From NCBI GenBank assembly GCA_023247275.1, contig JAHFGT010000001.1, positions 6,265 through 70,264 on the forward strand: a stretch of 64,000 nucleotides of DNA. Direction: 5' to 3'. Numbering within the stretch: the stretch's first letter is position 1; the number at the start of each line of letters is the position of its first letter. Below are positions 1 to 64,000 of the stretch, piece by piece. Source of the stretch: Candidatus Omnitrophota bacterium. GTDB lineage: Bacteria; Omnitrophota; Gorgyraeia; Aquiviventales; Aquiviventaceae. Both the position numbers and the translations under genes were made by a program. The notes beneath the pieces are model-generated. The model saw only the letters and a program-made list of their open reading frames with translations. It was not told the DNA's origin and did no database searches.

Positions 1-989
1 GCGGCCCGGAGCAGCTTGGCGGCGAACTCCGGGGCGGTGGGATTGATATAGAATCCGGTGCCCCATTCGAACCCGGCGGTGCGGGTCAGCTTTGGGATCA
101 GCTCCAGATGCCAATGGTACTCTTCCCGCTCGCGCGGCTCAATGGGCGCGGTGTGGAGGATGTAATTATACGGCGGCTCAGCCAGCGCCACGCGCAACCG
201 GCCCAGCACCTCTTTGAGCAACCGGGCAAAATCCTGCACCTGTTCAGCCGAAATGTGGGCGAAATCGGCTCGATGTTCGCGCGGCAACACCCAAATCTCA
301 AACGGAAAGTTGGACATAAACGGGCAGAACGCGATGAACGACTTGTTGTCGCACACCACCCGCTCATCCTCTTCGAGCTCCTGACGCAGCATGTCGCAAT
401 ACGGGCACCGGTCGCGAAACTCAAAGTACCGTTGGGCGCCGCGCAGCTCTTCCTGAACCCGCTTCGGCACGATGGGCAACGCGATCAACTGCGAGTGGCT
501 ATGCTCCAGCGATGCCCCGGCCGACAGGCCCACGTTTTTGAAGAGGAGGGTATATTTTAGCCGCTTGTCGCCTCGCAGATCCAGCGATCGGACTTGATAC
601 GCGGTCAGCACGTTGACGATGTCTGGCAACGAGAGATCGCCGAGCTGCTGCTGGTGATCCGGTGTCTCAATGATCACCTCATGCGCGCCAACCCCGTTGC
701 AGAAATCAAAGACCCCAAGCCCGCGACGGCCCAGGTCGCCTTCAATCTTCAACGCGGGAAATTTATTGGGCACCACTCGTAGCTGCCACCCTGGCCCGTT
801 GGCTTGGCTGTCGGCCGGCCGCAACGCGTAAATCTCTGGGGGGGTCATGGCTTCACTGCCATAGCAGAATGGACACCGACTGCTGCCGGCGGTCCGCCGC
901 TCAATCGAAAATCCATCCGGTCCGAGTGGCTGCTCGGTCTCGACGATATTCCATCGTCCAAGCACCGGATCACATCGCAGCTCAGACAT
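1..989 (-). CDS. Galactose-1-phosphate uridylyltransferase-like protein (GalT/HIT family), paralog 2; C-terminus runs past window start
   Basis: Manual minus-strand translation gives MSELRCDPVLGRWNIVETE...CPFCYGSE...EHSHSQLIALP...HWHLELIPKLTRTAGFEWGTGFYINP. It is colinear with the adjacent GalT ORF and has no stop before position 1. It is absent from the ORF track because it is open at the edge. Its ATG overlaps the upstream stop (ATGTCTGA). Confidence 0.8.
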   Translation of the reverse strand, partial: MSELRCDPVLGRWNIVETEQPLGPDGFSIERRTAGSSRCPFCYGSEAMTPPEIYALRPADSQANGPGWQLRVVPNKFPALKIEGDLGRRGLGVFDFCNGVGAHEVIIETPDHQQQLGDLSLPDIVNVLTAYQVRSLDLRGDKRLKYTLLFKNVGLSAGASLEHSHSQLIALPIVPKRVQEELRGAQRYFEFRDRCPYCDMLRQELEEDERVVCDNKSFIAFCPFMSNFPFEIWVLPREHRADFAHISAEQVQDFARLLKEVLGRLRVALAEPPYNYILHTAPIEPREREEYHWHLELIPKLTRTAGFEWGTGFYINPTAPEFAAKLLRA

Positions 990-2061
990 CTGACCGCCCC
1001 GCCGGCGCTGCAGCCTGTTCTTCCTGTTCACCCGGCACGAGCGCCTCCCGCAGATATCGGGCTGATTCCTCCGGCGGCGTCGGATTGATGTAGAACCCGC
1101 TGCCCCATTCGAACCCGGCCACGCGGGTCAGACGCGGGATCAGCTCCACATGCCAATGGTAATCCTCTTCGATCGTCTGCCAATGGCCTCGACGCTGGTG
1201 ACGAAATGGCGCCGTATGCAGCAGACAGTTGTACGGCGGGTCGTCCAACACCCCCTTGAGTCGGCTGAGCAAGCCCTTGAACGCCGCGGCTAAATCCATG
1301 AGCTCATCCGGGGCGATTTTCGCGAAATCGCATCGATGCCGCTTGGGCACGATCCAAACCTCGAACGGAAATCGCGACGCGAACGGACACAGCGCAACGG
1401 TGTGCGGCGTCTCCAGGACGACACGGGTCCGTGCGTCCAGCTCTTGACTGACCAGATCGCACACCAAGCACCGCTCTTTGTCCTCATAATACCGTCGAGC
1501 GCCGAGCAGCTCTTCTTTGACCCGCAGCGGCGTTACTGGGGTCGCGATCAACTGCGAACGACTATGTGGCACGCGGCCGGCCCCGGCCACCGACCCGTAG
1601 TTCTTGAACCAGAGCACATAGCGGAACCGCGGATCGCGTTCCAGATCGGTCATCCGGATTGTCGCTGTCTGCAACGCCGCCTGGACTTGCGTCAGGGGCA
1701 AATCAGCGGCGTTGTGCACATGCTGAGGAGTTTCCACGATCACCTCATGGGCGCCGATTCCATCCATGACGTCATACATGCCTTTGGCCCGCCGGTTCAA
1801 TTGGCCTTCAATTCGGAGAAGTGGCTTGATGCTCGGCACGACCCGGACGCGCCAGCCAGGCTGATCAGCCGCGGTCCCTTGGGTGCGCAGGGCAAAGATC
1901 TCCTTCGGCGTTTCAGATTCTTTCCCCTCGCAGAACGGACAGGCTGATGGAGCCACGGAATCGTCATGAGCGGCCAGGAAGTCGATTGGCCGTTTCGCGC
2001 GTTCGGTTGCGATAATCACCCACCGGCCGATCAACGGATCTTTACGGAGTTCAGGCATCAA
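982..2061 (-). CDS. Galactose-1-phosphate uridylyltransferase-like protein (GalT/HIT family), paralog 1
   Basis: 359 aa with a CPFCEG zinc motif. The C-terminal HWHVELIPRLTRVAGFEWGSGFYINP is typical of class I GalT. The active-site motif reads PHSRSQ, so the second His is Arg. Confidence 0.8.
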   Translation of the reverse strand: MMPELRKDPLIGRWVIIATERAKRPIDFLAAHDDSVAPSACPFCEGKESETPKEIFALRTQGTAADQPGWRVRVVPSIKPLLRIEGQLNRRAKGMYDVMDGIGAHEVIVETPQHVHNAADLPLTQVQAALQTATIRMTDLERDPRFRYVLWFKNYGSVAGAGRVPHSRSQLIATPVTPLRVKEELLGARRYYEDKERCLVCDLVSQELDARTRVVLETPHTVALCPFASRFPFEVWIVPKRHRCDFAKIAPDELMDLAAAFKGLLSRLKGVLDDPPYNCLLHTAPFRHQRRGHWQTIEEDYHWHVELIPRLTRVAGFEWGSGFYINPTPPEESARYLREALVPGEQEEQAAAPAGRSDV

Positions 2062-2971
2062 CGCGATCTCCCACCTTCATTGGATGGCCACTCAGAAATT
2101 CGCGAACGCTCATCCGCCGCCGACCGGCGAGCTGGACCTCTTCCAGCACCACAATCCCCTGTCCAGCGGCCACGGATAATCCGTCGGCACCAATGTCCAC
2201 AATCGTCCCTGGCGAACCGGACACCGTGGTCGACTTCACGCGCGCTCGCCAAATCCGCACGGGCGTCTTCTGCCACTGGGTCCACGCTCCAGGCCATGGA
2301 ACCAAGGCACGAACTTGCCGCTCGATCATCTCTGCTGGCCCGCGCCAATTGATCCGGCCATCGGCTTTCGTCAACTTCGGTGCGAGCGTGGCCTGGGAAT
2401 GATCTTGTGGGGTGGCGCGTGCGGTCTGATTGGCCAGGCTATCCAGCGCAGCGACCAGCTCTTCCGCTCCCAGCTCAGCCAAGCGATCGGTCAAGATCGG
2501 GCCGGTGTCATCAGGCCGCACCGGCATGAGGCGCTGGCGCAACACTTCGCCATCATCGAGCCGCTCGCTGAGCCGAAAAATTGATACGCCGGTCATCGGA
2601 TCGCCGTTGAGCAACGCCCAGGTAATCGGAGCCGCCCCTCGATACTTCGGCAGCAACGAGGGATGCACACCGACCATTCCATACGGTAGCGCGTCAAGCA
2701 GCTCCCGCCCAATGAGCCGTCCATACGCGATGACCACACCCACATCGACCTGCGCCGGGGAGAACAGTCCTGCGGTCGGCCGTTGCGGCTGCGCAATGGG
2801 AACCTGCAACCGCAGGGCCGCCTGTTTGACCGGTGGGGGCTCGGTCACCAGTCCTCGTCCGCACGGCCGATCCGGCTGCGTCACGCACAGTACCACGATA
2901 TGGTCACTGTGGATCAGCCGTTCAAGGCTCGGCACCGCAAATGGCGCGGTGCCAAACAATACGACCCGCAT
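2051..2971 (-). CDS. fmt: Methionyl-tRNA formyltransferase
   Basis: 306 aa. N-terminal formyltransferase fold (VVLFGTAPFAVPSLERL, HPSLLPKYRGAAPI) and a C-terminal Fmt domain. It lies immediately downstream of def, the conserved def-fmt arrangement. Confidence 0.9.
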   Translation of the reverse strand: MRVVLFGTAPFAVPSLERLIHSDHIVVLCVTQPDRPCGRGLVTEPPPVKQAALRLQVPIAQPQRPTAGLFSPAQVDVGVVIAYGRLIGRELLDALPYGMVGVHPSLLPKYRGAAPITWALLNGDPMTGVSIFRLSERLDDGEVLRQRLMPVRPDDTGPILTDRLAELGAEELVAALDSLANQTARATPQDHSQATLAPKLTKADGRINWRGPAEMIERQVRALVPWPGAWTQWQKTPVRIWRARVKSTTVSGSPGTIVDIGADGLSVAAGQGIVVLEEVQLAGRRRMSVREFLSGHPMKVGDRVDA

Positions 2972-3037
2972 GCCCGCGCTCCAATCAGACGAGCGCCATC
3001 GAGACGCGCGCTCGCTGAGATGGTCGATGAGTGCTCG

Positions 3038-3553
3038 TCACGGCAAGGACGTGCAGGCTGTTGCTCCAGCAGCGTGGGGCTGGCGGTGAAGCCGTCGACG
3101 ACGAAACCAGGGCAGCCGATCGATGAATAAATGCCCTGCCAGGTGGTCCAATTCGTGCTGCAGAATAATGGCCAACAACCCGGCGGCCTCGATCGTGACC
3201 ACGGCCCCGGACAAATCTTGCCCGCGCACCCGCACCGATCCGGCGCGTCGCACCCGCTCCCACACATCCGGCAGACTGAGGCACCCTTCCACCACGCTGG
3301 CCCGCCCTCCCACTGTCTCAAGAACCGGGTTGAGCATGACGACTTCGTTCCGGCGTTGCTCAGATGGATTCGCGACGAAGAGCTGAATCGCTTGCCCAAC
3401 TTGCGGAGCCGCTAACCCAATTCCCTTGTTCGCATACATGGTGTCAATCATATCGCGCGCCAGCCGACGCACCTGGTCGGTGATGCGGGGGATGGGGTGG
3501 GCTGGCTGATGCAACACTGGGTCTGGCTCGACGCACAATGGACGAATACTCAT
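3038..3553 (-). CDS. def: Peptide deformylase
   Basis: 171 aa with the three PDF motifs GIGLAAPQVG, EGCLS and HELDHL. Confidence 0.9.
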   Translation of the reverse strand: MSIRPLCVEPDPVLHQPAHPIPRITDQVRRLARDMIDTMYANKGIGLAAPQVGQAIQLFVANPSEQRRNEVVMLNPVLETVGGRASVVEGCLSLPDVWERVRRAGSVRVRGQDLSGAVVTIEAAGLLAIILQHELDHLAGHLFIDRLPWFRRRRLHRQPHAAGATACTSLP

Positions 3554-3641
3554 GCGAGTTATTCTAACCGGCGTCGGACAAAATGCAACTTTAGGAGACG
3601 GCTCGGCGGTTCATTTGCTCAATGGCGAACTCCTCAAACGA

Positions 3642-3684
3642 TTGAGCTATTGAGCCGCTGAGCCAATGAGCTATAATTTGTTTC
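3642..3684 (+). promoter_or_regulatory. Sigma70-like promoter (TTGAGC-N16-TATAAT) for the TPR gene; predicted leaderless transcript
   Basis: TTGAGC at about 3650-3655 and a perfect TATAAT at about 3672-3677, with 16-nt spacing. The ATG at 3685 lies 7 nt after the -10 and there is no SD sequence. A duplicated TTGAGC sits at 3642-3647. Confidence 0.45.
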
Positions 3685-4284
3685 ATGCCCACGGCCCCGG
3701 CGGTCCCGACCGACCTGCAACCGTATTTCGAGAAAGGGATCCAAGCCTACACGCAGGGCAGCTATGACTATGCCGTGGACCTGCTCACCTTTGTGATCCA
3801 ACACGCGCCAGATGCCACCGAGGCTCGTCGGTATCTTCGCCTTGCCATCCAAAAGCGGTTTGGCCAAGCGCCGCCTTCTCTGTTGACCCAACTCGGAGCC
3901 ACGCTGGTTTCTTGGCCGGTGCGCCTGTGGGCCATTCTGGCGCAACTGCAAGGCAACTATCGCCAGGCCACCAACCTGTATCAATGGTTGCTGAGCCTGT
4001 GTCCGCGATCGCGCTCGTTGCTGATGCGGATGGCCTGGACGCTGACACGGAGCGGGCTTGAAGATGCCGCGCTTCACACCTATGAAGAGCTGCTGTCGAT
4101 CGATCCGAATCATCTTGGCGCCCTGCGCAAACTGGCCCGTCTGGCGATGAAGCGCGGCAATGATGCGCTCGCTCGTCAATGTTTTGAACGGGTGCTCCAT
4201 CTTCATCCAGCCGATATCGAGGCGCAGCAAAGCCTGCGCAACCTTGATGCCCTCGGCACACTGAAAAAGGGATTCGCCACCTAA
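3685..4284 (+). CDS. Tetratricopeptide-repeat (TPR) protein
   Basis: 199 aa of helical-repeat sequence with repeated A/L/Y-rich 34-aa units (AYTQGSYDYAVDLL..., ALRKLARLAMKRGNDALARQCFERVLHLHP). Confidence 0.55.
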   Translation: MPTAPAVPTDLQPYFEKGIQAYTQGSYDYAVDLLTFVIQHAPDATEARRYLRLAIQKRFGQAPPSLLTQLGATLVSWPVRLWAILAQLQGNYRQATNLYQWLLSLCPRSRSLLMRMAWTLTRSGLEDAALHTYEELLSIDPNHLGALRKLARLAMKRGNDALARQCFERVLHLHPADIEAQQSLRNLDALGTLKKGFAT

Positions 4285-4290
4285 GCGCCT

Positions 4291-4323
4291 GGCTCAATGG
4301 TTCGAGGAGTCAGCCATTGCGCC
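4291..4323. terminator. Candidate bidirectional terminator hairpin between convergent TPR gene and priA
   Basis: GGCTCAATGG ... CCATTGCGCC forms a 10-bp stem with one mismatch and a 13-nt loop. It lies in the 52-nt gap between two convergent stop codons. There is no clear U-tract. Confidence 0.25.
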
Positions 4324-4336
4324 AATGACCTGTTGC

Positions 4337-6334
4337 TTAGAGCGGATCCACATTTACCTTCACCGGCAGCCCAGCGAACTTGCGGCCAGGCTGCAAGACC
4401 TGCCGTAACACAACCACCATTGGCTCTACCGCTCGCCCCTTCAGCATCAGGCACATCCGGTAGGCGCGGCGCAGTCGAGGAATCCGGTGAGGAGCTGGAC
4501 CGAGCAAGCTGATCCGGGCGGATTTGCCGTGCTGGCGGAGCCGCTCCGCAAGCTGCCCAGCCGCCTGCCCAACGCGCTCACTCGAACCGCCAATAACCGT
4601 CAGCTCGATCAGATGGAGAAACGGCGGCAGGCCCAGGCGCCGGCGCATCGTAATTTCTTCACGATAGAACTGCAGATAGTCCTGCTGGCGCGCGGCCTGG
4701 ATCGCGTAATGATCCGGACAGTAGGTTTGCACCAAGACCCGCCCAGGCTGGTCGCCACGACCGGCCCGACCAGCCATCTGTGTCAAGAGGTCAAACGTGC
4801 GCTCCCCGGCCCGGAAATCAGGCAAGTTCAATTCCGTATCCGCCGATACCACGCCGACCAGCGTCACTTGCGGAAAATCAAACCCCTTCGCGATCATCTG
4901 CGTGCCGACCAACAACCTCACCTGCTGATTTTTAACCGCCTGGTACAGCCGGTGATGACTCTGGCGATCCTTGGTCGTATCCCGATCCATCCGAGCGATC
5001 GACTCGGTGGGAAAGAGTCGGTGCAGTTCGGATTCAATGCGTTCGGTCCCGCTGCCCCGAAACTTGAGATACCCCTTATGGCACACGTCGCAGACGGTAG
5101 GAGGCTGCTCCTGCCGGTTGCAGTAGTGACAAATGAGCTGGCCAGCGCCGGCATGGTAAATCAATGGCACCGAACACTGGGCGCATCGCTTGACCGCCCC
5201 GCACAGTTGGCATTGGGCTGACCGAGCAAACCCGCGCCGGTTCAGCAGCAGCATCGCCTGCTCATTGCGCGCCACGGTTTGTTCCAGCGCGCGTTGCAGC
5301 ATGACCGACACCGCCCCAGCCCGCCGACGGCCATGCACATCGTCGCGCAAATCGATCAGCTCCACGCGCGGCAGCGGCCGACCCTGCACCCGCTCCGGCA
5401 GGACGACCATCCGCCCGCCCGGCTGCGTCGCCTGATAATAGCTTTCGATTGAGGGGGTCGCGCTGCCGAGCACCAACACCGCTTGCGCGAGTCGAGCCCG
5501 AGCCCGCGCCACCTCTCGCGCATGCACATGTGGCACAGCTTCCTGTTTGTAGCTGGTCTCCTGCTCCTCGTCGACCACAATGACCCCAAGCCGCTGAACC
5601 GGCGCAAACACCGCAGAGCGGGCGCCCACCACAACCTGACAATCTCCACACGCCAACCGGGTCCAATTTGATCGGCGCTGCGTCGCAGTCAATCGGCTGT
5701 GCCACACGACCACGCGCTCCCCGAACCGCTGGTGAAGCCGCTCCACGGTTTGCGGGGTCAATGCGATTTCAGGAATCAGATACAGGGCGCCTCGACCAGC
5801 GGCCAGCGCCGCCTCGATCACTCGCAGATACACCTCAGTCTTGCCTGACCCTGTGACCCCATGGATCAACACTTCTCCAAACGTGTCGGCAGCACAGACG
5901 TTCATGATCGTGCCCAGCGCCTGCTCCTGCGCTGGGGTTAACACCGGCCGCGGGGCCGCCGTCACAACTGACGCCATCTTCCCATCCCTGCGCCCTGGGG
6001 TGGTCGCAGCAGCATCCGGCCCAACTCGAATCGCGCTCGGCACCATGGCAGCCAAGGCTTCTCCGAGGCTGCAGCAATAATAGTCCGTGATCCACCGCGC
6101 GAGCGCCCACCGTTCGCCGGTGATGACCGCAGACGCATCAATCATTTGGCGGATGGGTTTGAGTTTCGCAATGGGACTGTCCGACAGTCGGGTGATGACC
6201 ATCCCCACCTGGTCCCGCGATCCAAACGGTGCGATGACCCGCACGCCCGGCTCAATCTGATCAGCCAGGCTGGCCGGGATCAGATAATGAAACGACCGGT
6301 CCAGCGGCACATTGAACACCACTTCTGCAATCAT
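4337..6334 (-). CDS. priA: Primosomal protein N' (replication restart helicase PriA)
   Basis: 665 aa with Walker A GVTGSGKTEVY, a DEAH-like VVDEEQE box, a Cys-rich zinc-finger insert (CQLCGAVKRCAQCS...CHYC...CDVC) and a helicase C-terminal domain. Confidence 0.9.
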   Translation of the reverse strand: MIAEVVFNVPLDRSFHYLIPASLADQIEPGVRVIAPFGSRDQVGMVITRLSDSPIAKLKPIRQMIDASAVITGERWALARWITDYYCCSLGEALAAMVPSAIRVGPDAAATTPGRRDGKMASVVTAAPRPVLTPAQEQALGTIMNVCAADTFGEVLIHGVTGSGKTEVYLRVIEAALAAGRGALYLIPEIALTPQTVERLHQRFGERVVVWHSRLTATQRRSNWTRLACGDCQVVVGARSAVFAPVQRLGVIVVDEEQETSYKQEAVPHVHAREVARARARLAQAVLVLGSATPSIESYYQATQPGGRMVVLPERVQGRPLPRVELIDLRDDVHGRRRAGAVSVMLQRALEQTVARNEQAMLLLNRRGFARSAQCQLCGAVKRCAQCSVPLIYHAGAGQLICHYCNRQEQPPTVCDVCHKGYLKFRGSGTERIESELHRLFPTESIARMDRDTTKDRQSHHRLYQAVKNQQVRLLVGTQMIAKGFDFPQVTLVGVVSADTELNLPDFRAGERTFDLLTQMAGRAGRGDQPGRVLVQTYCPDHYAIQAARQQDYLQFYREEITMRRRLGLPPFLHLIELTVIGGSSERVGQAAGQLAERLRQHGKSARISLLGPAPHRIPRLRRAYRMCLMLKGRAVEPMVVVLRQVLQPGRKFAGLPVKVNVDPL

Positions 6335-6364
6335 CGGATGAAGGGTCCTGAGAATGAGGTTGCG

Positions 6365-7204
6365 CTATCCATCTCTTTGTAGTGCAGCTTGGGTCGGCGG
6401 GTGCTGCATGACAGCACATGGCAGCCCAAAGGGCATAGCGAGCACACGGGTGAACGTCACACTGCGCGGATACTCCGGTAGGCCGATGACAAGATGGCGT
6501 TGCTCAACTCCAAAGCGGTAGGTGCCAAAGAGACGGTCCCAGAAGGAGAAGATCGTTGCATAGTTCGCATTCGTCTCTTCAGACGCCTGGGAGTGGTGGA
6601 TGCGGTGCATGTCCGGGGTGACAATAATCCACCGCAGCCATGTTTCCAGCGGCTCAGGGATACGCAGGTTGGCATGCTCGAGCTGGTTCAGCAGCCCGAA
6701 GACGATCTCAAAAATGACGATACTCGCCACCTGGGCTCCCAAGAACGCGATGACCCACAGCCGGAAGATGGCCGAGAGCACCATCTCTGTGAGATGGAAC
6801 CGGCCCGCAGTTGTCACATCGAGGTCGCGGTCACTGTGGTGCACCCGGTGCATGCGCCACATTAGCGGCAGCCCGTGGTACGCCCGGTGCCACCAGTACG
6901 TCGCTCCGTCCAGCACGATGACTGTCGCGAGCACGTTCCACCAGTCCCTGATGCCGAGCCAGTGCAGCAATCCGATCCGGTGCAGCTCATAGACGTGATA
7001 CAAGGCGACGATCATCCCGCCTAAGAGCGCGCTCAGCAGCAGCGCATTCGATCCCGCAATGAAGAAGTTAATGGCGTAGCGCCGGCGGCGGGACTCCACT
7101 GGCCGGCGGAACGGCCAGACCAGCTCCAGCAACAGCAGGAGGAGGAGTCCGCCGACACCGATGAACCCGCGTTCAATGGTCAACAGAGGCACCATGAGGA
7201 CCAC
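6365..7204 (-). CDS. Fatty acid hydroxylase / sterol desaturase superfamily membrane protein
   Basis: 279 aa, hydrophobic, with three His boxes (HRAYH, HRVHHS, HRIHHS). Confidence 0.75.
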   Translation of the reverse strand: MVLMVPLLTIERGFIGVGGLLLLLLLELVWPFRRPVESRRRRYAINFFIAGSNALLLSALLGGMIVALYHVYELHRIGLLHWLGIRDWWNVLATVIVLDGATYWWHRAYHGLPLMWRMHRVHHSDRDLDVTTAGRFHLTEMVLSAIFRLWVIAFLGAQVASIVIFEIVFGLLNQLEHANLRIPEPLETWLRWIIVTPDMHRIHHSQASEETNANYATIFSFWDRLFGTYRFGVEQRHLVIGLPEYPRSVTFTRVLAMPFGLPCAVMQHPPTQAALQRDG

Positions 7205-7928
7205 CTTCTGGTTCCCTGATGTCTCCTTGATCGAGGAGCTGCTTCACTCTTTTAAGGTCTTTCCAGGCGTCCTTTTTTGCGGCAGGGTTGCGCAGTAAGT
7301 AGGCTGGATGAAACGTCGGGACCAGCGGAATCCCATTGAAGTCGCGCACCTCTCCACGGATCTTCATGATCGAAAGGTGTGCGCCCAGCAACGCCTTGGT
7401 CGCCACCGCGCCTAAGGTACAGACCACGGCAGGCTGAATGATCTCCAATTGCCGCTGCAAAAATGGCGCGCACGCTTCCATCTCCTCTGGCAAGGGGGTC
7501 CGGTTGCCCGGTGGCCGATCTTTCAGCACATTGCAGATATACACCTGGTCCCGACGCAACCCCATGGCCACGATCATCCGATTGAGGAGTTGTCCGGCAG
7601 CACCAACGAACGGTTTTCCCTGCAGATCTTCGTCACGGCCTGGCGCCTCACCGATGAAGACCAGCCGAGCTGCCAGGGTCCCATCGCCGACCACCGCATG
7701 CGTTCGGGTGCGATACAACGAGCAGGCTCGGCAGCGTTGGACCTCCTGCGTCAGCGCGGCTAGCTGCTGCTCTTTCCACGCCACATCGCGCTCGTTCGCC
7801 TCTGGATCGATCGCTCGCTCAGGCGCCACCGGAACGCCGGTCACACCGCCTAGTCGCAACCCGTCAACATGCGCGCGCAACGCGCGAGCCATTCGTTGAA
7901 GCTCATGCGATCGGTTCACCTGCGTCAT
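7173..7928 (-). CDS. Uracil-DNA glycosylase, family 4
   Basis: CRACSLY Fe-S cysteines and the family-4 motif GEAPGRDEDLQGKPFVGAAGQLLNRM. The maximal ORF extends to 7949. The start at 7928 gives a 1-nt TGATG overlap with the upstream gene. Confidence 0.8.
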   Translation of the reverse strand: MTQVNRSHELQRMARALRAHVDGLRLGGVTGVPVAPERAIDPEANERDVAWKEQQLAALTQEVQRCRACSLYRTRTHAVVGDGTLAARLVFIGEAPGRDEDLQGKPFVGAAGQLLNRMIVAMGLRRDQVYICNVLKDRPPGNRTPLPEEMEACAPFLQRQLEIIQPAVVCTLGAVATKALLGAHLSIMKIRGEVRDFNGIPLVPTFHPAYLLRNPAAKKDAWKDLKRVKQLLDQGDIREPEGGPHGASVDH

Positions 7929-9022
7929 CAGGATCGCCTGGGGGTGCAAGCCAGTAACGGATCCATGACGTCGGCGACAATCCGCGCCGCTGCGCCGGCA
8001 CCGCCCAGTTGCTTCGCGGCGTGTCGCATGGCGGTCCTCTGCTCAGGATCTTGCAGCAGTCGCACGACCGCAGCGCTGACCTGTCGTGGCGTTGGGGCGA
8101 TGATTCCCGCGCCATGGCGCACCACATAGGCGGCGTTGAGCCGCTCTTGGCCAGGAATGACATGGGAGAGAATGAGCGGCAGCTCACGAGCCAGCGCTTC
8201 ACTGACCGTCAATCCCCCAGCTTTCGTGACAATCAGATCACTGACCCCCATCAGCTCTGCCATCCGATCGATGAATCCGAACACCCGCATTGGCATTCGG
8301 CTGGACGCAGCCGCCTGGGTCCATCTGGCCTGGGCCATGGCGTCTTGACCACACACAACGATCAATTGCAGCCGGCCAGGCCACCGAGGTTCGAGATCGA
8401 CCAGCGCCTGCACGACACGGTTGAAGTTGCCAACCGTCGTCCCACCACTCGTCACCAACACCGTCAATCGATCCATGGAGAGTTGCAGCTGCGCCAAGAC
8501 CGTCGTTCGGTCCACTGGTCGGCCGAAGGCCGGATCGATCGGAATGCCGGCCAGGTGGATTCGAGAGGGCACGACCCCACGACGCTGTAACAGCGCGACG
8601 CTCTCTGGTGTGGCCGCCACGACCGCATCCGCATGGGAAGAGATCCAAAACCAGTGCGGGTGTAAGTCCGTCACGACCACCACGACCGGGGCTTGCAACC
8701 ATCCCTGAGCCCGTCCAGCACTGCACACATCCGCGGGAAGAAAATGGGTCACCAGCACCACATCTGGACGCGTGGTCTTGAGTCGATCAACCAGCCGACG
8801 GGCGATCCAGAAATTCCACCGTTGTCGCACCGGCTGCACGAAGCGGTAGATGGCGTCCTGATCCAAGAGCGCGTAACTGAGACGCCAGACCCAGGAGAGA
8901 TGTCGGACCAGCAACAAGTATGTCGAGGAATAGACCGCAGAGAATCCACCGGGCGAATCGCTCAGCACATCAAGACACTCGACGACAGCCTCTGGGTGAC
9001 GCAGGCGGGCAGCCTGGGCCAA
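7928..9022 (-). CDS. MGDG-synthase / UgtP-like diacylglycerol glycosyltransferase (GT28)
   Basis: 364 aa. N-terminal MGDG_synth-like region (VLVTHFLPADV...VVVTDLHPHWFW) and a C-terminal GT28 domain (TSGGTTVGNF...KAGGLTVSEAL). Confidence 0.7.
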   Translation of the reverse strand: MAQAARLRHPEAVVECLDVLSDSPGGFSAVYSSTYLLLVRHLSWVWRLSYALLDQDAIYRFVQPVRQRWNFWIARRLVDRLKTTRPDVVLVTHFLPADVCSAGRAQGWLQAPVVVVVTDLHPHWFWISSHADAVVAATPESVALLQRRGVVPSRIHLAGIPIDPAFGRPVDRTTVLAQLQLSMDRLTVLVTSGGTTVGNFNRVVQALVDLEPRWPGRLQLIVVCGQDAMAQARWTQAAASSRMPMRVFGFIDRMAELMGVSDLIVTKAGGLTVSEALARELPLILSHVIPGQERLNAAYVVRHGAGIIAPTPRQVSAAVVRLLQDPEQRTAMRHAAKQLGGAGAAARIVADVMDPLLACTPRRS

Positions 9023-9089
9023 CGCTTCAGCCGCTCGACGATGACCGGCCCCGGCGGTGACGTAGAGGATAGTGATGCGGATCGCGGCT

Positions 9090-9800
9090 CTAACTTGGGT
9101 CTTTCAGTTGCCGGAAGAGGTCATAGTACCCGGAGAGCTTGGCGCGAAACAGCCATGGATTCCGGTCCCGGTCAGTCACCTTAATGCGGCGCAAGGCAAA
9201 TCGATCGATGCCTCGCACCGGCGACAGCCGGTTGGTGGTAAATGCAGCCCCATACCCTGCCGCGCGGATCGCCGCTTGAACGTGCGAACTGAACCCGCCA
9301 ACCGGATAACTGATAAACCTGATCGGCTGGCCCACCTGCTGCTCGATGATCCGCTTCGACTCCACGACTTCTTCTTGCAGCCGCTCACGTGGCACCGTTG
9401 GCAAATAGCTGTGATGCATCGTATGGCAGCCAATCACCATCCCGTCTTGGCCCATCTCGCACACCTGGCTCCACGTCGCGAACCCTTGCAGGCCAACCTC
9501 ACTGGGGGTAATAAACACCGTCGCTGGGAACCCGAACCGCTTCAGCCGCGGCCAGGCAATCGTGTAGGTCTCTTCATACCCATCGTCGAAGGTAATCGCC
9601 ACGCTGCGCCGGGGCCATGGAGCGCCTTGGTCGATGCACGTGGCCAGCTCCTCGGCGCTGAGCACACGATACTGCTCTCGTGCCAGAAACGCGAGTTGCC
9701 GTTCAAACGATTCTTCTGACACGGTGGGCACATGGTCGCCCTTCGACGACCCGACCCGGTGGTACCCTAGAATGGGCAGATAATAGCGCCAACGACTCAT
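9090..9800 (-). CDS. Polysaccharide deacetylase (CE4 / NodB homology)
   Basis: VAITFDDGYEETYT and HTMHHSYL motifs. The maximal ORF extends to 9848. Met-16 at about 9800 gives an ATGA overlap with the upstream gene. Confidence 0.8.
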   Translation of the reverse strand: MSRWRYYLPILGYHRVGSSKGDHVPTVSEESFERQLAFLAREQYRVLSAEELATCIDQGAPWPRRSVAITFDDGYEETYTIAWPRLKRFGFPATVFITPSEVGLQGFATWSQVCEMGQDGMVIGCHTMHHSYLPTVPRERLQEEVVESKRIIEQQVGQPIRFISYPVGGFSSHVQAAIRAAGYGAAFTTNRLSPVRGIDRFALRRIKVTDRDRNPWLFRAKLSGYYDLFRQLKDPS

Positions 9801-10597
9801 GCGGCGGTCTTCGCCTTCGATCCGATCACCAACACATACCGGCCACACGTCGCCGGCTCACCGAGTTGCAGCTCAAGATCCAACCACTGGGCTCGCTGCG
9901 CCTCGGTCAATGTCTGCGGGCTAATGCCAGTCAACCAGGACAACCGATCGATCGGGTATAGGTTGATCGCTGGGACATCAACCGACGCGTACAACTCGCG
10001 GAGTTGTTGTTCATCTTGCCAGTTGTAGTACTTGCTGTCTCGAAACGACCCTTCGCTATCGTGGAGGACGCGTGCCGCCGTGGGTAAATCATACAACCGA
10101 ACCGCTTCCAGCAGATAGTAAAATGTTGTCCGGTGAGACACGCACAGCAACCCTCCAGGCCGGACCGCACCGGCTAATGCGGCTAGCATCGGCCGGTACT
10201 GCGCCGACAAATACAACACTTCGGCGCAGACAACAATATCATAGCGGGATTCAGGCCTCTTACGCAGCACCTCCACCAGGTCGCCTCGGATGAGTTTGAG
10301 GTCCACCCCAGCGTGCTGGGCATGCTCTCTGGCTCGACGGATCGCAAACCCGGATGTATCAATCCCGGTCACGTGAAACCCGCGCTGAGCAAACCGTACC
10401 GCCAGCCGACCGGCCTGACATCCAGCCTCGAGCAGCGTGGCCGGTGACGTGAGCCCGGCGTTGGCCGCGTGGCGCAACACCCGTTCGAGATACAGCTGAG
10501 CAAACCATGCCTCATTCGCATCTGCATACATATCATAGTAATCTGGGTCATAGTCTGCCACGGTTCGGAGAATCTTCCGCACGGTCTTATGCATCAC
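9797..10597 (-). CDS. Class I SAM-dependent methyltransferase
   Basis: 266 aa with motif I LEAGCQAGRLAVRFAQRGFHVTGIDTS. Confidence 0.75.
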   Translation of the reverse strand: MMHKTVRKILRTVADYDPDYYDMYADANEAWFAQLYLERVLRHAANAGLTSPATLLEAGCQAGRLAVRFAQRGFHVTGIDTSGFAIRRAREHAQHAGVDLKLIRGDLVEVLRKRPESRYDIVVCAEVLYLSAQYRPMLAALAGAVRPGGLLCVSHRTTFYYLLEAVRLYDLPTAARVLHDSEGSFRDSKYYNWQDEQQLRELYASVDVPAINLYPIDRLSWLTGISPQTLTEAQRAQWLDLELQLGEPATCGRYVLVIGSKAKTAA

Positions 10598-12440
10598 GCC
10601 GCTGTTCCCACCGCTTGACGTGTGTCACAAACGTCCCATAGGCTACCAACACGCTCCTGAACCATCCTGGCCAGCCGGCCTGGTATCCCTGTTCCCTGAC
10701 ATAGGTCTGCCAGAAGGTGATGGCCGGGCGCACCCAGAGTCGGCGCGCCAGATTCTGCTGGGGCGTGTCCGCGCCGGTCGCGGCCTCAATGGTGGAACCC
10801 TGATTCATCCGGACCAGATAGCCATCCACCGTCAAGCGCTCATGGGCGAACAGCCCGTGTGGCATCCTGGTCAGTTCCCAGCACTTGGCCGTGTTGATCA
10901 CATGCGTCCAGCTGTTCTGCAGCGCCATCACGCGCCCGTAGACGCCGTCGCGAAATCCCTGTTTCTTGACGTACAGCTTCCAAAATAGCTTGCCCGGACG
11001 TAGGACCCCACGGTACCACAGGTCCCACCGGCTGAACCGCTCGCCGGATTCAGCCCACTGTTGCGCGGCCAAACTGGTATACCGGTTCACCTTGCCGACA
11101 AACTCCTCGAATCGGTCGCAGAACCAGTGTTCGATGTCTGCGTGCAGCACTCCCAGCGGTTCTGGCACATTGGGCCGTTCATGCACCCGCCCCACATACC
11201 GGGCCTTCGAGCGCCGCAGCACATGCGGAATGTAATGGGTCCATGCGCCATAGGCCAGCCGGTGGCCTAAAAACACGCTTTGCCGACGGAACTTGTACGC
11301 ATCGTAGCGTCCATCATCCGTGCGAAGCAGTTGTTCGACCGCTTGCCGCATCTGCGGGGTGACCACATCGTCCGCATCGAGCTGCAGCACCCACTCGCCG
11401 GTCGCGGCATCCAGGCCGGCATTGCGTTCGTCCGCAAAACTTCCACTGAACCGCCGCTGAATCACGCGAGCGCCGTGCTGGCGAGCGATCTCTACGGTGC
11501 GGTCCTCGCTCAGCCCATCCACAACGACGATGTCGTCCACCCACGATAGATGGGAGAGGCATCGGGCGATCCGGCGCTCCTCGTTCTTCGTGAGGATCAC
11601 CACGGACAGACGACTGCGCGCGGCGGGTTGCTGCTGTTGCCCATTGGATTCACCCGACGCAGATGGCGATGCCTGTTGCCTCACCTGCGCGTCCCGGGAA
11701 TCGCGCGGATACCACCCTCGCCAGGCTCCGGCCCGAATCGTAACCAGTTCTTGCAGTGACCGGACGGCATCTCGAATCACGTGCACCTTCGACGACTCAT
11801 CGTTGGACCACACCACCGGCACTTCCTTGATTCGATAGCCGAGGCGGTGCGCGATGAACAAGATTTCTGCGTCAAACCCCCACCCCTCGATGCGTTGCCG
11901 GTCGAAGATCTCGCGCGCCGTCGGGGCGTGGAAGCACTTGAATCCACACGTGATGTCCGTCACCCCAACGGTGAGCAGCTGGTTCGTCAGCCAGGTAAAC
12001 ACTTTTCCCATGAACTCGCGGAGCGGCGGCTGATGAACGCGCACCTGCGCGCCGGCCATTTTCCGCGATCCAATGACCAGGTCATACCCCTGCTCCAGCC
12101 ACGGCGCGCATTTGGCCCACTCCTCAATGCGGGTGGAATGATCAGCGTCCATAAAGAGGATCCGCTGGCCCTGCGCGGCCAAGACCCCGCGCTTGACCGC
12201 CGCTCCTTTGCCGGCGTGCGGTCCGCCCACCACGCGAATCGGAAATCGATCGGCCAGCTCGCGCACAATCATCAGCGTGGAATCGGTACTGCCATCATCC
12301 GCCACGACCATTTCATGCGTCAGTCGTCGCGCGGTGAGATAGGCGCTTACCGATTTCACGGTTGACGCGATCGCGGCTGACTCATTAAAGGCCGGGATCA
12401 CCACCGACAGGTACGGCTGAGGACAACCTTCAACGGTCAT
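10587..12440 (-). CDS. Bifunctional family-2 glycosyltransferase: N-terminal polyprenol-phosphate glycosyltransferase (DPM1/ArnC/GtrB-like) plus a second GT2 domain
   Basis: 617 aa. Domain 1 has VVIPAFNESAAI...VVADDGSTDST...MDADHS. A Q/S-rich linker follows. Domain 2 has LSVVILTKNEERRIARCL...VVVDGLSEDRT. Confidence 0.8.
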   Translation of the reverse strand: MTVEGCPQPYLSVVIPAFNESAAIASTVKSVSAYLTARRLTHEMVVADDGSTDSTLMIVRELADRFPIRVVGGPHAGKGAAVKRGVLAAQGQRILFMDADHSTRIEEWAKCAPWLEQGYDLVIGSRKMAGAQVRVHQPPLREFMGKVFTWLTNQLLTVGVTDITCGFKCFHAPTAREIFDRQRIEGWGFDAEILFIAHRLGYRIKEVPVVWSNDESSKVHVIRDAVRSLQELVTIRAGAWRGWYPRDSRDAQVRQQASPSASGESNGQQQQPAARSRLSVVILTKNEERRIARCLSHLSWVDDIVVVDGLSEDRTVEIARQHGARVIQRRFSGSFADERNAGLDAATGEWVLQLDADDVVTPQMRQAVEQLLRTDDGRYDAYKFRRQSVFLGHRLAYGAWTHYIPHVLRRSKARYVGRVHERPNVPEPLGVLHADIEHWFCDRFEEFVGKVNRYTSLAAQQWAESGERFSRWDLWYRGVLRPGKLFWKLYVKKQGFRDGVYGRVMALQNSWTHVINTAKCWELTRMPHGLFAHERLTVDGYLVRMNQGSTIEAATGADTPQQNLARRLWVRPAITFWQTYVREQGYQAGWPGWFRSVLVAYGTFVTHVKRWEQRRDA

Positions 12441-13972
12441 GGAGTCATCCGTGCAGACACGGCGGCAGGCCGCTGGTGATAGAGGATCACCCGTGGAGCA
12501 TTTAGCACCGTGGCGAAATGGTGTGAGCCAGGATCTTCGCGATTTTGCCAGTAGACATCCGGGGCATCCAGCTCAATACGATCATAGGTCGCTTCGATAC
12601 GCCGGAAATAGTCGCCGAAAAAAAATGCGGCTGGCGTCCACCCGCGGCGAAGCACAATCCATTCTGGATAGGTCTCCTCGGCAAAGGTTGAGGGACGTTC
12701 GACCGTCAGCGCGGTATAGAACAACACGGTCCGATCATCGTACGGAATCTTCACCCGATCGCCAGGATTCGCATGGGCGCGCAGATACGCGACGATCCCT
12801 TCCATCGGGCCGGTATACGCATGCGTCAGCTCATAGCCCAGGTCGACCAGCGGAACGTGCCAATGCGTCGACTGCAATCCGGTAGTGAACAGCGCCAGGA
12901 CGGTGAGCATCCCACCGATGAGCCGAGAACGTTGAATGAGATCCACCAGCCACAGCGCCTCCACGAACACCAGCAAGGGGAGCGTGGGAATCAAGTAGCG
13001 CATATGTCGTTGGTCTGGGATGAGCAGAAACACCAGTTGGGCGCTGATCATGAGGATGACAAACCATCGAGCCGGTGGCCGGATCTGCTGCCACAGTCTG
13101 GCCATGAGCACCTGCCGGCGCGCGCACCAGACGATCAGTCCACTGACCCCCATCGCCGCGATGGGGAGCAAGAACTTGTTGGTGATCCGGATGTAGTATT
13201 CCAGATGGTCGAACAGGCGTCGTGGGTCGACATGGCCCAAAAACGCGGGTCGATAGGTAAAGATCGCCCAGGGCAACGTGAACAGGCCGACGACGATCGC
13301 CCCGATCCAGCCCCACCGGCGCGTCTGCCATCGACCCCACCAACCCTGATGCAGGACAACAGCCACCACAGCAGGAATCCATAGTCCAAAATTAGTATGG
13401 AACAGCAAGACCAGCAACACACTGAGCCAGACCGCCAAGCTTCTGCGCGGGTGTTCGAGCAACGCCAGGTAGGTCTGGCAGATTCCCAAGAGCAGCACGG
13501 TCGTCAGCGCATAGTATCGGCATTGGCGCATGTGCAACAGAAAGGGGACCGAGCAGATGAGCAACGCGACACTGAGCCGTTGGACCCGCCGGTCAGGCAG
13601 CAGCCGACCAGCCAGACGCCAGGTGAGGTACAGGCTTAGCAGCCCGCACGCCGCAAAGGGCAACCGTGCGGTCCAGGTCGATTGACCAGCCACTGCGAAC
13701 ACCGCGGCCAGGAGATAAAAGGGTAACCACGGACTGTAGACCCAGGATTCGCCTGGCCCATATCCATGCGAGGTGATTTCGATATAACTTCGACCGTCAT
13801 ACGCCCGAGGATACCCCTGCGTCACCACCGCCCTGGCCAGCACCGCGGTCTCGGCTTCGTCTTGCCATAAGTAGCCATTGTCCAGATGGCCGAACAGCAA
13901 CCAACACGCGATGGCCAATAGCCCGACGATGACCCAGTCGATCCGGACACGACGCGCCTGGGTCTCACCCAT
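12437..13972 (-). CDS. GT-C fold membrane glycosyltransferase (ArnT / PMT family, GT39/GT83-like)
   Basis: 511 aa, polytopic membrane protein. The N-terminus (YLWQDEAETAVLARAVVTQGYP...) is typical of 4-amino-arabinose or dolichyl-P-mannose protein mannosyltransferases. It is coupled to the upstream ArnC-like GT2. Confidence 0.65.
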   Translation of the reverse strand: MGETQARRVRIDWVIVGLLAIACWLLFGHLDNGYLWQDEAETAVLARAVVTQGYPRAYDGRSYIEITSHGYGPGESWVYSPWLPFYLLAAVFAVAGQSTWTARLPFAACGLLSLYLTWRLAGRLLPDRRVQRLSVALLICSVPFLLHMRQCRYYALTTVLLLGICQTYLALLEHPRRSLAVWLSVLLVLLFHTNFGLWIPAVVAVVLHQGWWGRWQTRRWGWIGAIVVGLFTLPWAIFTYRPAFLGHVDPRRLFDHLEYYIRITNKFLLPIAAMGVSGLIVWCARRQVLMARLWQQIRPPARWFVILMISAQLVFLLIPDQRHMRYLIPTLPLLVFVEALWLVDLIQRSRLIGGMLTVLALFTTGLQSTHWHVPLVDLGYELTHAYTGPMEGIVAYLRAHANPGDRVKIPYDDRTVLFYTALTVERPSTFAEETYPEWIVLRRGWTPAAFFFGDYFRRIEATYDRIELDAPDVYWQNREDPGSHHFATVLNAPRVILYHQRPAAVSARMTP

Positions 13973-14786
13973 CCGCGCGAGAAGCAGATGATTCTCGATA
14001 CTTGGCGTACGAGACGAATTGGTACAGGCCGCCGAACACCGCCGCGAACAACCCCCAAAATCCGTCCCGGTAACCCTGCTTACCGATAAAACTTCGCACG
14101 AACCGATCGATGGTCCGCCACAACGCCTTGCCCAGTGTCACGCGACGTCCGTCACGTACCCACTTCTTGGCCTCTAGCGTGGTCTGCCGGTCCAGCTTCT
14201 GCAAAAAGTCACTGACGCCGCTGTACGAGAAGTGGACCAGGTCAGCGGTCAGCGTGCCCCACGTACCAGTCAGATCAGCTCGAGGATGCACCTCAGCTTC
14301 TTCCCATCGAAACATCGATTTGCGGAACAACTTCAGTTGCGCGCTCGGATACCACCCGCCGTACCGCAGCCAGTGACGCCCAAGATAGTTGCGACGCGGG
14401 ATGGCGTACCCGGCATGCGGACCATCCCCTTGCACCACCTGGGCGATCTGTCTCTGCAATTCCGGGGTCACCCGCTCGTCCGCATCAAGGCTCAACACCC
14501 AGTCATGCACCGCCTGGGCATACGCCCAATTGCGATGCCGACCTTCCATCTCCATCTTGCGTGTGAACACACGTGCGCCAAGCGACTGAGCCATGTGGAC
14601 GGTCGCATCCTGGCTTTCATCGTCAACGATGACCACATCATCAGCCCACCGGACGCTGCGCAGGCAGTCTTCAATCCGACGCGCCTCGTTCTTCGTGATC
14701 ACCACGACTGAGACCGGGTGTTTGTTCGAGCCAAGGGCTGCCGGATCGATCGCTGAGGGTTGTACGTTCATCGGCTGTTCAACCAT
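13965..14786 (-). CDS. Family-2 glycosyltransferase (TKNE type)
   Basis: VSVVVITKNEARRIEDCLRSVRWADDVVIVDDESQD. Confidence 0.8.
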   Translation of the reverse strand: MVEQPMNVQPSAIDPAALGSNKHPVSVVVITKNEARRIEDCLRSVRWADDVVIVDDESQDATVHMAQSLGARVFTRKMEMEGRHRNWAYAQAVHDWVLSLDADERVTPELQRQIAQVVQGDGPHAGYAIPRRNYLGRHWLRYGGWYPSAQLKLFRKSMFRWEEAEVHPRADLTGTWGTLTADLVHFSYSGVSDFLQKLDRQTTLEAKKWVRDGRRVTLGKALWRTIDRFVRSFIGKQGYRDGFWGLFAAVFGGLYQFVSYAKYRESSASRADG

Positions 14787-15891
14787 GGACGATCTCTCCG
14801 CCAGCAGGATTGGCCACGCCGGTCATCGAGAGATGAGTGGGCGACTCGACCTGAGCACGATGCACCGATGCGAAGCCTGCAAAGATGCGTTCCCAACTAG
14901 GTGTGCCGGTCACGATCCGGTGAAACCGTTTTTTCTTCGTCAGCACCCAAGCCAGGATCTTCACGGCACGACCGAGAGAGGAGATCATCTTGGGCACGAT
15001 ATGGAGATGCCGCGGCAACCGATCCGTCGTCGGATCGATCCCAACGACCCAGACCTTATGCCCCCTGTTGGCCAGTTCGCGAATCTGCTCAGGCAACGGA
15101 TCCGGCAACCTGGCCTGCTTCCGTCCGAGGATCCAAGCGATCCGCTGCGGCTTGGCCTGCGGCCACTTGTGGTAAAACCGATTCGCATTGTCAGCAAACC
15201 GCTGATCACGGCTCGGGTCCTGTTTCATCGTCGCGCTGCCATGGTGCCAGACATACGCCCGCTCGGCCACGGCGCAATGAAATCCGGCTTGTCGGACGCG
15301 CAGCGAATAGTCTGCATCCTCGAAATACATGAACTGAAACTCCTCATCGAGGCCGCCGACGGCCTTCAGCACAGGCTGGGGAATCAGCAGGCAAAACCCC
15401 ACACCCCCCCAATGCTCGATCCAGGCATGGGGCTGGTGGCGACATTGCTCGGCAACTGAATCGATCGATTGCTCGGGTTGCGGCGACACGCCGAACTCGT
15501 TGCTCATCGGGTTAATCAGGCCAAGCGATCGATCCGATTCCCCGACACGGATCATCTCCTCCAACCACCCATCGGTCACCAGGATATCGTTGTTCAACAA
15601 GCAAACCCATGGCGCGGTCGCGTTCGCTAACCCGGTATTCATCCCTACCGCATAGCCGTCGTTACGAGGTCGCCGGATCACTTCAACCTGCACCCAGGAG
15701 GTTCCGGTCACCTCATGTAAAAATGCCTGCGAGGCCTGATCCGTGCTGCCATTATCCACGATGATCAGCCGGACCGGCAGCTGGGTCGATTTCAAGATTC
15801 GCTCAACGCACGGTCGGGTCAAGTCGACTCGGTTCCATGTCAACAGAATGAGGTCACAGACGCGCGGAGCGTCAGGTGGGACCGGTATCAT
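14779..15891 (-). CDS. Family-2 glycosyltransferase (paralog A)
   Basis: ILLTWNRVDLTRPCVERI...LIIVDNGSTDQ. The maximal ORF extends to 16011. The Met at 15891 gives a TGATG junction with paralog B. Confidence 0.75.
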   Translation of the reverse strand: MIPVPPDAPRVCDLILLTWNRVDLTRPCVERILKSTQLPVRLIIVDNGSTDQASQAFLHEVTGTSWVQVEVIRRPRNDGYAVGMNTGLANATAPWVCLLNNDILVTDGWLEEMIRVGESDRSLGLINPMSNEFGVSPQPEQSIDSVAEQCRHQPHAWIEHWGGVGFCLLIPQPVLKAVGGLDEEFQFMYFEDADYSLRVRQAGFHCAVAERAYVWHHGSATMKQDPSRDQRFADNANRFYHKWPQAKPQRIAWILGRKQARLPDPLPEQIRELANRGHKVWVVGIDPTTDRLPRHLHIVPKMISSLGRAVKILAWVLTKKKRFHRIVTGTPSWERIFAGFASVHRAQVESPTHLSMTGVANPAGGEIVHG

Positions 15892-17075
15892 CAACCCGGG
15901 TTCATCGCCAAGGGACGAGGTTGCCGCTGTCCGTACACCGTCTGGGCCTGGTTCAGATCGAGCAGTTGAGCGCGATGCACCCTGCGCAGTGCCGCCATCA
16001 TCCGTGCCCACCCAGCGGTCGGTGCCAAGATGAAATTAAACGGTTTCTTGCGCCGTCTGAGGATCCAGGCGGCCGCGGCCCATGGGGCCATTCGATGCGG
16101 AATGTGAAACCAATGGATATCCGCATGCGGCACCAACCCGACCGATTGAAACAACGTCTCCCCGGTCATACCGGACGGGATAGGACAGTAGACATAGACC
16201 ATGGTCCGTCGGCGAGCCCACTTCAGCAGACTGAGCAACCAATCCCGGAGCTCATCAGACCCAGGAACGATCGGCTCGAATCGTGGCCAGGCCAGCCGAA
16301 GTCGCTTGCCCCACCGCTCTTCGCACCACCGGCGGTTTCGCGCGAACAGCGCTTCGCGTTCTGGCATCTTGCTCACGGTCTGGTGTTCGGCATGGAACAC
16401 ATACGAGCCAGCCGCGACCACTGACTGGTACCCGGCCTGTTGAGCGCGCATACAGAAGTCTTCGTCTTCAAAGAAAATTCGCTCCACTTCTTCGTTCAAG
16501 CCGCCGATCCGGTCCATCACCTCGCGTTTAATCAGCATGCAAAATCCGATGCACATCCCGACCTCGGTATACCGGCCATGCAGCGACCGCCGACGCTCCG
16601 CGTACGTATCGAGCGAGATGCCGCGCCCTGGCCGATTGCCAAAGGTATTGCTCGTCGGGTTGACCACCCCAATGGTCGGATGGGTGGCGGCCACATAAAT
16701 CATCTCTCTGAGCCACCCGGTCGTAAAGCGCAGATCATTATTGAGCAGGCAGACATACGGCGCGCGAGATGCCCGGATCCCTTGGTTCATCCCGCGCGGG
16801 AACCCTTCATTCTGCTCGAGCTGCACCAGGGTCACGTCCTTAATCGCACCAGCCGGCCGCACCTGGCGTAACACCTCGCGCACAGGGGGTTCGCTGCCAT
16901 TGTCCACAATGACCAGCCGCGTGGGGAGCTTGGTGCACTGAAACAGGCTCTCCAGACAGGGCTGAGTCTGTTCAAGGTGGTTCCAACTCAGGAGAATCAG
17001 ATCACACAGCGGTTGATTCCGATTTCCTGTATGGACAGGATGCGTTAGCCGCTGCAAGGTCTCCGGGCTGTTCAT
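15891..17075 (-). CDS. Family-2 glycosyltransferase (paralog B)
   Basis: LILLSWNHLEQTQPCLESL...LVIVDNGSEP. Colinear with paralog A, so a tandem duplicate. Confidence 0.75.
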   Translation of the reverse strand: MNSPETLQRLTHPVHTGNRNQPLCDLILLSWNHLEQTQPCLESLFQCTKLPTRLVIVDNGSEPPVREVLRQVRPAGAIKDVTLVQLEQNEGFPRGMNQGIRASRAPYVCLLNNDLRFTTGWLREMIYVAATHPTIGVVNPTSNTFGNRPGRGISLDTYAERRRSLHGRYTEVGMCIGFCMLIKREVMDRIGGLNEEVERIFFEDEDFCMRAQQAGYQSVVAAGSYVFHAEHQTVSKMPEREALFARNRRWCEERWGKRLRLAWPRFEPIVPGSDELRDWLLSLLKWARRRTMVYVYCPIPSGMTGETLFQSVGLVPHADIHWFHIPHRMAPWAAAAWILRRRKKPFNFILAPTAGWARMMAALRRVHRAQLLDLNQAQTVYGQRQPRPLAMNPG

Positions 17076-18235
17076 GGGGTTGGCGAGCTCACGTTCGGGC
17101 GAGCCACACGTGCGGGAGCGTGCTCTCCACTCACCAACCCGAATCGCTCAAGTTCTTGCGCAGCCGACTCCACACGATCCTGCGCCACTTGTTCTGTGCC
17201 CCACTCGACCAGCTTGCGCAGTCCATCTTTGAGCACCACCTTGGGCTGAAACCCGATCGACCGAATCGCGGAGATATCCGCGGCGCAATGACGGATGTCG
17301 CCGGCCCTGAACTTGTGCGTCGGGGTCACTTGGACGTCGACCTGGTACAGCTCAGCCAACAGCCGGGCAATGTCACGGATCGTCACCGGATGTCCGGTCC
17401 CCACATTGAATACCTGGTCATCGGCGCGCGGGTCGGCCATCACGAGCAGGTTGGCCTGCACAATATCGCTCACATGGATGAAATCGCGCGACTGTTGCCC
17501 ATCTTCATACACTAACGGCGGGCGCCCGTTTTTGATTTGAGCCGAGAAGATGGCGCACACCCCGGTGTACGGATTCGACAGCGCTTGCCGCGGGCCGTAC
17601 ACATTAAAGTATCGTAACGCCACCGTCGGAATCCGGTAGCTGCGACCCACCGACAAGCACAGCTCTTCCTGATCGCGCTTCGACACCGCATAGACCGACG
17701 TCGGAGCCAACGGCTTGGATTCTGCGGTGGGGACCGGTGTGGCCGGCTGGTGGCACTGGGGGCAGTCCATCTCCCACCGGTGCTGCGCGAGCTGCGCATC
17801 GGATCGCAATGAGGGAAATACCGGCCCGCACTGCGCGCAACGATACGGTCCTTCCCCATAGATGCTCATCGAACTGGCGACGATCAGCTTTTTTGGCCGG
17901 AGCTGATCGTTGACGATCACATCAAGGAGCACCGCGGTCCCCAGCACGTTGGCCGCGACATACTTCTCGATCTGGTACATGGATTGCCCGACCCCGACCG
18001 CCGCCGCTTCGTGGAAGACCACGTCCATTTGGGCCAGCGCTCGACGCACGGCCTGGCGGTCCCGCACATCGGCGCGCAGGTACTCAGCGCGCGGATTGAG
18101 ATACGTGGGGGGCGTTGTCCCATGCACCTGTGGCTCGAAACTGTCCAGCACGCGGACCTGATGGCCTTGCGCGATCAACGCATCCACCAGATGCGATCCA
18201 ATAAATCCTGCGCCTCCGGTCACGAGAATCTTCAT
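17072..18235 (-). CDS. NAD-dependent nucleotide-sugar epimerase/dehydratase (extended SDR) with an internal Cys4 insertion
   Basis: MKILVTGGAGFIGSHLVDAL and the YAVSK catalytic motif. A roughly 45-aa insert (CAQCGPVF...CPQCHQP) sits between the S and YxxxK regions. The maximal ORF extends to 18301. The MKILVTGG start follows an AGGTGG RBS. Confidence 0.8.
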   Translation of the reverse strand: MKILVTGGAGFIGSHLVDALIAQGHQVRVLDSFEPQVHGTTPPTYLNPRAEYLRADVRDRQAVRRALAQMDVVFHEAAAVGVGQSMYQIEKYVAANVLGTAVLLDVIVNDQLRPKKLIVASSMSIYGEGPYRCAQCGPVFPSLRSDAQLAQHRWEMDCPQCHQPATPVPTAESKPLAPTSVYAVSKRDQEELCLSVGRSYRIPTVALRYFNVYGPRQALSNPYTGVCAIFSAQIKNGRPPLVYEDGQQSRDFIHVSDIVQANLLVMADPRADDQVFNVGTGHPVTIRDIARLLAELYQVDVQVTPTHKFRAGDIRHCAADISAIRSIGFQPKVVLKDGLRKLVEWGTEQVAQDRVESAAQELERFGLVSGEHAPARVARPNVSSPTP

Positions 18236-18386
18236 CCCACCACCTGCCGGCGGCGCGCCCGCAGCGCAACGACGGGGTCGCGCGCCGGGAACGTGCGCCA
18301 TTCAGCACGATAGGCGGGTCTTGAGCGGCTCATCGAATCTCCGTGAAACGTTCCTGACCGCCATCGGCGGTCACCAGCAGGGGGGA

Positions 18387-19235
18387 TCATGCGAGTGGTC
18401 GCGACTCCTTCTCTATGGTCGACACGATCTGTTGGGCACGCTGGCGGTAGGTGTGGTGCTGCAACACGCACGCCTGGCCGGCCGCAGCAATCCGCTCCCG
18501 TTCCTGGTCATGCTGCAGGTAGTACGCCAAGAGCTGAAACAGTTCCTGCGGGGTGTGATACACCACCAGCTCTTGCCGATCATGGAATCCCAGCAACTCA
18601 TAATCTCCATCGCCCAGCGCGTTGGTCAGCAACAAGCGGCCAGCGGCCAGGATTTCATACACCCGCATACTGACATGATCTTTGAGCGGGCTGGTCCGCT
18701 CGATATAGTGGAATCCGATCTTGGCCTGGCTGTACATCGAGGCCATCTGCGTGTGCGGCGCCCTGCCGATGAAGCTGTTCGGATACCGCTCGCGCAGTTC
18801 CTGGAGATACAATTTCCTCGGCACGCCGCCATCATTGCCGACAAAGGCGACATCGTACCGCACCGGTTGACCGGTCCCGCGATGAACCTGAGGATCACAG
18901 GCGAGCGGCACCCAGACCGCTCGCCGGAGCTGCTGGGCCGCCTGGCGCTGCGCGCAAAACACCTTATCATACCATGTTGCCTGCCGCTGGATCGACCGCC
19001 ATGCGTGCGCCAGGTGGGTATCCACCACATAGAACCCGGCCGGCCGCAGCCGGCGCGGCAGGTCGCACGCATAATCGCCATGGTCGATCCGCAAATGTAG
19101 CTGGTATCCGCCTGGGCACTGTTCGGCTGACACGGTACTGAAATGATCCACCTGATGACCCAGGTCGGTGAACGCCCGGTGAAAATAGTCCCCAATGGTG
19201 CCAGGCGATGGATTGTAAAATAACGCGAGCCTCAT
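18387..19235 (-). CDS. CgeB-family glycosyltransferase-like protein (tentative)
   Basis: 282 aa. The C-terminal region resembles the CgeB / GT1-like family. This is a weak call made from memory. Confidence 0.3.
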   Translation of the reverse strand: MRLALFYNPSPGTIGDYFHRAFTDLGHQVDHFSTVSAEQCPGGYQLHLRIDHGDYACDLPRRLRPAGFYVVDTHLAHAWRSIQRQATWYDKVFCAQRQAAQQLRRAVWVPLACDPQVHRGTGQPVRYDVAFVGNDGGVPRKLYLQELRERYPNSFIGRAPHTQMASMYSQAKIGFHYIERTSPLKDHVSMRVYEILAAGRLLLTNALGDGDYELLGFHDRQELVVYHTPQELFQLLAYYLQHDQERERIAAAGQACVLQHHTYRQRAQQIVSTIEKESRPLA

Positions 19236-19636
19236 GGGCAGACCGTTGCAAAGAAGGCTTGGGGCTCGATAGGCTGATCACAATGCCACAGCCTCACCCC
19301 ACCGTCCGAAGATTCCTCGACCGTATAGAGCCGTGATCCGACCCATGGGAACCAGCGGGCAACCCAGTCGGCTGTCTTCGGATTGTCGACCAAGACCGCG
19401 GTCATGGGTCTGCAACTGCCCCACACGAGCATCGCCCAGACGGTCACGCGATACCACAAACGCGGGATCCCGCAGATCTGCATCCCGGGATACGGGGTGA
19501 GCACCTGAATAACCTCTTGCGAGACCACCCCACGAATCACGTGGCGGACCGCGGTCCCCTGCTGACACACCGGGATCGTGAGCTGTCGAGCACCGGCCCA
19601 CCCCTTCTCCACGAGCGACAGGATAGACATCGTCAA
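19232..19636 (-). CDS. Hypothetical protein
   Basis: 134-aa ORF that exactly fills the gap between two genes. It has 4-nt ATGA-type overlaps at both ends. No recognisable motif. Confidence 0.4.
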   Translation of the reverse strand: MTMSILSLVEKGWAGARQLTIPVCQQGTAVRHVIRGVVSQEVIQVLTPYPGMQICGIPRLWYRVTVWAMLVWGSCRPMTAVLVDNPKTADWVARWFPWVGSRLYTVEESSDGGVRLWHCDQPIEPQAFFATVCP

Positions 19637-20745
19637 TTGACCGCCGGCGCTGCAGCGCCTGGGCGCGGCCGGGATTCGAGCGCCTGCTCACAGGCGCTGA
19701 GCACATCGGCCGGCTCGATGTGGAGCAGACAGGCCCGCTCGTACGGGCATGGCGGTAACTTGAATTGATGGTAGCAGGGTCGACAGGGCAACCCGCTGAA
19801 GGACACGACACGATGCCGAGAATCAGACGGTGGGTACGGTCCATAGACCCGCGGATCCACCGGGCCAAAGATCGAAACCGTCTTCACGCCTTGGCTCACC
19901 GCCAGATGCAGCGGGCCGCCATCATTGCAGATGACCAGCCCTAATCGGCCCAGCAGACTGACAAATTGTCCGAGCGATGTTTGGCCGCTCAGGTCCATCA
20001 CAGCGGATCGCATCGTGCTGGCGACGGTCCGGCACAGCGGTTGATCCACCGCCTCCCCGAACAGCAAGATCTTTGCGCGGTACCGCTGTACCAGCGCATC
20101 CGCGACGGTGGCAAATCCTTCAGCGCTCCAGCGACGAAACGGCGCATCCGTTCCCCAACTAACACCCCCGGCTGGCACAATACCCACCAGCAGCTCCTCT
20201 GGGGCAACATTATGGGCCCGCAGCCACTCATCGGCCCAGCGTTCATCCACATCTCGAACCGGCAACTCCAACAGGCCATCCACGAGCTCGATACCCATGA
20301 ATCGCAACAACCGACGATAGTATTCGACCACGTGATCATCGTGATATCCATCGATCGCTAGTTGCTCGGTGAGAAATCGGCCTCGTCGGCGATAGTTGAA
20401 CCCGATCCGACGCGGCACGCTCAGCAACTTGAGAATCAGTCCGTAGCGTTCACCGAGTGACAGATCGATGGCCAAGTCGATCCTAGCTCCACGGAGTCGG
20501 CGCAGCAGTCCGAGGAGTGCGGTGACCCCCTGAACTTTGGAGGTCCGCCACAGGTGGAGCAACTCGTCTTTCTCATAAATGAACAACTCGTCAAGATGCG
20601 GGTTATCCCGCAGAATCTGTTCGGTTCGTCGATTACACACATAGCCAATCCGGCTCTGCGGAAAGGCACGCCGCACCGCCCGAACCAGCGGGGTGCTAAA
20701 CAGGACATCGCCAATACCAAACGGGTTCACAATGAGAATATTCAT
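19633..20745 (-). CDS. Family-9 glycosyltransferase (LPS heptosyltransferase-like)
   Basis: MNILIVNPFGIGDVLFSTPLVRAV and a C-terminal GGPLHLAVSQGVKTVSIFGP. The maximal ORF extends to 20769. Confidence 0.8.
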   Translation of the reverse strand: MNILIVNPFGIGDVLFSTPLVRAVRRAFPQSRIGYVCNRRTEQILRDNPHLDELFIYEKDELLHLWRTSKVQGVTALLGLLRRLRGARIDLAIDLSLGERYGLILKLLSVPRRIGFNYRRRGRFLTEQLAIDGYHDDHVVEYYRRLLRFMGIELVDGLLELPVRDVDERWADEWLRAHNVAPEELLVGIVPAGGVSWGTDAPFRRWSAEGFATVADALVQRYRAKILLFGEAVDQPLCRTVASTMRSAVMDLSGQTSLGQFVSLLGRLGLVICNDGGPLHLAVSQGVKTVSIFGPVDPRVYGPYPPSDSRHRVVSFSGLPCRPCYHQFKLPPCPYERACLLHIEPADVLSACEQALESRPRPGAAAPAVN

Positions 20746-21764
20746 CCCACCTGCCGCACAGCTTGCCATTGCTGCTGAGTGGCTTCCACCACTTCATCAA
20801 CGGTAATGGAGTCCATTGAAGGCTTCCAGATCACCACATGGCCAGGCCCCCACGGACCCCACCGCCCTGGTCCGGTCGCAGGATTCGTCGTTCCGAACAA
20901 GGCCACCGTCCGCGTACCCAATGCACTCGACAAATGCACCGGGCCGCTATCTCCCGAAATCAGCAGCGTTGCGCGCTGGAGCAAGGCGGCGAGCTGTGGG
21001 AGCGACGTGCGCCCCACCAGGTTCGCGATTGACGCGTCCGTCGGCACGATCTGTTCGATTCGCTCACGAGGTTGCGGACTGCCAATCACGACCAGTTTCG
21101 CCGGCACGCGTTCCAGTAGCTGGCGCAACAGCGCTCGGTAGCAGGAGGCCGGCCATTCCTTCGCCGGATGAGACGACCACGGATGCACAATGAGCAGCGG
21201 GTCGGTCAACCGACAACCAGACGGCTGCAGCAGGTCGCGTACGTCATCTTGCTCGTGCGAAAACTGGGGGGAGGACCACTGCGGCGTCGACGGTGACAGC
21301 CCAAGCGCCCGGACCAGATCCAAATTATACTCAACTTCGTGGCGGTCGCCAATCGCCTTGCGCTCCGGCACGCGATGCGTCAAGAGTCGGTCCCATTTTC
21401 GATCATACCCGACCCGGCACGGGATCCCAGCCAGCCAGATGGCCAGATGGAACTCTTTCTTGGGATTCGAAACAATCGCGACCTGAAACCGCAGCTGACG
21501 CAGCTGACGACTCAACCGAATGGCCGCAGTCCACCCGCCTGCCCGCGCTCCAGGATCGTACGTCACCACATGGTCGATCTGGGGCCACCGCTCCAGCAGC
21601 GGCTGCAGCTCGCGGCTGACCAGCATGGTCACCGATGCCTGCGGCCAGGCGGCGCGCAGCGCGGTTACCGCCGGGAGATTCAGGATGGTCTCCCCGAGTC
21701 GATCCGTGCGGACAAACAGGATTCGTTCGGCGCGGTCGAGCGGACCTGGTCTACCCTGTGGCAT
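20742..21764 (-). CDS. Family-9 glycosyltransferase (LPS heptosyltransferase-like), second copy
   Basis: ILFVRTDRLGETILNLPAVTAL and a C-terminal SGDSGPVHLSSALGTRTVALFG. The maximal ORF extends to 21860. Confidence 0.8.
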   Translation of the reverse strand: MPQGRPGPLDRAERILFVRTDRLGETILNLPAVTALRAAWPQASVTMLVSRELQPLLERWPQIDHVVTYDPGARAGGWTAAIRLSRQLRQLRFQVAIVSNPKKEFHLAIWLAGIPCRVGYDRKWDRLLTHRVPERKAIGDRHEVEYNLDLVRALGLSPSTPQWSSPQFSHEQDDVRDLLQPSGCRLTDPLLIVHPWSSHPAKEWPASCYRALLRQLLERVPAKLVVIGSPQPRERIEQIVPTDASIANLVGRTSLPQLAALLQRATLLISGDSGPVHLSSALGTRTVALFGTTNPATGPGRWGPWGPGHVVIWKPSMDSITVDEVVEATQQQWQAVRQVG

Positions 21765-23010
21765 GCGAATCGTGGATGTCTGTTGTGCCAGCCGCGCGTC
21801 CGCTCCATCCGACGGCCAAACCGGCGAACGTCCAAAACATCGCCGCCTGTCGAAGCGCATAGAAATTCGTATCGATCGCCGCTTGGGCCAGAAATGCCAC
21901 TAGCCCGCCAAGCAATCCGGCGAAGATCACAGACCCATCTGTTCGTGTCGCCTGAATCTGCTGGATGATCCGGACCGTGATCGCGACCAATAACGCCATA
22001 AACAGCACCAACCCAACCACGCCGGTCTCGGCGCCCACTTGCAAGTAACAGTTGTGGGCGTACCGTGGGGTGCGCTCACCTGCGACCCAATAGGTGAGAT
22101 AATTGGACATAAACGTATTCACGCCATGTCCCAGGACCGGCCGATCGCGAATCATACCAATCGCCGCCTGCCACATGGCCCATCGGTCGATCTTTCCGAG
22201 CTCTGAGGGAGAGAGGATGTCCCCTAACCGTCCGACATGGAGCAGGAATCCCACCACCGCAACCCCCACGATCCCGATCAGCAACAAACTGGGAAATCGC
22301 AGCGGGCGGCTGAAGCAGCCCATCGCGAAGATTCCTATCCCCAACCCGAGCCAGGCCCCAGTCGCCTCGGTCCGTGCCAGGCACAACGCAAGAACGAGCA
22401 ACAGTCCCCCAAGCGCTGGTCGGGCTCGGCGACGAATCTGGGCCAGCGCCAGGATGAGCGGGATCACCACCATGAAGTACGTGGCCAAATCGATGGGGTT
22501 TTCATACGGCCCGGTCATCCGCCGATACCGGAACAGCTCATGCCGGCGAAACAGCCCGACACCCCACCACTCTTGCGTGACGCACTCAATGATCACCAGC
22601 CCTGCCGAGCAGGCCAAGACCATGAGGAGGCGCCCAACAACCTGTGGTCGGTTCCACGCCAGATCAGCGACCATCGCAAACAGCCAGAGATATTCCAACC
22701 ATTTGCCGACGAACCCTTCCACACTCTGGCGCGGATACTGGCTCACCAGAATAGACATCGCACAGACGGCCAGATAGGCGCATCCGGCTAACACCAAGCC
22801 CCGCAGCTCTGGCCGCCGCCAGACGATCTGGGCTCGGCCGGTCGCGTCGAGCCGGCCGATGATCCACCCGAGCAGCATCACGCCGAACATGAGTTCGACG
22901 GCCGCCTTGGAAAATGGCAGGAGCAAGATCAGGACGTACAGGCTGCCCTCTTGCAGAAGGGTCGCGAGCTTGGATCGGCCGTCGGGTGTGGTCAGTACGG
23001 TCAGCGACAT
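21751..23010 (-). CDS. O-antigen ligase / polymerase family membrane protein (Wzy_C domain)
   Basis: 419 aa and polytopic. The region after the periplasmic loop (AHNCYLQVGAETGVVGLVLFMALLV) is typical of WaaL/Wzy-type proteins. Confidence 0.6.
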   Translation of the reverse strand: MSLTVLTTPDGRSKLATLLQEGSLYVLILLLPFSKAAVELMFGVMLLGWIIGRLDATGRAQIVWRRPELRGLVLAGCAYLAVCAMSILVSQYPRQSVEGFVGKWLEYLWLFAMVADLAWNRPQVVGRLLMVLACSAGLVIIECVTQEWWGVGLFRRHELFRYRRMTGPYENPIDLATYFMVVIPLILALAQIRRRARPALGGLLLVLALCLARTEATGAWLGLGIGIFAMGCFSRPLRFPSLLLIGIVGVAVVGFLLHVGRLGDILSPSELGKIDRWAMWQAAIGMIRDRPVLGHGVNTFMSNYLTYWVAGERTPRYAHNCYLQVGAETGVVGLVLFMALLVAITVRIIQQIQATRTDGSVIFAGLLGGLVAFLAQAAIDTNFYALRQAAMFWTFAGLAVGWSGRAAGTTDIHDSHATG

Positions 23011-23061
23011 GGCCGGCAGGTTACCGACACGGTGAAGGCGAGATCTGACCAGCGGGGTGGG

Positions 23062-24885
23062 TCACAGCGCGTCGATCACGCCGGCGGTCACGACTTTCCA
23101 CGTCACGCCCCGCGGCTCGCACTGCTGCTGGATGCACTGCAGCAACTCGCCTGGCGGATCGCTCATCGCGATGAGCACTTCGCGGATGCCGTACGCCTCA
23201 AGGCTGTTGGCCAGCTTGCCGCGGCCTCCTAACACCTGGCACCCATGGATTCGGCTCCCATGGGTCCGAATATCATCATCGAGAATGGCGACGACTCGGC
23301 GGGTCGGGCGGGTTTCGTATTTGAGGTAGCGCGCGACGAGCTGGCCGGTATCGCCCGCGCCGATGAGGAGCACCGGGACACCGCGTTCGGCCGCCGCGCC
23401 GATCCACTCATCGAGCAACCGCTCGACGATCCGGGATCCGCCGATGGCCAAAAACGACAGCATCCAATCAATAATGAGCACCGCTCGAGAATAGCCTTGA
23501 AACCGCCAGAGATACAACAGCGCCAGTGCTGAGAGAATCGATCCGAACGAGACCGCGCGGAACATCATCACGATGTCCCATAAACCCAGATATCGCCAAA
23601 TCCCCCGGTACAAGCCACAACTGGCAAAACAACTGATCTTGATCAGCAAGATGATCGGCAACGACTGCACAATGAGCCGTTGGAGATCGCCCGAGAGCAC
23701 CCCCTCGAACCGCAACAGATGCGCGAACACATACACGCTGCCGATCAGACAAAAATCCACGAGAATTTCGACGAGTCGCCGCTTGTGCAGCAGCATCGTC
23801 TCGATAAACGTTCCTGTACTACCAGACGGTGAGAGTACCGGTTCGGCGGCTTGCGGCTCCAGCCGATACACATTGACCCGCGAGAGATACCGGCCAACGA
23901 GTACTAGTCCGGTCAGCACGGACAGCCACAGCGCCAACGCCGGAAGAGGTTTCAAGGTAATGGACACCAGGCTGAGCAGCCCAAAGCCAAGGCTCAGACC
24001 GTACAACACCGTGACGGTTTGCCGAGTACTGAGACCGAGAATCGCGAGCCGGTGCGACACATGGTCGGTCCCACCAGTAAACGGGTGTTGTCGATTCGCA
24101 AGCCGTTGCACCGTCACGAAACAGGTATCGAAGATGGGGACCGCCAGGATGAGTGTCGGGATGGCCAACACGCTGATGACATGCGTGGAGTGGTACCAAC
24201 TTCCCAAGAGCGCGAGCGCGGCTAAGCTGAGCCCAATGAGGTGGCTGCCTGAATCGCCCATAAAAATCTTTGCGGGCGGGAAATTGTAGCGCAGAAACCC
24301 CAGGCAGATTCCCGTCACAATCGCCGCCAGCGTCGCGGTCGTCCACTGGTTGCTGACCACCGCGTGGACCAGGCAGAACCCTGCGCCGATCGCCCCAACG
24401 CCAGCCGCCAACCCGTCCATATTGTCCAAGAGATTGAGGGCATTCATCAGCAGGACAAACCACAAGACGGACAACGGAATGGCAATCCAGGGCCACTGGA
24501 ACAGTTCGATTCGGATTCCGCTGATGACCATGGCGCAGCCGATGATGAGCTGCCCGAGCAGCTTCGTGTACGGCGGCATGCGGCGTAGATCGTCCATCAG
24601 ACCGAGGAGAAACACCAGGCAGGCGCCAAGGAAAAACCCGACGAGCGGCTTCGTCACAGGAAGCCACAGGGCGGCCGAGCCGATGAAACCAAGAAACATC
24701 GCCACGCCGCCGAGCCGGGCGATAATCCGTTTTCCCCACCGATCTTCAACTGGCTTGGAGATCCAGCCAAATCGGACCGCGAACGACCGCACCAGCGGGG
24801 TCAGCACAAAGGTCACCCCCAGGGCGGTCGCACCGGCCGCGAGCACCCGGCCAAAATCGTCCAACAACTGGATGGGAGCACTCAT
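23062..24885 (-). CDS. Polyprenol-phosphate N-acetylhexosamine-1-phosphate transferase (MraY/WecA family) with a C-terminal Rossmann-like domain
   Basis: 607 aa. WecA motifs LMDDL, NALNLLDNMDGL and IFMGDSGS are present. The C-terminal 120 aa (LLIGAGDTGQLVARYL...VVAILDDD) resemble the CoA-binding-like domain of WbaP/CapD-type proteins. Confidence 0.8.
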   Translation of the reverse strand: MSAPIQLLDDFGRVLAAGATALGVTFVLTPLVRSFAVRFGWISKPVEDRWGKRIIARLGGVAMFLGFIGSAALWLPVTKPLVGFFLGACLVFLLGLMDDLRRMPPYTKLLGQLIIGCAMVISGIRIELFQWPWIAIPLSVLWFVLLMNALNLLDNMDGLAAGVGAIGAGFCLVHAVVSNQWTTATLAAIVTGICLGFLRYNFPPAKIFMGDSGSHLIGLSLAALALLGSWYHSTHVISVLAIPTLILAVPIFDTCFVTVQRLANRQHPFTGGTDHVSHRLAILGLSTRQTVTVLYGLSLGFGLLSLVSITLKPLPALALWLSVLTGLVLVGRYLSRVNVYRLEPQAAEPVLSPSGSTGTFIETMLLHKRRLVEILVDFCLIGSVYVFAHLLRFEGVLSGDLQRLIVQSLPIILLIKISCFASCGLYRGIWRYLGLWDIVMMFRAVSFGSILSALALLYLWRFQGYSRAVLIIDWMLSFLAIGGSRIVERLLDEWIGAAAERGVPVLLIGAGDTGQLVARYLKYETRPTRRVVAILDDDIRTHGSRIHGCQVLGGRGKLANSLEAYGIREVLIAMSDPPGELLQCIQQQCEPRGVTWKVVTAGVIDAL

Positions 24886-24898
24886 CGCGTCGGTGGCG

Positions 24899-25906
24899 TC
24901 ACGGGGTGCGCGATCTCGGCGGCGTCATCGCGTCAGCGTCTTGGGGCAGCGCGCGCAGGCTCTCAATCACGTTCCGGATAATGTCATCCAGGTTGGCCGT
25001 TGGCTGAAATCCAATCAAGGATCGGATCTTGCTGATATCCGGCACCCGACGCGGCATGTCTTCAAACCCTTCTTCATACGCTTGTTCGTACGGCACATAG
25101 GCGAGCCCTGAATCCGATCCGGTGATCGCGAGGACCCGCTTGGCCAACGCTTCGATCGTCACCTCTTCCTGACTGCCGAGGTTGAACACCTCGCCAACAG
25201 CCCCAGGGTGCTCCATCAATTGAATCATCGCCCCCACCACATCCCGGACATGCAGAAAGCATCGGGACTGTTTCCCGTTGCCATGCACCTCGAGCGGTTT
25301 TCGCGCCAAGGCTTGGCCCACAAATCGCGGAATGACCATGCCGTAGGCACCGCTCTGGCGTGGCCCGACCGTATTGAACAGGCGCACGATGATCGTCGGC
25401 ACGCCTTTTTCTTTCCAGTACACATGAGCGAGGATCTCATCGACCGCTTTCGAGGTCGAATAGCTCCAACGGCTTTTCAAGGGCGACCCGAGCACCCGGT
25501 CATCTTCTTCCTTAAAAGGTCCGTGCACATTCTTGCCATAGATTTCTGATGTCGACGCCACGAGCACCTTCTTGCGATAGCGATGTGCCATCTCCAGCAC
25601 GATTTCGCTGCCGCGGATGTTGGTCATCATCGATTCGAGCGGCCGTTTGATGATCAGCTCGACGCCAACCGCCGCGGCCAAATGAAACACCGCCTGGCAC
25701 CGCTCCATCAACTTATCGACCAACGATTCGTTGAGGATCGTGCCGATCACGGGATGAAAATTCGGATGCCCGTCCAGATGCGCGACGTTTTCGTACCGCC
25801 CGGTCGACAAATTATCCAGGATCGTCACATCGTCGCCGCGCGCCACTAGCCGCTCGGCCAGATGCGACCCGATAAATCCAGCCCCTCCGGTAATCAAGAC
25901 GTGCAT
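24899..25906 (-). CDS. NAD-dependent nucleotide-sugar epimerase/dehydratase (UDP-glucuronate decarboxylase / 4-epimerase-like)
   Basis: MHVLITGGAGFIGSHLAERLVARGDDVTILDNL and YSTSK. Confidence 0.85.
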   Translation of the reverse strand: MHVLITGGAGFIGSHLAERLVARGDDVTILDNLSTGRYENVAHLDGHPNFHPVIGTILNESLVDKLMERCQAVFHLAAAVGVELIIKRPLESMMTNIRGSEIVLEMAHRYRKKVLVASTSEIYGKNVHGPFKEEDDRVLGSPLKSRWSYSTSKAVDEILAHVYWKEKGVPTIIVRLFNTVGPRQSGAYGMVIPRFVGQALARKPLEVHGNGKQSRCFLHVRDVVGAMIQLMEHPGAVGEVFNLGSQEEVTIEALAKRVLAITGSDSGLAYVPYEQAYEEGFEDMPRRVPDISKIRSLIGFQPTANLDDIIRNVIESLRALPQDADAMTPPRSRTP

Positions 25907-27120
25907 GCGGTCAACTCCTCATAGATCGTGGCCATGTCGGTCACGAACCGGCGGGCCGTAAATCGCGTGCCCACATACGATCGACCCGCGTCTACCAGCC
26001 GCTGGCGCAGCGGCAGATCGGCGGCGACTCGCTCAAGCGCTGCCGCCATCCCATCGGCTCCTGCTGCTAATTGTACCAAGACACCGCGTTCGGCGATATC
26101 GTAACCTTGGCCGCGCTCAACCATCTCGCCGAGCAGATCGGCCACACCCCCCACAGCCGTTGACACCACCGGCCGGCCAGCCGCCATGGCCTCGATCAGT
26201 GACACGGGCGTGCCTTCGTTGCGTGATGTCAGACACACACAGTCCAGATCCGCATAGACATCGGCCAAGCAGAGTTGCCAGCTGACGAACCGCACCCGGT
26301 CGCTGATCCCCAGCGCGCGAGCGAACGATTCCAATGCGTGGCGGCGTTCCCCATCTCCGATGATGACACACCGTGCCCGCGGGTGCCGGCGCGCCAATCG
26401 ACTGGCCGCCTCAAGGAACAGCTCGTGCTGTTTGATGGGCACCAACCGACCCACGATCCCGACCAAATACTCGTCGGCCGACAGCTGGTGTTGATTCCGA
26501 AAGTGGTATCGATACCCATTCACCGCTTGCAACTCGGCAAGCTCCAACCCCAACGGCACCACGCGCAGGCGGGTGTCATCGCCGATCCGCAGCCGCAACA
26601 GTTCCCGCTGCAACGAAGGATTAATGGCGATCAAGACATCGGTGGACCGGCCCAACCATCGCTCGATGCGCACAAACAGCCCGGATACGGCCTCACCAAA
26701 ATAGCCAGACAAGACATGGCCATGGAACATGTGCACCTGTCGAACGCTGGGCCGGGATGGCGACAGCCAGCGCACCGCATTGTACCAACGGGCCGCCACG
26801 CGCCCAAGAGCGCCGGCCTTTGCGGTATGGGTGTGGATGACATCCGGCCGCTGCTGCCAGAGGAGCCGGCAGAGTCTGACCAGCGCAATCAGATCCCGCA
26901 CCGGATGGACCGCGCGCCCGAGCTGTGGGATCACCAGATGTGGAACACGCGCTGGCAACAGTGACGCCAGGTCGCCTTCATCCGCTGACGGCAACCCGGT
27001 AATCACCAAAGTGGAGAAGTACGCCGGATCGAGTCCATCGACCAAGACCGCCATCTGTCGAGCGGTGCCGCCGATGTTTAGCCGGGCGATCACCTGGAGG
27101 ACTTTAATCGGCCGTGGCAT
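25894..27120 (-). CDS. Family-4 (GT-B) glycosyltransferase
   Basis: EGTPVSLIEAMAAGRPVVSTAVGGVADLL in the C-terminal GT1 domain. Confidence 0.8.
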   Translation of the reverse strand: MPRPIKVLQVIARLNIGGTARQMAVLVDGLDPAYFSTLVITGLPSADEGDLASLLPARVPHLVIPQLGRAVHPVRDLIALVRLCRLLWQQRPDVIHTHTAKAGALGRVAARWYNAVRWLSPSRPSVRQVHMFHGHVLSGYFGEAVSGLFVRIERWLGRSTDVLIAINPSLQRELLRLRIGDDTRLRVVPLGLELAELQAVNGYRYHFRNQHQLSADEYLVGIVGRLVPIKQHELFLEAASRLARRHPRARCVIIGDGERRHALESFARALGISDRVRFVSWQLCLADVYADLDCVCLTSRNEGTPVSLIEAMAAGRPVVSTAVGGVADLLGEMVERGQGYDIAERGVLVQLAAGADGMAAALERVAADLPLRQRLVDAGRSYVGTRFTARRFVTDMATIYEELTACTS

Positions 27121-29107
27121 GGGGATGTGTCAAGGGCTTTGAGAGATAGCCCCGCTTCCAATAGGAGAGGATCCCAAGATACTCATGGAGAATGCCGTTG
27201 GCTTGTTGGAGCGTCACACGCTTGCGAATCCACCGCTCATCAGGGCCGCGCTGGTGGGAATAAAACCGGCTGATCGGGATCGGGACATAGATCGCGCGCT
27301 TATCCGGCGCCTGCGCATTCCACACGAGCTGGACACGACGCATATGATAGGGGCTGCTCACCACGAGTACCTGCGTCCACCCTTGCTGTCCGAGAATCCG
27401 ATTCACAAACCGCACGTTGTCGAACGTGTTGGTCGCTTGGTCTTCCAGGATGATCCGCTCTGCCGGGACGCCGAGCGAGACCGCGAGCACTTTCATCACG
27501 TCGGGTTCCCGAAACGTATACATATAGCCGGAGGAAAAAATCAGGTGTTGGGCAAATCCCTGATGGTACAACTCCGCCGCCCATGCCACCCGCTCTTCGT
27601 ACCCTTGAGCCGGTTTGCCGGATTCCCCGACGCCGCCTGCAAACACGACAATCGCATCGCTGGGCACCGGGGCTTGTGAAATCTGCAGCGGCGAGGCCGC
27701 CCACCACACCACCGGCGTATAAAAGATCAGCAGATACGCCGCTAACAACGCCAGGCCGATGCGCGCGATGCGACGCCGCGCGCGATGGTACAGCATCACC
27801 AGCCGCTCCTGCCATTCCACCGGCCCGGTCGCGGCTTGCTGCCGGATCCGGTCCGCCATGAGTCGACTCATTTCCTCAATGCGCCGGTCCCACCCGTTGT
27901 CATAGGCCGCGGCGATCCGACGCTGCACTAGATGATCATCCCGGCGGCTCAACGCCTGCTCGACGTGCTGTACGAACTGCGGATAATCCTTGGCGATCTG
28001 CACCAACGGGCCGTAGCGCTCATTAAACGCTGCGACTTCTGGCAAGAAGGTGGACACCACCGGCTTGCCCAAGGCATGGTACTCGTTCAATTTTGTCGGA
28101 TAGACCGTTTTCGTGTATTCCGACTCCACGTACGGGATCATGGCAACCTCGAACGCTTGGATGTAGTGCGGCAGTTCTTCAAACGGCTTCTGGCCCAAAA
28201 AGAAAATATTGCTGGAGCCGTTGACCGGCGAGATATCGGCTTGCACCGGACCGATCAGCGCCAGCGACCACTCTTTTCGCTGGGTCGCGATGAACTGTAG
28301 CAGGTGAAAATCGACATGCCGGTGCACCCCCCCCACATACCCGATGATCGGTCGGGGGATCGTGTGCAGGTCGTCCGGCAGCCGAGGAGCGGCGTGCGCC
28401 TGTTCGAACGCCTCCAGGTTGACCCCGAAGGGAAACACGTGCACCTGCGGATTCCACTGACGGCACTTGGCCTCGAGCGCAGGCCCCTGAGCAAAGATGA
28501 GGTCACAATGTTGGATGACCGCCTGTTCGGTTCGCCGCACCTTGTGCGGATGGGGCACCAGCTCCTCGAATTCGGCGATGCAATAGTAGACGGCCAACTT
28601 GTGCTCGAGATGGGTCAAGATATCCACGGCGATTCCGGTCGGCAAGAAGGTCCAAATGATCGGGTCATGTGACCCGGTCGCACGGATCCATCGTCGGATC
28701 GCCGTCAGCAGCAACCATTGGTTGATCCAGCGAATGACGCGTGAATACGGACCGGGCAGGATGATCGGCGAATAGACCCAGAGACGATCTTGCACCTTGC
28801 GAAACCCTTTGAAACTTTTGAACCAGTTGACCAGCCGGCGTTGCAGCCGCGGCCAGTCGCGCGGCGTTGGCATGCGCACCCCAGTGTTCTCGATAAACAG
28901 GACATCGTTGCCATGCTTGGCAAACGTCGACATGATCTCCTGATGACCCTGCCACACCGAGTCCCAATCGATCGACGAGAGACAGAGGAGATGTTCGCCG
29001 GTGATCACGCGCGTCTCACACGGTCTGTGGATCCGGATGCCGGAGCCGACGCCAGTCCCACCCGCCGAGCAGTTTTTGCTCAAACACCCGCACACGGTCG
29101 TGCCCAA
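27104..29107 (-). CDS. Fusion protein: GT-B glycosyltransferase-like N-terminal region plus C-terminal DUF218 (YdcF/ElyC/SanA-like) domain
   Basis: 667 aa. The N-terminus (LCLSSIDWDSVWQGHQEIMSTFAKHGNDVLFIEN) is GT1-like. The C-terminus (AIVVFAGGV...LIFSSGY...NTFDNVRFVNRIL...VLVVSSPYHMRR) is DUF218. Confidence 0.6.
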   Translation of the reverse strand: MGTTVCGCLSKNCSAGGTGVGSGIRIHRPCETRVITGEHLLCLSSIDWDSVWQGHQEIMSTFAKHGNDVLFIENTGVRMPTPRDWPRLQRRLVNWFKSFKGFRKVQDRLWVYSPIILPGPYSRVIRWINQWLLLTAIRRWIRATGSHDPIIWTFLPTGIAVDILTHLEHKLAVYYCIAEFEELVPHPHKVRRTEQAVIQHCDLIFAQGPALEAKCRQWNPQVHVFPFGVNLEAFEQAHAAPRLPDDLHTIPRPIIGYVGGVHRHVDFHLLQFIATQRKEWSLALIGPVQADISPVNGSSNIFFLGQKPFEELPHYIQAFEVAMIPYVESEYTKTVYPTKLNEYHALGKPVVSTFLPEVAAFNERYGPLVQIAKDYPQFVQHVEQALSRRDDHLVQRRIAAAYDNGWDRRIEEMSRLMADRIRQQAATGPVEWQERLVMLYHRARRRIARIGLALLAAYLLIFYTPVVWWAASPLQISQAPVPSDAIVVFAGGVGESGKPAQGYEERVAWAAELYHQGFAQHLIFSSGYMYTFREPDVMKVLAVSLGVPAERIILEDQATNTFDNVRFVNRILGQQGWTQVLVVSSPYHMRRVQLVWNAQAPDKRAIYVPIPISRFYSHQRGPDERWIRKRVTLQQANGILHEYLGILSYWKRGYLSKPLTHPHATAD

Positions 29108-29867
29108 GAATCTCCGTGCGACATAACAGCAACGGATCCCGGCCCGGACGATTCAGATCGTGGTGGCTGCACACGCCGAGTTGATAGCCCGCACGAGCCG
29201 CGGCATCCCTGACGCGTTGATCCACCGACCCATGCGGGTATGAGACCGTCGTGACCGGCCGCTGGACCACCTGCTCTATCCACCGGCGGCTGTCGCGCAA
29301 CTCCTGGTCAACATCCTGATCGTTTAACGTCGCCAACCGGCGATGCGTCATGCCATGAGAGCCGATCGAGCAGCCTGGTACGTCGGCCAACCGACGCAGC
29401 TCGGCCATCGTCAGGTAGGCTGGCTGCCCGGTGGTGACATACTGCGGGACGATGAACACGCTAAACGGCAGCGAGAGGGCGTGGAGGATGGGGGCGGCGA
29501 TGGTCCAGGTATCGCGAAAGCCGTCATCAAACGTGATCGCGACCTCCATAGCGTTGGCGGGCGTGGACCAGCCTGGCTCGAGCGCAATGGTGTTCACCTG
29601 TGGATAGCGAACGAGAGCCGCCATCTGTTTCCGGAAGCGTTCCGGGGCGATGCTGATTCCATACGGGTCTGATGGTAGTCGGGTGCCGACCGCATGGTAG
29701 AGGAGAATTCGCAGGCCGGCTGCTGGCTGCCCGGCGCGTGCCAGCGAATAGATCTCAGCGATTCCTCTTGAAACCGCACGCTTCCAACTGATCGCAGTCA
29801 GCGCAGCCACCGTCTCATGGCCTGATTGGCCCCCCAGGACACCGCCTTGGTCAAGGCCCATTCCCAT
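29016..29867 (-). CDS. Polysaccharide deacetylase (CE4)
   Basis: VAITFDDGFRDTWTIAAPIL...GSHGMTHRRL. Confidence 0.8.
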   Translation of the reverse strand: MGMGLDQGGVLGGQSGHETVAALTAISWKRAVSRGIAEIYSLARAGQPAAGLRILLYHAVGTRLPSDPYGISIAPERFRKQMAALVRYPQVNTIALEPGWSTPANAMEVAITFDDGFRDTWTIAAPILHALSLPFSVFIVPQYVTTGQPAYLTMAELRRLADVPGCSIGSHGMTHRRLATLNDQDVDQELRDSRRWIEQVVQRPVTTVSYPHGSVDQRVRDAAARAGYQLGVCSHHDLNRPGRDPLLLCRTEILGHDRVRVFEQKLLGGWDWRRLRHPDPQTV

Positions 29868-30820
29868 TCGCCCAGATATTGGATCCGCTCTCCGCCAAAT
29901 CCTTGTTTGAAATGGTTCACACCGGCGGCTGACGGCTGGTCCGGGCTGATCCCTCCGAAATCGAGTCGGCTGGCTCCGCGCTGTTTCAACACATCAAACA
30001 AGGTCGAGATCATCGCGTAGGCCGCGCTCACTCGCCTGCCCTGCGTCCCGGTGGCCGCCGTCATGTAGAACACCTTGTCCCCGATCCGCAGCGTCAGGCA
30101 GGCGGTCACCGGCACGCGGGCCTGATACCCGATTAACACCAGACAATTGGACTGAAACTGGTCAGCGAGGGCTTGCAGGCTCCCCAACTCCACCGCTGGT
30201 AGCCTGGCCTGCTTGACGCGAGACATCTGCGCATACAGGTGCGCGAAATCGTCCAGCAACGCGGAGGAACGACCCATGGTCCATGTGAGTCCTGCGGCCT
30301 GCGACTGCTTCACATAGTACCGGTGCTTGCGGGTCATGGCTGAGCGCAATTCGTCGAGCGACCGGGTGAGGTCCAACTGAATCGTGTAGCCACTGGTCAC
30401 TGGTACGCTGGGTCGCCCGCAGACACGGGTCAAGCCGGCCGCCGCCTCAGCACACACCCGGTGATGACTGGAAAATCTGGCGTAGACCAGCCGGTGATGG
30501 CGACGAAATGATTCCAACCACTCTGACACCAGCGCTCCGGACATCTGGCCGTGACAGTTTGGAAATCCGATCACCGGCCCACCAGGCGTCCAGACCAAGA
30601 AACGATTGAAGAGGAGCTGTTTCTTGAGGACCTGCAGACAGCCAAGCGGCTGGCGGTGCTCATCGATCGCCTGCCATCGCTCAGGTTCCCATCCAGATCG
30701 GCGCTTGTATTCGCCCCAGGCATACGATTGGAACGGGTTGGCGTCCGTGGCTTGGCCGAGCAGCTGGTCCCACGCCGCGGGTGTGGTGTCTTGCGCAGAA
30801 CAGCGAACCCATTCTACCAT
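29798..30820 (-). CDS. FemAB-family / GNAT-fold (Acetyltransf_6) transferase
   Basis: About 340 aa starting MVEWVRCSAQD. The QSYAWGEYKRRSGWEPERW N-terminus and C-terminal GNAT-like region resemble FemX/FemAB-type aminoacyl transferases. The maximal ORF extends to 30889. Confidence 0.5.
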   Translation of the reverse strand: MVEWVRCSAQDTTPAAWDQLLGQATDANPFQSYAWGEYKRRSGWEPERWQAIDEHRQPLGCLQVLKKQLLFNRFLVWTPGGPVIGFPNCHGQMSGALVSEWLESFRRHHRLVYARFSSHHRVCAEAAAGLTRVCGRPSVPVTSGYTIQLDLTRSLDELRSAMTRKHRYYVKQSQAAGLTWTMGRSSALLDDFAHLYAQMSRVKQARLPAVELGSLQALADQFQSNCLVLIGYQARVPVTACLTLRIGDKVFYMTAATGTQGRRVSAAYAMISTLFDVLKQRGASRLDFGGISPDQPSAAGVNHFKQGFGGERIQYLGEWEWALTKAVSWGANQAMRRWLR

Positions 30821-32808
30821 AGGAATCTCACGCACCAGAGTGCGGTTACTCCTCGGCGAGCCGATGTATCGGTCGCGAGATCCGGCCACTGGAAACAGCG
30901 CAATCCCTGCTGGTGCAACGCGGCTCTCGCCTGCTGTAGCTGGCCTGCTGCCCGAAAGGGATAGCCATACGGAACGACCCAGGCCGGCAGCGTGGGAAAT
31001 ATCGGCTGAACACCGACCCTGGCCAACAGGTGTCCCACGAACTGATACAGCTGTTGACGTCGTGTGGTTTCTTGGATCGGATCGACCAGATGAATGTCGT
31101 CAGCCAACAGCGCAGAGGGCCGAGCGGATTCTGGCAGCGTCGTCTCATCGCGGGCGACAGGCCAGAGCGGACGCGTCGAGTCGAGTAGCCATTGGAATCG
31201 GCGCTCACCAAGCCATGGCACCGCGCCCCGCACGGCTTGCTTTATACGGTACCGGACTGGCACATGCCCATCAAACCGGGGCTGCGGCGGCAGGTCAAAT
31301 GAAGAATCCGCCTGCACCGCTAACCCAGCACCATTTGGCAGGGGGATCGTCTTACGGAAGCTAAAAATTCCTAGCGGCGCGCGGGTCCCGAGCCATGCGC
31401 CTGCAGCGTCTTTGCTCAAGAACCCGTGCGCGTTGTCTTCAATGAGCACGGCTCTGGTGCGTCGAGCGTACGCCTCAAACAGAGCCAGGTCTTGTGGGAA
31501 TCCAAAATAGTTGACGGCAATGATCGCGCGCGCCGGTGGCAGCGTTGCTGGATCATCGGCCAGCGCCAGCTTTTCGTTGACCCGATAGAACACCGGCCGC
31601 GCGCCAACCGCGTGCAGGCTTGACAACAGTTCCCGGCAGATCAGCTCAGGCATCAGTACCGCGTCGCCAGGACGAACCTGAATCAGCCGAAGGGCTTGCG
31701 TCAAGGCCCATCGGCCATAGTTAAAGTAGCGCAGCCGCACCCCAGGCCCGAGCAGCGCCTGAATCGACCACGGCTGCTCTGCTCTGGGCAGGACATAGAC
31801 CGATCGGGATCGGGGACAGCCACCGATCTCCGATTGTTTGATGGAAGAGATCGGTGGCTGTCCCCGATTCCCGGTGATTCGGATCAAGACCTGACGGGCG
31901 CACCGGCTGGCAAGCCAGGGCCATCGATTCGCAACGAACGACTCGAGCTGGAGCGGATACGGATGTGGCGCCAGACGCAGGTCCGGATGAAACCACAACT
32001 CAGAATATCCCGCAACAATCTCACACCGGCCGCCACGAAACGATCGCCACCGCTGTGTCCACGCTCGAGCCGACAAACGGTTCAGCTCCATGATCCCGGT
32101 GGATCCTCGACGATGAAACCGTTTGCCGAAGAGCCGATACACGGCGCGCAGCCCGAGCGCCGGGTTCAGATTATGGAGTTCGATCAAACACCGCGATTGC
32201 AACACTCGATCGCATTCCTCCTGGAACTTGGCGAACACAGTCTCTGGCAGATGCTGCAGTGTCTGCACACTCCACAACCCGGTGATGGTCGCATCGCGAA
32301 TCGGCAGCGCGGCCGCATCCGCGCAGACCAGCACCACACGAGGATGGGAGCCGAGCACCTGTTGCGCGAGCCGCAGATTGCCCAGCGATAGATCGACCCC
32401 GAGGATCCGTGCCCCGCTGGTCTGGGATAACCAATGCCATCCGTAGCCGATTCCCACATCCAAGATCCACTGGTCTGCCGCCCAGCGACGGTAGAATGCG
32501 CTGGCCTGTTGAGCCATGACCGGCAGACAGTGGTGTTGAGCGGCCCTGCGGAGCAATGCGTCACGCGTGGCATGCTGCTGCGTCATGGCTTGAGCCTCTC
32601 GAAATCGGATCTCTGACGCTTGCGCAGGACGATGACCAGGCAACAGCATCGGGATTCCATCGAGAATCGGATACCGCTGGTCGCATCCTGCGCAGCGAAT
32701 CCGGTCGGCAGACTCGAGCGCCAATTGGGCGTGGCAGGCTGGACAGGCCAGCACCTCTGAGAGAGCCTGTTGCAGCGGTTCGCTCTCAAGCAGCGTGTGG
32801 GTGTCCAT
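30814..32808 (-). CDS. Tri-domain protein: Trm112-like zinc ribbon + class I SAM methyltransferase + DegT/DnrJ/EryC1-like PLP aminotransferase domain
   Basis: CPACHAQL...CAGCDQRYPILDGIPMLL is a Trm112/DUF343 ribbon. ILDVGIGYGWHW is methyltransferase motif I. The C-terminal GDAVLMPELICREL...AIIAVNYFGFPQD...VLIEDNAHGF...FSFRKTIPLPNGAGLAV is colinear with DegT/ArnB-type aminotransferases and retains a Lys. The maximal ORF extends to 33009. The Met at 32808 gives a TGATG junction. Confidence 0.7.
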   Translation of the reverse strand: MDTHTLLESEPLQQALSEVLACPACHAQLALESADRIRCAGCDQRYPILDGIPMLLPGHRPAQASEIRFREAQAMTQQHATRDALLRRAAQHHCLPVMAQQASAFYRRWAADQWILDVGIGYGWHWLSQTSGARILGVDLSLGNLRLAQQVLGSHPRVVLVCADAAALPIRDATITGLWSVQTLQHLPETVFAKFQEECDRVLQSRCLIELHNLNPALGLRAVYRLFGKRFHRRGSTGIMELNRLSARAWTQRWRSFRGGRCEIVAGYSELWFHPDLRLAPHPYPLQLESFVANRWPWLASRCARQVLIRITGNRGQPPISSIKQSEIGGCPRSRSVYVLPRAEQPWSIQALLGPGVRLRYFNYGRWALTQALRLIQVRPGDAVLMPELICRELLSSLHAVGARPVFYRVNEKLALADDPATLPPARAIIAVNYFGFPQDLALFEAYARRTRAVLIEDNAHGFLSKDAAGAWLGTRAPLGIFSFRKTIPLPNGAGLAVQADSSFDLPPQPRFDGHVPVRYRIKQAVRGAVPWLGERRFQWLLDSTRPLWPVARDETTLPESARPSALLADDIHLVDPIQETTRRQQLYQFVGHLLARVGVQPIFPTLPAWVVPYGYPFRAAGQLQQARAALHQQGLRCFQWPDLATDTSARRGVTALWCVRFLW

Positions 32809-33722
32809 TACCGTCGCACCCGCGCCAGATTGAGCAGGCCTAAGACGCACGTCTTCCAGGCGAATGGATCTTGCTCTAGCGCCTGCCCAAAGCTGTGCCA
32901 GGCGCGGGCATGGTCGCCCTGTTGCATCAAGGCATGTGCCGCGCCGCGGATCGCCGCCGCGCGCTGCCGCCGCATGGCATACCGGTATCGGAGCGATCGA
33001 TTCGTCCACTGTTGGTAGTGCGCGTCCAACACCGCCAGCACATGGTCGCGATGCTCCTCGATCCGGCTGGTCACGCCCAGCGGATGGACCCGGTAGACGC
33101 CGAGCGGTTCATGCAGGTAGGTGAATCGACCGCCGGCTTTGGCCAGGCGCAACCATAGATCATAGTCTTCGACGCCGTTGATTCGCAGCTCCTCGGAAAA
33201 CCCGCCCACGTCGAGGACAAGCCGCCGCCGCACCACGGTCGCGGACGTTGACAGGCAGTTCCCGCGAAACAAGAGCTGATCGTATCGTCGATGCGGCCCG
33301 TACCGCAGCCGCGATCGATGGCCATTCTCTCGCACCAACCACTCGTCATGACACACAAGGTCGATCGCGGGATCGTTCTCCAACACCGCGCTGACCCGCT
33401 CTAACTTGCGGTCCACCCAATAGTCATCCGCATCCAAAAACGCCACGAACCGACCGCTCGCCGCCTGGATCCCGGTGTTGCGCGCCGCGCCGATGCCCTG
33501 ATGTGGTTGAGTGCACAGCCGGATGACGACGTCCGGATGGTCGCGTCTCCAGGCGTCGGCGAGATCACGCGTTCGGTCGGTTGACCCGTCGTCGACCACT
33601 ACGACTTCATCCGCTCGACAGGTCTGCTGCTGGACAGAATCCAGCGCCTGGGTGATGAACCGCTCAGCGTTACGGGCAGGAATGATGACGCTATACAAGG
33701 ACATCGGCGACGGCAGCCGCAA
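32808..33722 (-). CDS. Family-2 glycosyltransferase
   Basis: YSVIIPARNAERFITQALDSVQQQ...VVVVDDGSTDRT...FLDADD. Confidence 0.8.
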   Translation of the reverse strand: MRLPSPMSLYSVIIPARNAERFITQALDSVQQQTCRADEVVVVDDGSTDRTRDLADAWRRDHPDVVIRLCTQPHQGIGAARNTGIQAASGRFVAFLDADDYWVDRKLERVSAVLENDPAIDLVCHDEWLVRENGHRSRLRYGPHRRYDQLLFRGNCLSTSATVVRRRLVLDVGGFSEELRINGVEDYDLWLRLAKAGGRFTYLHEPLGVYRVHPLGVTSRIEEHRDHVLAVLDAHYQQWTNRSLRYRYAMRRQRAAAIRGAAHALMQQGDHARAWHSFGQALEQDPFAWKTCVLGLLNLARVRR

Positions 33723-35556
33723 CGGTCCGGGTCCCGGCAGAGAATAACTGCTCGCGCATGTAGGCTCTCTCAGCGGGTGATGGCATACCCTGGTGTGGAT
33801 GCTGGCACCAGCGCTCGAGCGCTGTCCGCAGTTCGCCGATCGATCCGAATCGCGGAATCGCCATCACAGCAGCCAACGCCGCGCTGTTAAAACCGGTCGG
33901 CAGCCATTGCCACACCGGTTTGCCGAGCACGAACGCCTCTTCAGCGACGGTCGAATACGTAAACAACACCAGGTCCGCCGCACGCACATCGTCATCGAGC
34001 GGCGCCTGGCTGATAGTGATGCGCTCGTTCCATTTGGTAATGGCCGGGTGGCGACTGATGGGCTGCAAGGGATGCGGTCGCAGGCGGATGCGAATCTGCG
34101 CCATGCCGTCTGTCGCTGCGCACACCGCATCGACTAACTCCAGTTCAGTCGCCAGGTCAAATCCAAGTGCGACGAGAATCTCGAGCGGCCGAGCGCCACC
34201 CGCTGCCAAGGATACCGGACCGCGCGTCAAGGCAATCGCTCGCAGATACTCATAGCGCGGGGTGCCGGTCGGGACGAGCTGCTGACGGGAATACCCGCAG
34301 GTGCGCAGCACCCGCTGGGCCCATGTGCCCATCGTGCACACCATCGCTGGATGCGGAACCGCCACGCCATCCGGCCGCCCCTGAAACTCGAGCGTCGGGT
34401 GCAGCAATAAGAACGTTTTTTCGTGGCTATAGCTTGCGTGTTGGACCGCCCACGAAGTCGTCCCGACCGCCGCGCGCTGCGCGCCCTCATAACAGGCCCG
34501 GGCGTGCGGAAAATGTTCCAGGAAGCTGAGCATCAGTGTCGGCCGATATCGCTGGCACGCACGCTGGGTGGCCAGCGCGACCACCCCCCCATGGGGCAGA
34601 CTGGAATCCAATGTCCCTTGGATCAGCTTGTCAGAGAACAGCGGATAATAGTTCAGCCCGTCCCGCCAACAGGCCGCACGTAACGCCCCAGACTGGTGGA
34701 ATTGCCGCACGATCCACCACGGACGCAGATCCATGAGCGCTGTGCATACCTCCTGCCACCGCAAGAGCGACTGGAGCATCACAACCTGGTCCGTGGCCTG
34801 GGACGTAGGCTGCGCTTGGTGCGGATCATACCAGGCCAACCATCCGCAGGAGATCTGCTGGCTACGAAGCTCGGTTGGCAACTGCCCAAAATATTTGTCA
34901 ACGAGCTTCCCGGTCGTTTGATCCCACCGCACGCTCCAACTCCAAAACCCGCACAACGCCACTTGAAACGATCGACCTGGAAGGCTGCGGCGGCGCAAGC
35001 GCCTGCAGTCGCGCAAGAGCCGGGCTCCATACCGCAGGCGCGTGGCGATGGCTCGGATCATGTCCACCCATCCATGGGACCGACGCTGGCTTCGTTCCAC
35101 CACATGAAATCGGGTTTTCAGTACCGCCACGATTCGAGCTGGGGCGCCATCGAGAATCAGGCGATCGCATCGCGCCTGGGCCGCGGTCGCGCAAATTGTC
35201 AGAATCGCGATGAGGTCGTTAAAGGTTGGGTCGACCTCGCAATCTTTGAACGTGACCGGATGAAACCACCATCGACTCGCGTGCCCTGGCACGGTGAGTC
35301 GCTGACGCAACGTCTGCCCGTCACGATCGGTAGCCAGACCCAGCCGTGCGACCAAGTGGACATACAATCGACGGGCCGTTGTCCGCACCCCCTGTGAAGC
35401 GACCCGTGCCCGGACCACGGTATGGGGAGATCGGACGGCTAACGCTTCCTCTTGAATCGGTGGGAGAAAACTGAGGATCGCGGCGGACGTAACAAACGCC
35501 TGTCGCGGCGGCTCGCGCCAACAGACCCAGACGGACCGCTGGCCAGCCGCCATCAC
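33691..35556 (-). CDS. Large TagF-like (CDP-glycerol glycerophosphotransferase family) or capsule-type transferase, tentative
   Basis: 621 aa. The C-terminal RLRPHP...ADLVLFTYSTVAEEAFVLGKPV resembles the TagF/Glyphos_transf motifs (IKPHP...DLLITDYSS...KPIIFY). Confidence 0.35.
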   Translation of the reverse strand: MMAAGQRSVWVCWREPPRQAFVTSAAILSFLPPIQEEALAVRSPHTVVRARVASQGVRTTARRLYVHLVARLGLATDRDGQTLRQRLTVPGHASRWWFHPVTFKDCEVDPTFNDLIAILTICATAAQARCDRLILDGAPARIVAVLKTRFHVVERSQRRSHGWVDMIRAIATRLRYGARLLRDCRRLRRRSLPGRSFQVALCGFWSWSVRWDQTTGKLVDKYFGQLPTELRSQQISCGWLAWYDPHQAQPTSQATDQVVMLQSLLRWQEVCTALMDLRPWWIVRQFHQSGALRAACWRDGLNYYPLFSDKLIQGTLDSSLPHGGVVALATQRACQRYRPTLMLSFLEHFPHARACYEGAQRAAVGTTSWAVQHASYSHEKTFLLLHPTLEFQGRPDGVAVPHPAMVCTMGTWAQRVLRTCGYSRQQLVPTGTPRYEYLRAIALTRGPVSLAAGGARPLEILVALGFDLATELELVDAVCAATDGMAQIRIRLRPHPLQPISRHPAITKWNERITISQAPLDDDVRAADLVLFTYSTVAEEAFVLGKPVWQWLPTGFNSAALAAVMAIPRFGSIGELRTALERWCQHPHQGMPSPAERAYMREQLFSAGTRTVAAAVADVLV

Positions 35557-37469
35557 GCACCCGAAGGGACGACGTCGGTCGTCGGATTGACCGCGAGGAT
35601 CACCTTGAGATGGGTGCGGGCGCGCGCCAGTTGCCAGGCATGTTCAAATGCCTGCATCGGCAGTGTGTGTTGGAGCAACGCCGTGGTGTCGATCGTTGGC
35701 AGCAGGTTAATCGCTTCTTCGAAATCTACGCCAGCGCTTGCCACCGAGCCGATGAGGGTTTTGTCAGATCCTACGATGTCTTCAAAATTGTACGGCCGGC
35801 GGGCATACGGCAACCCGAGCAGCAAGATCGTGGATCCCGGCGCAGATTGGCGCAAGATCCTCTCAAGCGAATCAGGATCTCCGGTTGCCTCAATGATCAC
35901 GCTAACATCGCGAAGCGAATCCAATCCCTGCGCACTCCTCATGTTGGTGGCCGTCAGGAGCCTGAGCCGATCAACGCGCTGATCCACAACGATCACGTGA
36001 TGACCTCGACGCGCCAGCACCTGCGCGACCAGATGCCCGATCGGCCCGGCTCCGATCACCGCGCAGCTCTTCGGTCCACTAGGGCCCCAGGCAGATTCCA
36101 ATCGCCGGAGCCCTTTCAAGACGACAGCGAGCGGTTCGCAGAGTGCGGCGGCTTTTAAACTCACCTGGTCTGGAAGCCGATGGACGCACCGAGCCGGCAC
36201 GATCAGATAGTCGGCATAGCCGCCGTGATGGCCGATGACCCCTACCTCCTGGCGCTCAGGACACTGAACCGTGTCGCCGGCGCGACAGACAGCGCACTCT
36301 CCACAGCCTTGAAGGCACTCGACCACGACCCGATCCCCCTCAGCCCACTCAGTGACCCGAGATCCGCTCGCCGCGATCACCCCAGAGCATTCGTGTCCTG
36401 GCACGACCGGATAGCTGGCTTGTCCTGACCGGTAATAGCCTAACGTCCCGTCGAGGATGTCCAGGTCCGTCGCGCACACACCTTCGTACGCCACCCGGAT
36501 CAACACCTCGCTGGGCTTGAGCAGAGGCAGTTCGAGCTGCTCAAGGCTGGCCTGCCCTGGCCCACGAATCACGACCGCTGGATACGACACGCGAAACAAC
36601 AGCCGGGCCTGCGCCGACTCGTTCGATGCCTGATGCCCGTTCCATAACCCGGTCGCGGTCCCGACAAACTTCTGCCATCGAAACTGTGCGATCTCAGCGC
36701 CTCGGGTCTGGAGGCAACGGCCATGCCACGCATGGGCCAGATCGCCGATCAGATAACGCAGTTCGCGCCAGGCTTCCCCGGTGACATCCCAGGGCTGTTT
36801 CAGCCCGAGCGTCTTGGCCGCCTGCGCCTCTCGGTAATATCGTCGAAACACCTGCGGCCAGGTTTCGCGATGGAGATGGCAGACGCTGGCCGCTGGTTCA
36901 TAGATGACCTGGTACCCTTGCTGCATCCAATGCTTGGCCCATTCGATATCCTCAAGACCTGGCAACCGCTCATCAAACGGATGCTGCTCCCACAGCTCTC
37001 GCCGCAGCGCCGCGTTGGCGTTATTCGCGAAAAACCGCGGAGACGTCAGGACCTGTCGACAGCCTCCAAACGTCCGCCGAAAGTCACGCGCCTCGCCCAG
37101 CTTGGAGTCCTGATGACCTTCCTGCCGCCCATACACCATGGCGGTCTGCTCCTCGCGAAGCGCAGCAATCAGATGTGTCAACCAGTCAGGGCCTGTCGGC
37201 AGCGCATGCGCAGAAACGATGACCAGATACCGACCCTGACTGTTGCGGATTCCGACATTGGCAGAGTAGCCGAAGGTGAAGTCCTGTTGCCGAATCCGTA
37301 CGAGCCGGTCAGCGCGCTCCTGCGCGATGGCGCGCGTGCGGTCGATCGACCCTGAGTCCACGACAATGGTCTCAACATCCTGGTAGGTCTGCGCGGCGAG
37401 TCGGTCGAACAACGCCGGCAAGAGGGCTTCTTCGTTATAGGTGCGGATAATAATCGAGGTCTCAGCCAT
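35553..37469 (-). CDS. Fusion protein: N-terminal family-2 glycosyltransferase plus C-terminal zinc-dependent medium-chain dehydrogenase (MDR/ADH)
   Basis: The first roughly 280 aa are GT2 (MAETSIIIRTYNEEALL...VVDSGSIDRT). They are followed by GVCATDLDILDG...GHECSGVIAASG and the Rossmann motif VIGAGPIGHLVAQV. The maximal ORF extends to 37643. Confidence 0.75.
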   Translation of the reverse strand: MAETSIIIRTYNEEALLPALFDRLAAQTYQDVETIVVDSGSIDRTRAIAQERADRLVRIRQQDFTFGYSANVGIRNSQGRYLVIVSAHALPTGPDWLTHLIAALREEQTAMVYGRQEGHQDSKLGEARDFRRTFGGCRQVLTSPRFFANNANAALRRELWEQHPFDERLPGLEDIEWAKHWMQQGYQVIYEPAASVCHLHRETWPQVFRRYYREAQAAKTLGLKQPWDVTGEAWRELRYLIGDLAHAWHGRCLQTRGAEIAQFRWQKFVGTATGLWNGHQASNESAQARLLFRVSYPAVVIRGPGQASLEQLELPLLKPSEVLIRVAYEGVCATDLDILDGTLGYYRSGQASYPVVPGHECSGVIAASGSRVTEWAEGDRVVVECLQGCGECAVCRAGDTVQCPERQEVGVIGHHGGYADYLIVPARCVHRLPDQVSLKAAALCEPLAVVLKGLRRLESAWGPSGPKSCAVIGAGPIGHLVAQVLARRGHHVIVVDQRVDRLRLLTATNMRSAQGLDSLRDVSVIIEATGDPDSLERILRQSAPGSTILLLGLPYARRPYNFEDIVGSDKTLIGSVASAGVDFEEAINLLPTIDTTALLQHTLPMQAFEHAWQLARARTHLKVILAVNPTTDVVPSGA

Positions 37470-38424
37470 GGGCGGATGTCTGCGCAACCGGTCGGTGTAA
37501 GACGTCCAGCAGATTTCGGATCGTGCGTTCGTGCACCGCAGTCGCGGCTTGGGGGCTGCTGTTCGCGTTGTGCGGAGCCAGCCAACAGTTGGGCAGTCGA
37601 CGGAGCGGGCTGTCCGCCGGCAACGGCTCAACGTCGAACACATCCAACGCCGCGCCGGCGATTCGTCTTTGCTCCAGGGCGCGCACCAACGCGGATTCCT
37701 CTATCACCGGCCCGCGCGAGGTATTCACGATCACAGCGGTCGGTTTCATGCGCGCGAACGCCGACTCGTCCATCAAATGAAACGAGGTGGGGTTCAGTGA
37801 CGGGTTCAGACTGATACAATCGGCCTCGCGCAGGAGCTGGTCACGTGCCACCATCTGGATCCCGGTACTGGCGACAAATGGCTGTGGTAGCTCTACCGGA
37901 TCATGTCCCAACACCCGCATGCCGAACGCGACCGCCCGACGCACCACCGCCTTGCCGCAATTGCCGACGCCGATCACCCCCAATGTGCGCTCCCGCAGCG
38001 AGACGAGTTCCGGCTTGATCCATTGGCCCTCATGCATCTGCGCATTCATCTCGGCCAGCCGACGGGCAAACAGCAGCAGATATCCCATGACCGTATCAGC
38101 CACTGGTTCACTAAACGCGTTCGGCGTATTGCACACTACGATCCCGCGTTGAGCCGCCGCCTCAAGGTCAATCGAATCGATTCCAGTGCCCCACTTTGAG
38201 ATGACCTTCAGCCGTGGTGCAGCCTCCAGCACCTGGCGCGTCAGCCGATCATCCCCGCAGATGATCCCGTCGATATCACCCACCACCGGCAACAATTCAG
38301 CCTCGCTCAGCCGTTCCTGGACGCGCGCGACAATGACCTCGCATCCAGCGGCTTCCAACGCTGCGCGGTACCGGTCAATCACCGATATGGCATACGGAGC
38401 AGAGATCAGCACCCGGTCGCTCAT
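37462..38424 (-). CDS. D-isomer-specific 2-hydroxyacid dehydrogenase family protein
   Basis: GIVVCNTPNAFSEPVADTVMGYLL and the NAD motif TLGVIGVGNCGKAV. Catalytic R/E/H region. Confidence 0.85.
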   Translation of the reverse strand: MSDRVLISAPYAISVIDRYRAALEAAGCEVIVARVQERLSEAELLPVVGDIDGIICGDDRLTRQVLEAAPRLKVISKWGTGIDSIDLEAAAQRGIVVCNTPNAFSEPVADTVMGYLLLFARRLAEMNAQMHEGQWIKPELVSLRERTLGVIGVGNCGKAVVRRAVAFGMRVLGHDPVELPQPFVASTGIQMVARDQLLREADCISLNPSLNPTSFHLMDESAFARMKPTAVIVNTSRGPVIEESALVRALEQRRIAGAALDVFDVEPLPADSPLRRLPNCWLAPHNANSSPQAATAVHERTIRNLLDVLHRPVAQTSAHG

Positions 38425-39200
38425 TGCGCCGCGGCCGCCTGTCTGTAGCGAGCGATCAGCGGATCGTTCGCCAGCATCGCTTCAACGCTGGGCACATCAT
38501 CCGGCACATCAACCGCCTGGCTGAACCGATCGGTCTCAACCAAGCGCACGCGATACCCATGCTCCAAGAGCCGCAGCATATCGATCGACTCAGCCTGCTC
38601 CAATGGCGTTGGTGGCAGCGTAGCGTAGCGCAGCAACAGGTCCCGCCGGAATGGAATGACGCACACCTGCTTGTAATAGCGCGGATGGCTTGGCAATTCA
38701 CCGGGCGATGATCGGCGAGCCGGAATAACCGCCCGCGAAAAATACAGCGCGTCCCCGCGCGCTGACTGCACCACTTTAATCGTGTTCCAATCCTGTAACT
38801 CGCGCGCCGATCGGATCGGCGCGACCAGATTCACACACCCGACCGCCGGCTCGCGCGCCAACGGCTCGATGGCCGCATCGATCATTTCCGGGACGATCAA
38901 TGGTTCATCACCTTGGACCATCACGATGAGGTCCGCCGTCAACCCCTGCGCGGCCTCAGCGACTCGATCGCTCGCACGCTCATGAGCGGACGAGGTCATC
39001 ACCGCGTGCCCCCCAAACCGCTCAACCGCGGCGGCGATGGCGTCATCACACGTCGCCACCACCACATCGTCCAACGAGTCGCACAGCCGGGTGCGCCAAT
39101 AGACATGTTCGATCATCGGCCGGCCGGCGATCAGCGTCAGTGGTTTGCCAGGGAATCGGGTTGACCCAAGCCTGGCCGGGATGATCGCCGCGATCTTCAT
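38421..39200 (-). CDS. kdsB: 3-deoxy-manno-octulosonate cytidylyltransferase (CMP-Kdo synthetase) family
   Basis: MKIAAIIPARLGSTRFPGKPL...QGDEPL...YFSRAVIP. Colinear with E. coli KdsB. Confidence 0.8.
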   Translation of the reverse strand: MKIAAIIPARLGSTRFPGKPLTLIAGRPMIEHVYWRTRLCDSLDDVVVATCDDAIAAAVERFGGHAVMTSSAHERASDRVAEAAQGLTADLIVMVQGDEPLIVPEMIDAAIEPLAREPAVGCVNLVAPIRSARELQDWNTIKVVQSARGDALYFSRAVIPARRSSPGELPSHPRYYKQVCVIPFRRDLLLRYATLPPTPLEQAESIDMLRLLEHGYRVRLVETDRFSQAVDVPDDVPSVEAMLANDPLIARYRQAAAAQ

Positions 39201-40198
39201 CCGGTCTCCATCGGTCGGCGAGCCACCACCCGGACATGCGAGCTAAGCCGATGCTGACTCAGGAAACTTTGGAAGGCCTGCCGAGTGGCATCATTCGCCT
39301 GCACCAGCGACCTCACAAACCGGGGCATGGGAATCGTCGGATTCTCTTGTACCATGTTCGCCACGATATCGACGTCCAGTCGCCCAGGCGTCGACAGCTC
39401 AACCAACTCGAGGCCGGCTCGCTCCATCAGCCGCTGCAGACCGTGAATCGATAACAGATTGAGATGGTGCGGCGGATGGATGCTCTTCGACCGGTCCCAT
39501 AACACCTGCAAGTCAAAGCCGCTGATGGTGAGCGTCGTCAGGACCAGTAGCCCACCCGGACGCAGCACCTGGCACGCCGCGGTCACAAACTGCAACGGAT
39601 CGAACGGATGCTCCACCACCTCAAACGCGGTGGCAACATCGACCTGACATTCGTCCGGTGTGACCGCCTCCAGCGGTTTCTCAATGACGCGGAATCCGCG
39701 CTGGCGGCAGACGGCGGCCAATGTCGGTCCTGGCTCAATACCCAACACCGTGGAGAACCGATCCAGCCGTTGGATCTCTTCCAAGAACACCCCATAGCCG
39801 GATCCGATGTCGACGAAACTGGAGGCGCGCTCCGCGTGCCGGCCCACGAACTCCTGCACCAACTGGGCGCGCGGGGCAAACAGGTTGCGGCGACGCGATT
39901 CAGCGGTCTGCCGAAAAAAGTCGGTGCTCCAAAATTTCACGGACGCTCCCTCGCGGTAGAATACTGCGAGTTGATCTGCGCTCGGACGCGGCGACACATA
40001 CAGCGAGTCGCACGCGGCACAGCTCACATACGAAAACCCCAGCTTCTCAAATGCTGGCGTCTGCTGCGCAGACCCGCAGCCTGGGCATGGGACCGCCGTA
40101 AACTGTCCGGACGCGTGTGCCAACGACTCCGCATCACGCCGCGCCAGCGTCAGATAGTCGTTAAACAAATCCAGGGGTCGGATATCGGCTTCTTTCAT
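39197..40198 (-). CDS. SAM-dependent methyltransferase with N-terminal Cys4 zinc-binding domain (PF08421-like)
   Basis: CPGCGS-x18-CAAC followed by methyltransferase motif I FVDIGSGYGVF. Confidence 0.8.
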   Translation of the reverse strand: MKEADIRPLDLFNDYLTLARRDAESLAHASGQFTAVPCPGCGSAQQTPAFEKLGFSYVSCAACDSLYVSPRPSADQLAVFYREGASVKFWSTDFFRQTAESRRRNLFAPRAQLVQEFVGRHAERASSFVDIGSGYGVFLEEIQRLDRFSTVLGIEPGPTLAAVCRQRGFRVIEKPLEAVTPDECQVDVATAFEVVEHPFDPLQFVTAACQVLRPGGLLVLTTLTISGFDLQVLWDRSKSIHPPHHLNLLSIHGLQRLMERAGLELVELSTPGRLDVDIVANMVQENPTIPMPRFVRSLVQANDATRQAFQSFLSQHRLSSHVRVVARRPMETG

Positions 40199-40315
40199 CG
40201 CCGAGTGGCCTCGCGCCGTTCCAACGTCAGCAGACTCATCGTACCCGTCAGAAGAACCCGAGCACTGCTGCGCTGGACCGTTCGGTAAGCTTCAGCGTGA
40301 AGAGTTGGAACGGCA

Positions 40316-41356
40316 CTAGCGGGGTTCAGGTGCCCAGGAATCTGAATTGTCAATGCAGGCTTTGCAGACCGGGTTCTCTGCGTATCGTCCTTGCTGATGG
40401 AGGATGCGCAGCTGCTGCATTTTCTCGCCGTTCCAAATGGACTTGACGTCTGCCGTATGGGCGTTGCCCATCACCAGATGTTCCGCGGCTCGCATATTGC
40501 AGCACGGCAACACCGACCCATTGGCCCGGACGGTCACCCGCTGAAACGGGCTTGGGCATCGCGGCGTGATCGTTGGCGTCCGCGGAGCCCCGGTGGTGAA
40601 GTGGACCTGCTTTTCCTCCCGCATGGCGCCATCAAACGGGTTGTGCAAATTCTGAATCGAAAACAGATCGGCCTTGTCTTCCCAATAGTCCAAGAACGGT
40701 TCCAGCTCGTGCAGATTGTCGGCCATCCGCAAAAAGGTCAGTTTCAACAGCGGTAACCGGACGCCCAGCTCTTTGCGGATCTCCAAAAACCGGTGGATCG
40801 CTTTGAGCAGCTTGGCGTACTCCCCGCCGACACGCACCTTCGCGTACGTCTCGGCTGAGAACGCATCCACGGAAAATGACAGCTTGGTCAGCCCGGCCGT
40901 GATCAATTCCTGAGTCAACTCATCGGTGAGGAGTAAGCCATTGGTATTGAACATCACCTCGACCGCGCCAGCTTCGCGCGCGCAGCGGACGAATTGGGGC
41001 AGGTCTCGTCGAATCAGCGGCTCATTAATGTAGTTAAGATTCACCGCGCGCAACCCGTGCGTGACTCCATCCGTGACGATCTGTTTGAAAAATTCAAACT
41101 CCATCCAGGAGCTTTTGCCCTTCCCATAAGTGGCCTCAGCGCTCCAGGTACACATCGGGCATTTCAGATTGCAGGAGACGTTCAGCTCGAAATCGATCTG
41201 GACCGGATACGATCGTTCCAGCTCCAGCTTGGTCGTCTGCTCCCATTCTGTGCGATACTCAGCATACCCAGGGCCGATCTCTTCAATCAACACCCGGTGC
41301 GGATCTTCATGCGGACTGTACAACGATTTGCGCCAACCTTTATGCACGTACGCCAT
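40316..41356 (-). CDS. Radical SAM protein with C-terminal SPASM/twitch-like Cys cluster
   Basis: CNLKCPMC (CxxxCxxC) at about residue 70. The C-terminus has CPSPFQRV...LPCCNM...CKAC. Confidence 0.8.
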   Translation of the reverse strand: MAYVHKGWRKSLYSPHEDPHRVLIEEIGPGYAEYRTEWEQTTKLELERSYPVQIDFELNVSCNLKCPMCTWSAEATYGKGKSSWMEFEFFKQIVTDGVTHGLRAVNLNYINEPLIRRDLPQFVRCAREAGAVEVMFNTNGLLLTDELTQELITAGLTKLSFSVDAFSAETYAKVRVGGEYAKLLKAIHRFLEIRKELGVRLPLLKLTFLRMADNLHELEPFLDYWEDKADLFSIQNLHNPFDGAMREEKQVHFTTGAPRTPTITPRCPSPFQRVTVRANGSVLPCCNMRAAEHLVMGNAHTADVKSIWNGEKMQQLRILHQQGRYAENPVCKACIDNSDSWAPEPR

Positions 41357-43202
41357 CGTCTCCCCTTGTCAATGCGATGATCGATCCGACGCGGGCCGGC
41401 TCCAGTCTCGACGCCGGCTCAGGCTGAACGATTGCAGGACCTCCCGCCTGTAACGCCCAGTACGCGCTGCGGCGCGACACGAGCTGTTCATGGGTCCCCT
41501 GTTCGGCGACTCGGCCATGCTCCAGGACCACGATGTGATGCGCCTTGAGGATCATCGACAGCCGGTGCGCCACAATAATCACGGTGCGGCCCTGGCTGAT
41601 TCTCAGCATCGCCTGATGCACACGCCGCTCGGACTCTTGGTCAAGGGCGCTGGTCGCTTCATCAAACAGCAATACGTCAGGTCGGCGCAACACCGCTCGC
41701 GCAATGGCGATCCGTTGCCGCTGGCCACCGGACAGCTTTAGACCTCGATCGCCAACGATGGTGTCGTACCCCTGTGGCAAGGCGTGGATGAACTCATCCG
41801 CATCCGCCTGTTGCGCCGCCCAGCGAATGTCTGATTCGCTGGCCGATGGGTGCGCGAACGCAATATTGTCCGCGATCGACGCGTGAAAGATGAACGTGTC
41901 CTGGCTCACGAACCCGATCCGGCTTCGCCACGAAGCGATATCGAAAGTGTTGAGATCAACCCCATCCAGGGTCACTCGACCCGCGGTGGGATCGTACAGG
42001 CGAACCAGCAGATCCACGATCGTCGACTTTCCTGCCCCTGACGGGCCAACGATGACTGTGGTCTGTCCCACGGGAAACGTGAGGGTCACCTCAGACAGCA
42101 CCTCCACCCCCTCGGCGCCCGGATAGGCAAACCGCACATGGTCCAACCGAACCGCCTCCTGAATGCCTGGGCATGGCAGACCGGCTGGTTGATCGTGCTG
42201 CGGCCTGGGCAACTCTAGCAGCTGCTGCACGGTGCGCACTGAAGCGACCTCAGCGCGCAGCTTGATCAGTTCTTTGTTGAGCCCACCGACCAGCGGCAAC
42301 AACCGGGCCAAGATCACGACCACCATCACCACTACCGACAAGAGATTCTCTGCGGTGGACGACCCGTGATTCAGCACCATCACCGACACCATCATGACGA
42401 CCGCGGCCGCCACCTCGCCCAACGGCTGCGCCAACACGGGCAGGATCTGGAGTCTGAAATTGGCCTGGCTCATCTGATCCGCCATGCGCTGAAACCCGGC
42501 CTGGAGCCGATCTTCTGCGGAGAAGACTTTGACCTGCCTGATCCCAAGGATGGCCTCGGCCGTGAGGGCGGTAAAGTCGCGAACCAGCCGCTGCCGGATC
42601 GATGCCAGTCGCCGAGACGTGAGCGCGAGCCGCTGCAATCCGATCGTCAACACCGCAAACGTGAGCGTCGCAGCACAGGTGGCCTGCCAGGAGATGCAGA
42701 TGAGCAGGACGTAGAGCGCCGCGATAGTGGTCGTAATGGACAACAGCGACAGGACGGTGGAAACCGCTTGTCCGGCGATGCCGGTCTCACCAAACAGATC
42801 GTTGATCAGCCGGCCTTGCCGTCGATCCAGGAAAAACTGAAACGGCGAGTGCAGGTACCGGTCAAAGATTCTAGTCCGCAGATCCTTCACCGTCCCGAGC
42901 TCAATGCGCAAGCCGAGCAGTCGGCTGGCATACCCCAACAGGTTTTTCAGGATGATGGCGGCCAGTAAGACGCCGGCAATCCATTGCACCTGCGCGTGGC
43001 GCGGGCCATTACCGGCCACCCACCGACTCAGCGCCAGCACACTGTTTGGGAGCGGCTGCCGACCGGTCGTCAGCGGCATGAACAGCGGCACAAATAAGCT
43101 AATACTCGCTGATTCGAGAATCGCGCTCCCGGTTCCAAGCGCCACACACGCCACTAGCAGCCACCGGTACGGCCGCACCAACCGCCACACGGCCTGCATC
43201 AC
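41340..43202 (-). CDS. ABC exporter, fused permease + ATPase (MsbA / lipid A-flippase-like)
   Basis: 620 aa with six TM helices, then Walker A GPSGAGKST, signature LSGGQRQRIAIARA and Walker B LLFDEATSALD. No N-terminal peptidase domain. Confidence 0.9.
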   Translation of the reverse strand: MMQAVWRLVRPYRWLLVACVALGTGSAILESASISLFVPLFMPLTTGRQPLPNSVLALSRWVAGNGPRHAQVQWIAGVLLAAIILKNLLGYASRLLGLRIELGTVKDLRTRIFDRYLHSPFQFFLDRRQGRLINDLFGETGIAGQAVSTVLSLLSITTTIAALYVLLICISWQATCAATLTFAVLTIGLQRLALTSRRLASIRQRLVRDFTALTAEAILGIRQVKVFSAEDRLQAGFQRMADQMSQANFRLQILPVLAQPLGEVAAAVVMMVSVMVLNHGSSTAENLLSVVVMVVVILARLLPLVGGLNKELIKLRAEVASVRTVQQLLELPRPQHDQPAGLPCPGIQEAVRLDHVRFAYPGAEGVEVLSEVTLTFPVGQTTVIVGPSGAGKSTIVDLLVRLYDPTAGRVTLDGVDLNTFDIASWRSRIGFVSQDTFIFHASIADNIAFAHPSASESDIRWAAQQADADEFIHALPQGYDTIVGDRGLKLSGGQRQRIAIARAVLRRPDVLLFDEATSALDQESERRVHQAMLRISQGRTVIIVAHRLSMILKAHHIVVLEHGRVAEQGTHEQLVSRRSAYWALQAGGPAIVQPEPASRLEPARVGSIIALTRGDDGVRA

Positions 43203-44077
43203 GCCGCTGACTCCGATGGTCTATCGCCCCAACCCGGTGGAGACGCCTCAAGGAGAGCTGGCTGGGCCGACGAGCGCGAGCCAGGGTTCGCGTCTGGCTT
43301 TTCCATCAGCAGCACCACATGGTCCCAGCCGCCCACGCGCGCCTGCCGGCGATACGTTTCCGCGATCACTCGACACCCGAATCGGCGCTGATACCGTTTG
43401 CGCAGATCATGGAAGAACACATCGTCCTCGAACAAGGCCACCCCACCCAGCGCCTCCGGCCTGTAGTTCCATGTCGGCTCCAGATGCAGCACATACCGCG
43501 AGGAGACCCTGAGCACTTCCCGCAGAACGTCAGTCACCCGTGAGGGTGAGACATGTCCGAGGACCATAAAGGTGTACACGAGCTCGAAGGCTCCATCGGC
43601 AAACGGCAAGGAGAACATGTTGCCCTGCACAAAGTTCACCCCGTGCTGCACGAACCCGAGTTCGCGCGCCCCCTGGAGCTGTTCAGGCGCCACATCGATC
43701 CCGGTGAATCGGCTCAGCGGATAGTGTCGCTGAAAAAAGTCCAGGTTCCAGCCCGGCCCGCAGCCGACTTCGAGCCATGATGCCGGGATGATTTTCTCAG
43801 TGCGCAGACCATCCAGCACCAACTGTTGCCGCAAGGCGATTCGCTGCTTCGCTTCAGGATCAGACCATTTCGCCACATAATGCTGAATCGTCCGGTTGGT
43901 GATAAACCGGGGGTCTTGGTACCCTTGGATCCGTTGAGCCTGCACGGTGCTGCGGCCCATCAACCTGCGCAGCAGATACGCCACCCGGTACGGGTGCTCC
44001 AACCCAAAATAGCTGCGCTCCAGGATCCCTTGAACGACCGCTTTGAGTGGACGCCGAAGCACCGCCGGCAGTCTCAT
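43199..44077 (-). CDS. Class I SAM-dependent methyltransferase
   Basis: LEVGCGPGWNLDFFQRHYP...GIDVAPEQL. Confidence 0.75.
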   Translation of the reverse strand: MRLPAVLRRPLKAVVQGILERSYFGLEHPYRVAYLLRRLMGRSTVQAQRIQGYQDPRFITNRTIQHYVAKWSDPEAKQRIALRQQLVLDGLRTEKIIPASWLEVGCGPGWNLDFFQRHYPLSRFTGIDVAPEQLQGARELGFVQHGVNFVQGNMFSLPFADGAFELVYTFMVLGHVSPSRVTDVLREVLRVSSRYVLHLEPTWNYRPEALGGVALFEDDVFFHDLRKRYQRRFGCRVIAETYRRQARVGGWDHVVLLMEKPDANPGSRSSAQPALLEASPPGWGDRPSESAA

Positions 44078-46038
44078 GAGTGCCGCCTGTTGACGACCAG
44101 CTGATCCTGCTGGATCATAGCAACCACCGCGTCTCTGAATCGAGTGATCGCGTGCCCATCGGTAAACGGATCAAACAGCTGTCGGACACGATTCACCACG
44201 GTCGCCGGAATAGCCTCGACGTCTTGGGCGACAGAACCCTCTGACCCTGTTCCGCTGACGACCGGCCGATGCAATGAGGCGATCACCGCGTTGACCAGCG
44301 CCGATTCCTCATCGAACATCAGCCGCCACTGATCGAAAAATTCCGCGGCAAACGGCGCCACCCGAAACTCCGATGGCGTGAACACGTACGAGGGCTTCCC
44401 CAGCAGCAACGCCTCGATCCACACCGAGCCGAACGCCGCGTATTGCCCGGTGGACATGACCGCATCCGCCTGCTGGATTAAGTACTGGGCCGTGCAGGTC
44501 AGCTGCTTGGTGGGATCAAGGATCGCGATCCGTTGCGCCCGCACGCCAGGCTCAAGGATGTCCCAAAAAGGTGGCGTGAACAAAAACCGCGAATGCTCAG
44601 GCCACTCCTCGTTGGCTTTGGGCTTGAGGATGATCCGCAGAGGAACCGGGCGTCGGGCCAGCTCGGCGATCGCCAGCAGGAAGCGACGGTTGCGTTCCAT
44701 CACAAAAACATCAGGCGTATACGAACCGGTAAATGCGGCAAGGATCGTTTCACCAGGCTGTCGATCGACCAGCAGCCGTCGCACCGGTTCGCTGGCAGCC
44801 TGATCGTCCGACATCCTGGAGCTGTCGTTACTCGGCATCCCGATGGCGGTCACCTGCATCCGACGGCTCCAGGTCTGGCCATAGATCGACACCGGAAACC
44901 ACCCTTGGACCGGAAACAGATCGTAGTGCAGGTACGCGGTCTGCGCGCCGGCGGTGGTAAACGCGGTGTACGGCACCCAGGTCGTGCGGCCGCCGGTATG
45001 GTTGAGCACGATCGTTTCAATAATATGGTGGTACGCGTGCTCTTCCGCATTGAGCAACACGCGCAGCGGAGAGTGACGCAGAAACGTCTCCAGCTGGATT
45101 CCGTACCGAACTGCCCCGGTCAGACCACGCCGCAGCGGCGGATGGGGCGACTGACCAGTTCGGCACAGAGCACCGACCAGGCGAGCGAGTCGAGGAATCA
45201 ACCGCAACAAATCGCTCAAGACCATCGGTGGCCCGCACAACCTGGCCCATCGCAGGCCAGCGTGATCATATTCCCGGATGCGTTGAGCTTCAGGACCTTT
45301 TCCCGATATGACCAGCAGGAGATCGCTGCGCTGGACGCGATCCCCATCGGCCAGGAAATCGGCCGAACGCAACTCGTTGGGCCGGCCGGTCACCGTCCAA
45401 TAGTCGTGAAATCCGATCCGAGGTGCCGCACGGTGGCGAACGCGTACACAGAGCCCTTGCCGGACACACTGCGTCAGCACCTGCCACACCAACCCAGCCG
45501 CGACGATTCCATGTCCGATCAGCGGCTGCCACCAGCGCCACGCACTCGGCTGTGATTCCTGCCGACTCTGTATCGCGTGCTGGGGCCAGATTGTTTGACG
45601 CAGTCGCCAGCCATCCAGCAATTTCGCAGACCATGAACTCGTGACAACAAACGTCGCCTGCGTGCACCGCTGTTGACGTGCCTGCTCCAGCGCAGCGTGG
45701 TACAGTGCCACCTGGTCTTGCACCCAGTGACACACGATCTTCCGGCAGACCAAACGCACCTGCGGGTCGCCGTAGAAAAACTGCTGGAACGCCTGCTCGA
45801 GATCAGGTTCGACTAAATCGCGAAACAACGTTTCGGTGAGCTCAACGCTGAGCAATGATGCCGCGGCCAGCCCGGCCCCCATCTGTTCCCGACGCAACAC
45901 TTGCCCAGCCATTCTGGTCCAGCGGTGCCATGGACCGATGGCCGGCCGCAATGCCACCGTCGTTCCGCACGCGCATCGAGAGGCTTCCTGCACGTGGCGG
46001 ATCCGCCCAAGCCGCTGAGGTCGCTCTACAATGATCAC
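44074..46038 (-). CDS. Large hypothetical protein, possibly TagF-like / capsule-type transferase
   Basis: 654 aa. The C-terminal ILKPKANEE...ADAVMSTGQYAAFGSVWIEALLLGKPSYVF loosely resembles the TagF family C-terminus. Confidence 0.3.
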   Translation of the reverse strand: MIIVERPQRLGRIRHVQEASRCACGTTVALRPAIGPWHRWTRMAGQVLRREQMGAGLAAASLLSVELTETLFRDLVEPDLEQAFQQFFYGDPQVRLVCRKIVCHWVQDQVALYHAALEQARQQRCTQATFVVTSSWSAKLLDGWRLRQTIWPQHAIQSRQESQPSAWRWWQPLIGHGIVAAGLVWQVLTQCVRQGLCVRVRHRAAPRIGFHDYWTVTGRPNELRSADFLADGDRVQRSDLLLVISGKGPEAQRIREYDHAGLRWARLCGPPMVLSDLLRLIPRLARLVGALCRTGQSPHPPLRRGLTGAVRYGIQLETFLRHSPLRVLLNAEEHAYHHIIETIVLNHTGGRTTWVPYTAFTTAGAQTAYLHYDLFPVQGWFPVSIYGQTWSRRMQVTAIGMPSNDSSRMSDDQAASEPVRRLLVDRQPGETILAAFTGSYTPDVFVMERNRRFLLAIAELARRPVPLRIILKPKANEEWPEHSRFLFTPPFWDILEPGVRAQRIAILDPTKQLTCTAQYLIQQADAVMSTGQYAAFGSVWIEALLLGKPSYVFTPSEFRVAPFAAEFFDQWRLMFDEESALVNAVIASLHRPVVSGTGSEGSVAQDVEAIPATVVNRVRQLFDPFTDGHAITRFRDAVVAMIQQDQLVVNRRHS

Positions 46039-47297
46039 GATGACCCCTGGGCGAGCAAGCGATCCACTAGCTCCTGTGTCGCGCTGACTGATAATCGATA
46101 CACCCGAATGCGCGCCAACGCGTGCAGTTGCAGAAACTCATCCCTCAGCCGAGCCAATTGCTGGAGATGTTCAACGGTTAAAAACCCGGACAGGAACGCC
46201 TCGCGAATCAGCCCTGGGAACTCTCTAGCTGTCTGTGAGCCCTCCGGAACACCGACCCTCTGGAGTTGGAACCCAGCCCGAATCGCGGCGATCGCTTGAT
46301 ACCCGCGTTTGAGCCTGGCCGCCACACGATCCCCCAACAACCGTTGGGTCCACTGAAACAGACGGGTGCGCCCGGTCGCAACTCCATAAGGAAAATCATC
46401 GCTCAACGCCCGGTTGATCAGCGCCTGCGCGGTCGCCACATCTTCTGCGCAGCTCCACTCGCGCTCGCTGGGACTGGGATCCACCTCAGCGATCACCGCC
46501 AACTGATCGAACGTCAGCAGCCCTGGCGCATACTCGGTGATGGCCACCACGCGAAACCCATGCTGTTCCAGCGTCTGAATCAGGCTGCGGCGAGAATACA
46601 GGATCACGTGCGTCTTGATCATATGCCGTTGATGCAAGAACCCCAGATCCGGCGTTTCCAAATAGATGAGACCGCCCGGGCGCAACACGGTGCGGACCGC
46701 CGCCAGGAACGCGGGCGGGTCGTTAATGTGTTCAAAAAATTGAAAGAACGCGATGATATCAAACGTCGACCCATCCGCCAGGCCGGCCGGAAAATAGTCT
46801 GATACCATTTGCACGCCATACTGCTCGCGCGCCCAGTGCGCGTACCGTGCGTTCGGATCGATCCCCATGGTCTGCCATCCGCGCTGCTGCATGAGCCAGA
46901 GAAACGACCCATCCCTGGCACCAATCTCCAACAGCCGACGACCGGATGGCTCGCGCCCCACCGCCGCCAGCTGTTGCTCAAACCATCGCTGACGATACCG
47001 ATTGCGCTCACGACGATACGCGGTATCTTTGCGCCAGGTTGTGCGATCCATCTGTTGGTACGGCGAGACGTAGACCGTATCAAGCCCGTCATGGTCCTCG
47101 ATGACGCGTTCGGTATGCACCAGCCCGCACCGCGCGCAATGGCCATACACGACCCCAACGCTGGCCGGGACATATTTCGTTGCGACATGCAGCAGCGGCT
47201 GGCGATCAACGCCTCCACAGACCGGGCACCGGGCCCGCGGCATCATCACGATGGCAGGCGCGGTGTGTGGCCGATCAGCCAGCATGACCCGCTCCAA
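46035..47297 (-). CDS. SAM-dependent methyltransferase with N-terminal Cys4 zinc-binding domain and extra C-terminal domain (TylC3-type C-methyltransferase architecture)
   Basis: CPVCGG-x26-CARC. Methyltransferase motif LLEIGARDGSFLWLM. A roughly 150-aa C-terminal extension. Confidence 0.7.
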   Translation of the reverse strand: MERVMLADRPHTAPAIVMMPRARCPVCGGVDRQPLLHVATKYVPASVGVVYGHCARCGLVHTERVIEDHDGLDTVYVSPYQQMDRTTWRKDTAYRRERNRYRQRWFEQQLAAVGREPSGRRLLEIGARDGSFLWLMQQRGWQTMGIDPNARYAHWAREQYGVQMVSDYFPAGLADGSTFDIIAFFQFFEHINDPPAFLAAVRTVLRPGGLIYLETPDLGFLHQRHMIKTHVILYSRRSLIQTLEQHGFRVVAITEYAPGLLTFDQLAVIAEVDPSPSEREWSCAEDVATAQALINRALSDDFPYGVATGRTRLFQWTQRLLGDRVAARLKRGYQAIAAIRAGFQLQRVGVPEGSQTAREFPGLIREAFLSGFLTVEHLQQLARLRDEFLQLHALARIRVYRLSVSATQELVDRLLAQGSS

Positions 47298-49272
47298 CCG
47301 ACGGCTCCATCAGGACACCGTGGGCCTTCTCCAACGTGGCAACCCCCTGTCTCTGCGCAATCGCGCGGAGCGCATGAACAGCTCGTTCGGCTGAGCGTCC
47401 ATCCTGCTGCGCAGTGCCATAGCGACATAGAAATTCGTCATTGATCGGCTCAGGGGCGCGCCAAACCGGCCGGCGCAGCATCGCGTCGATCTCCTGTAAG
47501 AACGCCGGTTGATTCGTTGTCACGATCGCGCGCGCGGATAACAGCTGTTGCGCCTCTGGGTACAGCCGCATGAACCGGGTATCGGCTAAGACGATGATCG
47601 GCTGATCCGTCGTCAGCGCCTGCAGCAGCGTTGTGGCCGGGCTATCGATCAGGATCAGATCCGCGCGAGCCAACAGCTCGGCAAACGGTGGCGTCTGAAC
47701 CAGGCGGCATCGTCGGACCCGGGTCCGGCGCGCCCACGCTGCGAGCGGGTTGGTAAGACGATCTCGCGGATCCAACTTCACGATCAGCTCCACATCGGCA
47801 ACGCGCTCGCACCGCTCCACCACAGCGCGTTGGAGCCGCCAATACCAGATATCTGGGTAGATATGCCGGCTAAAATATCGCCAGTCTCCCATCAGCTCTG
47901 TCGGAACGTATAGGATGGTTCGACGGGCACGCAACCGATGACGAGGACGCTCAACGGGTCCTGGCACTCGACGCCTAGTGCAGAGGCGATCTAAGGCCGC
48001 CGATCCGACTGTGCTAGGCTGCGCTGCCCTCAGAGCATTGGTTCGGACGTGATCCACACCCAATCGCTCCACGGTCTCACGCACGCCATCGCCATAACAC
48101 AGAAAATAGTCGGCCAACTGCAGTTCAGAGAACGGCAGCATCGGGTACTCCAGATAGCCGACAAACCCGCCATGCTGAGCGACCACCGTTGGCACGCCAT
48201 GCTGGCGCGCGACCACCGCGCACGCGACGTCCTCGATCGTCAGGTACGCTGAGCCGAGAATCACCGAGGCCGAAGTCGAAGGCTTCTCCAACAGCCGCGC
48301 GAGCGCTGTCGCAGTGCTGACATGCCGCCCGAGCGCCTCAACCAACAGCGTGCGGGCCGATTGCTCGATCAGCGGCCACAGATCCAGGCCTGCGATGGTG
48401 CATGCGTCCCGGACCGCTTGATCTGTGCGCAGTCGATCCCACAGGCGATCGGTGACGCTAGCCTCTACCGGGGCGATGCCATGCTGAGCCTGGTTGCGAT
48501 GACGCGGCAGACGCATCAACCGTCGGTCGATGATCCCATGTCCTTGGGCAAGCCAAGCGGTTAACACCTCTTCATCTGACCAGTATCCGGTCAGAAGAAT
48601 TCGTACCCCTATGGCACGCGATCCATATCCATGGCGAATTCGCCACCGGGTCCATCGATCCTGATGGGGTCGTCGAAACGCACCGATCACCCGAGACAAC
48701 GCTCTAACCGACCTGGTGATGCGCGTGTCAATTCTGTTCGGCTCTGAGGACGATGGTGGTAGCGCGCACAACGCGATTCCCAGTTGCTGCGTCAGATACG
48801 GCAAGCACTGCATCGTCAAGATCCCGAGGCGAAGATCTGTTGGGACGTGCGCCGGTACGGCGGCCACAATGGTCTGGGGTGTGACCAGTTCGATCGCCGA
48901 TTTCAGCGTATAGGTTCGATGCAGCAGAGCGTCGACAACAATTTTTACGCGATAATAGAGCGACTGCAACGAAAACCCTGCCAACGTAGCCGGTTCTACG
49001 CAAGCCTGAAGATGAGAATCGACCGCGGCGCACAGCTGTTCAGTTTTTCGGAAGTTATCATGTCCTAACGCCAACAAGGCGTCCTCGTCGTAGCAGTCCT
49101 CGATGGTTCGGTATGTCAAGCCCTGACGCGTTGCCGCTTCGTCAGCAGCCGGTGTGAGCGCAACTAAGCTCAGCGGCCGACCCTGGTGTTGGCTCCAGAC
49201 CAGGAGCTGTTGGAGTTCGTCTGGGGTGGCGAACAGCCCCATCGTCGTGTGCGCGGTCCTGTTCATTACCAA
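47275..49272 (-). CDS. Large TagF-like (CDP-glycerol glycerophosphotransferase family) protein, tentative
   Basis: 665 aa. ILYVPTE...IVKLDPRD...ADLILIDSPATTLLQALTTDQPIIVL parallels the TagF motifs. Confidence 0.35.
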   Translation of the reverse strand: MVMNRTAHTTMGLFATPDELQQLLVWSQHQGRPLSLVALTPAADEAATRQGLTYRTIEDCYDEDALLALGHDNFRKTEQLCAAVDSHLQACVEPATLAGFSLQSLYYRVKIVVDALLHRTYTLKSAIELVTPQTIVAAVPAHVPTDLRLGILTMQCLPYLTQQLGIALCALPPSSSEPNRIDTRITRSVRALSRVIGAFRRPHQDRWTRWRIRHGYGSRAIGVRILLTGYWSDEEVLTAWLAQGHGIIDRRLMRLPRHRNQAQHGIAPVEASVTDRLWDRLRTDQAVRDACTIAGLDLWPLIEQSARTLLVEALGRHVSTATALARLLEKPSTSASVILGSAYLTIEDVACAVVARQHGVPTVVAQHGGFVGYLEYPMLPFSELQLADYFLCYGDGVRETVERLGVDHVRTNALRAAQPSTVGSAALDRLCTRRRVPGPVERPRHRLRARRTILYVPTELMGDWRYFSRHIYPDIWYWRLQRAVVERCERVADVELIVKLDPRDRLTNPLAAWARRTRVRRCRLVQTPPFAELLARADLILIDSPATTLLQALTTDQPIIVLADTRFMRLYPEAQQLLSARAIVTTNQPAFLQEIDAMLRRPVWRAPEPINDEFLCRYGTAQQDGRSAERAVHALRAIAQRQGVATLEKAHGVLMEPSVGAGHAG

Positions 49273-50138
49273 CAGGTTCTACCTCCGTCGATCACCAGGT
49301 TTGCCCCGGTCATGTACGACGACGCATCTGAAACCAGAAAAATCACGGCGGCCTTATACTCATCAGGCTGCGCCATTCGACCCATGGGAATGAGCTCTGA
49401 CAGCCGCTGCACAAATGGGGTTGGTTGGTCGGTCTGTACGCCGCCTGGTGAGATCGCATTTACCCGAACCCCGCGATCTGCCCAATAGGTCGCCAGATAC
49501 CTGGTCAAACCGAGCAGGCCGGTTTTTACCACCGCGTAGCTGATCGGCTTAGTGGGTTGCTGGTCATCAGGCAATCCAGGCTGACGATAGATTCGCTGAT
49601 CCGGGGCGATGACCGCCAAGTCTGACGCGATGTTGAGAATCACCCCCTGACCCTGCCGCGCCATTTCAGCGCCGATGAGTTGGCTGCACACAAATGCTCC
49701 GGTTAATCCGACCGCTAGATCACGGTTCCACAGATCTAATGGAAACTGGTCCAACCGGGTCCATGAACCTTCGCATGAATGGCCCGGGGGGCTCGCCGAC
49801 ACCTGTGGGTTGTTGGCCGCATTGTTGATCAGAATATCGACCCGTCCAAAACTCGCCAACGTCTGTCCCAACGCGGCGGCTATCGAAGAGGGGTTCGTGA
49901 CATCAGCCCGGATCCCGAGCGCTGAGCCACCATGCTCCTTGCTGATGGCCTGAGCAGCGGTTTGGGCATCTGGCTCGCGCACATCTAGGAGCACCGGGAT
50001 CCCCCCCATTTCAGCGATCGCCTCAGCATGCTTGGCGCCCAACAGCCCTGCCCCGCCGGTAATGATGGCGACGCGGCCTGTTAAATCGAATCGATCCCGA
50101 ACCGAAGCTGCCACTCGTGGTTGTGCTGTAGTACTCAT
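49266..50138 (-). CDS. Classical SDR-family oxidoreductase
   Basis: RVAIITGGAGLLGAKHA and YAVVKTGLLGLTR (YxxxK). The maximal ORF extends to 50183. Confidence 0.85.
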   Translation of the reverse strand: MSTTAQPRVAASVRDRFDLTGRVAIITGGAGLLGAKHAEAIAEMGGIPVLLDVREPDAQTAAQAISKEHGGSALGIRADVTNPSSIAAALGQTLASFGRVDILINNAANNPQVSASPPGHSCEGSWTRLDQFPLDLWNRDLAVGLTGAFVCSQLIGAEMARQGQGVILNIASDLAVIAPDQRIYRQPGLPDDQQPTKPISYAVVKTGLLGLTRYLATYWADRGVRVNAISPGGVQTDQPTPFVQRLSELIPMGRMAQPDEYKAAVIFLVSDASSYMTGANLVIDGGRTCW

Positions 50139-51187
50139 CGCGCCGCCACGATCCGAAGGCATGTCCGATCCCCGCCATAACACAACTCCTCTGATCCCAG
50201 CAGCTCAGCGCACCGCTCAGGGCGGATCCTGGTCACCAGCTCATCAGCCATTTTCGTTGGGAGGCAGGACAACAACGCCTTGCCTGTGTTGACCAGCCAC
50301 CGGCGTGGCGCTGATGGCGTCGCGCGAGTGGTGCCATTGCACCGATTTGACCACCAGTCCGCATACGTCGGGCCGCAGGTCTCGAGAAACTTCACCGTCA
50401 ACCCGGCCTGCTGGAACACGCGCGCTAAACTGTCCTGGCTAAAGAACCCCAGATGCGGCGCGTCGTTGTCTCGACGCTCGGCATGCTGGCGCAAATCACA
50501 ATGCGGCACTTCGCAGATCATAATCCCATCATCGCTGAGTAACGGCTTAACCTGCATCAGCCACGCCACCGCATCCACGCCATTGACATGCTCCAGCACA
50601 TGGGACATCAAGATCAGCTCAAAGGTGTTGCCGGGCGGGCTCCCAGCACATGGCTTTCGCGGATCCAGTGACTGTGCGATCACCTGCACCCCAGCGCGTT
50701 GCCGCAACCATTGAGCGGCTGACTCGTCAGGCTCGATCACAGATGCCTGAAGCCCGGGACACACCTGAGCGAGCGCATCTAGACTGGCCCCCTGGCCTGG
50801 CCCAATGTCCAGGAACGATTCTCCTGTGTGAAATGTTCGGAACAGCTTCGCCAGCAGCACCTGCGCGACTGCACGAGGATCCAACCGGGCGCGCCATGGC
50901 CCTGAGCTGCCCAGCGCATGCACCGACCCAGGGGCTCGATACTGGTGGCGATAAAATCGTTCGAGTCTGGCCACATCCACCGCAGGAGTTGCGTATCCAA
51001 ACCCGCACGATCCGCAGACCAGAATCTCCAAGCCGGTAAACGGATTCTCGGCTTGGGGCAGATGCGAACATTGCTGATCGATGTACCTCATCCGCACCAA
51101 CGTCCCTACTGTGGCTGCGCAGATTGGACAACCGTTCAGCAAGGGTGGCACCGGCTGCGCAAGAGACAACACGGCCGCATCTACCAT
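50135..51187 (-). CDS. SAM-dependent methyltransferase with N-terminal Cys4 zinc-binding domain
   Basis: CPICAA-x34-CGSCGF, then FLDIGPGQGASLDAL. The maximal ORF extends to 51220. Confidence 0.75.
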   Translation of the reverse strand: MVDAAVLSLAQPVPPLLNGCPICAATVGTLVRMRYIDQQCSHLPQAENPFTGLEILVCGSCGFGYATPAVDVARLERFYRHQYRAPGSVHALGSSGPWRARLDPRAVAQVLLAKLFRTFHTGESFLDIGPGQGASLDALAQVCPGLQASVIEPDESAAQWLRQRAGVQVIAQSLDPRKPCAGSPPGNTFELILMSHVLEHVNGVDAVAWLMQVKPLLSDDGIMICEVPHCDLRQHAERRDNDAPHLGFFSQDSLARVFQQAGLTVKFLETCGPTYADWWSNRCNGTTRATPSAPRRWLVNTGKALLSCLPTKMADELVTRIRPERCAELLGSEELCYGGDRTCLRIVAAR

Positions 51188-51957
51188 CCGCGTGTCTGCC
51201 CGCCATCGACGACCAAACACGCGCCAGTCAGAAACGACGCGCGCGTTGAAGCCAGGAACACCGCCGCATCCGCGACTTCGTCGACCCGACCAAATCTGCC
51301 CAGCGGCACTTCGCGCTGAATGTACTTGGCGACCTGCTCAGACTGCTGCTGTTGATACCGGTCCCATGATCCACCGGGGAACAAGATATTTCCCGGCGCC
51401 ACCGCATTGACCCGCACCCCATGCGGGCCGACCGCGCGTGACAAACTCTTCATCGTGCTGTGCAACGCGGCCTTGGCCGCGCTGTACGGCACCGGTGCCC
51501 CGAGCGCCTCACAACCAGCGATCGAGGAAATAAATGTGAGACTCCCAGCACGCTGACGAACCAGATGTTTGAGGACCGCGTCCGCCAACTGCACGCTACC
51601 TAAAAGGTTCATCTGAAGGCTCGCCTGCCACTCCTTAGGCGTCACATGCCATCCGCTTGGTCCGACCCCGCTGCCAATGTTCGCCACCACCGCATCTAGC
51701 CGCTTAAACCGAGCGAGTACCTGCTCCACCGCTTCTTGAATACGCACCGGATCAGTCAGATCGCCTTGCACCGCCATGACGCGGGACGGGTCGCTGGCCT
51801 CCGCCAAGCGTCGCGTCGCCTGGTCTAGCACATCCGGCCGGCGTCCGCTAATCACGACTGATGCGCCTTCCTTCAAGAACGCCTCGCTAATCGCGAGCCC
51901 AATGCCTTGACTCGATCCGGCAATGAAGACCACCGATCCTTCGAGTTCCAGATTCAT
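51181..51957 (-). CDS. Classical SDR-family oxidoreductase (3-oxoacyl-ACP reductase-like)
   Basis: VVFIAGSSQGIGLAISEAF and YSAAKAAL. Confidence 0.85.
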   Translation of the reverse strand: MNLELEGSVVFIAGSSQGIGLAISEAFLKEGASVVISGRRPDVLDQATRRLAEASDPSRVMAVQGDLTDPVRIQEAVEQVLARFKRLDAVVANIGSGVGPSGWHVTPKEWQASLQMNLLGSVQLADAVLKHLVRQRAGSLTFISSIAGCEALGAPVPYSAAKAALHSTMKSLSRAVGPHGVRVNAVAPGNILFPGGSWDRYQQQQSEQVAKYIQREVPLGRFGRVDEVADAAVFLASTRASFLTGACLVVDGGQTRGW

Positions 51958-52799
51958 GCTGCAGGAACAGCCACAACGTTGACCTGCTGCTCAATCAACT
52001 GGCGATTGCGGATCGCCAACTGGAGCTCAGATACCGATGGATCTCTCGCGGCTTGCAGAACCAACGGTCCTGAAAATCGGCGTTCCCCAAGCAGCCGAAA
52101 CACCGTCGGAAAGTCAGCAGCCCCGGTCCCCAATCCCACCGACGGGCCACCTCGCGGACGGTCCTTCACATGGACGCTGCCCACCCAGGCCCCAATCGCC
52201 GTCAGCTCCTCGGTTGGATCATGGCCCAGAGCCGCGCAATTGCCGATGTCGTACGTATATTTCACCATGGGGTGCGCCACCGCGGTCATCAGCTCGACTA
52301 GCGGCTGGGCTTGCAGATCCATTTCCAGGTGTAACTCAACGTGCGTTCGCTCGGCGACAGGGACTACTCGCCGCAACATTTCCACCACCGCATGGCCTTG
52401 TGCGGCGGTTGTCAGCGACGACGCGTCGACAAACGGCAACACCACATGGCGGGCGCCCAGCATCTGAAGGCGTCCCAGCAACCAGCTCAGATGCCGCTGG
52501 GTCGGCTGATGAATCGTGCCATCTGGCTCAATCAGCGGCCGGGTCATGTAGTAATCGGCGCAGACCGACCAGACTGAGACGCCACTGTCCTCACTCACTC
52601 GCCGGATCTCCTGAAGACCATCATCGGTGCGCAACGGATTCACCGATTCAGATTCCTGATCATAGATCCATTCGATGCAGGACAACCCGGCGTGTTGTGC
52701 CAGCGCAAACTCTGCCCGCCAGGTGCGCGTTGGAAATGATTGCAATCGCCCGCGATCCGGCGGCGACAATCTGCCTTGCATCAGGCCAATCACATTCAT
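51954..52799 (-). CDS. Sugar-phosphate isomerase/epimerase (xylose-isomerase-like TIM barrel)
   Basis: MNVIGLMQGRLSPP...FALAQHAGLSCIEW... The maximal ORF extends to 52994. The MNVIG start gives an ATGA overlap with the upstream aminotransferase. Confidence 0.65.
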   Translation of the reverse strand: MNVIGLMQGRLSPPDRGRLQSFPTRTWRAEFALAQHAGLSCIEWIYDQESESVNPLRTDDGLQEIRRVSEDSGVSVWSVCADYYMTRPLIEPDGTIHQPTQRHLSWLLGRLQMLGARHVVLPFVDASSLTTAAQGHAVVEMLRRVVPVAERTHVELHLEMDLQAQPLVELMTAVAHPMVKYTYDIGNCAALGHDPTEELTAIGAWVGSVHVKDRPRGGPSVGLGTGAADFPTVFRLLGERRFSGPLVLQAARDPSVSELQLAIRNRQLIEQQVNVVAVPAA

Positions 52800-53851
52800 C
52801 GCGCGGTCCCAAACACATACGGCGACACTCCGGCGGCCGGTGGCGTAGTGCGGACACGATCCCACTGTTTGATTTGCTCCACAATATCGATACCCACGTT
52901 GCGGCTCCATTGCGCCAACAGCGCCTGTGTGACCGGCCCAGGCGTTCCAGCACCGATCGGTTGCCCATTCAACTGAGTCACCGGGAGCAGACAAAACGGC
53001 GTAGCCGTCATGAAGGCTTCATCCGCTTGCAGCACGTCATACGACTCCAGCTGGTCTTCAGCAACCCGCAATTCGAGTTGTCGCGCCAGCTCTTCCATGA
53101 CATAGTGACGACTAATTCCCCGGAGGACGTTCTGCCCCAGTGGCGTGATGAGCTGCCGACCTTTCACAAGAAAGAAATTACTGCCCGTGCCCTCCGTAAT
53201 AAAGCCGTTGGGATCCAACAAGAGTGCCCAGTTGTGCGACCCCTGCCACCGGCTCACTTCGAGATTGGCTTTGAAGTAGTGCAGGCGACTTCGGTGCTTC
53301 ACTTTCGGATCCAGCAATGAGGCCGGGATCGCTCGCTGAGACGGAATGACGGCATGAATCCCCGCATCGAACAACTCCCCCATCCCGGCCACGGTCCAGC
53401 GCAGCGGGAAATCCGCCATAATGACCTGCGGTCCCTTCGGGACGCCAACAACCCCTTCGTAGATACTGAGCAGGCCTCGGGTCACGTTGATCATCAGGCG
53501 GTGTTCATCATCCGCTGTGCACAGCGACTCGTTCGCCTGGATAGTCTGCTGCGCGGCCGCCTCCAACTCGGTGAAGCTGAACGGCAGTGGCAGCTCGACC
53601 GCTTTCGCCGATTGGGATAACCGCTCAAGGTGCTCTCGCAATTTGAACTGGACCTTCCCAAACGACCGGGTCATTTCGAAAACCATGTCACCAAACATCA
53701 GGGCGGAATCATAGATCGACAATCGCGCATCTGCCTCCGGCACGAATTGCCCGTTCCACCACACCACGCGCGAACGTTCTGGAATCATGCCGCGCCGTCC
53801 CGGCCGCTCGGGGGGAGGGTCGCGCCTTCGACGAATCCGCTGCGCTGCCAT
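52796..53851 (-). CDS. PLP fold-type IV aminotransferase (branched-chain / D-amino-acid aminotransferase family)
   Basis: SIYDSALMFGDMVFEM, ITEGTGSNFFLVKGRQLITP. Confidence 0.8.
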   Translation of the reverse strand: MAAQRIRRRRDPPPERPGRRGMIPERSRVVWWNGQFVPEADARLSIYDSALMFGDMVFEMTRSFGKVQFKLREHLERLSQSAKAVELPLPFSFTELEAAAQQTIQANESLCTADDEHRLMINVTRGLLSIYEGVVGVPKGPQVIMADFPLRWTVAGMGELFDAGIHAVIPSQRAIPASLLDPKVKHRSRLHYFKANLEVSRWQGSHNWALLLDPNGFITEGTGSNFFLVKGRQLITPLGQNVLRGISRHYVMEELARQLELRVAEDQLESYDVLQADEAFMTATPFCLLPVTQLNGQPIGAGTPGPVTQALLAQWSRNVGIDIVEQIKQWDRVRTTPPAAGVSPYVFGTAR

Positions 53852-54138
53852 GTCAACGCATTGATCGCTTTGTCATCAATGTAGACATCTGCCGAGGGTT
53901 TGCCCATCTGCAGGATGTGGTAGCGCACTCTCCAGTCCCGCAACTGCTGCTCGGTGAGCGCCCGCCAGTCGATCCCGGTAGTCCCGCCGCGCGCGGTGTA
54001 CAATACAATGCGGTGCCCGGCCTGAAAGAGCCGATTCACCTCGTTGATGATCTTTGGAAACGGCTGCGCCTGATGGTACTCCCCGTTGGTGTTCGTGCAG
54101 AGCGTCCCATCGATATCAAAACAGTACGTCATCAGCAT
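53785..54138 (-). CDS. HAD-superfamily hydrolase (small phosphatase)
   Basis: CFDIDGTLC motif I and VLYTARG motif II. The maximal ORF extends to 54216. Confidence 0.55.
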   Translation of the reverse strand: MLMTYCFDIDGTLCTNTNGEYHQAQPFPKIINEVNRLFQAGHRIVLYTARGGTTGIDWRALTEQQLRDWRVRYHILQMGKPSADVYIDDKAINALTWQRSGFVEGATLPPSGRDGAA

Positions 54139-54152
54139 TCTCGGCTGGGCGG

Positions 54153-54956
54153 TTAGACAGCCGGATGTTCTACACAGGCCTGCACCCCAGATCCTGAGTT
54201 GGCAACCCGTCGGCATTCTGCGTCATACCATCGGATGATGTCAGTGATGTGAAAGCTGGGGTTCTTCGGGTAGAGCGTGTCATACAGGCTTGCCATGAAC
54301 GCATACTCGGCGCGCGTGTTGACATCGAGTACCAGGTCTGGTCGGCGGAATGCTCCTGGACACGCCACGGTACCGATGCGATAGCGCATCGGATCCGCCG
54401 GGCGCTGGCGAGCATAGTCGAAGAAATTCAGATGCGGATGCTCTCGACGCTCAGGATCCGTGCAGGCGCGCCACACCTCTTCCAAGGTTGTGAGATGAAA
54501 CACTTCGGCGCCGATTCCATTCGGATACCCATTGCCGTAGACCTCGGCCAGATTAGAGGAGAAGTGACTGGATCCTGAAAGATGGGCTGTAATGATCCGA
54601 TCGATTTCCGTTGGTTCAGGCACTGGGTTGTCGGCAGGCAGCCGCGCGATGACATCTGCGCCGCAGCTTCGCGCTGCCTGAACATATCGATCGACCACAT
54701 CATGCTCTGATCCTCGGAACACCCGCACACCCTCAGCAGACGCGAGGTGCGCTAGCACGTCATCCTCTGAGTGCGTGGTCGTGGCGACGACAAGCTCATG
54801 CACCCATTGGCATCGCTTGACCCGCTCCAGCAGCCGCGCCAGCAATGGGCGGCCAGCGAGCGGCAACATCGATTTCCCCGGCAGTCGCAAAGATCCCATG
54901 CGAGCCTGCATGATCAACGCCACACGCGGGCGGGTCGGCAACTTAGTCAACGGCAT
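54153..54956 (-). CDS. Cytidylyltransferase (SpsF / acylneuraminate cytidylyltransferase-like, CTP_transf_3)
   Basis: RVALIMQARMGSLRLPGKSMLPLAGRPLL...VVATT. The maximal ORF extends to 55175. Confidence 0.7.
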   Translation of the reverse strand: MPLTKLPTRPRVALIMQARMGSLRLPGKSMLPLAGRPLLARLLERVKRCQWVHELVVATTTHSEDDVLAHLASAEGVRVFRGSEHDVVDRYVQAARSCGADVIARLPADNPVPEPTEIDRIITAHLSGSSHFSSNLAEVYGNGYPNGIGAEVFHLTTLEEVWRACTDPERREHPHLNFFDYARQRPADPMRYRIGTVACPGAFRRPDLVLDVNTRAEYAFMASLYDTLYPKNPSFHITDIIRWYDAECRRVANSGSGVQACVEHPAV

Positions 54957-55929
54957 GATCTGCGACTTGGCCGAGCCGATCCCCAGGTCCCCAGTATCGG
55001 AGTTTCTTGGCATTGGCTGCTTCAGCCGGCGTGACCCGCTTGACCCCATCCCCCATGACCAGCGGGATGGTTCTGACGTAACTGGTGAGCATTTCCAGTC
55101 CGCGCTTTTCCAGCGAGGCGGCTTGATCGCTGCCATACATCGCCCGGTCCAGCGTGATGTGCCGCTCGACCGCAACCGCCCCCATCATCGCGGCCAGCAC
55201 CCCTGGGACCATCGTCACTTCATGGCCGCTATAGCCGACCGGGCAGCCGTAGCGGCGGCGCAGCTCGACGAGACAGCGCAGGTTCAGCGCCTGTTCCTGG
55301 GCCGGGTACTCTGAGAGGCAGTGCATCAGCACAAACGGACAGTCGTGCCGGCGAAACACCTCGACCGCGGCATCGATCTGGTCATACCCGCTCATGCCGG
55401 TCGAAATAAAGGTTGGCTTGCGCTCTTGCGCCACGTACTCCACCAGTTCGCGATGCGTCAACAGTGGCGACGCGATCTTGTTGTAGGCGAGGTCATACGA
55501 TCGAAGAAACTCCTGGCTCGGGACATCCCACGCCGATGCAAACCAGGCGATCCCGATCGAGCGGCAATAGGCGTCGATCTGATCGTACTGCGCTCGGCCG
55601 AACTCTAGCGCCTCTTTTTGGGCGCGCTGGGTCGTGCCCCATGGGCTGGCGCGCGGCGAGTCCAGAAACTCCTTGGTATAGACTATGGACACTGTGCGTT
55701 TCTGAAATTTGACCGCATCGCAGCCAGCGTCTTTGGCCATCCGAATCAGTTGCTTGGCGATTGACACATCGCCGTTATGGTTGATGCCGATCTCCGCAAT
55801 CACGGCGACATGACGGGCAATGGGCCAGGGGTTTGATTGGATCAGCGTTGTGGCGAACGCAAACCGGTCGTCCACGGCCGGCGGCGGCGAGGTCAACACC
55901 GTCGCTGGAGCGCTGGAGAGCGGGTTCAT
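54943..55929 (-). CDS. NeuB-family nonulosonic/octulosonic acid synthase (sialic acid synthase / SpsE-like)
   Basis: IAEIGINHNGDVSIAKQLIRMAKDAGCDAVKFQ, ISTGMS, HCLSEYP, GYSGHE. 328 aa. A C-terminal SAF domain appears to be absent or short. Confidence 0.85.
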   Translation of the reverse strand: MNPLSSAPATVLTSPPPAVDDRFAFATTLIQSNPWPIARHVAVIAEIGINHNGDVSIAKQLIRMAKDAGCDAVKFQKRTVSIVYTKEFLDSPRASPWGTTQRAQKEALEFGRAQYDQIDAYCRSIGIAWFASAWDVPSQEFLRSYDLAYNKIASPLLTHRELVEYVAQERKPTFISTGMSGYDQIDAAVEVFRRHDCPFVLMHCLSEYPAQEQALNLRCLVELRRRYGCPVGYSGHEVTMVPGVLAAMMGAVAVERHITLDRAMYGSDQAASLEKRGLEMLTSYVRTIPLVMGDGVKRVTPAEAANAKKLRYWGPGDRLGQVADHAVD

Positions 55930-55930
55930 C

Positions 55931-56608
55931 TCACCTCAATGGTTGGAGCGCGCCATCCACGGCTGGGACATCGGCTCCATCACGTTGAATCACGATGACC
56001 TTCTCTTCCGGCACGCCAAGTTGCGCCAGTCGAGTTTGAAGCTGTTCGACGTCCTCGTGCAGCGAGCTGAGGATCCCGCAGTCATAGGTGAGGGTGGGGA
56101 TGGCAGCAGACGAGAGCACCGGCAGCCCAAGGAACGTTTGCCCGACCAGCCGATCATCCACGACCGCAACAAGGGTATGCCCCAATGCCTTTAGCGTGAT
56201 GTAGGCGATCTCGCTAATTTCCCCAGCGCCGAAACAGACAATGCTCGCGCCCCCGGACGGGACCAGTCGGGCTAGCGAGGTCTTGACCACCTCACGCACC
56301 GTGCGATACAGATAGAGCGAGTACTCGAGAAATTCATAGGTCAGCCGGGTCTTTTCGGCGATGCCTTTGGGGGTGATCAGGTATCGGATTCGGTTGCGCT
56401 GGATGTTCACCGCCTTGACATACCCTTTGGTGACTAACCGGCGAATCATCAGATTGGTCAGCCCGAGTGCGACTTCAAGCCGCTTGGCCAGGTGGCGTTG
56501 AGTCACTGAGGAGTCAGCCGCGATCGCTTCGAGCGCTTTGAGCTCTCGGTAGGACTCAGTGTTCATCACGTGAACAATAAAGCCGCCACAGACCCTTGTC
56601 AAGGTCAA
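55931..56608 (-). CDS. Winged-helix (MarR-like) DNA-binding domain fused to a Rossmann/CoA-binding-like domain
   Basis: The N-terminus (LKALEAIAADSSVTQRHLAKRLEVALGLTNLMIRRLVTKGYV) is a wHTH. The C-terminus (IVCFGAGEISEIAYITLKALGHTLVAVVDD...GLPV) is paralogous to the C-terminal domain of the WecA-like protein. Confidence 0.5.
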   Translation of the reverse strand: MTLTRVCGGFIVHVMNTESYRELKALEAIAADSSVTQRHLAKRLEVALGLTNLMIRRLVTKGYVKAVNIQRNRIRYLITPKGIAEKTRLTYEFLEYSLYLYRTVREVVKTSLARLVPSGGASIVCFGAGEISEIAYITLKALGHTLVAVVDDRLVGQTFLGLPVLSSAAIPTLTYDCGILSSLHEDVEQLQTRLAQLGVPEEKVIVIQRDGADVPAVDGALQPLR

Positions 56609-56616
56609 TCTCCTAG

Positions 56617-57780
56617 TTACAAGCGGCGGGAACGGAGGAGGTCGTGAAATGTGTTGATCAGCGTTGGACCATGGACGGTCAACGAGTACCGCTGTTCAAT
56701 GGTGCGCCGGCCGGCCTGGCCGATTCGCTGGCGCAAGGCGGGATCGTTCATGAGCCGGGTGAGCTTTTCGATCCATTCATCCTCGGTGCTGGCCAACAAC
56801 CCGTTGACGCCATCCTCAATGATCTCGCGGTTGACGCCAACCGCCGAGGCGACCACCGGCACGCCACATCCCATAAACTGAATCGCCTTAAAGCCGCACT
56901 TACCGCGAGCCCAGGGATCATCCCACAACGGGTACACGCCAATATCGCACCGCTGAAAATCGTCGACTTCAGTCGCCAACGCCCACGGACGAGACTCCAC
57001 CGGCACCCCGCCGAGTGTGAGTCCATCCGGAGCGCCAACCACCGAAAACCGAAACCGATGCGTGGTGGCCACTCGTTCAAGCACACGTCGGAGATCAGAC
57101 AGATATTTGGCGGTGGAATGGCTGCCAACCCATCCGATCGTCGGCACCGCATTCGGCTTAACACCTGATCGCGGACAAAAGCGTGTGGTATCGATGCAGG
57201 TTGGCAACACGACAACGCGCCGCGCATGTTCACGCGCGTACTCGGCCAGAAACTGGTTGCCGGCCATGACGACATCACAGCACGCCATCACCTGCTTGGG
57301 CGTGTCCAACCGCTCCAGTCGGGCGAGCATCGCTCTTCCCTGCCGCTGCGGCAGGAACATCGCGTCATCGTAATCATAGATCTTTGGCCCGGGAAATCGG
57401 CGGACATGGTCGAGCCCAATCGTCAAGCCGAGCGGAAAGGTTTCTCGATGGATCCACAGCACATCAGCCTGTCGAGCCGCCTGCCGTAGCCGACCTAAGC
57501 GGCGCACGGTGCCTGACAGGCTGTACGCGGCTTTCGCCGGCCACCACCCTCGTCGATACAGTACGCGCGCAGCCGTGTCTGAGTAAAACGAATCCAGCGC
57601 CAGCGAAAACCCGGCCTGCTCCAACATCGATCGCCATTGCACAATGCGAAACCGCGTGCTCGGCCCGGTCATCGGGTTGGTCGCCATCGCCAGGATCCGC
57701 TTGCGATGAATTGATGGCCTATCGGTGACCCATGGGCGGCGGCTCCGGCTCTTGACAATCTGATGCGTATCGAGTGCCAT
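56617..57780 (-). CDS. Family-4 (GT-B) glycosyltransferase
   Basis: GCGVPVVASAVGVNREIIEDGVNGLL. Confidence 0.8.
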   Translation of the reverse strand: MALDTHQIVKSRSRRPWVTDRPSIHRKRILAMATNPMTGPSTRFRIVQWRSMLEQAGFSLALDSFYSDTAARVLYRRGWWPAKAAYSLSGTVRRLGRLRQAARQADVLWIHRETFPLGLTIGLDHVRRFPGPKIYDYDDAMFLPQRQGRAMLARLERLDTPKQVMACCDVVMAGNQFLAEYAREHARRVVVLPTCIDTTRFCPRSGVKPNAVPTIGWVGSHSTAKYLSDLRRVLERVATTHRFRFSVVGAPDGLTLGGVPVESRPWALATEVDDFQRCDIGVYPLWDDPWARGKCGFKAIQFMGCGVPVVASAVGVNREIIEDGVNGLLASTEDEWIEKLTRLMNDPALRQRIGQAGRRTIEQRYSLTVHGPTLINTFHDLLRSRRL

Positions 57781-57829
57781 TAATCAGTAGTGCTCAATGC
57801 ACAGTCTCTGACACAAGGAGCGCGCTGCC

Positions 57830-58114
57830 ATGCCCACACCCAAGCCCACCACGATCCCAGCCGTGAAGGCGCGTGTGCGCTTCGGGGAAATTATGAAACG
57901 CGCCGCGCTGCAGCGAGAGCGCTTTATCGTTGAAAAATCCGGGTTGCCGGTGGTGGCTATCATCAACGCGACCGAGTATCTCACCTGGGTCCAAGAGCGC
58001 GAGGAGCGCTTTCACATCTTAGACCGCGTGAAAGGCCATCTCCCACGCGTCGCTCCTCAAGAGGTTGAACGCGACGTCCAGCGAGCCGTTCGTGCCATCA
58101 AGCTTCGTGATTAA
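57830..58114 (+). CDS. Type II antitoxin, Phd/YefM family
   Basis: 94 aa. RFIVEKSGLPVVAIINATEYLTW matches the Phd/YefM core. An AAGGAG RBS lies 9 nt upstream. Overlaps the PIN gene. Confidence 0.65.
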   Translation: MPTPKPTTIPAVKARVRFGEIMKRAALQRERFIVEKSGLPVVAIINATEYLTWVQEREERFHILDRVKGHLPRVAPQEVERDVQRAVRAIKLRD

Positions 58115-58523
58115 GGCTGTTCTCGATACCAACCAGTTCGTCAGTAGCCTGCTGACCCGAACAGGACCATCCGCCAAACTCCTCGAGGAGTGGCGAGCCC
58201 ATGCGCATCTGCTCGTCACCTCTCAAGAGATTCTCGCAGAGATCGAACGGGTGCTTCAGCATCCGCACATCGCCAAGAAGTATCGCATCACGGAAGCTGA
58301 CGTGACGGCCCTGATCGAGCTGCTGGAACACGAAGCCGTCGTCTTGCCCCAGACACAGCGTATCGACGTCATCACCGATGATCCCACCGATAACAAGATC
58401 CTGGCCTACGCGATCGACGCCCGAGCGCCGTACATCGTCTCCGGCGATCAACGCCTGCTGCGCCAGTACCACGGAATCGCCATCGTCACCGCCTGCGAAT
58501 TCCTCGCCGTCCTTCATCAGTAG
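58065..58523 (+). CDS. PIN-domain toxin (VapC-like ribonuclease)
   Basis: VLDTNQFVSSLL (first Asp), then conserved E and DDPTDNKILAYAIDA...VSGD acidic residues. The likely true start is the GTG at about 58107, overlapping the antitoxin stop (GTGATTAA). Confidence 0.75.
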   Translation: MNATSSEPFVPSSFVIKAVLDTNQFVSSLLTRTGPSAKLLEEWRAHAHLLVTSQEILAEIERVLQHPHIAKKYRITEADVTALIELLEHEAVVLPQTQRIDVITDDPTDNKILAYAIDARAPYIVSGDQRLLRQYHGIAIVTACEFLAVLHQ

Positions 58524-59725
58524 CACGTGATCCGCTTGATTGACATATCCTGTCCCGGCAATAGAGCGACCAGTAGCGGGACGTGCCGATGGAGAGGGCG
58601 AAGATTGACTCGGCGACGTGGCGACACCGGGCTGGCAGGGTCGGGTCGGCCCAGAGCGATTCGAGCTGATCCAGCGCCGCGTCATAGGCCGCGCTAGTGC
58701 AGGAGCGCAAGACCACGCCAACGTTGTTGGATTCAATGATGGCGCGGATATCACCGACCTGGTCGGTCGCAATGACCGGCAGGCCGGTGGCGAAGTACTC
58801 GCCCAACTTGGTCGGGCACACCCCCTGCCATGAGGTGCCGGACTTGATCAGTGACAAGCCGACATGGGCTTGGCCAAGCCACGAGGGGATCTGTTCTGGG
58901 GAAACGGTGTGGATCGTCACCGCCCGAGCAGCCGGCGACCGGCGCAACGGTTGTTTGGCTTCCTCTATATCACGGGTCAGGATGATGAACCTGGCCTCTG
59001 GAAACCGATGCAACGCTCGCTCGAACAACTGGGCCATCTCGTCCATCAAATACCAGGTGCCCAGCGAGCCGGTATAGAGGAATACCGGGGCTGAAACAGG
59101 CGGAAACCGCCTCGGGACCAGCGCAAACCGATCCAGATCCACGCAGGTGGGGATCACCGTCACGCGCGGGGTTGAAAGACCTGGCCACTGTTCAACCACC
59201 TCGCGGGCCGCATCGCTGAGCGTGACAATCTCATCCGCATCAGCCAGCAGCTGATGCTCAAGCCGCTTGGCTAGTCGGTACAGCCGGCTAGTGGATGGCC
59301 ATTGGCCTGAATCCACACGACCATCCGCCCAAAACCCCCGCATGTCGAAGATCATCCGGACCTTGCACAGTCGTTTCAAGCACCACGCCATCGTGGCTGG
59401 GATGTAGCTTCTGGCATGCACGAGCTCAATGGACGCTCGCGTGACGACCCGCCAGCCGACGATAATCCCGATGACCAGATCATACGTCGTGGCCAACAGC
59501 GACGGGCGCTTATGATACGTCAGCGGGATCCACTGGATCCCGCTGCGCGCCAGGCTAGCGTGAGCGGATTGGTAGAGGTCGACTTGCCGTCGATCAGCAG
59601 GCTTCTCAAACGAGATCAACGTGATCCGAGCGCCCTGGGCGGCGAGCTCGCGCACATACGGCTGCACCTGCGACTGGCCCAACGGTTCGAGCAGCCCGTC
59701 GTACGTGATATACAGCACGCGCGGG
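58486..59725 (-). CDS. Family-4 (GT-B) glycosyltransferase
   Basis: VLYITYDGLLEPLGQSQV N-terminus and C-terminal GT1 motifs. The maximal ORF extends to 59883 but its 5' part covers the terminator hairpin. A GTG start near 59725 is likely. Confidence 0.75.
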
Positions 59726-59763
59726 GTGTGCAGCGCAGTAGCGCTGGGTTGCTGCTGTGAAAT

Positions 59764-59794
59764 GACCGTCACTTCAAGGGCCGAAGTGACGGTC
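59764..59794 (-). terminator. Perfect 12-bp stem / 7-nt loop hairpin immediately after the methyltransferase stop codon
   Basis: GACCGTCACTTC-AAGGGCC-GAAGTGACGGTC. The stop codon (59793-59795) lies in the right arm. A third copy of GTCACTTC follows. There is no strong U-tract. Confidence 0.5.
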
Positions 59795-60587
59795 ACTTCG
59801 CGAGCGCCCATACGGGATTCTCCTGTGGGGATCGCGTCATCTCTGCTGGAGGGGTCGCGACCACGACGTACCGCCAACAGCACCAGCGGCCCAGCTGCAG
59901 CCTTAGGATCAGTTTGGACAGCAGCGTGTCGAGCGCTAGGACGAGTTGCTCAACCGCGCGAGCGTTCGGCACCAGCTCTGGGCCGATATACCCGCCGCTC
60001 AATGGCAATGCGATCACGTCCCGATACTCGACGCGCTCAATCGTCCATCCAGACCGATGCAACATGCGGCGCGCCTCATCCATCGGGAGGGCTTCACACG
60101 ATTCATGCCCCACTAACCGACGCGCCACGCGCAGCGCAGGCATCATGTTGGACTCGAACACGATCACTCGTCCACGAGTCAGCCGGGCCGCCTCAGCAAG
60201 CGCGCGATCAGATTCCAGGTGGTGCAGGCTGTCGCGGAACACTACCGTATCGAACGATTGGTCTGCGAACGGCAGCCGGTACGCATCGCCGACCACTACC
60301 GGGATGTCGCCTAGCACTTCCCTACCGGCCTGCAACCCTGCTTGGTCCATATCAACGCCGATCGCTGTCAGGCCGTGCGCACGCAACGAGCTGACCAATG
60401 CGCCATAACCGCAGCCGATCTCGAGCACTCGTGGCCCCTTGACCAGCGTGCGCAACTGCGCGTCCTGACACGCCACGACCCGGCCCCAGAACCGCTGAAG
60501 CCTTGCCGCGAGCTGCCGGTGTTCGGCCAGGCTCTGCGGACGTTGGTCACGATGCGCAGGGTGCGGGCGCGTGGGCGCGTGAGCCAT
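59793..60587 (-). CDS. Class I SAM-dependent methyltransferase
   Basis: RVLEIGCGYGALVSSLRAHGLTAIGVDMD. The maximal ORF extends to 60788. Confidence 0.75.
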   Translation of the reverse strand: MAHAPTRPHPAHRDQRPQSLAEHRQLAARLQRFWGRVVACQDAQLRTLVKGPRVLEIGCGYGALVSSLRAHGLTAIGVDMDQAGLQAGREVLGDIPVVVGDAYRLPFADQSFDTVVFRDSLHHLESDRALAEAARLTRGRVIVFESNMMPALRVARRLVGHESCEALPMDEARRMLHRSGWTIERVEYRDVIALPLSGGYIGPELVPNARAVEQLVLALDTLLSKLILRLQLGRWCCWRYVVVATPPAEMTRSPQENPVWALAK

Positions 60588-61539
60588 CAGATATCTCGTG
60601 CTGCCATGCGGAATCCCGATGCGCCGTTGCCAGCGCGCATGAGGTGACAAACAGATGGCTCTGAGCCAACTGCTCGAACATGCTCTTGAACAGCGCCAGC
60701 TTGCGTGCCACCGGCAACCGGATGCCGGGATGATGGTTGAGCCGAGGATCGATCTGATCCTGATCCGGCCCGAGGACGTCGACCGCATGCATCACAAACA
60801 CGATGTCTTCTGACCGCAGTTGCCGGAGCGCTGCGGCCGCGTACGCTGATCCCCAACTCAGGACTGCCGTGCCATAGAACGGCAACCGCGACATCGGCAG
60901 CGTCGCCACCGGGAGCTCTACCAGCGGTCTGGCCGGATCGACTCGCCACAACGACTGCGCCGCGGGACGGTATGGCTGTCGGGGCGCGCGCAGGAAACTC
61001 AGCCGACCCATCGTGCCATGCTCAGCCTGGCGACGCAGCCGGGTCCATATCTGCATCAACCGGATCGGGATGGATAGTGTCGTCGGAAACACCGAGGAAT
61101 CGTACCAGTAGCCGCGCGATTCCAACAAGGCTAACAACGGCTCGTCAACATCATACCCAGGATTACGAAACCCTACCGGCCGGTTTCCGGTCCAGGACAC
61201 GATCGCCTGCTCAGCGGCGATGAGTTCCTGCTCTTGCGCCTGAGGCGACCACCGGGTCATCCCATACGGATGCGTGTGGCTGTGGTTAGCGATCTCATGG
61301 CCGGCAGTAATCAGCTCGCGCAGCCACCGACCAGCCGACCCGCGCACCTCTGAGCCGACGACGAACACGGTCGCGCGGATCTTATGCTCGTTGAACAGCT
61401 CGATCAGCCGAGGAATCACCAGGTCGTAAAACGGCTCTGGTGCGTCGTCGGATGGATAGCCATAGTACCGCAGCAGCGTCGCAAATGAATCCATATCGAC
61501 CTGCACCGCGCACTGAGGCCGAACCGCACCAGCGGTCAT
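60547..61539 (-). CDS. Polysaccharide deacetylase-like (CE4) protein
   Basis: RATVFVVGSEV...GHEIANHSHTHP... Confidence 0.7.
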   Translation of the reverse strand: MTAGAVRPQCAVQVDMDSFATLLRYYGYPSDDAPEPFYDLVIPRLIELFNEHKIRATVFVVGSEVRGSAGRWLRELITAGHEIANHSHTHPYGMTRWSPQAQEQELIAAEQAIVSWTGNRPVGFRNPGYDVDEPLLALLESRGYWYDSSVFPTTLSIPIRLMQIWTRLRRQAEHGTMGRLSFLRAPRQPYRPAAQSLWRVDPARPLVELPVATLPMSRLPFYGTAVLSWGSAYAAAALRQLRSEDIVFVMHAVDVLGPDQDQIDPRLNHHPGIRLPVARKLALFKSMFEQLAQSHLFVTSCALATAHRDSAWQHEISDGSRAHAPAPCAS

Positions 61540-62207
61540 GTGGACTCCAGGTCTCGGACATACACAACCGAGTCGCCACCGAAGATTCGGATCGGCCCGG
61601 CCGGCGCAAATCCAAGATTGCGATAAAAGATGTTGGCCATCAGATTGTCAGCCCGGACCAACGCCCGCACCTGCTTGCCACGGTGGTCGCGCAGACAGTC
61701 AAGCGCGGCCTGACCCAGCGCCTGCGCGACCCGGATATTGGTGCGCTGCATGAACTGCAGCGACCGGTAGGCCGGGGCCACCGCCAGCGACAACATCTCG
61801 CTGGGCGCATCGTCTGGCATGGCCGGGGGATGGCTCAGGAAGGCGACCGCCTCACCGACAGCGCCCCATCGACTCGGCTTGAGAATCACCGTTGCGAGGA
61901 ACACGCCGACCAGCGCACCCCAATGGCGGCGGGCGACGGATTGGAACAAATGCGCCCAGTCGGTCGTCGCCGCGATGAACCCGGCCACCTGTCCGTCGTA
62001 CTCATACACCACACAGCAGGCCGTTGGCGATTCCGGAATGTAGCGATAGTAGAACCGCGCGAGAAACTCCTCTCCGAGCCGGGCGAGGATTCCTTCGCGC
62101 AACTCGTCGGCATGCAGCCGGGCTACGGCCGGAATATCCTCCGCGCGCAACGAACGGACGCATCCAACGCTCACGCGCGGCTGGTCAATGGATGCCACGA
62201 TCAGCAA
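61536..62207 (-). CDS. GNAT-family N-acyltransferase
   Basis: 223 aa with a GNAT core (VVYEYDGQVAGFIAAT...LAVAPAYRSLQ). Confidence 0.7.
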   Translation of the reverse strand: MLIVASIDQPRVSVGCVRSLRAEDIPAVARLHADELREGILARLGEEFLARFYYRYIPESPTACCVVYEYDGQVAGFIAATTDWAHLFQSVARRHWGALVGVFLATVILKPSRWGAVGEAVAFLSHPPAMPDDAPSEMLSLAVAPAYRSLQFMQRTNIRVAQALGQAALDCLRDHRGKQVRALVRADNLMANIFYRNLGFAPAGPIRIFGGDSVVYVRDLEST

Positions 62208-62424
62208 GGATCTCCTTAATCGCGCGGACGCTGACCATCTGCGACCACTCTTCCACGGTAAACTTCACACCGAACTGGAGCTCCAGCTCAGTGATCAGCG
62301 CCAAATGACCCAACGAATCCCACAGCGCCACCGTGCCTGGGGCAGCCTCGTCCGGGAGCTGCTCCACGTTGAACGCCTTGCAAAAAATCGCCTGCAGCCG
62401 CTCATCCGTCGTGACAGCCATCAC
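62185..62424 (-). CDS. Acyl carrier protein (phosphopantetheine-binding)
   Basis: 79 aa. The WDSLGHLALI motif is the canonical DSL serine attachment site. Confidence 0.8.
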   Translation of the reverse strand: MMAVTTDERLQAIFCKAFNVEQLPDEAAPGTVALWDSLGHLALITELELQFGVKFTVEEWSQMVSVRAIKEILADRGIH

Positions 62425-64000
62425 GCGATCGCCTCCACCGCAGCGTCGACTCGAATCAGTGGTTCCTCAGGCCATGGCCGGGCCAGATCGCGTTGCCACC
62501 GGATCGTTTCGCCCTTTTGTCCGGCCGGTTCAAACCCAGCCTGGGCAAACAATCCCTTGACCACGTGATTTTTTGCTGTCGGCGCATAGCGGCCGACCAA
62601 CACTGAGCCACCGGCTGCTTGCGCGGCTTGGCACAATGCGCCAAGAAACGCGAACTCGATCCGCCGACCCATCACCCGGCAGCTCATCAGCAGCGTGTCC
62701 AGCTCCCAGACGTCTGCCATCATCCGCACAATCGCCACACCAACCAGCCCAGCATCACCAAACCGATCCTGCACGCGAAGTGTGTACACACGCGCGGTTG
62801 AAGACTCGAGCAGGTCCTGGATGTCTCGCTGTTGATATCGCCGTGTGGTCAGATTGAACTGGTTCGTCTTCTGCGTCAGCTGCGCCACACGAGCCACCTC
62901 TGCGGGTTGCATACGCTGCACGCTGATGACGATCTCCAGTGACTTCAAGTAGTCTTCCAGCGTACATGTCTGGGCCTGGGTCTGTTGCCGAGCCTGTTCT
63001 GCCGCATACAGCTCAGCGCGGCGCTGATCCTCTTCTGTGGTCTGCAACCGCTCGAAATCGGTGAGCGAGCTCAGCGCGCTGGCATATTCCAATGGATCCG
63101 TCGGCCAGTCAGGGGTCAACACTTGTGGCAACAGGTGGCGCATCAGCTCGCGCTCAAACGGCTGGTCGTCGATGAAGACCAGGCTATCCAAGCCAAGGTT
63201 CAACTCTGCAGCCAGCGCCTGCATGTTGGTCGCCTTGTCCTGCCAATTGATCCGCATCGCGGCAACATGGTGTTCGCGCAGCACCATACCTGGGTGGCTG
63301 CGCAAGACGGCGAGCGCATCGGCCGGGTTGTTCTTACTGTTAATCGCCAACAGGATCCCCCGCGCTCGTAGGTCCAAGAGCGCCCGCTGGAACGCCACAT
63401 AGCCGGTGCCTGGTCCATCGTCGCCGAGGACCAGCGCGTCCGGCCCGTCCTCGCCTACGACCCCTCCCCAGAGGGTGTTGTCAAGGTCCACCACCACGCA
63501 TTTTCTGGTCAAACCTTTGTAGGCTTTGACGAACGCGAGCATCGCCCGAGCAAGGTGCCGCATGAACTCAGGGGCCCAGGGAATCTGCGCGACCGACTTC
63601 AGCCGCTCATCGCACATGCGCTGTTTGCCGAAAAAGGCGGCGAGCCGGTCCAGGTCGAGCACGCGCAGTTGCGGGTGCTGGGCACACCGCGTCGCCAGCA
63701 TGGCGTTGAGCTGTGTGGTCAGCGTCGCGGCCGGTGATGGATCAAGTCGGTACGGCTCATCGCTGGGCACGACAAGATTATGCCAGATGAGCAACCCCTT
63801 ACTGTGCCGAGTAAACGCGTCGCTCAGCTCATTGATCCGGGTGATGAGTGGTTCGCTCGCTGATCCGTCCGATGCGCCAGCCACGATCCCAGCCGCCGCT
63901 GCCGCGACCACCACCAGTTCAGGGGCGAAAGCGTACAGGCGCCCATTGGCATCGAGCAGCTCAGATTGAAATTGATTGTAGCCGCCGCACCAGATGTCGA
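62421..64000 (-). CDS. FkbH-like protein (HAD-IIIC phosphatase domain + C-terminal GNAT-like domain); N-terminus beyond window edge
   Basis: VVVDLDNTLWGGVVGEDG...ILLAINSKNN...LVFIDDQPFERE is the HAD-IIIC / FkbH signature. The reading frame continues open upstream of the listed Met to position 64000 (..DIWCGGYNQFQSELLDANGRLYAFAPELVVVAAAAAG..). Confidence 0.7.
   Translation of the reverse strand, partial: DIWCGGYNQFQSELLDANGRLYAFAPELVVVAAAAAGIVAGASDGSASEPLITRINELSDAFTRHSKGLLIWHNLVVPSDEPYRLDPSPAATLTTQLNAMLATRCAQHPQLRVLDLDRLAAFFGKQRMCDERLKSVAQIPWAPEFMRHLARAMLAFVKAYKGLTRKCVVVDLDNTLWGGVVGEDGPDALVLGDDGPGTGYVAFQRALLDLRARGILLAINSKNNPADALAVLRSHPGMVLREHHVAAMRINWQDKATNMQALAAELNLGLDSLVFIDDQPFERELMRHLLPQVLTPDWPTDPLEYASALSSLTDFERLQTTEEDQRRAELYAAEQARQQTQAQTCTLEDYLKSLEIVISVQRMQPAEVARVAQLTQKTNQFNLTTRRYQQRDIQDLLESSTARVYTLRVQDRFGDAGLVGVAIVRMMADVWELDTLLMSCRVMGRRIEFAFLGALCQAAQAAGGSVLVGRYAPTAKNHVVKGLFAQAGFEPAGQKGETIRWQRDLARPWPEEPLIRVDAAVEAIA

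Follow-up and report, generated by a model that had tools for sequence, protein, structure and literature searches.

Within the 64,000-nucleotide stretch of DNA analysed here (the window), three open reading frames on the minus strand, with their lower coordinates at 39197, 46035 and 50135, had been described in an earlier note as paralogous methyltransferases of the TylC3-type NDP-sugar C-methyltransferase family. The question raised by this locus is whether that assignment holds, and on which substrates these proteins, referred to below as MT-A, MT-B and MT-C, are likely to act.

A shared zinc-ribbon methyltransferase architecture

All three reading frames are real and lie where the earlier note placed them, and each has the arrangement claimed for it, with a CPxC and a CxxC motif separated by 18, 26 or 34 aa and followed by a methyltransferase domain. 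MT-A (39197–40198, 333 aa) carries CPGC at residues 38–41 and CAAC at residues 60–63, forming a predicted zinc ribbon with 18 aa between the motifs (40010–40087) that aligns with the zinc cysteines of TcaB9. The predicted ribbon of MT-B (46035–47297, 420 aa as listed) consists of CPVC24–27 and CARC54–57, 26 aa apart (47127–47228), and that of MT-C (50135–51220, 361 aa as listed) of CPIC31–34 and CGSC69–72, 34 aa apart (51005–51130). These residue numbers are counted from the listed ORF starts; because identical database proteins are 416 aa and 350 aa long, translation of MT-B and MT-C probably begins 4 and 11 codons downstream of the listed starts, respectively. About 65 aa past the ribbon there is a glycine-rich SAM motif (VDIGSGYG in MT-A, LEIGARDG in MT-B and LDIGPGQG in MT-C). 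The Methyltransf_23 domain (PF13489), which is SAM-binding, covers residues 106–268 of MT-A (39395–39883), 102–252 of MT-B (46542–46994) and 122–276 of MT-C (50393–50857), with E values of 2e-19, 1e-25 and 1e-18 and scores of 70.3, 90.9 and 67.7 bits, all exceeding the gathering threshold of 27 bits.

The four cysteines are invariant in 44 sequences of the MT-A family and in 17 sequences of the MT-C family, where they make up 4 of the 18 invariant columns in an alignment with a mean column identity of 38%. In a joint alignment of 31 sequences (A4), C50 and C53 of the second pair do not vary, and conservation of C20 and C23 in the first pair is at least 90%. Because the cysteines are conserved in the MT-A family, MT-C family and joint alignments, the pattern is not due to chance. 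Profile-profile comparison with hhalign matches MT-A to MT-C (99.2% probability, E 1.4e-19) and MT-B to MT-C (99.6%, E 1.2e-23), in both cases from the first CxxC onward, which indicates that the three proteins share one homologous ribbon-plus-methyltransferase module. The term paralogous is appropriate only in an ancient sense, as their mutual identity is 25–28%; identity to orthologs in other genomes is 49–60%. As judged from sequence, the three are anciently diverged, each coming from its own subfamily with its own conserved partners.

The window encodes seven SAM methyltransferases in total including these three, as had been counted previously, and Pfam bears out each of the four others. 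Two of these, at 9797–10597 and 59793–60788, are class I enzymes without a ribbon, and a third (43199–44077) is a plain class I enzyme, also without a ribbon, with a weak match to a Pse-associated methylase. The fourth (30814–33009) is a fusion in which a Trm112p-like Cys4 ribbon (PF03966; CPAC89 and CAGC106) is joined to a SAM methyltransferase and part of a DegT-type domain; all four are on the minus strand. This last protein is a fourth ribbon-bearing methyltransferase, which the earlier note had overlooked. Paired N-terminal CxxC motifs occur in 4 of the 54 window proteins, and all four are methyltransferases. As a general statement, it is reasonable to suppose that the glycan of this cluster is probably multiply methylated.

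MT-A, MT-B and MT-C belong to an uncharacterised class of zinc-ribbon methyltransferases with two domains, which is very large (cluster representatives at E<1e-3 number 34,946); many of the 150 matches listed are proteins of 280–340 aa aligned from the first CxxC. Proteins of this kind, in many cases automatically named class I SAM-dependent methyltransferase or UbiG-like (COG2227-type), have the same architecture and length class (about 300–360 aa) as the three described here and often occur among glycan-assembly genes or as fusions with them. Because relatives are fused to polysaccharide pyruvyl transferase, Maf-type (MptE-like) domains, a Wzx-type flippase, GT9 and GT2, the class is tied to glycans. 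A literature search found no characterised member of the MT-A, MT-B or MT-C families.

Conserved gene modules

The MT-A family is large and highly conserved, with 988 homologs that are 52–61% identical; many arginines are invariant (R7, R71, R102, R110 and R165), and the AF2 model of MT-A has a pLDDT of 94.7. Its partners are a KdsB-type cytidylyltransferase of the CMP-Kdo synthetase family (38421–39200, minus strand), which scores 292.8 bits against NF009905 (cut-off 255) and 163.5 bits against TIGR00466 (cut-off 155.2) in NCBIfam, and a PGDH-like D-isomer 2-hydroxyacid dehydrogenase (37462–38424, minus strand; PF02826, E 4e-54). Four nucleotides are shared by the KdsB-like gene and the end of MT-A, and start/stop overlaps of the same length are seen between the KdsB-like and dehydrogenase genes and between MT-B and the 654-aa gene described below, so that co-translation is indicated at all three junctions. 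Among 80 MT-A family loci a KdsB-like gene is present in 61 and a 2-hydroxyacid dehydrogenase gene in 50. The module formed by these three genes spans more than 15 phyla, with MT-A family loci found in Elusimicrobia, Acidobacteriota, Desulfobacterota, Chloroflexota, Verrucomicrobiota, Bacteroidota, Proteobacteria, Melainabacteria and Methanomicrobiales. The loci often also contain an HpcH/HpaI-type aldolase, phosphatases and oxidoreductases of the GFO/IDH/MocA and SDR types, identified in part by Pfam and in part by inspection of representative sequences.

MT-C lies between two SDR oxidoreductase genes (49266–50183 and 51181–51957) that are 68% and 61% identical respectively in L087. The cassette ends with a 665-aa putative transferase of the LIC12162 family (47275–49272; TIGR04331, E 1.6e-15, below the cut-off), for whose orthologs PF27859 is recorded and which is 44% identical in L087. 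The remainder (51954–55929) encodes an AP_endonuc_2-type sugar isomerase/epimerase, a class IV aminotransferase, a second KdsB-like cytidylyltransferase and a NeuB-type synthase. The entire cassette is on the minus strand and is collinear in L087 and L088, and the MT-C family has about 20 homologs.

The MT-B family is rare, with only seven representatives at E<1e-30 among 1.84 billion. Its conserved partner, a 654-aa protein (44074–46038, minus strand) whose gene shares 4 nt with the end of MT-B, matches no Pfam family at E<=0.01; its only signal is a weak, GT-B-like and sub-threshold one to Glycos_transf_1 (E 0.011, 15.8 bits, cut-off 26.4). Orthologs of this protein, 44–45% identical, adjoin MT-B orthologs in L001 and L002, where the order of the module is collinear and a MsbA/HepA-like fused ABC exporter (41340–43202, minus strand) is likewise conserved at 51% identity. 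At the C-terminal end of MT-B, where the earlier note had seen the extra C-terminal domain of the TylC3 family, there is instead a mostly helical, weakly ParB-HTH-like region (residues ~275–420; 46038–46475). It scores 16.3 bits against PF17762 (E 0.011), compared with 25.1 bits for the ortholog P0160 (cut-off 22.6), and is conserved among MT-B, P0002 and P0003. The structure model of MT-B is confident only for residues ~20–250, the helical C-terminus being modelled at low confidence.

This arrangement resembles by description that of WbdD from ABC-transporter-dependent O-antigen systems (E. coli O8/O9a), as the methyltransferase adjoins an ABC exporter and has a helical C-terminal extension. 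MT-B could accordingly be a chain-terminating methyltransferase that caps the non-reducing end of the polymer, the cap setting chain length and hand-over to the exporter and the helical C-terminus serving as an interaction or measuring domain. Consistent with such a role, MT-B always occurs together with an ABC exporter and a large protein that may be a transferase, it has a family-specific extension, and its relatives are fused to glycan-assembly enzymes. However, MT-B lacks a kinase domain by Pfam and a demonstrated coiled-coil ruler, the extension is modelled at low confidence, the exporter is a MsbA/HepA-type fused half-transporter rather than a Wzm/Wzt pair that includes a cap-binding module, and the window also holds a Wzy_C-type gene. 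We regard chain termination by MT-B as unlikely.

Relationship to sugar C-methyltransferases

The closest solved structures to MT-A, MT-B and MT-C are the sugar 3-C-methyltransferases TcaB9, KijD1 and MtmC. In a Foldseek search with MT-B each of the top 18 matches is to KijD1, TcaB9 or MtmC (E values between 3e-15 and 4e-13), the next methyltransferase following at 6e-9, and the low-rmsd matches to these three cover only about 262 of 416 residues. The joint three-family profile matches MtmC, TcaB9 and KijD1 with E values between 9e-28 and 2e-26; the aligned region starts at the first CxxC and reaches about residue 270, and it places both knuckles on TcaB9 C15/C18 and C56/C59 (chain index). In alignment A4 an invariant Tyr, His and His fall on TcaB9 Y76, H181 and H225, while the equivalents of Y222 and E224 are not conserved; we take the sugar-pocket residues of TcaB9 to be Y76, H181, Y222, E224 and H225, which fits the mutant names in PDB titles. 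These comparisons show the shared module to be a homologue of the first two domains of TcaB9/TylC3-type sugar C-methyltransferases.

One way to accommodate these residues is that the three proteins methylate carbon in another substrate, such as C-3 of a 3-deoxy-2-ulosonic acid or another keto intermediate, to give a C-branched acidic sugar. TcaB9-like enolate chemistry would take place next to the 2-keto group, for which 3-deoxy-2-keto acids are chemically suited, and the keto intermediate would come from the neighbouring dehydrogenases. The conserved Tyr/His/His pocket of C-3 methyltransferases agrees with this, as do the oxidoreductases flanking MT-A (the 2-hydroxyacid dehydrogenase) and MT-C (the two SDRs) in conserved order. 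The same pocket residues could, however, serve O-methylation, Y222 and E224 are not retained, and C-3-methyl ulosonic acids are not known from bacterial glycans; C-3 methylation of this kind seems to us quite improbable.

It is very unlikely that the three are TylC3/TcaB9-type NDP-hexose C-methyltransferases, which would introduce a C-methyl branch onto an NDP-4-keto-sugar before glycosyl transfer, notwithstanding that their best matches among solved structures are of this type and that the zinc cysteines and the Y76, H181 and H225 equivalents are conserved. Proteins of the TcaB9/KijD1/MtmC/TylC3 type combine PF08421, PF13489 and PF08484 and share with MT-A, MT-B and MT-C the Cys4 ribbon placed directly before Methyltransf_23, whereas the latter are only about 20% identical to them. 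Of the three Pfam families proposed for this comparison in the earlier note, PF13489 is found in all three proteins and PF08421 and PF08484 in none. The failure of the Cys4 region to match PF08421 (Methyltransf_13) had been named there as a result that would count against the assignment. MT-A and MT-C give no match to it and MT-B reaches 12.7 bits (E 0.15, cut-off 31.3) at the second knuckle only, whereas fragments of TcaB9 and MtmC score 75.7 and 71.1 bits as positive controls. PF08484 (Methyltransf_14), the third domain that helps to hold the NDP-sugar, is absent at E<=0.01 from the full-length proteins and at E<=10 from the C-terminal fragment of MT-B, yet is detected in P0232, a genuine three-domain relative; MT-A and MT-C are too short to contain it. 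Because both tests fail and the C-terminus of MT-B differs, neither TylC3 membership nor NDP-sugar C-methylation is supported.

Gene context likewise sets the three apart from these enzymes, as they are encoded amid CMP-ulosonic-acid and large-transferase modules and not deoxysugar pathways. NDP-4-keto-6-deoxyhexose pathway genes are not among the conserved neighbours of the MT-A, MT-B and MT-C families, which instead comprise KdsB-like, NeuB, 2-hydroxyacid dehydrogenase, SDR, class IV aminotransferase, LIC12162-type and ABC exporter genes. The two NDP-sugar dehydratase/epimerase-type genes in the window (17072–18301 and 24899–25906), which would favour NDP-hexose methylation, are more than 13 kb from MT-A, MT-B and MT-C.

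A housekeeping function for the three, as UbiG-, CmoB- or BioC-like methyltransferases of small molecules or RNA that merely lie in the cluster, would fit the weak NCBIfam matches, the JGI automatic names ('2-polyprenyl-...-benzoquinol methylase') and UbiG as best PDB sequence match for MT-A. It is effectively already refuted by glycan-gene neighbourhoods strictly conserved across phyla and by translational overlap with glycan genes. The best scores against UbiG (TIGR01983), CmoB (TIGR00452) and BioC (TIGR02072) are 35.6, 29.8 and 27.8 bits, against cut-offs of 102.95, 275 and 184.95. UbiG and other small-molecule class I O-methyltransferases share the Rossmann-type SAM fold; UbiG, however, lacks a zinc ribbon and occurs in a different gene context.

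Proposed role of the three methyltransferases

We propose that each of MT-A, MT-B and MT-C is a ribbon methyltransferase dedicated to tailoring in its own module. Probable acceptors are CMP-activated sugars of the ulosonic-acid type, either Kdo-like or nonulosonic, or such residues after incorporation into the glycan. The ribbon would pack on the class I SAM domain and bind a structural zinc, with SAM sitting in the Rossmann-like domain. The conserved His equivalent to TcaB9 His225, helped by the conserved Tyr and the second His, would deprotonate the acceptor atom, which would then attack the methyl group of SAM. MT-A would work with the KdsB-type cytidylyltransferase and the D-2-hydroxyacid dehydrogenase, MT-B with the 654-aa protein and the MsbA/HepA-like exporter, and MT-C inside the cassette of NeuB, cytidylyltransferase, class IV aminotransferase, isomerase, two SDRs and the LIC12162-type transferase.

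The ulosonic-acid-type substrate is drawn from these conserved gene modules, and gene context is the basis for what we consider the most likely substrate and regiochemistry. The targets would be CMP-activated ulosonic-acid sugars, or the same residues as part of the glycan; the methyl group may go to O, N or C, with O-methylation as the commonest case, and the conserved Tyr/His/His of the C-methyltransferase pocket could equally mean C-methylation. For MT-A, the 52–61% identity across phyla and the many invariant arginines argue for a small anionic molecule, and not a polymer, as the substrate. The fusions point to polymer-level action for MT-B-like relatives, and MT-A, MT-B and MT-C may act at different levels.

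A shared ribbon-plus-methyltransferase module

Three genes on the minus strand, encoding MT-A (39197–40198, 333 aa), MT-B (46035–47297, 420 aa) and MT-C (50135–51220, 361 aa), each begin with two CxxC knuckles (CPGC38/CAAC60, CPVC24/CARC54 and CPIC31/CGSC69, spaced 18, 26 and 34 residues apart respectively). In each, this N-terminal Cys4 zinc ribbon is followed by a glycine-rich SAM motif and then a Methyltransf_23 domain (Pfam), as the earlier note had described, and its count of seven SAM methyltransferases in the window is confirmed by Pfam. Among the 54 window proteins just four have a paired N-terminal CxxC, and every one of them is a methyltransferase. The fourth (30814–33009, minus strand) had been counted as a plain methyltransferase; it is a methyltransferase, but one carrying a Trm112p-like Cys4 ribbon (CPAC89...CAGC106, PF03966) of a type unlike that of the other three. 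In this protein the ribbon is joined to two further domains, a SAM methyltransferase and a partial aminotransferase of DegT type. Because the listed ORF reaches about 200 nt into the upstream GT2 gene, its true start is probably later than listed.

The four cysteines are invariant among 44 aligned sequences of the MT-A family and among 17 of the MT-C family, where they make up 4 of the 18 invariant columns at a mean column identity of only 38%. In a joint alignment of the A, B and C families the second pair is invariant and the first at least 90% conserved. Judged by these alignments, the ribbon cysteines are under functional constraint. Profile-profile comparison gives a probability of 99.2% for MT-A against MT-C and 99.6% for MT-B against MT-C, with the alignment starting at the first CxxC, and so shows that the three proteins hold one homologous ribbon-plus-methyltransferase module. 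The paralogy proposed previously is thus upheld, but it is ancient: pairwise identity among the three is only 25–28%, as against 49–60% to their orthologs in other genomes, which rules out a recent duplication or local expansion within the cluster.

An exhaustive search with MT-B returns 34,946 cluster representatives at E<1e-3, only 7 of them at E<1e-30, and among the matches listed many are 280–340 aa long and align from the first CxxC. These matches show that the two-domain ribbon methyltransferase is an uncharacterised but very common architecture, of which the three-domain C-methyltransferases form one branch. Some longer relatives carry fusions, to a polysaccharide pyruvyl transferase, to Maf-type (MptE-like) domains with TPRs, to a Wzx-type flippase, to GT9 or GT2 domains, or to a second methyltransferase, and these fusions tie the class to glycan assembly. 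No characterised ortholog of the three was found in the literature; they are new members of an already known type, the zinc-ribbon class I SAM methyltransferases of glycan clusters.

Gene setting and conserved modules

The window has a G+C content of 61%, with all long gene-like ORFs (1–64000) on the minus strand, many 4-nt start/stop overlaps and a GC skew that is negative throughout. Beyond a few housekeeping genes at the low-coordinate end (formyltransferase, PriA, uracil-DNA glycosylase) it is a single large region for glycan assembly. Scanning its roughly 54 ORFs with Pfam and NCBIfam finds numerous GT2 and GT4 genes and two GT9, a Wzy_C-type gene, a WecA/MraY-type initiating transferase, three polysaccharide deacetylases, two KdsB-like cytidylyltransferases, a NeuB-type synthase, an MsbA/HepA-like exporter, a radical SAM/SPASM protein, several oxidoreductases, and three proteins of 620–665 aa with no significant Pfam match. 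Two of the genes encode unusual fusions, one of a Glycos_transf_4 (WecA/MraY-type) initiating transferase with a CoA_binding_3/PglD_N-like domain (23062–24885, minus strand, 607 aa), the other of a GT2 glycosyltransferase with a zinc-dependent alcohol dehydrogenase (35553–37643, minus strand, 696 aa).

MT-A belongs to a triad (37462–40198, minus strand) with a KdsB-like cytidylyltransferase, which scores above the NCBIfam KdsB cut-offs, and a D-2-hydroxyacid dehydrogenase; the KdsB-like gene overlaps MT-A on one side and the dehydrogenase on the other by 4 nt each. A word-indexed search gives 988 matches to the MT-A family at E≤0.001. The family is found in 80 GTDB genomes (best match to MT-A 58%) from Elusimicrobia, Acidobacteriota, Desulfobacterota, Chloroflexota, Verrucomicrobiota, Bacteroidota, Proteobacteria, Omnitrophota, Melainabacteria and Methanomicrobiales (MAGs). 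Homologs of the KdsB-like protein lie within 6 kb of the methyltransferase in 61 of the 80 loci and homologs of the dehydrogenase in 50, and conservation of the triad spans more than 15 bacterial phyla and reaches MAGs of Methanomicrobiales. Other frequent neighbours are oxidoreductases of the GFO/IDH/MocA and SDR types, an HpcH/HpaI-type aldolase, phosphatases and unknown proteins of about 600 aa; Pfam supplied some of these assignments and inspection of representative sequences the others. We did not find this combination of cytidylyltransferase, methyltransferase and 2-hydroxyacid dehydrogenase described in the literature; it looks like a widespread, undescribed pathway for a CMP-activated acidic sugar.

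MT-C sits in a cassette that recurs at two other loci, L087 (2718–12928) and L088 (2687–10110), in the order NeuB, KdsB-like cytidylyltransferase, class IV (BCAT/D-amino-acid type) aminotransferase, AP_endonuc_2 isomerase/epimerase, SDR, MT-C, SDR, collinear with window positions 49266–55929 at 39–79% identity. At L087 the upstream HTH regulator and the directly downstream LIC12162-family protein (665 aa in the window) are also kept, so that collinearity extends over 47275–56608 (minus strand), and at L088 a LIC12162-like gene follows only after a further 5 kb or so downstream. Class IV aminotransferases are unusual in NeuB cassettes, and the presence of one here suggests a pathway, so far undescribed, for an amino-ulosonic acid. 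Both the MT-A triad and this NeuB/class IV aminotransferase/LIC12162 cassette point to undescribed CMP-activated sugars.

Two loci with MT-B orthologs, L001 and L002, keep the order MT-B, 654-aa protein, (radical SAM/SPASM protein), MsbA/HepA-like exporter, at 44–73% identity. The radical SAM/SPASM protein of the window (40316–41356, minus strand), whose gene separates MT-A from the ABC exporter, shares 73% identity with the corresponding protein in one of these B modules (L002), exceeding the identity of the methyltransferase. The 654-aa protein (44074–46038) and those of 621 aa (33691–35556) and 665 aa (47275–49272), all on the minus strand, have no Pfam-A family above threshold, only sub-threshold signals; they show no BLASTP similarity to each other and have no match in a PDB sequence search. 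For two of the three there are sub-threshold matches to O-antigen families of Leptospira (TIGR04326 and TIGR04331/LIC12162). These proteins probably represent novel transferases for CMP-activated sugars.

The extra C-terminus of MT-B had been taken for the third domain of the TylC3-type NDP-sugar C-methyltransferases, the family to which the earlier note assigned all three proteins. PF08484, the Pfam model of that domain, is absent from it. These approximately 145 residues (about 275–420; 46038–46475, minus strand) are conserved only inside the small MT-B family, are predicted with low confidence to be mostly helical, and weakly resemble a ParB-type HTH (PF17762: 16.3 bits in MT-B, and in its ortholog P0160 25.1 bits, which passes the cut-off; a PDB search gives Noc 7ng0 at E 0.84). 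They may serve MT-B as a domain for interaction with the 654-aa partner, with which it is co-translated.

Relationship to sugar C-methyltransferases and the likely acceptor

MtmC, TcaB9 and KijD1, sugar 3-C-methyltransferases built of PF08421, PF13489 and PF08484, are the best or near-best PDB sequence matches of the three proteins. A profile of all three families matches them at E 9e-28 to 2e-26, in an alignment that begins at the first CxxC, ends near residue 270 and places both knuckles on the TcaB9 zinc cysteines. When the MT-B model is compared with the PDB by Foldseek, the best 18 matches come exclusively from KijD1, TcaB9 and MtmC (E 3e-15 to 4e-13) and the next methyltransferase follows at E 6e-9, with only about 262 of 416 residues aligning in the low-rmsd matches. 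For the MT-A model (pLDDT 94.7) the same enzymes rank first, with full-length alignment, and generic methyltransferases are nearly equal in score. Counted along the TcaB9 alignment, its sugar-pocket residues Y76, H181 and H225 correspond to a Tyr and two His that are invariant in the joint alignment, and Y222 and E224 are without conservation there. The three proteins, which like TcaB9 have two CxxC knuckles ahead of the SAM domain, are truly, if distantly, related to the sugar 3-C-methyltransferases.

On the most parsimonious mechanism, the ribbon would hold a structural zinc, SAM would be seated in the Rossmann-like domain, and the acceptor would be activated by the His equivalent to H225 together with the Tyr and the second His. 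Each enzyme would then methylate the unusual acidic sugar of its own module, either free, CMP-activated or after transfer. Numerous invariant arginines and the high conservation of MT-A favour a small anionic substrate, and the fusions of MT-B-like relatives favour action on a glycan. That MT-B is a WbdD-like chain terminator is unlikely, and would be compatible with this explanation. O-methylation is the commonest methylation outcome in bacterial glycans; C-methylation of a keto intermediate is a minority possibility, given the conserved C-methyltransferase-like pocket, and it is decidedly unlikely that these are C-methyltransferases of ulosonic or keto acids. We give little credence to a more specific proposal, in which the retained Tyr/His/His pocket reflects the same C-methylation chemistry on a new substrate class, acting at the keto-adjacent carbon of 3-deoxy-2-ulosonic acids or of keto intermediates from the flanking dehydrogenases, and the product of the MT-A triad is a widespread, undescribed C-branched CMP-activated acidic sugar.

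Despite this kinship, it is very improbable that the three are true TylC3-type enzymes. PF08421 has no match in MT-A or MT-C and reaches 12.7 bits in MT-B, on the second knuckle only (cut-off 31.3), whereas positive-control fragments of TcaB9 and MtmC, rebuilt from the profile-search alignment, score 75.7 and 71.1 bits; a Pfam scan for PF08484 finds it in none of the three. With the controls passing, the failure of both models rules out membership of the family in the strict sense, the lack of a PF08421 match in the Cys4 regions being an outcome that the earlier note itself had set against its assignment, which nevertheless captured a real but distant relationship. P0232, a three-domain relative from the exhaustive search that aligns with MT-B over ribbon and methyltransferase domain (E 1e-25), contains PF08484 and aligns with MtmC through the third domain, yet is unmatched by PF08421 at E≤0.01. 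As this protein shows, the PF08421 model misses some true members of the family, and PF08484 discriminates better. The third domain is reportedly part of the dTDP-sugar site of TcaB9, and its absence argues for an acceptor other than that of TcaB9-type enzymes. UbiG, CmoB, BioC and MetW identities are ruled out by NCBIfam cut-offs, and the notion of housekeeping UbiG/CmoB-like enzymes can practically be dismissed, as the scores fail curated cut-offs and the gene context is conserved.

Significance for ribbon methyltransferases

A Cys4 ribbon plus a methyltransferase domain is not enough to call a TylC3-type C-methyltransferase, which is told apart by the PF08484 third domain and the PF08421 signature, and a mis-annotation is thereby averted. 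Taken alone, the window holds an ordinary set of tailoring enzymes. MT-A, MT-B and MT-C represent three uncharacterised subfamilies locked into conserved modules for CMP-activated acidic sugars, and the most useful by-products are the MT-A/KdsB-like/2-hydroxyacid dehydrogenase triad and the NeuB cassette around MT-C. Of the three subfamilies, that of MT-A with its two partners is the most useful. Its wide distribution and strong conservation mean that biochemical work on a single member could annotate at least about a thousand homologs already known (988 at E≤0.001), and a new methylated sugar of the Kdo-like kind might come to light.

Follow-up and report, generated by a model that had tools for sequence, protein, structure and literature searches.

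Nonulosonic acids (NulOs) decorate flagella, LPS, capsules and S-layers and play a part in motility, in immune evasion and in phage recognition. Glycans of the envelope can be handled by MsbA-type ABC exporters, and PglK of Campylobacter jejuni, Wzk of Helicobacter pylori and HepA of Anabaena are such exporters of lipid-linked or envelope glycans, built as fused TMD-NBD half transporters. Radical SAM chemistry on sugars is known from aminoglycoside pathways. BtrN (PDB 4M7T), the 2-deoxy-scyllo-inosamine dehydrogenase of the butirosin pathway, is a radical SAM enzyme with an aminocyclitol substrate, while HygY, NeoN and SpeY are Twitch-type radical SAM epimerases or dehydrogenases that abstract hydrogen from a sugar C-H. 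A single cysteine mutation reportedly unmasks dehydrogenase activity in HygY, as the title of the paper on that enzyme has it. In the epimerase NeoN, Cys249 is a non-ligand cysteine that serves as hydrogen atom donor (PMC10991966). The canonical gene order for CMP-legionaminic acid synthesis is PtmA-LegF-PtmF-PtmE (Plesiomonas, PMC4481668, Table 5).

Here, we analyzed a 56-kb cell-surface sugar locus in which a radical SAM gene lies next to the gene of an MsbA-type exporter; by the window we mean the whole 64,000-nucleotide stretch of DNA under study. Our preferred reading, to which we give a probability of roughly 0.6, is that a BtrN-like Twitch enzyme modifies a sugar on the way to an LPS-type surface glycan containing nonulosonic or ulosonic acid, with the exporter as a separate component placed beside it by operon packing.

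The radical SAM enzyme and its C-terminal domain

The protein matched the Pfam models Radical_SAM (PF04055, 52.6 bits against a cutoff of 29.5) and SPASM (PF13186, 56.5 bits against 21.5). Its CX3CX2C motif reads C62-N-L-K-C66-P-M-C69 and is invariant in 74/74 homologs; indeed, C62, C66, C69, C267, C285, C331 and C334 were all 100% conserved among these 74 diverse homologs, and the invariance of the seven cysteines, judged from the alignment, is far beyond chance. HMMER alignments paired C267, C285, C331 and C334 with the four cysteines of the BtrN twitch domain. A fifth C-terminal cysteine, C286, is spare, being conserved in 61 of the 74 homologs and replaced by Ser, Ala or Thr in a distinct subfamily; it adjoins the putative cluster ligand C285. 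The SPASM motif CX2CX5CX3C is absent from the protein, which has these five C-terminal cysteines and not the seven of a two-cluster SPASM domain, and we therefore classify the C-terminal part, from its sequence, as a one-cluster Twitch domain, the type of BtrN, MoaA and SkfB, rather than a full SPASM. The Pfam SPASM model covers Twitch domains too, hence its match here despite the one-cluster architecture. An earlier note on this DNA had described a radical SAM/SPASM enzyme with CxxxCxxC and a C-terminal Cys cluster; the motif and the cluster stand, while the full SPASM gives way to a five-Cys Twitch domain.

BtrN was the best match in the PDB (E value of 6e-10 with the single sequence and 1.4e-22 with a profile, over both domains) and is the closest solved relative. 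The two proteins share a radical SAM core and a C-terminal Twitch domain, and both are found in carbohydrate-type pathways, often beside aminotransferases. However, identity is only ~17%, and the protein described here is ~100 aa longer, with the extra Cys286 and an N-terminal extension of ~50 aa that carries an invariant Y34-R35. The context also differs, since the gene lies among NulO/LPS cell-surface glycan genes and not in an aminoglycoside antibiotic pathway. Neither the window nor the related loci contained 2-deoxystreptamine genes or, more broadly, any aminoglycoside genes, and the protein, at this identity and in this context, is not counted as a BtrN ortholog. The parallel with HygY and NeoN, drawn from their descriptions, is that the family here also has a spare cysteine, apart from the subfamily that has Ser, Ala or Thr throughout; HygY, NeoN and SpeY differ from it in the type of pathway.

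The AlphaFold2 (AF2) model of the enzyme (pLDDT of 87.2) is consistent with a partial TIM-barrel fold, with Foldseek probabilities of 1.00 to MoaA, BtrN, EpeE and viperin; SkfB, DesII and BlsE were retrieved as well, the matches being radical SAM enzymes of Twitch or partial-TIM type. No NCBIfam family was matched above its cutoff, and the scores for MoaA (64.9 against 231), PqqE (51.5 against 381), AhbD (54.3 against 500) and NirJ (35.3 against 515) were all far below. A housekeeping identity as MoaA, PqqE or a heme/NirJ maturase was rejected on these grounds, and the HMM classification that the earlier note had proposed as a check left its sugar reading in place.

Layout of the locus and the exporter

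Table 1 Features of the radical SAM gene region and of the surrounding sugar locus, in window positions
Feature	Positions	Strand	Basis or remark
Radical SAM enzyme with C-terminal Twitch-type auxiliary-cluster domain, 346 aa	40316..41356	-	Pfam PF04055 + PF13186
CX3CX2C motif, C62/C66/C69, putative ligands of the SAM-cleaving [4Fe-4S] cluster	41150..41173	-	Sequence
Twitch domain, residues ~258-336	40349..40585	-	C267, C285, C331, C334 as putative auxiliary-cluster ligands
ABC exporter, fused TMD-NBD, MsbA/HepA-like half transporter, 620 aa	41340..43202	-	Pfam ABC_membrane + ABC_tran
Overlap of exporter stop and radical SAM start, 17 nt	41340..41356	-	Read from sequence
Intergenic gap, 117 bp, the only non-coding one near the radical SAM gene	40199..40315	.	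No credible precursor ORF
Zinc-ribbon SAM methyltransferase, 333 aa, downstream of the radical SAM gene	39197..40198	-	Pfam Methyltransf_23; CPGC...CAAC in sequence
KdsB-like CMP-ulosonate cytidylyltransferase, 259 aa	38421..39200	-	Pfam CTP_transf_3
SAM methyltransferase, 292 aa, directly upstream of the exporter	43199..44077	-	Pfam
Pfam-less protein, 654 aa (probably 612 aa, start 45912), exporter partner, possibly GT-B fold	44074..46038	-	
Zinc-ribbon methyltransferase, 420 aa, partner of exporter and 654-aa protein	46035..47297	-	Pfam, synteny
CTP_transf_3 cytidylyltransferase paired with NeuB	54153..54869	-	Pfam
Divergent NeuB-family nonulosonic acid synthase	54943..55929	-	Pfam NeuB, E 8.7e-64
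WaaL-like O-antigen ligase	21751-23010	-	Pfam Wzy_C
WecA-like initiating transferase	23062-24885	-	Pfam Glycos_transf_4

The exporter and radical SAM genes, both on the minus strand, overlap by exactly the 17 nt given in the earlier note. The last codons of the exporter frame are GAC GAT GGC GTA CGT GCA TAA, and the radical SAM frame opens at an ATG embedded in this end (ATG GCG TAC GTG CAT AAA), with a Shine-Dalgarno-like run, AAGGGGAG, 3 nt upstream of it; the N-termini conserved among homologs support this start codon. The overlap is not special, because nearly every gene junction of this operon between 33.7 and 50.2 kb has an overlap of 4 to 23 nt. The earlier note had placed the 333-aa zinc-ribbon methyltransferase upstream of the radical SAM gene, but it lies downstream, given its lower coordinates on the minus strand; its ortholog adjoins a KdsB-like gene in the related locus L086. 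The KdsB-like protein of the window exceeded the NCBIfam cutoffs of PRK13368 (292.8 bits, cutoff of 255) and TIGR00466 (163.5 bits, cutoff of 155.2), and the NeuB-family synthase stayed below those of NeuB (219 bits) and PseI (177 bits). The CTP_transf_3 gene paired with it is called with 238 aa in L089. The canonical Leg/Pse genes PtmE, NeuC, PIG-L and WbqC are absent from the window, though many radical SAM family members have them, and the substrate of the window enzyme may therefore differ from that of the family.

The nearest syntenic relative was a Nitrospirae metagenome-assembled genome, at ~50% identity. The radical SAM gene has the lowest GC content of the locus (0.563, z of -2.8) with a normal GC3 (0.718), which indicates that the low GC reflects protein composition; a recent horizontal insertion was rejected accordingly. 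No Rfam match was obtained in the region, the 117-bp gap included, and terminator-like sites (in the gap as elsewhere) and promoter-like sites were at chance level.

The exporter matched PF00664 (ABC_membrane) from residue 19 onward as well as PF00005 (ABC_tran) and is thus a fused half transporter like PglK, Wzk and HepA. Among NCBIfam models, HepA_fam scored highest (492 bits against a cutoff of 725), followed by MsbA (381.5 against 602) and PglK (247 against 1000), all three below cutoff, and MsbA was its best match among PDB half-transporters (265 bits). According to the Pfam scans, it is the sole transporter of the window, and no scan of the window gave a match to Wzx or Wzm/Wzt. Because it stands alone in this way beside WecA-like and WaaL-like proteins, it is plausible that the exporter flips a lipid-linked glycan, although the genome could have a Wzx gene outside the window. 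Most likely, it is a PglK/Wzk/HepA-like exporter or flippase for such a glycan.

Synteny points to the 420-aa zinc-ribbon methyltransferase and the 654-aa protein as the conserved partners of the exporter, whether or not a radical SAM gene is present. In L084, L086, L087 and L088, the 654-aa protein keeps its synteny with the exporter (34 to 45% identity). Its AF2 model, built from an alignment of 5 sequences, is of low confidence (pLDDT of 62.9), and Foldseek matched it to GT-B proteins, a polysialyltransferase among them, with no TM score above 0.39, so that a GT-B fold is suggested only tentatively. In L084 and L085, a methyltransferase gene of ~290 aa directly precedes the ABC exporter gene, as the 292-aa methyltransferase gene does here, but tblastn detected no homology between them.

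Gene neighborhoods of the radical SAM family

Context was surveyed in 80 species-representative loci, with cluster labels verified with Pfam and counts taken from family loci alone. NeuB, a CMP-synthetase or NeuC was encoded at most 8 kb from the radical SAM gene in 46/80 loci, and where 15 kb of sequence or more was available, a NulO core gene was found within 8 kb in 28/40 loci. About a quarter of these well-covered loci (9/40) had no NulO gene nearby; in one such example, a termite-gut Deltaproteobacteria group, the neighbor is MiaB-like. NeuB was present in 33 to 38 of the 80 loci, a CTP_transf_3 protein of ~240 aa in 21 (median distance of 93 bp), and a CBS+NTP_transferase (PtmE-like) protein in 29, of which 17 have its gene immediately ahead of the radical SAM gene. 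The link can be tighter still: translational coupling joins the radical SAM gene of L083, a close relative (70% identity), to NeuB-CTP_transf_3, and in five loci a DegT aminotransferase gene is coupled to the radical SAM gene, either overlapping it by 4 nt or lying 9 bp away. Placement near NeuB, CMP-NulO synthetase or NeuC is thus recurrent among distant taxa.

In Campylobacterota, the gene order is PtmE-like, radical SAM, CTP_transf_3, radical SAM. The radical SAM genes of these clusters correspond to the PtmF/PtmA oxidoreductases in position only, as the proteins are not homologous, and unlike PtmF/PtmA-type clusters the window has no PtmE-like gene. The family comprises 5,389 representatives of 50%-identity clusters (at an E value of ≤1e-30) and reaches from Nitrosopumilus and Pelagibacter to Helicobacter and Sulfurimonas, where it lies in flagellin glycosylation islands. 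Taken by sequence and context, it is a large family of bacteria and archaea that carries no named function and travels with nonulosonic acid pathways. A literature search found no paper linking radical SAM enzymes with nonulosonic, pseudaminic or legionaminic acid, neuB or glycosylation islands. A published catalogue does list two phase-variable radical SAM genes of Campylobacter fetus subsp. testudinum, beside SDR, methyltransferase and formyltransferase genes (PMC6321876).

Candidate chemistry and alternative readings

The sugar modification proposed in the earlier note gains strength from BtrN as the closest solved relative and from the presence of the family in nonulosonic acid clusters; the specific chemistry, epimerization or dehydration in its examples, is something that we infer. 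By what is known of the superfamily, the [4Fe-4S] cluster held by C62/C66/C69 would reductively cleave SAM, and the resulting 5'-deoxyadenosyl radical would remove the hydrogen of a C-H bond in the sugar. A nucleotide-activated sugar is the probable substrate, or else an intermediate formed beside a cytidylyl- or nucleotidyltransferase. The substrate radical might then lose an electron by way of the auxiliary cluster (C267/C285/C331/C334), as happens in BtrN, and so become a ketone that a transaminase or reductase could use. Alternatively, the spare Cys286 might quench the radical from the opposite face and yield an epimer, as in HygY and NeoN, although Cys286 as hydrogen donor is a conjecture by analogy.

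Two readings take the neighboring exporter as a functional partner. A radical SAM/SPASM enzyme beside an ABC exporter is a common pairing in RiPP systems, and RiPP maturases such as SkfB and the sactisynthases share with the enzyme described here the superfamily, the class of C-terminal Fe-S domain and the ABC exporter neighbor; weak NCBIfam matches to sactipeptide and other peptide maturases were also obtained, all of them far below cutoff. Of the elements that should accompany such a system, precursor and peptidase are missing and no RRE was recognized. The only gap near the gene is that of 117 bp, whose small ORFs (22 and 52 aa) lack Cys, match no Pfam family and are without counterpart in relatives, the gap itself being missing in L083 and a small ORF in L084 being unrelated. 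The N-terminal 60 aa gave no Pfam RRE/PqqD match even at E values up to 10, and in the model this part has two short strands and two helices, against the three strands and three helices of a wHTH. The Pfam scan of the exporter showed no C39 peptidase domain, its ABC_membrane match beginning at residue 19, and the context of the family is one of sugar genes. The absence of precursor and peptidase asserted in the earlier note is borne out, and we join it in rejecting a RiPP system, the probability of which we consider negligible. Enzyme and exporter might instead form a dedicated pair, for instance if the enzyme modified a lipid-linked glycan in a way that the exporter recognizes or requires. 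The overlap with its internal Shine-Dalgarno-like site would suit this, as would the recurrence of both genes in the same kind of locus in L084, L085 and L086, but in these three the genes stand apart and in a different order. Moreover, a survey of the 80 family loci up to 10 kb from the radical SAM gene gave no full MsbA-type exporter (six apparent ABC matches covered only the ATPase domain and are therefore Wzt-like), two of the four exporter orthologs, those of L087 and L088, have no radical SAM gene within 8 kb, and overlaps are the norm in the operon. The coupling implied in the earlier note thus does not hold as a conserved pair, synteny leading us to reject it; a dedicated pair is unlikely, and the adjacency looks like ordinary operon packing. 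The overlap of a radical SAM gene and an ABC exporter gene invites an inference that, in this locus, would be wrong on both counts.

Other readings concern the reaction itself. The enzyme might mature a protein or cofactor of the locus, as an anSME-like or metalloenzyme maturase, since its top NCBIfam matches over the core domain were a putative metalloenzyme maturase (107 bits) and a tungsten cofactor oxidoreductase maturase (92 bits). Both matches are limited to the radical SAM core and far under their cutoffs (400 and 380), the protein has one predicted auxiliary cluster and not two, and neither sulfatases nor candidate client proteins recur in the neighborhoods of the family, which makes this quite improbable. 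Somewhat less improbable, though still well behind, is another radical chemistry on a sugar, whether C-C bond formation or chain extension, dehydration or deoxygenation, or a deamination as in DesII. DesII, BlsE and viperin, all retrieved by Foldseek, act on nucleotide-linked substrates, and the DegT aminotransferase coupling would fit a DesI/DesII-like order of steps. To our knowledge, however, DesII and viperin have no auxiliary cluster, and similarity in both sequence and profile is clearly strongest to BtrN, Twitch domain included. Methylation is disfavored, as the Pfam scan of the protein revealed no cobalamin domain. Another radical chemistry of this kind also draws some support from the higher-carbon ulosonic acids reported in prokaryotes (PMC8157484).

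Extending the preferred reading, sugar tailoring by a BtrN-like Twitch enzyme, from the window to the family, we consider it possible, if somewhat short of probable, that the family as a whole consists of Twitch-type C-H epimerases or dehydrogenases of CMP-nonulosonates or NDP-hexose precursors, by which radical SAM chemistry would enter the biosynthesis of sialic acid-like sugars. If so, new NulO stereoisomers or keto and amino derivatives could arise, and NAD(P) oxidoreductases of the PtmF/PtmA type could have been replaced by non-homologous enzymes, in parallel with the replacement of NeoA by BtrN. The chemical diversity of prokaryotic NulOs is largely unmapped (PMC8157484). Being large and consistently found beside NulO nucleotidyltransferases and synthases, the Twitch radical SAM family offers a concrete candidate, open to testing, that might account for some of this diversity, and it is a worthwhile lead. 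Its cultured carriers include Helicobacter cinaedi, H. bilis and Pseudobacteroides cellulosolvens.

Identity of the radical SAM protein

The radical SAM enzyme (rSAM) carries the motif C62-x3-C66-x2-C69 and a C-terminal set of cysteines (C267, C285, C286, C331, and C334), with Pfam scores for Radical_SAM (52.6 bits) and SPASM (56.5 bits) that each exceed the threshold. The HMM classification proposed in the earlier note led to no housekeeping family, and none of the NCBIfam models was reached. MoaA (64.9 versus a cutoff of 231), PqqE (51.5 versus 381), and the heme/NirJ family or peptide maturases (scores far under the cutoffs) were ruled out. The closest solved structure was BtrN, with an E value of 6e-10 for the single sequence; a profile of 32 rSAM family sequences gave 1.4e-22, the match extending over the core as well as the Twitch domain. 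In the sequence and profile alignments, C267, C285, C331, and C334 aligned with the four cysteines in the Twitch domain of BtrN, which we take to be its auxiliary-cluster ligands C169, C187, C232, and C235, a numbering that agrees with the 20-residue tag offset of 4M7T. The C-terminal Fe-S domain, labeled SPASM at first reading, is of the Twitch type. The AlphaFold model (pLDDT, 87.2; pTM, 0.89) retrieved MoaA, BtrN, SkfB, EpeE, viperin, DesII, and BlsE as structure matches.

The rSAM family comprises 5,389 representatives of 50%-identity clusters (E ≤ 1e-30). Seven Cys were invariant among 74 members (27 to 47% identity), and C286 was present in 61 of them, with S, A, or T as replacements, mostly in one subfamily that has M-x-C-[SA]-N-D-E as its motif. 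The loci of this subfamily, in which the CC pair has lost its second Cys (L067 to L069, L077, and L079 to L082), follow the order 4,6-dehydratase, PtmE-like, rSAM, DegT ... NeuB, WbqC, PIG-L, and its chemistry possibly differs from that of the CC-type members.

Genomic context and putative chemistry of the family

Context was studied in 80 loci from a scan with one genome per species. Carriers include Nitrosopumilus, Nitrosopelagicus, Omnitrophota, Pelagibacteraceae, and Prochlorococcus, together with Helicobacter cinaedi, H. bilis, Sulfurimonas, Pseudobacteroides cellulosolvens, Azospirillum, and others; the cultured carriers among them open the family to direct experiment. When the window's own proteins were compared with these loci by tblastn, matches were found for NeuB in 33/80, the 4,6-dehydratase in 27/80, the NeuB-linked cytidylyltransferase in 24/80, and the KdsB-like protein in 17/80. 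De novo clustering of neighbors within 8 kb in the same 80 loci, with Pfam-checked labels, recovered NeuB (38 loci), a CBS+NTP_transferase family (PtmE-like; 29), a 4,6-dehydratase SDR (29), a CTP_transf_3 protein of ~240 aa (21, at a median distance of 93 bp), UDP-GlcNAc 2-epimerase (16), and PIG-L (14). A nonulosonic acid (NulO) core gene lay within 8 kb of the family member in 46 of the 80 loci and in 28 of the 40 whose sequence spanned 15 kb or more. rSAM belongs to a widespread family of BtrN-like Twitch radical SAM enzymes of NulO clusters. The sugar-tailoring role suggested previously gains support from this context and from BtrN as the closest solved relative. In full-text searches, we found no description of a radical SAM link to nonulosonic, pseudaminic, or legionaminic acid pathways. 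The sole trace was a catalogue with two phase-variable radical SAM genes of Campylobacter fetus subsp. testudinum, which adjoin SDR, methyltransferase, and formyltransferase genes (PMC6321876).

Gene order was also recurrent. Of the 29 loci bearing a PtmE-like gene, 17 had it directly before a family member. In five loci, one of them a Pseudobacteroides flagellar locus, the rSAM gene was followed by a DegT aminotransferase gene that overlapped it by 4 nt or began after 9 bp. Campylobacterota loci, which also hold flagellin and Maf-like genes (both labeled by eye), show the order PtmE-like > rSAM > CTP_transf_3 > rSAM. Here the rSAM pair occupies the positions of PtmF and PtmA, NAD(P)-type oxidoreductases, in the canonical legionaminic acid arrangement PtmE-PtmF-LegF-PtmA (PMC4481668, Table 5). 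Two paralogs per flagellin glycosylation island were seen in L046 to L051, L059, L061, and L062 (Sulfurimonas and other Campylobacterota). In L083, whose rSAM is 70% identical to that of the window, NeuB, CTP_transf_3, and rSAM are translationally coupled, and the locus has four NeuB genes. Another locus, L085, has two NeuB genes and four radical SAM genes, the latter clustered together with an ABC exporter; a B12-binding radical SAM gene lies directly upstream of the family member.

As for the chemistry, the architecture would allow SAM to be cleaved reductively at the C62/C66/C69 cluster, and the resulting 5'-deoxyadenosyl radical would take a hydrogen off a sugar C-H. Given the BtrN-like auxiliary cluster, two outcomes would be the simplest. 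In the first, a two-electron oxidation would yield a ketone for an aminotransferase, in keeping with the DegT coupling. In the second, a Cys would give the H atom back and so produce an epimer. In HygY, a single Cys mutation reportedly reveals a latent dehydrogenase activity. In NeoN, the H donor is Cys249 (PMC10991966). Cys286, kept in most of the family and S/A/T in one subfamily, is reminiscent of these Cys roles, a parallel that we offer as a hypothesis. Because nucleotidyltransferase genes recurrently adjoin the rSAM family genes, the substrate is suggested to be nucleotide activated.

The exporter and its relation to rSAM

The earlier note had coupled rSAM to the adjacent MsbA-like ABC exporter, whose ORF it overlaps by 17 nt. 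The overlap is exact: the rSAM ATG, backed by homolog N termini and preceded 3 nt upstream by the run AAGGGGAG, is embedded in the exporter 3' end (GAC GAT GGC GTA CGT GCA TAA). All genes in this region are on the minus strand in one tightly packed operon, with overlaps of 4 to 23 nt at nearly all junctions from 33.7 to 50.2 kb, so that the 17-nt overlap signals a shared operon and nothing further. With this orientation, the zinc-ribbon methyltransferase (ZnMT) once placed upstream of rSAM is transcriptionally downstream.

Features of the window and of related loci

Feature	Position	Strand	Length
Radical SAM ORF	40316-41356	-	346 aa
ABC exporter ORF	41340-43202	-	620 aa
Non-coding gap near rSAM	40199-40315		117 bp
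ZnMT next to rSAM	39197-40198		
KdsB-like protein	38421-39200		
ZnMT, exporter companion	46035-47297		420 aa
Pfam-less protein, exporter companion	44074-46038		654 aa
Pfam-less protein	47275-49272		
Pfam-less protein	33691-35556		
GT2-alcohol dehydrogenase fusion	35553-37643		
NeuB module	51954-55929		
Glycan locus	about 8 to 64 kb		~56 kb
NeuB-TIM barrel fusion	L083:12660-14540		626 aa
Four radical SAM genes, ABC exporter	L085:7870-16754		~9 kb
Aldolase-methyltransferase region	L086:9854-16642		

Within 10 kb of the family members, 0/80 loci held a full-length exporter of the MsbA type, since the six apparent ABC matches covered the ATPase domain alone (32 to 40% of the query). Exporter orthologs (47 to 55% identity) occur in similar NeuB and CTP_transf_3 loci, where the constant companions are the larger ZnMT and the 654-aa protein (L084, L086, L087, and L088). 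Among these loci, an rSAM ortholog was present only in L084 (73% identity); L086 (Nitrospirae MAG GCA_004296885.1) has a paralog at 32%, and L087 and L088 have no rSAM gene within 8 kb. In L086, the exporter is separated from the ZnMT-KdsB-like pair by genes for an HpcH aldolase and a methyltransferase in place of rSAM. This indicates that the rSAM gene sits in a "tailoring" slot whose content varies and that its overlap with the exporter is incidental; the proposed couple reduces to ordinary operon packing.

A RiPP system, already rejected in the earlier note for want of an exporter peptidase domain and a Cys-rich precursor ORF, fares no better here. Pfam gives only ABC_membrane and ABC_tran for the exporter, with no peptidase domain, rSAM scores far below the peptide-maturase cutoffs, and no precursor ORF was found. 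The single non-coding gap near rSAM contains ORFs of 22 and 52 aa with no Cys, no Pfam match, and no counterpart in relatives; the gap is absent in L083 and carries an unrelated 39-aa ORF in L084.

The top NCBIfam match of the exporter was HepA, a polysaccharide export family, under the cutoff. In Pfam scans that covered nearly every large ORF on the minus strand, it was the sole transporter of the locus, and no Wzx, Wzm, or Wzt was detected. PglK/Wzk-like systems provide a flippase model, and by analogy, a single transporter fits such a role. The triad of 420-aa ZnMT, 654-aa protein, and, after 0 to 4 genes, MsbA-type exporter was seen in the four distant loci at 34 to 52% identity. It possibly constitutes a new ABC-dependent module, linked to methylation, that assembles or exports glycans. 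The rSAM gene has the lowest GC among 36 locus genes (0.563; z, -2.8), with a normal third-position GC (0.718), so that the low value reflects amino acid composition and not foreign origin.

The glycan locus and candidate substrates

Pfam scans of the locus revealed two GT9 heptosyltransferases, a WaaL-like ligase, a WecA-like initiating transferase, and many GT2 and GT4 enzymes. SAM methyltransferases number at least eight and are unusually dense over positions 9797 to 60788 (59793, 50135, 46035, 43199, 39197, 30814 [DegT fused], 9797, and others); with three polysaccharide deacetylases and one FemAB-like protein, they suggest a glycan heavily methylated and otherwise decorated. The ulosonate genes are a divergent NeuB, paired with a cytidylyltransferase of its own, and a KdsB-like enzyme clearing the kdsB cutoffs. 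Since PtmE, NeuC, PIG-L, and WbqC homologs are all missing from the window, the substrate of its own rSAM is probably an unusual ulosonic acid. Either the divergent NeuB module or the KdsB-like one, two genes downstream of rSAM, would supply it.

Two of the three Pfam-less proteins of 620 to 665 aa weakly resemble Leptospira O-antigen families (TIGR04331, LIC12162 family; TIGR04326, LIC13510 family), and the three are possibly CMP-ulosonate transferases. In L084, the protein corresponding to the 621-aa one bears Glyphos_transf, and the model of the 654-aa protein (pLDDT, 62.9) has a weak likeness to GT-B enzymes, including polysialyltransferase.

The NeuB module is atypical, combining the divergent NeuB and CTP_transf_3 with a class IV aminotransferase of the branched-chain/D-amino-acid type, a xylose isomerase-like TIM barrel, and SDRs. 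In L083, NeuB and TIM-barrel domains are fused, which supports a functional link between them. At the position of the window's rSAM, L086 has HpcH/HpaI aldolase and Methyltransf_21 genes, followed downstream by the same ZnMT-KdsB-like pair and then Gfo/Idh/MocA, SIS, and 2-hydroxyacid dehydrogenase genes, a set that points tentatively to synthesis of a 3-deoxy-2-ulosonic acid by way of an aldolase. Finally, one ORF fuses a GT2 glycosyltransferase to a Zn-dependent alcohol dehydrogenase (IolM- or threonine dehydrogenase-like); with 37643 as its start, the ORF would share 182 nt with the gene upstream, and on the identical contig the gene is called from 37469 (638 aa).

Follow-up and report, generated by a model that had tools for sequence, protein, structure and literature searches.

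The 64,000-nucleotide stretch of Candidatus Omnitrophota DNA analysed here, hereafter the window, ends in a run of five minus-strand genes. A gene for an FkbH-like protein (62421 to beyond 64000; TIGR01686, TIGR01681 and PF21211) is followed in the direction of transcription by genes for a probable dedicated acyl carrier protein (ACP; 62185–62421, 78 aa, recognised by a family profile), a GNAT-family acyltransferase (61536–62207, 223 aa, PF00583), a CE4 polysaccharide deacetylase (60547–61539, 330 aa, PF01522) and a class I SAM methyltransferase (59793–60587, 264 aa, PF08241). An initial annotation had described the first four as a coupled set, and we recovered all four open reading frames on the minus strand with the close junctions that this description implies. 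One base (62421) is common to the TGA of the FkbH-like gene and the ATG of the ACP gene, the GNAT gene starts 23 nt within the ACP gene (or, with a GTG start, 10 nt past it), and the GNAT and CE4 genes overlap by an ATGA at 61539–61536. The ATG of the methyltransferase gene, at 60587, lies 41 nt within the CE4 gene.

The same annotation placed this module at the upstream end of its gene cluster, which proved to be an artefact of the window edge. Contig L001, 99.5% identical to window positions 60011–64000, extends beyond that edge, and there we read a gene for a fusion of a MaoC dehydratase and a FabG-like short-chain dehydrogenase/reductase (SDR) directly upstream of the FkbH-like gene, together with a PMT_2 glycosyltransferase gene, so the module does not begin the cluster. 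The order is thus (PMT_2), MaoC/SDR, FkbH-like, ACP, GNAT, CE4, methyltransferase, and translational coupling links the cassette to the glycan genes that flank it on either side. The gene content of the window is that of a nonulosonic-acid glycan locus, with NeuB, two CMP-sugar cytidylyltransferases, class IV and DegT-type aminotransferases and many glycosyltransferases. It also holds two CE4 genes besides that of the cassette, and a FemAB-family gene paired with a CE4 gene forms a second transferase-then-CE4 pair.

The FkbH-like reading frame is cut by the window end. As the complete protein is 602 aa long, the window holds residues 78–602 and the start would lie at 64229. Profile searches matched the FkbH domain (NCBIfam TIGR01686, 308.2 bits, cutoff 146.65), the HAD-IIIC domain (TIGR01681, 64.7 bits, cutoff 35.75) and, in the complete protein, FkbH_N (PF21211), bearing out the proposed FkbH assignment. 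The protein has three domains: FkbH_N, a HAD-IIIC phosphatase and a C-terminal GNAT-fold transferase domain with Cys517. An AF2 model (pLDDT 87.6) agrees, in that Foldseek matched its N-terminal and HAD parts to 3SLR and its C-terminal domain to GNAT folds. The HAD DxDxT motif is intact (D248-L-D250-N-T252) and candidate loading cysteines are present; D248, D250, C244, S516-C517-R518 and D354-D355 are invariant among 22 homologues. ZmaN, the FkbH homologue of the zwittermicin cluster (29% identity, E 4e-40), shares the DLDNT motif and both C244 and C517. The C-terminal domain carries an invariant C517-R518-x-x-G521, placed, we presume, where GNATs bind pantetheine pyrophosphate. The 240-aa N-terminal domain is an addition relative to OzmB (366 aa) and ZmaN (359 aa). 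Given this extra domain and the 29% identity, use of 1,3-bisphosphoglycerate by the roughly 600-aa FkbH subfamily would be an extrapolation from its shorter relatives.

Searched alone, the 78-aa protein matched no Pfam PP-binding model; its family profile identifies it as an ACP, matching solved carrier proteins (2LML at E 1.4e-18, Escherichia coli AcpP at about 1e-12), and 20 of the 21 family members match PF00550. The predicted phosphopantetheine-attachment residue is Ser36 in a W-D-S36-L motif; W35-D36-S37, counted from the GTG start, is invariant across the family alignment. None of the AcpP models matched the protein in a profile search, and in 74 of 80 loci its relatives directly adjoin an FkbH-like gene, supporting its assignment as a dedicated FkbH partner rather than the ordinary fatty-acid ACP. 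Phosphopantetheinyl transferase genes adjoin the ACP in five loci.

The remaining enzymes of the cassette are likewise recognisable. The GNAT matches PF00583 (32.1 bits, cutoff 20.7) and has only three detected homologues, at 53–54% identity, in which the first glycine of the Q-x-x-G motif is kept, whereas the window protein has asparagine there. The sole homologue with readable surroundings has the same ACP-GNAT-CE4-methyltransferase order. The CE4 protein (PF01522, 66.9 bits, cutoff 23.1) is of the D-x-D subtype (D15, D17, H86-S-H-T-H90). Its nearest solved relative is the peptidoglycan deacetylase 3QBU (E 1.4e-12), and the NodB model matches it weakly (42 bits), under that model's cutoff. 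The methyltransferase matches PF08241 at 66.8 bits. In the MaoC-SDR fusion, which lies 6 nt upstream of the FkbH-like gene on L001, both domains retain the catalytic motifs (G-D-W-N-P-L-H; TGxxxGIG and YxxxK), and the best matches of the SDR are 3-oxoacyl-ACP reductases.

Far from being unusual inside a polysaccharide locus, as had been supposed, such genes are common in this setting. The family numbers 14,612 representatives of 50%-identity clusters, and relatives occur in no fewer than 595 bacterial and archaeal species. We read the surroundings of seven close relatives, and each lies amid sugar-pathway genes, five of them in amino-sugar or nonulosonic-acid loci, and NeuB, DegT or CTP_transf_3 genes adjoin most of the nearest relatives. 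The complete FkbH-ACP-GNAT-CE4-methyltransferase order recurs on an independent contig, L089, at 54–61% identity (59% for the CE4 and 57% for the methyltransferase). The expected co-occurrence of FkbH, ACP and GNAT genes, with CE4 as the fourth member, was found also in L030, L060, L044 and L064, the last two with a MaoC-SDR fusion upstream; the order is present in Acidobacteriota and Phycisphaerae. The matching CE4 of L030 is 30% identical to ours, and that of L044 has no detectable sequence similarity to it, pointing to independent recruitment, so that GNAT and CE4 were probably brought together more than once. Relatives of the window GNAT are rare near FkbH genes (2 of 80 loci by phmmer; a GNAT in the Phycisphaerales locus L004 is 27% identical), a CE4 gene lies within 6 kb in only about 11–13 of the 80, and MaoC and/or SDR genes do so in 22.

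The domain identities, catalytic residues, gene coupling, cassette conservation and glycan context are observations, whereas the chemistry is inferred, including the substrate, the precise acyl group, the acceptor sugar and the order in which CE4 and GNAT act. The reading we favour, with moderate confidence, is that the region forms the central part of an acyl-tailoring cassette dependent on a carrier protein, one that places a glycerate-derived C3 acyl group on an amine. The FkbH-like enzyme would take glycolytic 1,3-bisphosphoglycerate and form a phosphoglyceryl thioester on a cysteine, its HAD domain would remove the phosphate, and its C-terminal GNAT-fold domain would load the resulting glyceryl onto the neighbouring ACP, on its phosphopantetheine arm. 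The mechanism published for OzmB leads from 1,3-bisphosphoglycerate through phosphoglyceryl-S-enzyme and glyceryl-S-enzyme to glyceryl-ACP (PMC9057759), and a glycerate-activating FkbH and its ACP have been reconstituted for tetronates (PMC4979870). The MaoC-SDR fusion could then remodel the ACP-bound unit, one route being dehydration to a pyruvoyl or 2-hydroxyacryloyl form and reduction to lactyl, and the methyltransferase may O-methylate a hydroxyl of the acyl group. FabG-type reductases usually act on 3-keto rather than 2-keto groups, which makes the lactyl route only one option. The CE4 enzyme is predicted to take an N-acetyl group off a sugar in either the glycan or its precursor, exposing an amine to which the GNAT would move the ACP-borne acyl group.

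FkbH, OzmB and ZmaN, of methoxymalonyl-, hydroxymalonyl- and tetronate-type polyketide pathways, share TIGR01686, the HAD DxDxT motif, the conserved cysteines, an adjacent dedicated ACP and probably a glycolytic C3 unit. Unlike them, the window protein has the FkbH_N domain and is encoded in a glycan locus, alongside a hot-dog dehydratase/SDR fusion, a GNAT, a CE4 and a methyltransferase. FkbK/FkbI-type dehydrogenases, FabH-like condensing enzymes and PKS are all absent from the window; the product would presumably be a sugar amide, not a polyketide unit. Bryostatin BryA reportedly has the order DH-KR-FkbH-ACP and is proposed to make a D-lactate starter. The OocJ PKS loading module is DH-MT-FkbH-ACP (PMC4552970). 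Both put a dehydratase and a reductase or methyltransferase on an FkbH-loaded ACP, whereas here these activities reside in distinct proteins from other families (MaoC hot-dog, FabG-type SDR), with presumed output to a glycan. Removal of a sugar N-acetyl group and re-acylation of the amine from a carrier protein is familiar from Nod factor, where the CE4 de-N-acetylase NodB precedes NodA with acyl-NodF, and from lipid A, where LpxC precedes LpxD with acyl-ACP. The window differs in its presumed donor (a C3 hydroxy-acid versus a fatty acid), its transferase (a GNAT versus NodA or LpxD) and its loader (FkbH-like versus fatty-acid synthase).

The flagellin glycosylation locus of Campylobacter jejuni 11168 is also a nonulosonic-acid locus with an fkbH-domain gene, cj1302, and nearby methyltransferases, and that strain's pseudaminic acid bears a glycerate-derived, O-methylated acyl group, dimethylglyceric acid (PMC7099621). 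Strain 12664, in which cj1302 is a pseudogene, lacks dimethylglyceric-acid glycans (PMC7099621), and strain 12661 lacks them yet keeps cj1302; the putative link with cj1302 is a correlation across strains. Making pseudaminic acid that carries dimethylglyceric acid requires Cj1295. Neither a Cj1295-like nor an Antibiotic_NAT gene is present in the window, which has the GNAT and CE4 instead; the closest relatives of the window's FkbH-like protein adjoin 427–433 aa proteins with DUF4910/DUF2172 and aminopeptidase-like matches, which fit the published description of Cj1295.

How far the acyl group is modified is the first point at which other readings arise. The initial annotation proposed a glyceroyl-type decoration; the HAD motif and cysteines, dedicated ACP and conserved order uphold its core, while the MaoC-SDR fusion, which lay beyond its view, and the methyltransferase were left out of it. 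It is possible, though unlikely, that glyceryl-ACP is used as made, the GNAT adding unmodified glyceroyl while these two enzymes serve other glycan steps. Tannerella forsythia has N-glyceroyl pseudaminic acid (PMC5378307), the genetic basis of pseudaminic acid glyceroylation being reported as unknown, and L030 and L060 share the four-gene order with no adjacent MaoC or SDR gene. Against this stand the fusion's position next to the FkbH-like gene here and in L044 and L064, the rank of MaoC as the commonest tailoring partner of FkbH-ACP pairs and the collinear methyltransferase of L089. The fusion and the co-conserved methyltransferase together suggest an acyl group that is dehydrated, reduced or O-methylated, not plain glyceroyl.

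The acceptor is the second point. The amine could be made by an aminotransferase, as with those that PseH/LegH-type N-acetyltransferases acylate with no deacetylase (PMC5378307), or the product could be an ester, and we regard this as decidedly unlikely. The locus has both aminotransferase types, its two other CE4 genes allow that the cassette CE4 is an independent polymer deacetylase, and most FkbH-ACP loci lack a nearby CE4; for an ester, Sinorhizobium meliloti pairs FkbH-ACP with an MBOAT, whose typical products are esters. The ATGA overlap, however, ties CE4 to GNAT, their adjacency is kept in all five loci with the four-gene order despite the dissimilar CE4 of L044, and the FemAB-CE4 pair repeats the logic.

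Very unlikely, in our view, is that the long FkbH subfamily loads another phosphorylated acid and the MaoC-SDR performs 3-hydroxyacyl chemistry. Amino sugars commonly bear short hydroxyacyl amides, 3-hydroxybutyryl among them, and the SDR matches, the low identity to characterised FkbH proteins and the N-terminal domain of no assigned function would accommodate such a substrate. Yet all HAD and cysteine residues shared with ZmaN are conserved, and our scan (8 + 10 + 10 + 10 + 10 window ORFs, the full-length FkbH-like protein and two upstream L001 proteins; stated total 57) contained no ketosynthase, acyltransferase or AMP-ligase, leaving no obvious means of building a chain of C4 or more. Production of a small diffusible metabolite or a lipid by the cassette is scarcely credible: FkbH domains are chiefly familiar from polyketide and tetronate pathways and some relatives lie within 2.5–5.7 kaa megasynthases, but no PKS, NRPS or FabH-like gene was found in the window, and both the coupling to flanking glycan genes and the surroundings of the seven relatives speak for glycan work.

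Our literature search found no biochemical study of the FkbH-ACP-GNAT-CE4 pattern and no biochemistry for the roughly 600-aa FkbH subfamily. The FkbH-ACP gene pattern is widespread and apparently new to experiment. In this surface-sugar locus, the gene set described here probably assembles a small acid of glycolytic origin on a dedicated carrier protein and then joins that acid to an amino sugar.

The window carries a single long series of minus-strand genes, with the FkbH-like cassette at its high-coordinate end. There, an FkbH-like open reading frame (62421..>64000, minus strand; TIGR01686, NCBIfam) is followed by a 78-aa carrier protein recognized by a family profile (ACP; 62185..62421, minus strand), a GNAT (61536..62207, minus strand; PF00583, Pfam), a CE4 deacetylase (60547..61539, minus strand; PF01522, Pfam) and a SAM methyltransferase (59793..60587, minus strand). 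The FkbH stop codon TGA has one base in common with the ATG that starts the ACP, an ATGA overlap joins GNAT and CE4, and the methyltransferase start codon lies 41 nt into CE4; these junctions are translational coupling. The open reading frames, family models and junction overlaps bear out the initial annotation of four coupled genes, FkbH-like, ACP, GNAT and CE4.

The window edge truncates the FkbH-like frame, whose complete database protein (P0001) has 602 aa, and positions 60011..64000 are 99.5% identical to a second contig, L001. On that near-identical contig, outside the window, two co-directional genes lie upstream of FkbH: a MaoC-dehydratase/FabG-like SDR fusion, which keeps the catalytic motifs of both domains and ends 6 nt ahead of the FkbH start, and a PMT_2 glycosyltransferase. 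The module is therefore larger than first described, and its earlier placement at the upstream end of the cluster was wrong.

The window is a surface glycan locus with a nonulosonic acid. It encodes NeuB (54943..55929), two CMP-sugar cytidylyltransferases, class IV and DegT-type aminotransferases, several SDRs, at least seven methyltransferases, an ABC exporter, a radical-SAM/SPASM protein and a D-2-hydroxyacid dehydrogenase, and the locus ends at priA (4337..6334). Assembly functions comprise a Wzy_C protein, two GT9 and many GT2/GT4 glycosyltransferases and a WecA/MraY-type initiating transferase. No ketosynthase, acyltransferase or AMP-ligase for chain extension occurs among the 50 window open reading frames scanned with Pfam, a set that leaves out those at 2051-2971, 6365-7204, 7173-7949 and 9797-10597. 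Three minus-strand frames of 620-665 aa (47275..49272, 44074..46038 and 33691..35556) have no Pfam match at E <= 1e-5, at most one hydrophobic segment each and no mutual similarity; the one at 44074..46038 is marginally similar (25% over 194 aa, E 0.001) to a ~690-aa protein from an FkbH cassette at another locus, L085.

Two minus-strand genes are unusual fusions, of GT2 with a zinc alcohol dehydrogenase (35553..37643) and of a methyltransferase with a DegT-type aminotransferase (30814..33009). Relatives of the D-2-hydroxyacid dehydrogenase (37462..38424) occur in three NeuB-bearing FkbH loci (L039, L044, L068). Between minus-strand glycosyltransferase genes lie two small overlapping plus-strand frames (57830..58114 and 58065..58523) that look like an antitoxin and a PIN-domain toxin, judging from their translations, with a D-T-N motif in the second, and this pair would seem to be an insertion within the glycan locus.

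The FkbH-like protein scores 308.2 bits with TIGR01686, the model for bifunctional glyceryl transferase/phosphatases (cutoff 146.65), over model positions 2-320 of 323. We aligned it with 22 homologues and found the HAD motifs (D248-L-D250-N-T252, S298, K332 and D354-D355) to be invariant or nearly so. Two cysteines, C244 just ahead of the HAD nucleophile and C517 within L-L-M-S-C-R-V, are invariant in these homologues, and both are candidates for the residue bearing the (phospho)glyceryl thioester. They are also present in ZmaN, a 359-aa FkbH homologue from the zwittermicin cluster on a Bacillus thuringiensis plasmid, which aligns with residues 243-587 (29% identity, E 4e-40). Whereas OzmB (366 aa) and ZmaN represent a short, two-domain form of the FkbH family, the 602-aa protein has an extra 240-aa N-terminal FkbH_N domain (PF21211) relative to the characterized enzymes and belongs to a long subfamily within that family. 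In its AlphaFold model (pLDDT 87.6), the first two domains match the N-terminal structure of Bacteroides BF1531 (3SLR; Foldseek TM 0.84) and the last ~160 residues match GNAT-fold acetyltransferases. In this fold, C517-R518-x-x-G521 presumably occupies the position of the GNAT Q/R-x-x-G pantetheine-pyrophosphate motif.

In the published FkbH mechanism, 1,3-bisphosphoglycerate yields a phosphoglyceryl-S-enzyme, which is dephosphorylated by the HAD domain before its glyceryl unit passes to an ACP (PMC9057759; PMC4979870). The residues and domain folds of the FkbH-like protein fit this glyceryl-loading mechanism. We rejected the alternative of a mere sugar-phosphate phosphatase because of the GNAT-fold domain with its invariant cysteine and the near-universal adjoining ACP.

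On its own, the 78-aa protein has no Pfam match, PP-binding (PF00550) included. A profile built from 21 orthologues that adjoin FkbH-like genes matches solved ACPs, among them 2LML (E 1.4e-18) and E. coli AcpP (E near 1e-12); 20 of the 21 family members match PF00550. W-D-S is invariant across the family alignment, and the window protein has its phosphopantetheine-site serine in a D-S-L context. A housekeeping fatty-acid AcpP was considered and rejected, as no AcpP model matched, the sole NCBIfam match, PRK06508, reached 16.7 bits (cutoff 83), and the gene is part of the cassette. Among the 80 loci kept for neighborhood counts, an ACP adjoins the FkbH-like gene in 74, nearly always directly downstream, and in five loci a phosphopantetheinyl transferase is encoded one or two genes beyond the ACP. 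The 78-aa protein is a dedicated carrier protein.

The GNAT scores 32.1 bits against PF00583 (gathering score 20.7). Asn takes the place of the first Gly in its Q-x-x-G motif; its homologues, only three of which are detectable, have Gly there. The one hint to its acyl donor and acceptor is the adjacent ACP. CE4 scores 66.9 bits against PF01522 (threshold 23.1) and has the Asp-His-His metal site, with both D15-x-D17 and H86-S-H-T-H90. Its best solved relative is 3QBU, whose D-x-D form, instead of D-D, we take to be like that found here. Assignment as NodB itself was rejected (TIGR04243, 42.3 bits; cutoff 240), and the enzyme is NodB-like in action at most.

A second transferase-then-CE4 pair occurs in the window, where a FemAB/Acetyltransf_6 gene (29798..30889, minus strand) is directly followed by CE4 (29016..29867, minus strand); this FemAB-family and CE4 pair hints that deacetylation followed by reacylation is used twice in the locus. 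With a third CE4 gene (9090..9848, minus strand), one locus holds three, and an acyl- or aminoacyl-transferase accompanies two of these.

FkbH-ACP inside a polysaccharide locus had been thought unusual at first reading, and this proved wrong: in a scan of one genome per species, FkbH-like relatives were present in at least 595 species, and carriers among those listed include Acidobacteriota, Planctomycetota, Verrucomicrobiota, Thaumarchaeota, Asgard-type archaea and candidate phyla. An exhaustive search returned 14,612 cluster representatives at the 50%-identity level; for 6,715 of these, E was <= 1e-30. MaoC and/or SDR genes lie within 6 kb in 22 of the 80 loci. The first gene after the ACP, counted over 71 loci, encodes a ~380-aa protein with weak GNAT matches in 20, MaoC in 11 and a protein matching the Acetyltransf_1 GNAT model in seven, the Acetyltransf_1 and 380-aa groups sharing at least one locus (L044). 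FkbH and ACP are the constant core, and the tailoring enzymes and transferases vary.

The ~380-aa family (370-440 aa; L014, L020-L023, L029, L032, L034, L038, L040, L042-L044, L059, L064, L068, L069, L072, L078 and L081) has no solved sequence relative that we could find. Profile comparison indicates that it is probably related to the long two-domain GNATs of two Phycisphaerae loci, L030 and L060 (hhalign 69%). Kinship with the window GNAT or the FemAB-like protein was rejected (hhalign probability 0.1 each).

CE4 is absent from most FkbH-ACP loci. The full order FkbH-ACP-GNAT-CE4 is found again in Bryobacteraceae (L044) and Paludibaculum (L064), both with a MaoC-SDR fusion directly upstream, and in the two Phycisphaerae; in L044, a UDP-GlcNAc 2-epimerase is next in order and NeuB is nearby. 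The window CE4 is 30% identical to that of L030 and has no detectable sequence similarity to that of L044, so the GNAT/CE4 pairing apparently came together more than once. L089, a contig from an independent metagenome that carries the only one of the three GNAT homologues with readable surroundings, has the same order (FkbH 61% identity, ACP, GNAT 54%, CE4 59% and methyltransferase 57%). Its collinearity with the window stops directly after the methyltransferase, marking FkbH to methyltransferase as a conserved unit.

In four Thaumarchaeota loci (L011, L013, L061 and L065), CE4 is encoded immediately upstream of FkbH-ACP but on the other strand, and a stand-alone MaoC follows FkbH-ACP in L013 and L061. 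The FkbH/ACP/CE4/MaoC association thus reaches ammonia-oxidizing archaea.

Most of the closest FkbH relatives (46-51% identity) are likewise in nonulosonic-acid glycan loci. Four share the series MaoC, methyltransferase, ACP, FkbH, Antibiotic_NAT, a DUF4910/DUF2172 protein (427-433 aa, with weak aminopeptidase matches) and a ~690-aa protein without Pfam matches, beside NeuB, DegT, CTP_transf_3 and GFO_IDH genes; this cassette adjoins NeuB at L084 6394-14126, L085 779-8971 and L086 6265-14784. Searching the window with tblastn recovered no Antibiotic_NAT, DUF4910/DUF2172 or ~690-aa protein. At two other loci (L087 6606-9002 and L088 6603-9005), a glyoxalase/VOC-fold protein is directly ahead of FkbH-ACP, the L087 pair lying among bacillosamine-type genes (hexapeptide acyltransferase, Bac_transf, DegT and Polysacc_synt_2). 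On Sinorhizobium meliloti pSymB (L083 5276-10311), an ACP and a 628-aa FkbH-like 'HAD family hydrolase' occur with an MBOAT protein and one annotated as a TonB-dependent receptor, adjoining rkpR capsule export genes; the arrangement recalls D-alanylation (DltB/DltC).

Glycerate-derived groups are known on such sugars, and knowledge of the enzymes that modify nonulosonic acids in general "is scarce" (PMC5378307). Tannerella forsythia makes N-glyceroyl pseudaminic acid (PMC5378307), and the candidate gene for the glyceroyl group of its Pse5Am7Gra "remains elusive" (PMC6120980). We searched with the 3SLR fragment of BF1531 for FkbH-like genes of Bacteroidota pseudaminic-acid loci; the matches were proteins of 360-400 aa, many partial, and no Tannerella entry was among the matches listed. 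Campylobacter jejuni 11168 has di-O-methylglyceric-acid derivatives of pseudaminic acid (PMC3068675). Strain 12664, in which the fkbH-domain gene cj1302 is a pseudogene, is without dimethylglyceric-acid pseudaminic acid glycans, as is strain 12661, yet the latter has kept cj1302 (PMC7099621); the link between cj1302 and these glycans is a correlation only. Published work shows that Cj1295 is needed for dimethylglyceric-acid pseudaminic acid, and the DUF4910/DUF2172 aminopeptidase-like proteins fit its published description, on which, and not on sequence, the comparison was made. No such gene occurs in the window. Across a corpus of 8 million papers, a single one names FkbH and glycans together, as a passing mention.

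The core of the initial annotation, an ACP-dependent acyl decoration of a sugar, withstood the sequence-level tests that bear on it; what changes is the acyl group, which is probably tailored. By homology, the FkbH-like protein would load a glyceryl unit onto the ACP, where the MaoC-SDR fusion and the methyltransferase could tailor it. Dehydration of the 2,3-dihydroxyacyl thioester would give the enol of a pyruvoyl thioester, reduction of which would yield lactyl, and methylation of the ACP-bound unit would yield a methoxy acid. FabG-type reductases act on 3-keto groups, so lactyl is only one of several possible outcomes. The same activities are fused around FkbH in polyketide synthase loading modules, reportedly as DH-KR-FkbH-ACP in BryA. 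The OocJ loading module has DH-MT-FkbH-ACP (PMC4552970). CE4 would then remove an N-acetyl group, and the GNAT would move the acyl group from the ACP onto the exposed amine, following the same logic as NodB/NodA-NodF and LpxC/LpxD; gene order and its recurrence are what point to these two proposed steps. On this reading, the cassette combines FkbH/ACP loading with deacetylate-and-reacylate logic in a widespread, apparently uncharacterized form.

We tentatively suggest, at a little below even confidence, that FkbH-like/ACP cassettes are a general route in bacteria and archaea for decorating nonulosonic acids and other amino sugars with glycerate-derived acyl groups (glyceroyl, dimethylglyceroyl, lactyl or pyruvoyl-type), with interchangeable tailoring enzymes and transferases, and that the window version adds a CE4 and GNAT swap of N-acetyl for N-acyl. 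If so, a glycolytic intermediate would be diverted via a carrier protein into glycan tailoring, with MaoC, SDR, methyltransferase and glyoxalase-fold proteins as the swappable tailoring enzymes and GNAT, Antibiotic_NAT, hexapeptide, MBOAT and Cj1295-like proteins as the swappable transferases. The comparative pattern offers a concrete candidate, needing few proteins, for the origin of glyceroyl-type groups on nonulosonic acids. It also suggests that polyketide-type carrier-protein chemistry is routine in glycan tailoring, across at least 595 species that include Thaumarchaeota and Asgard-type archaea. How phages, antibodies and host receptors recognize surface glycans is shaped by the acyl groups that nonulosonic acids and amino sugars carry.
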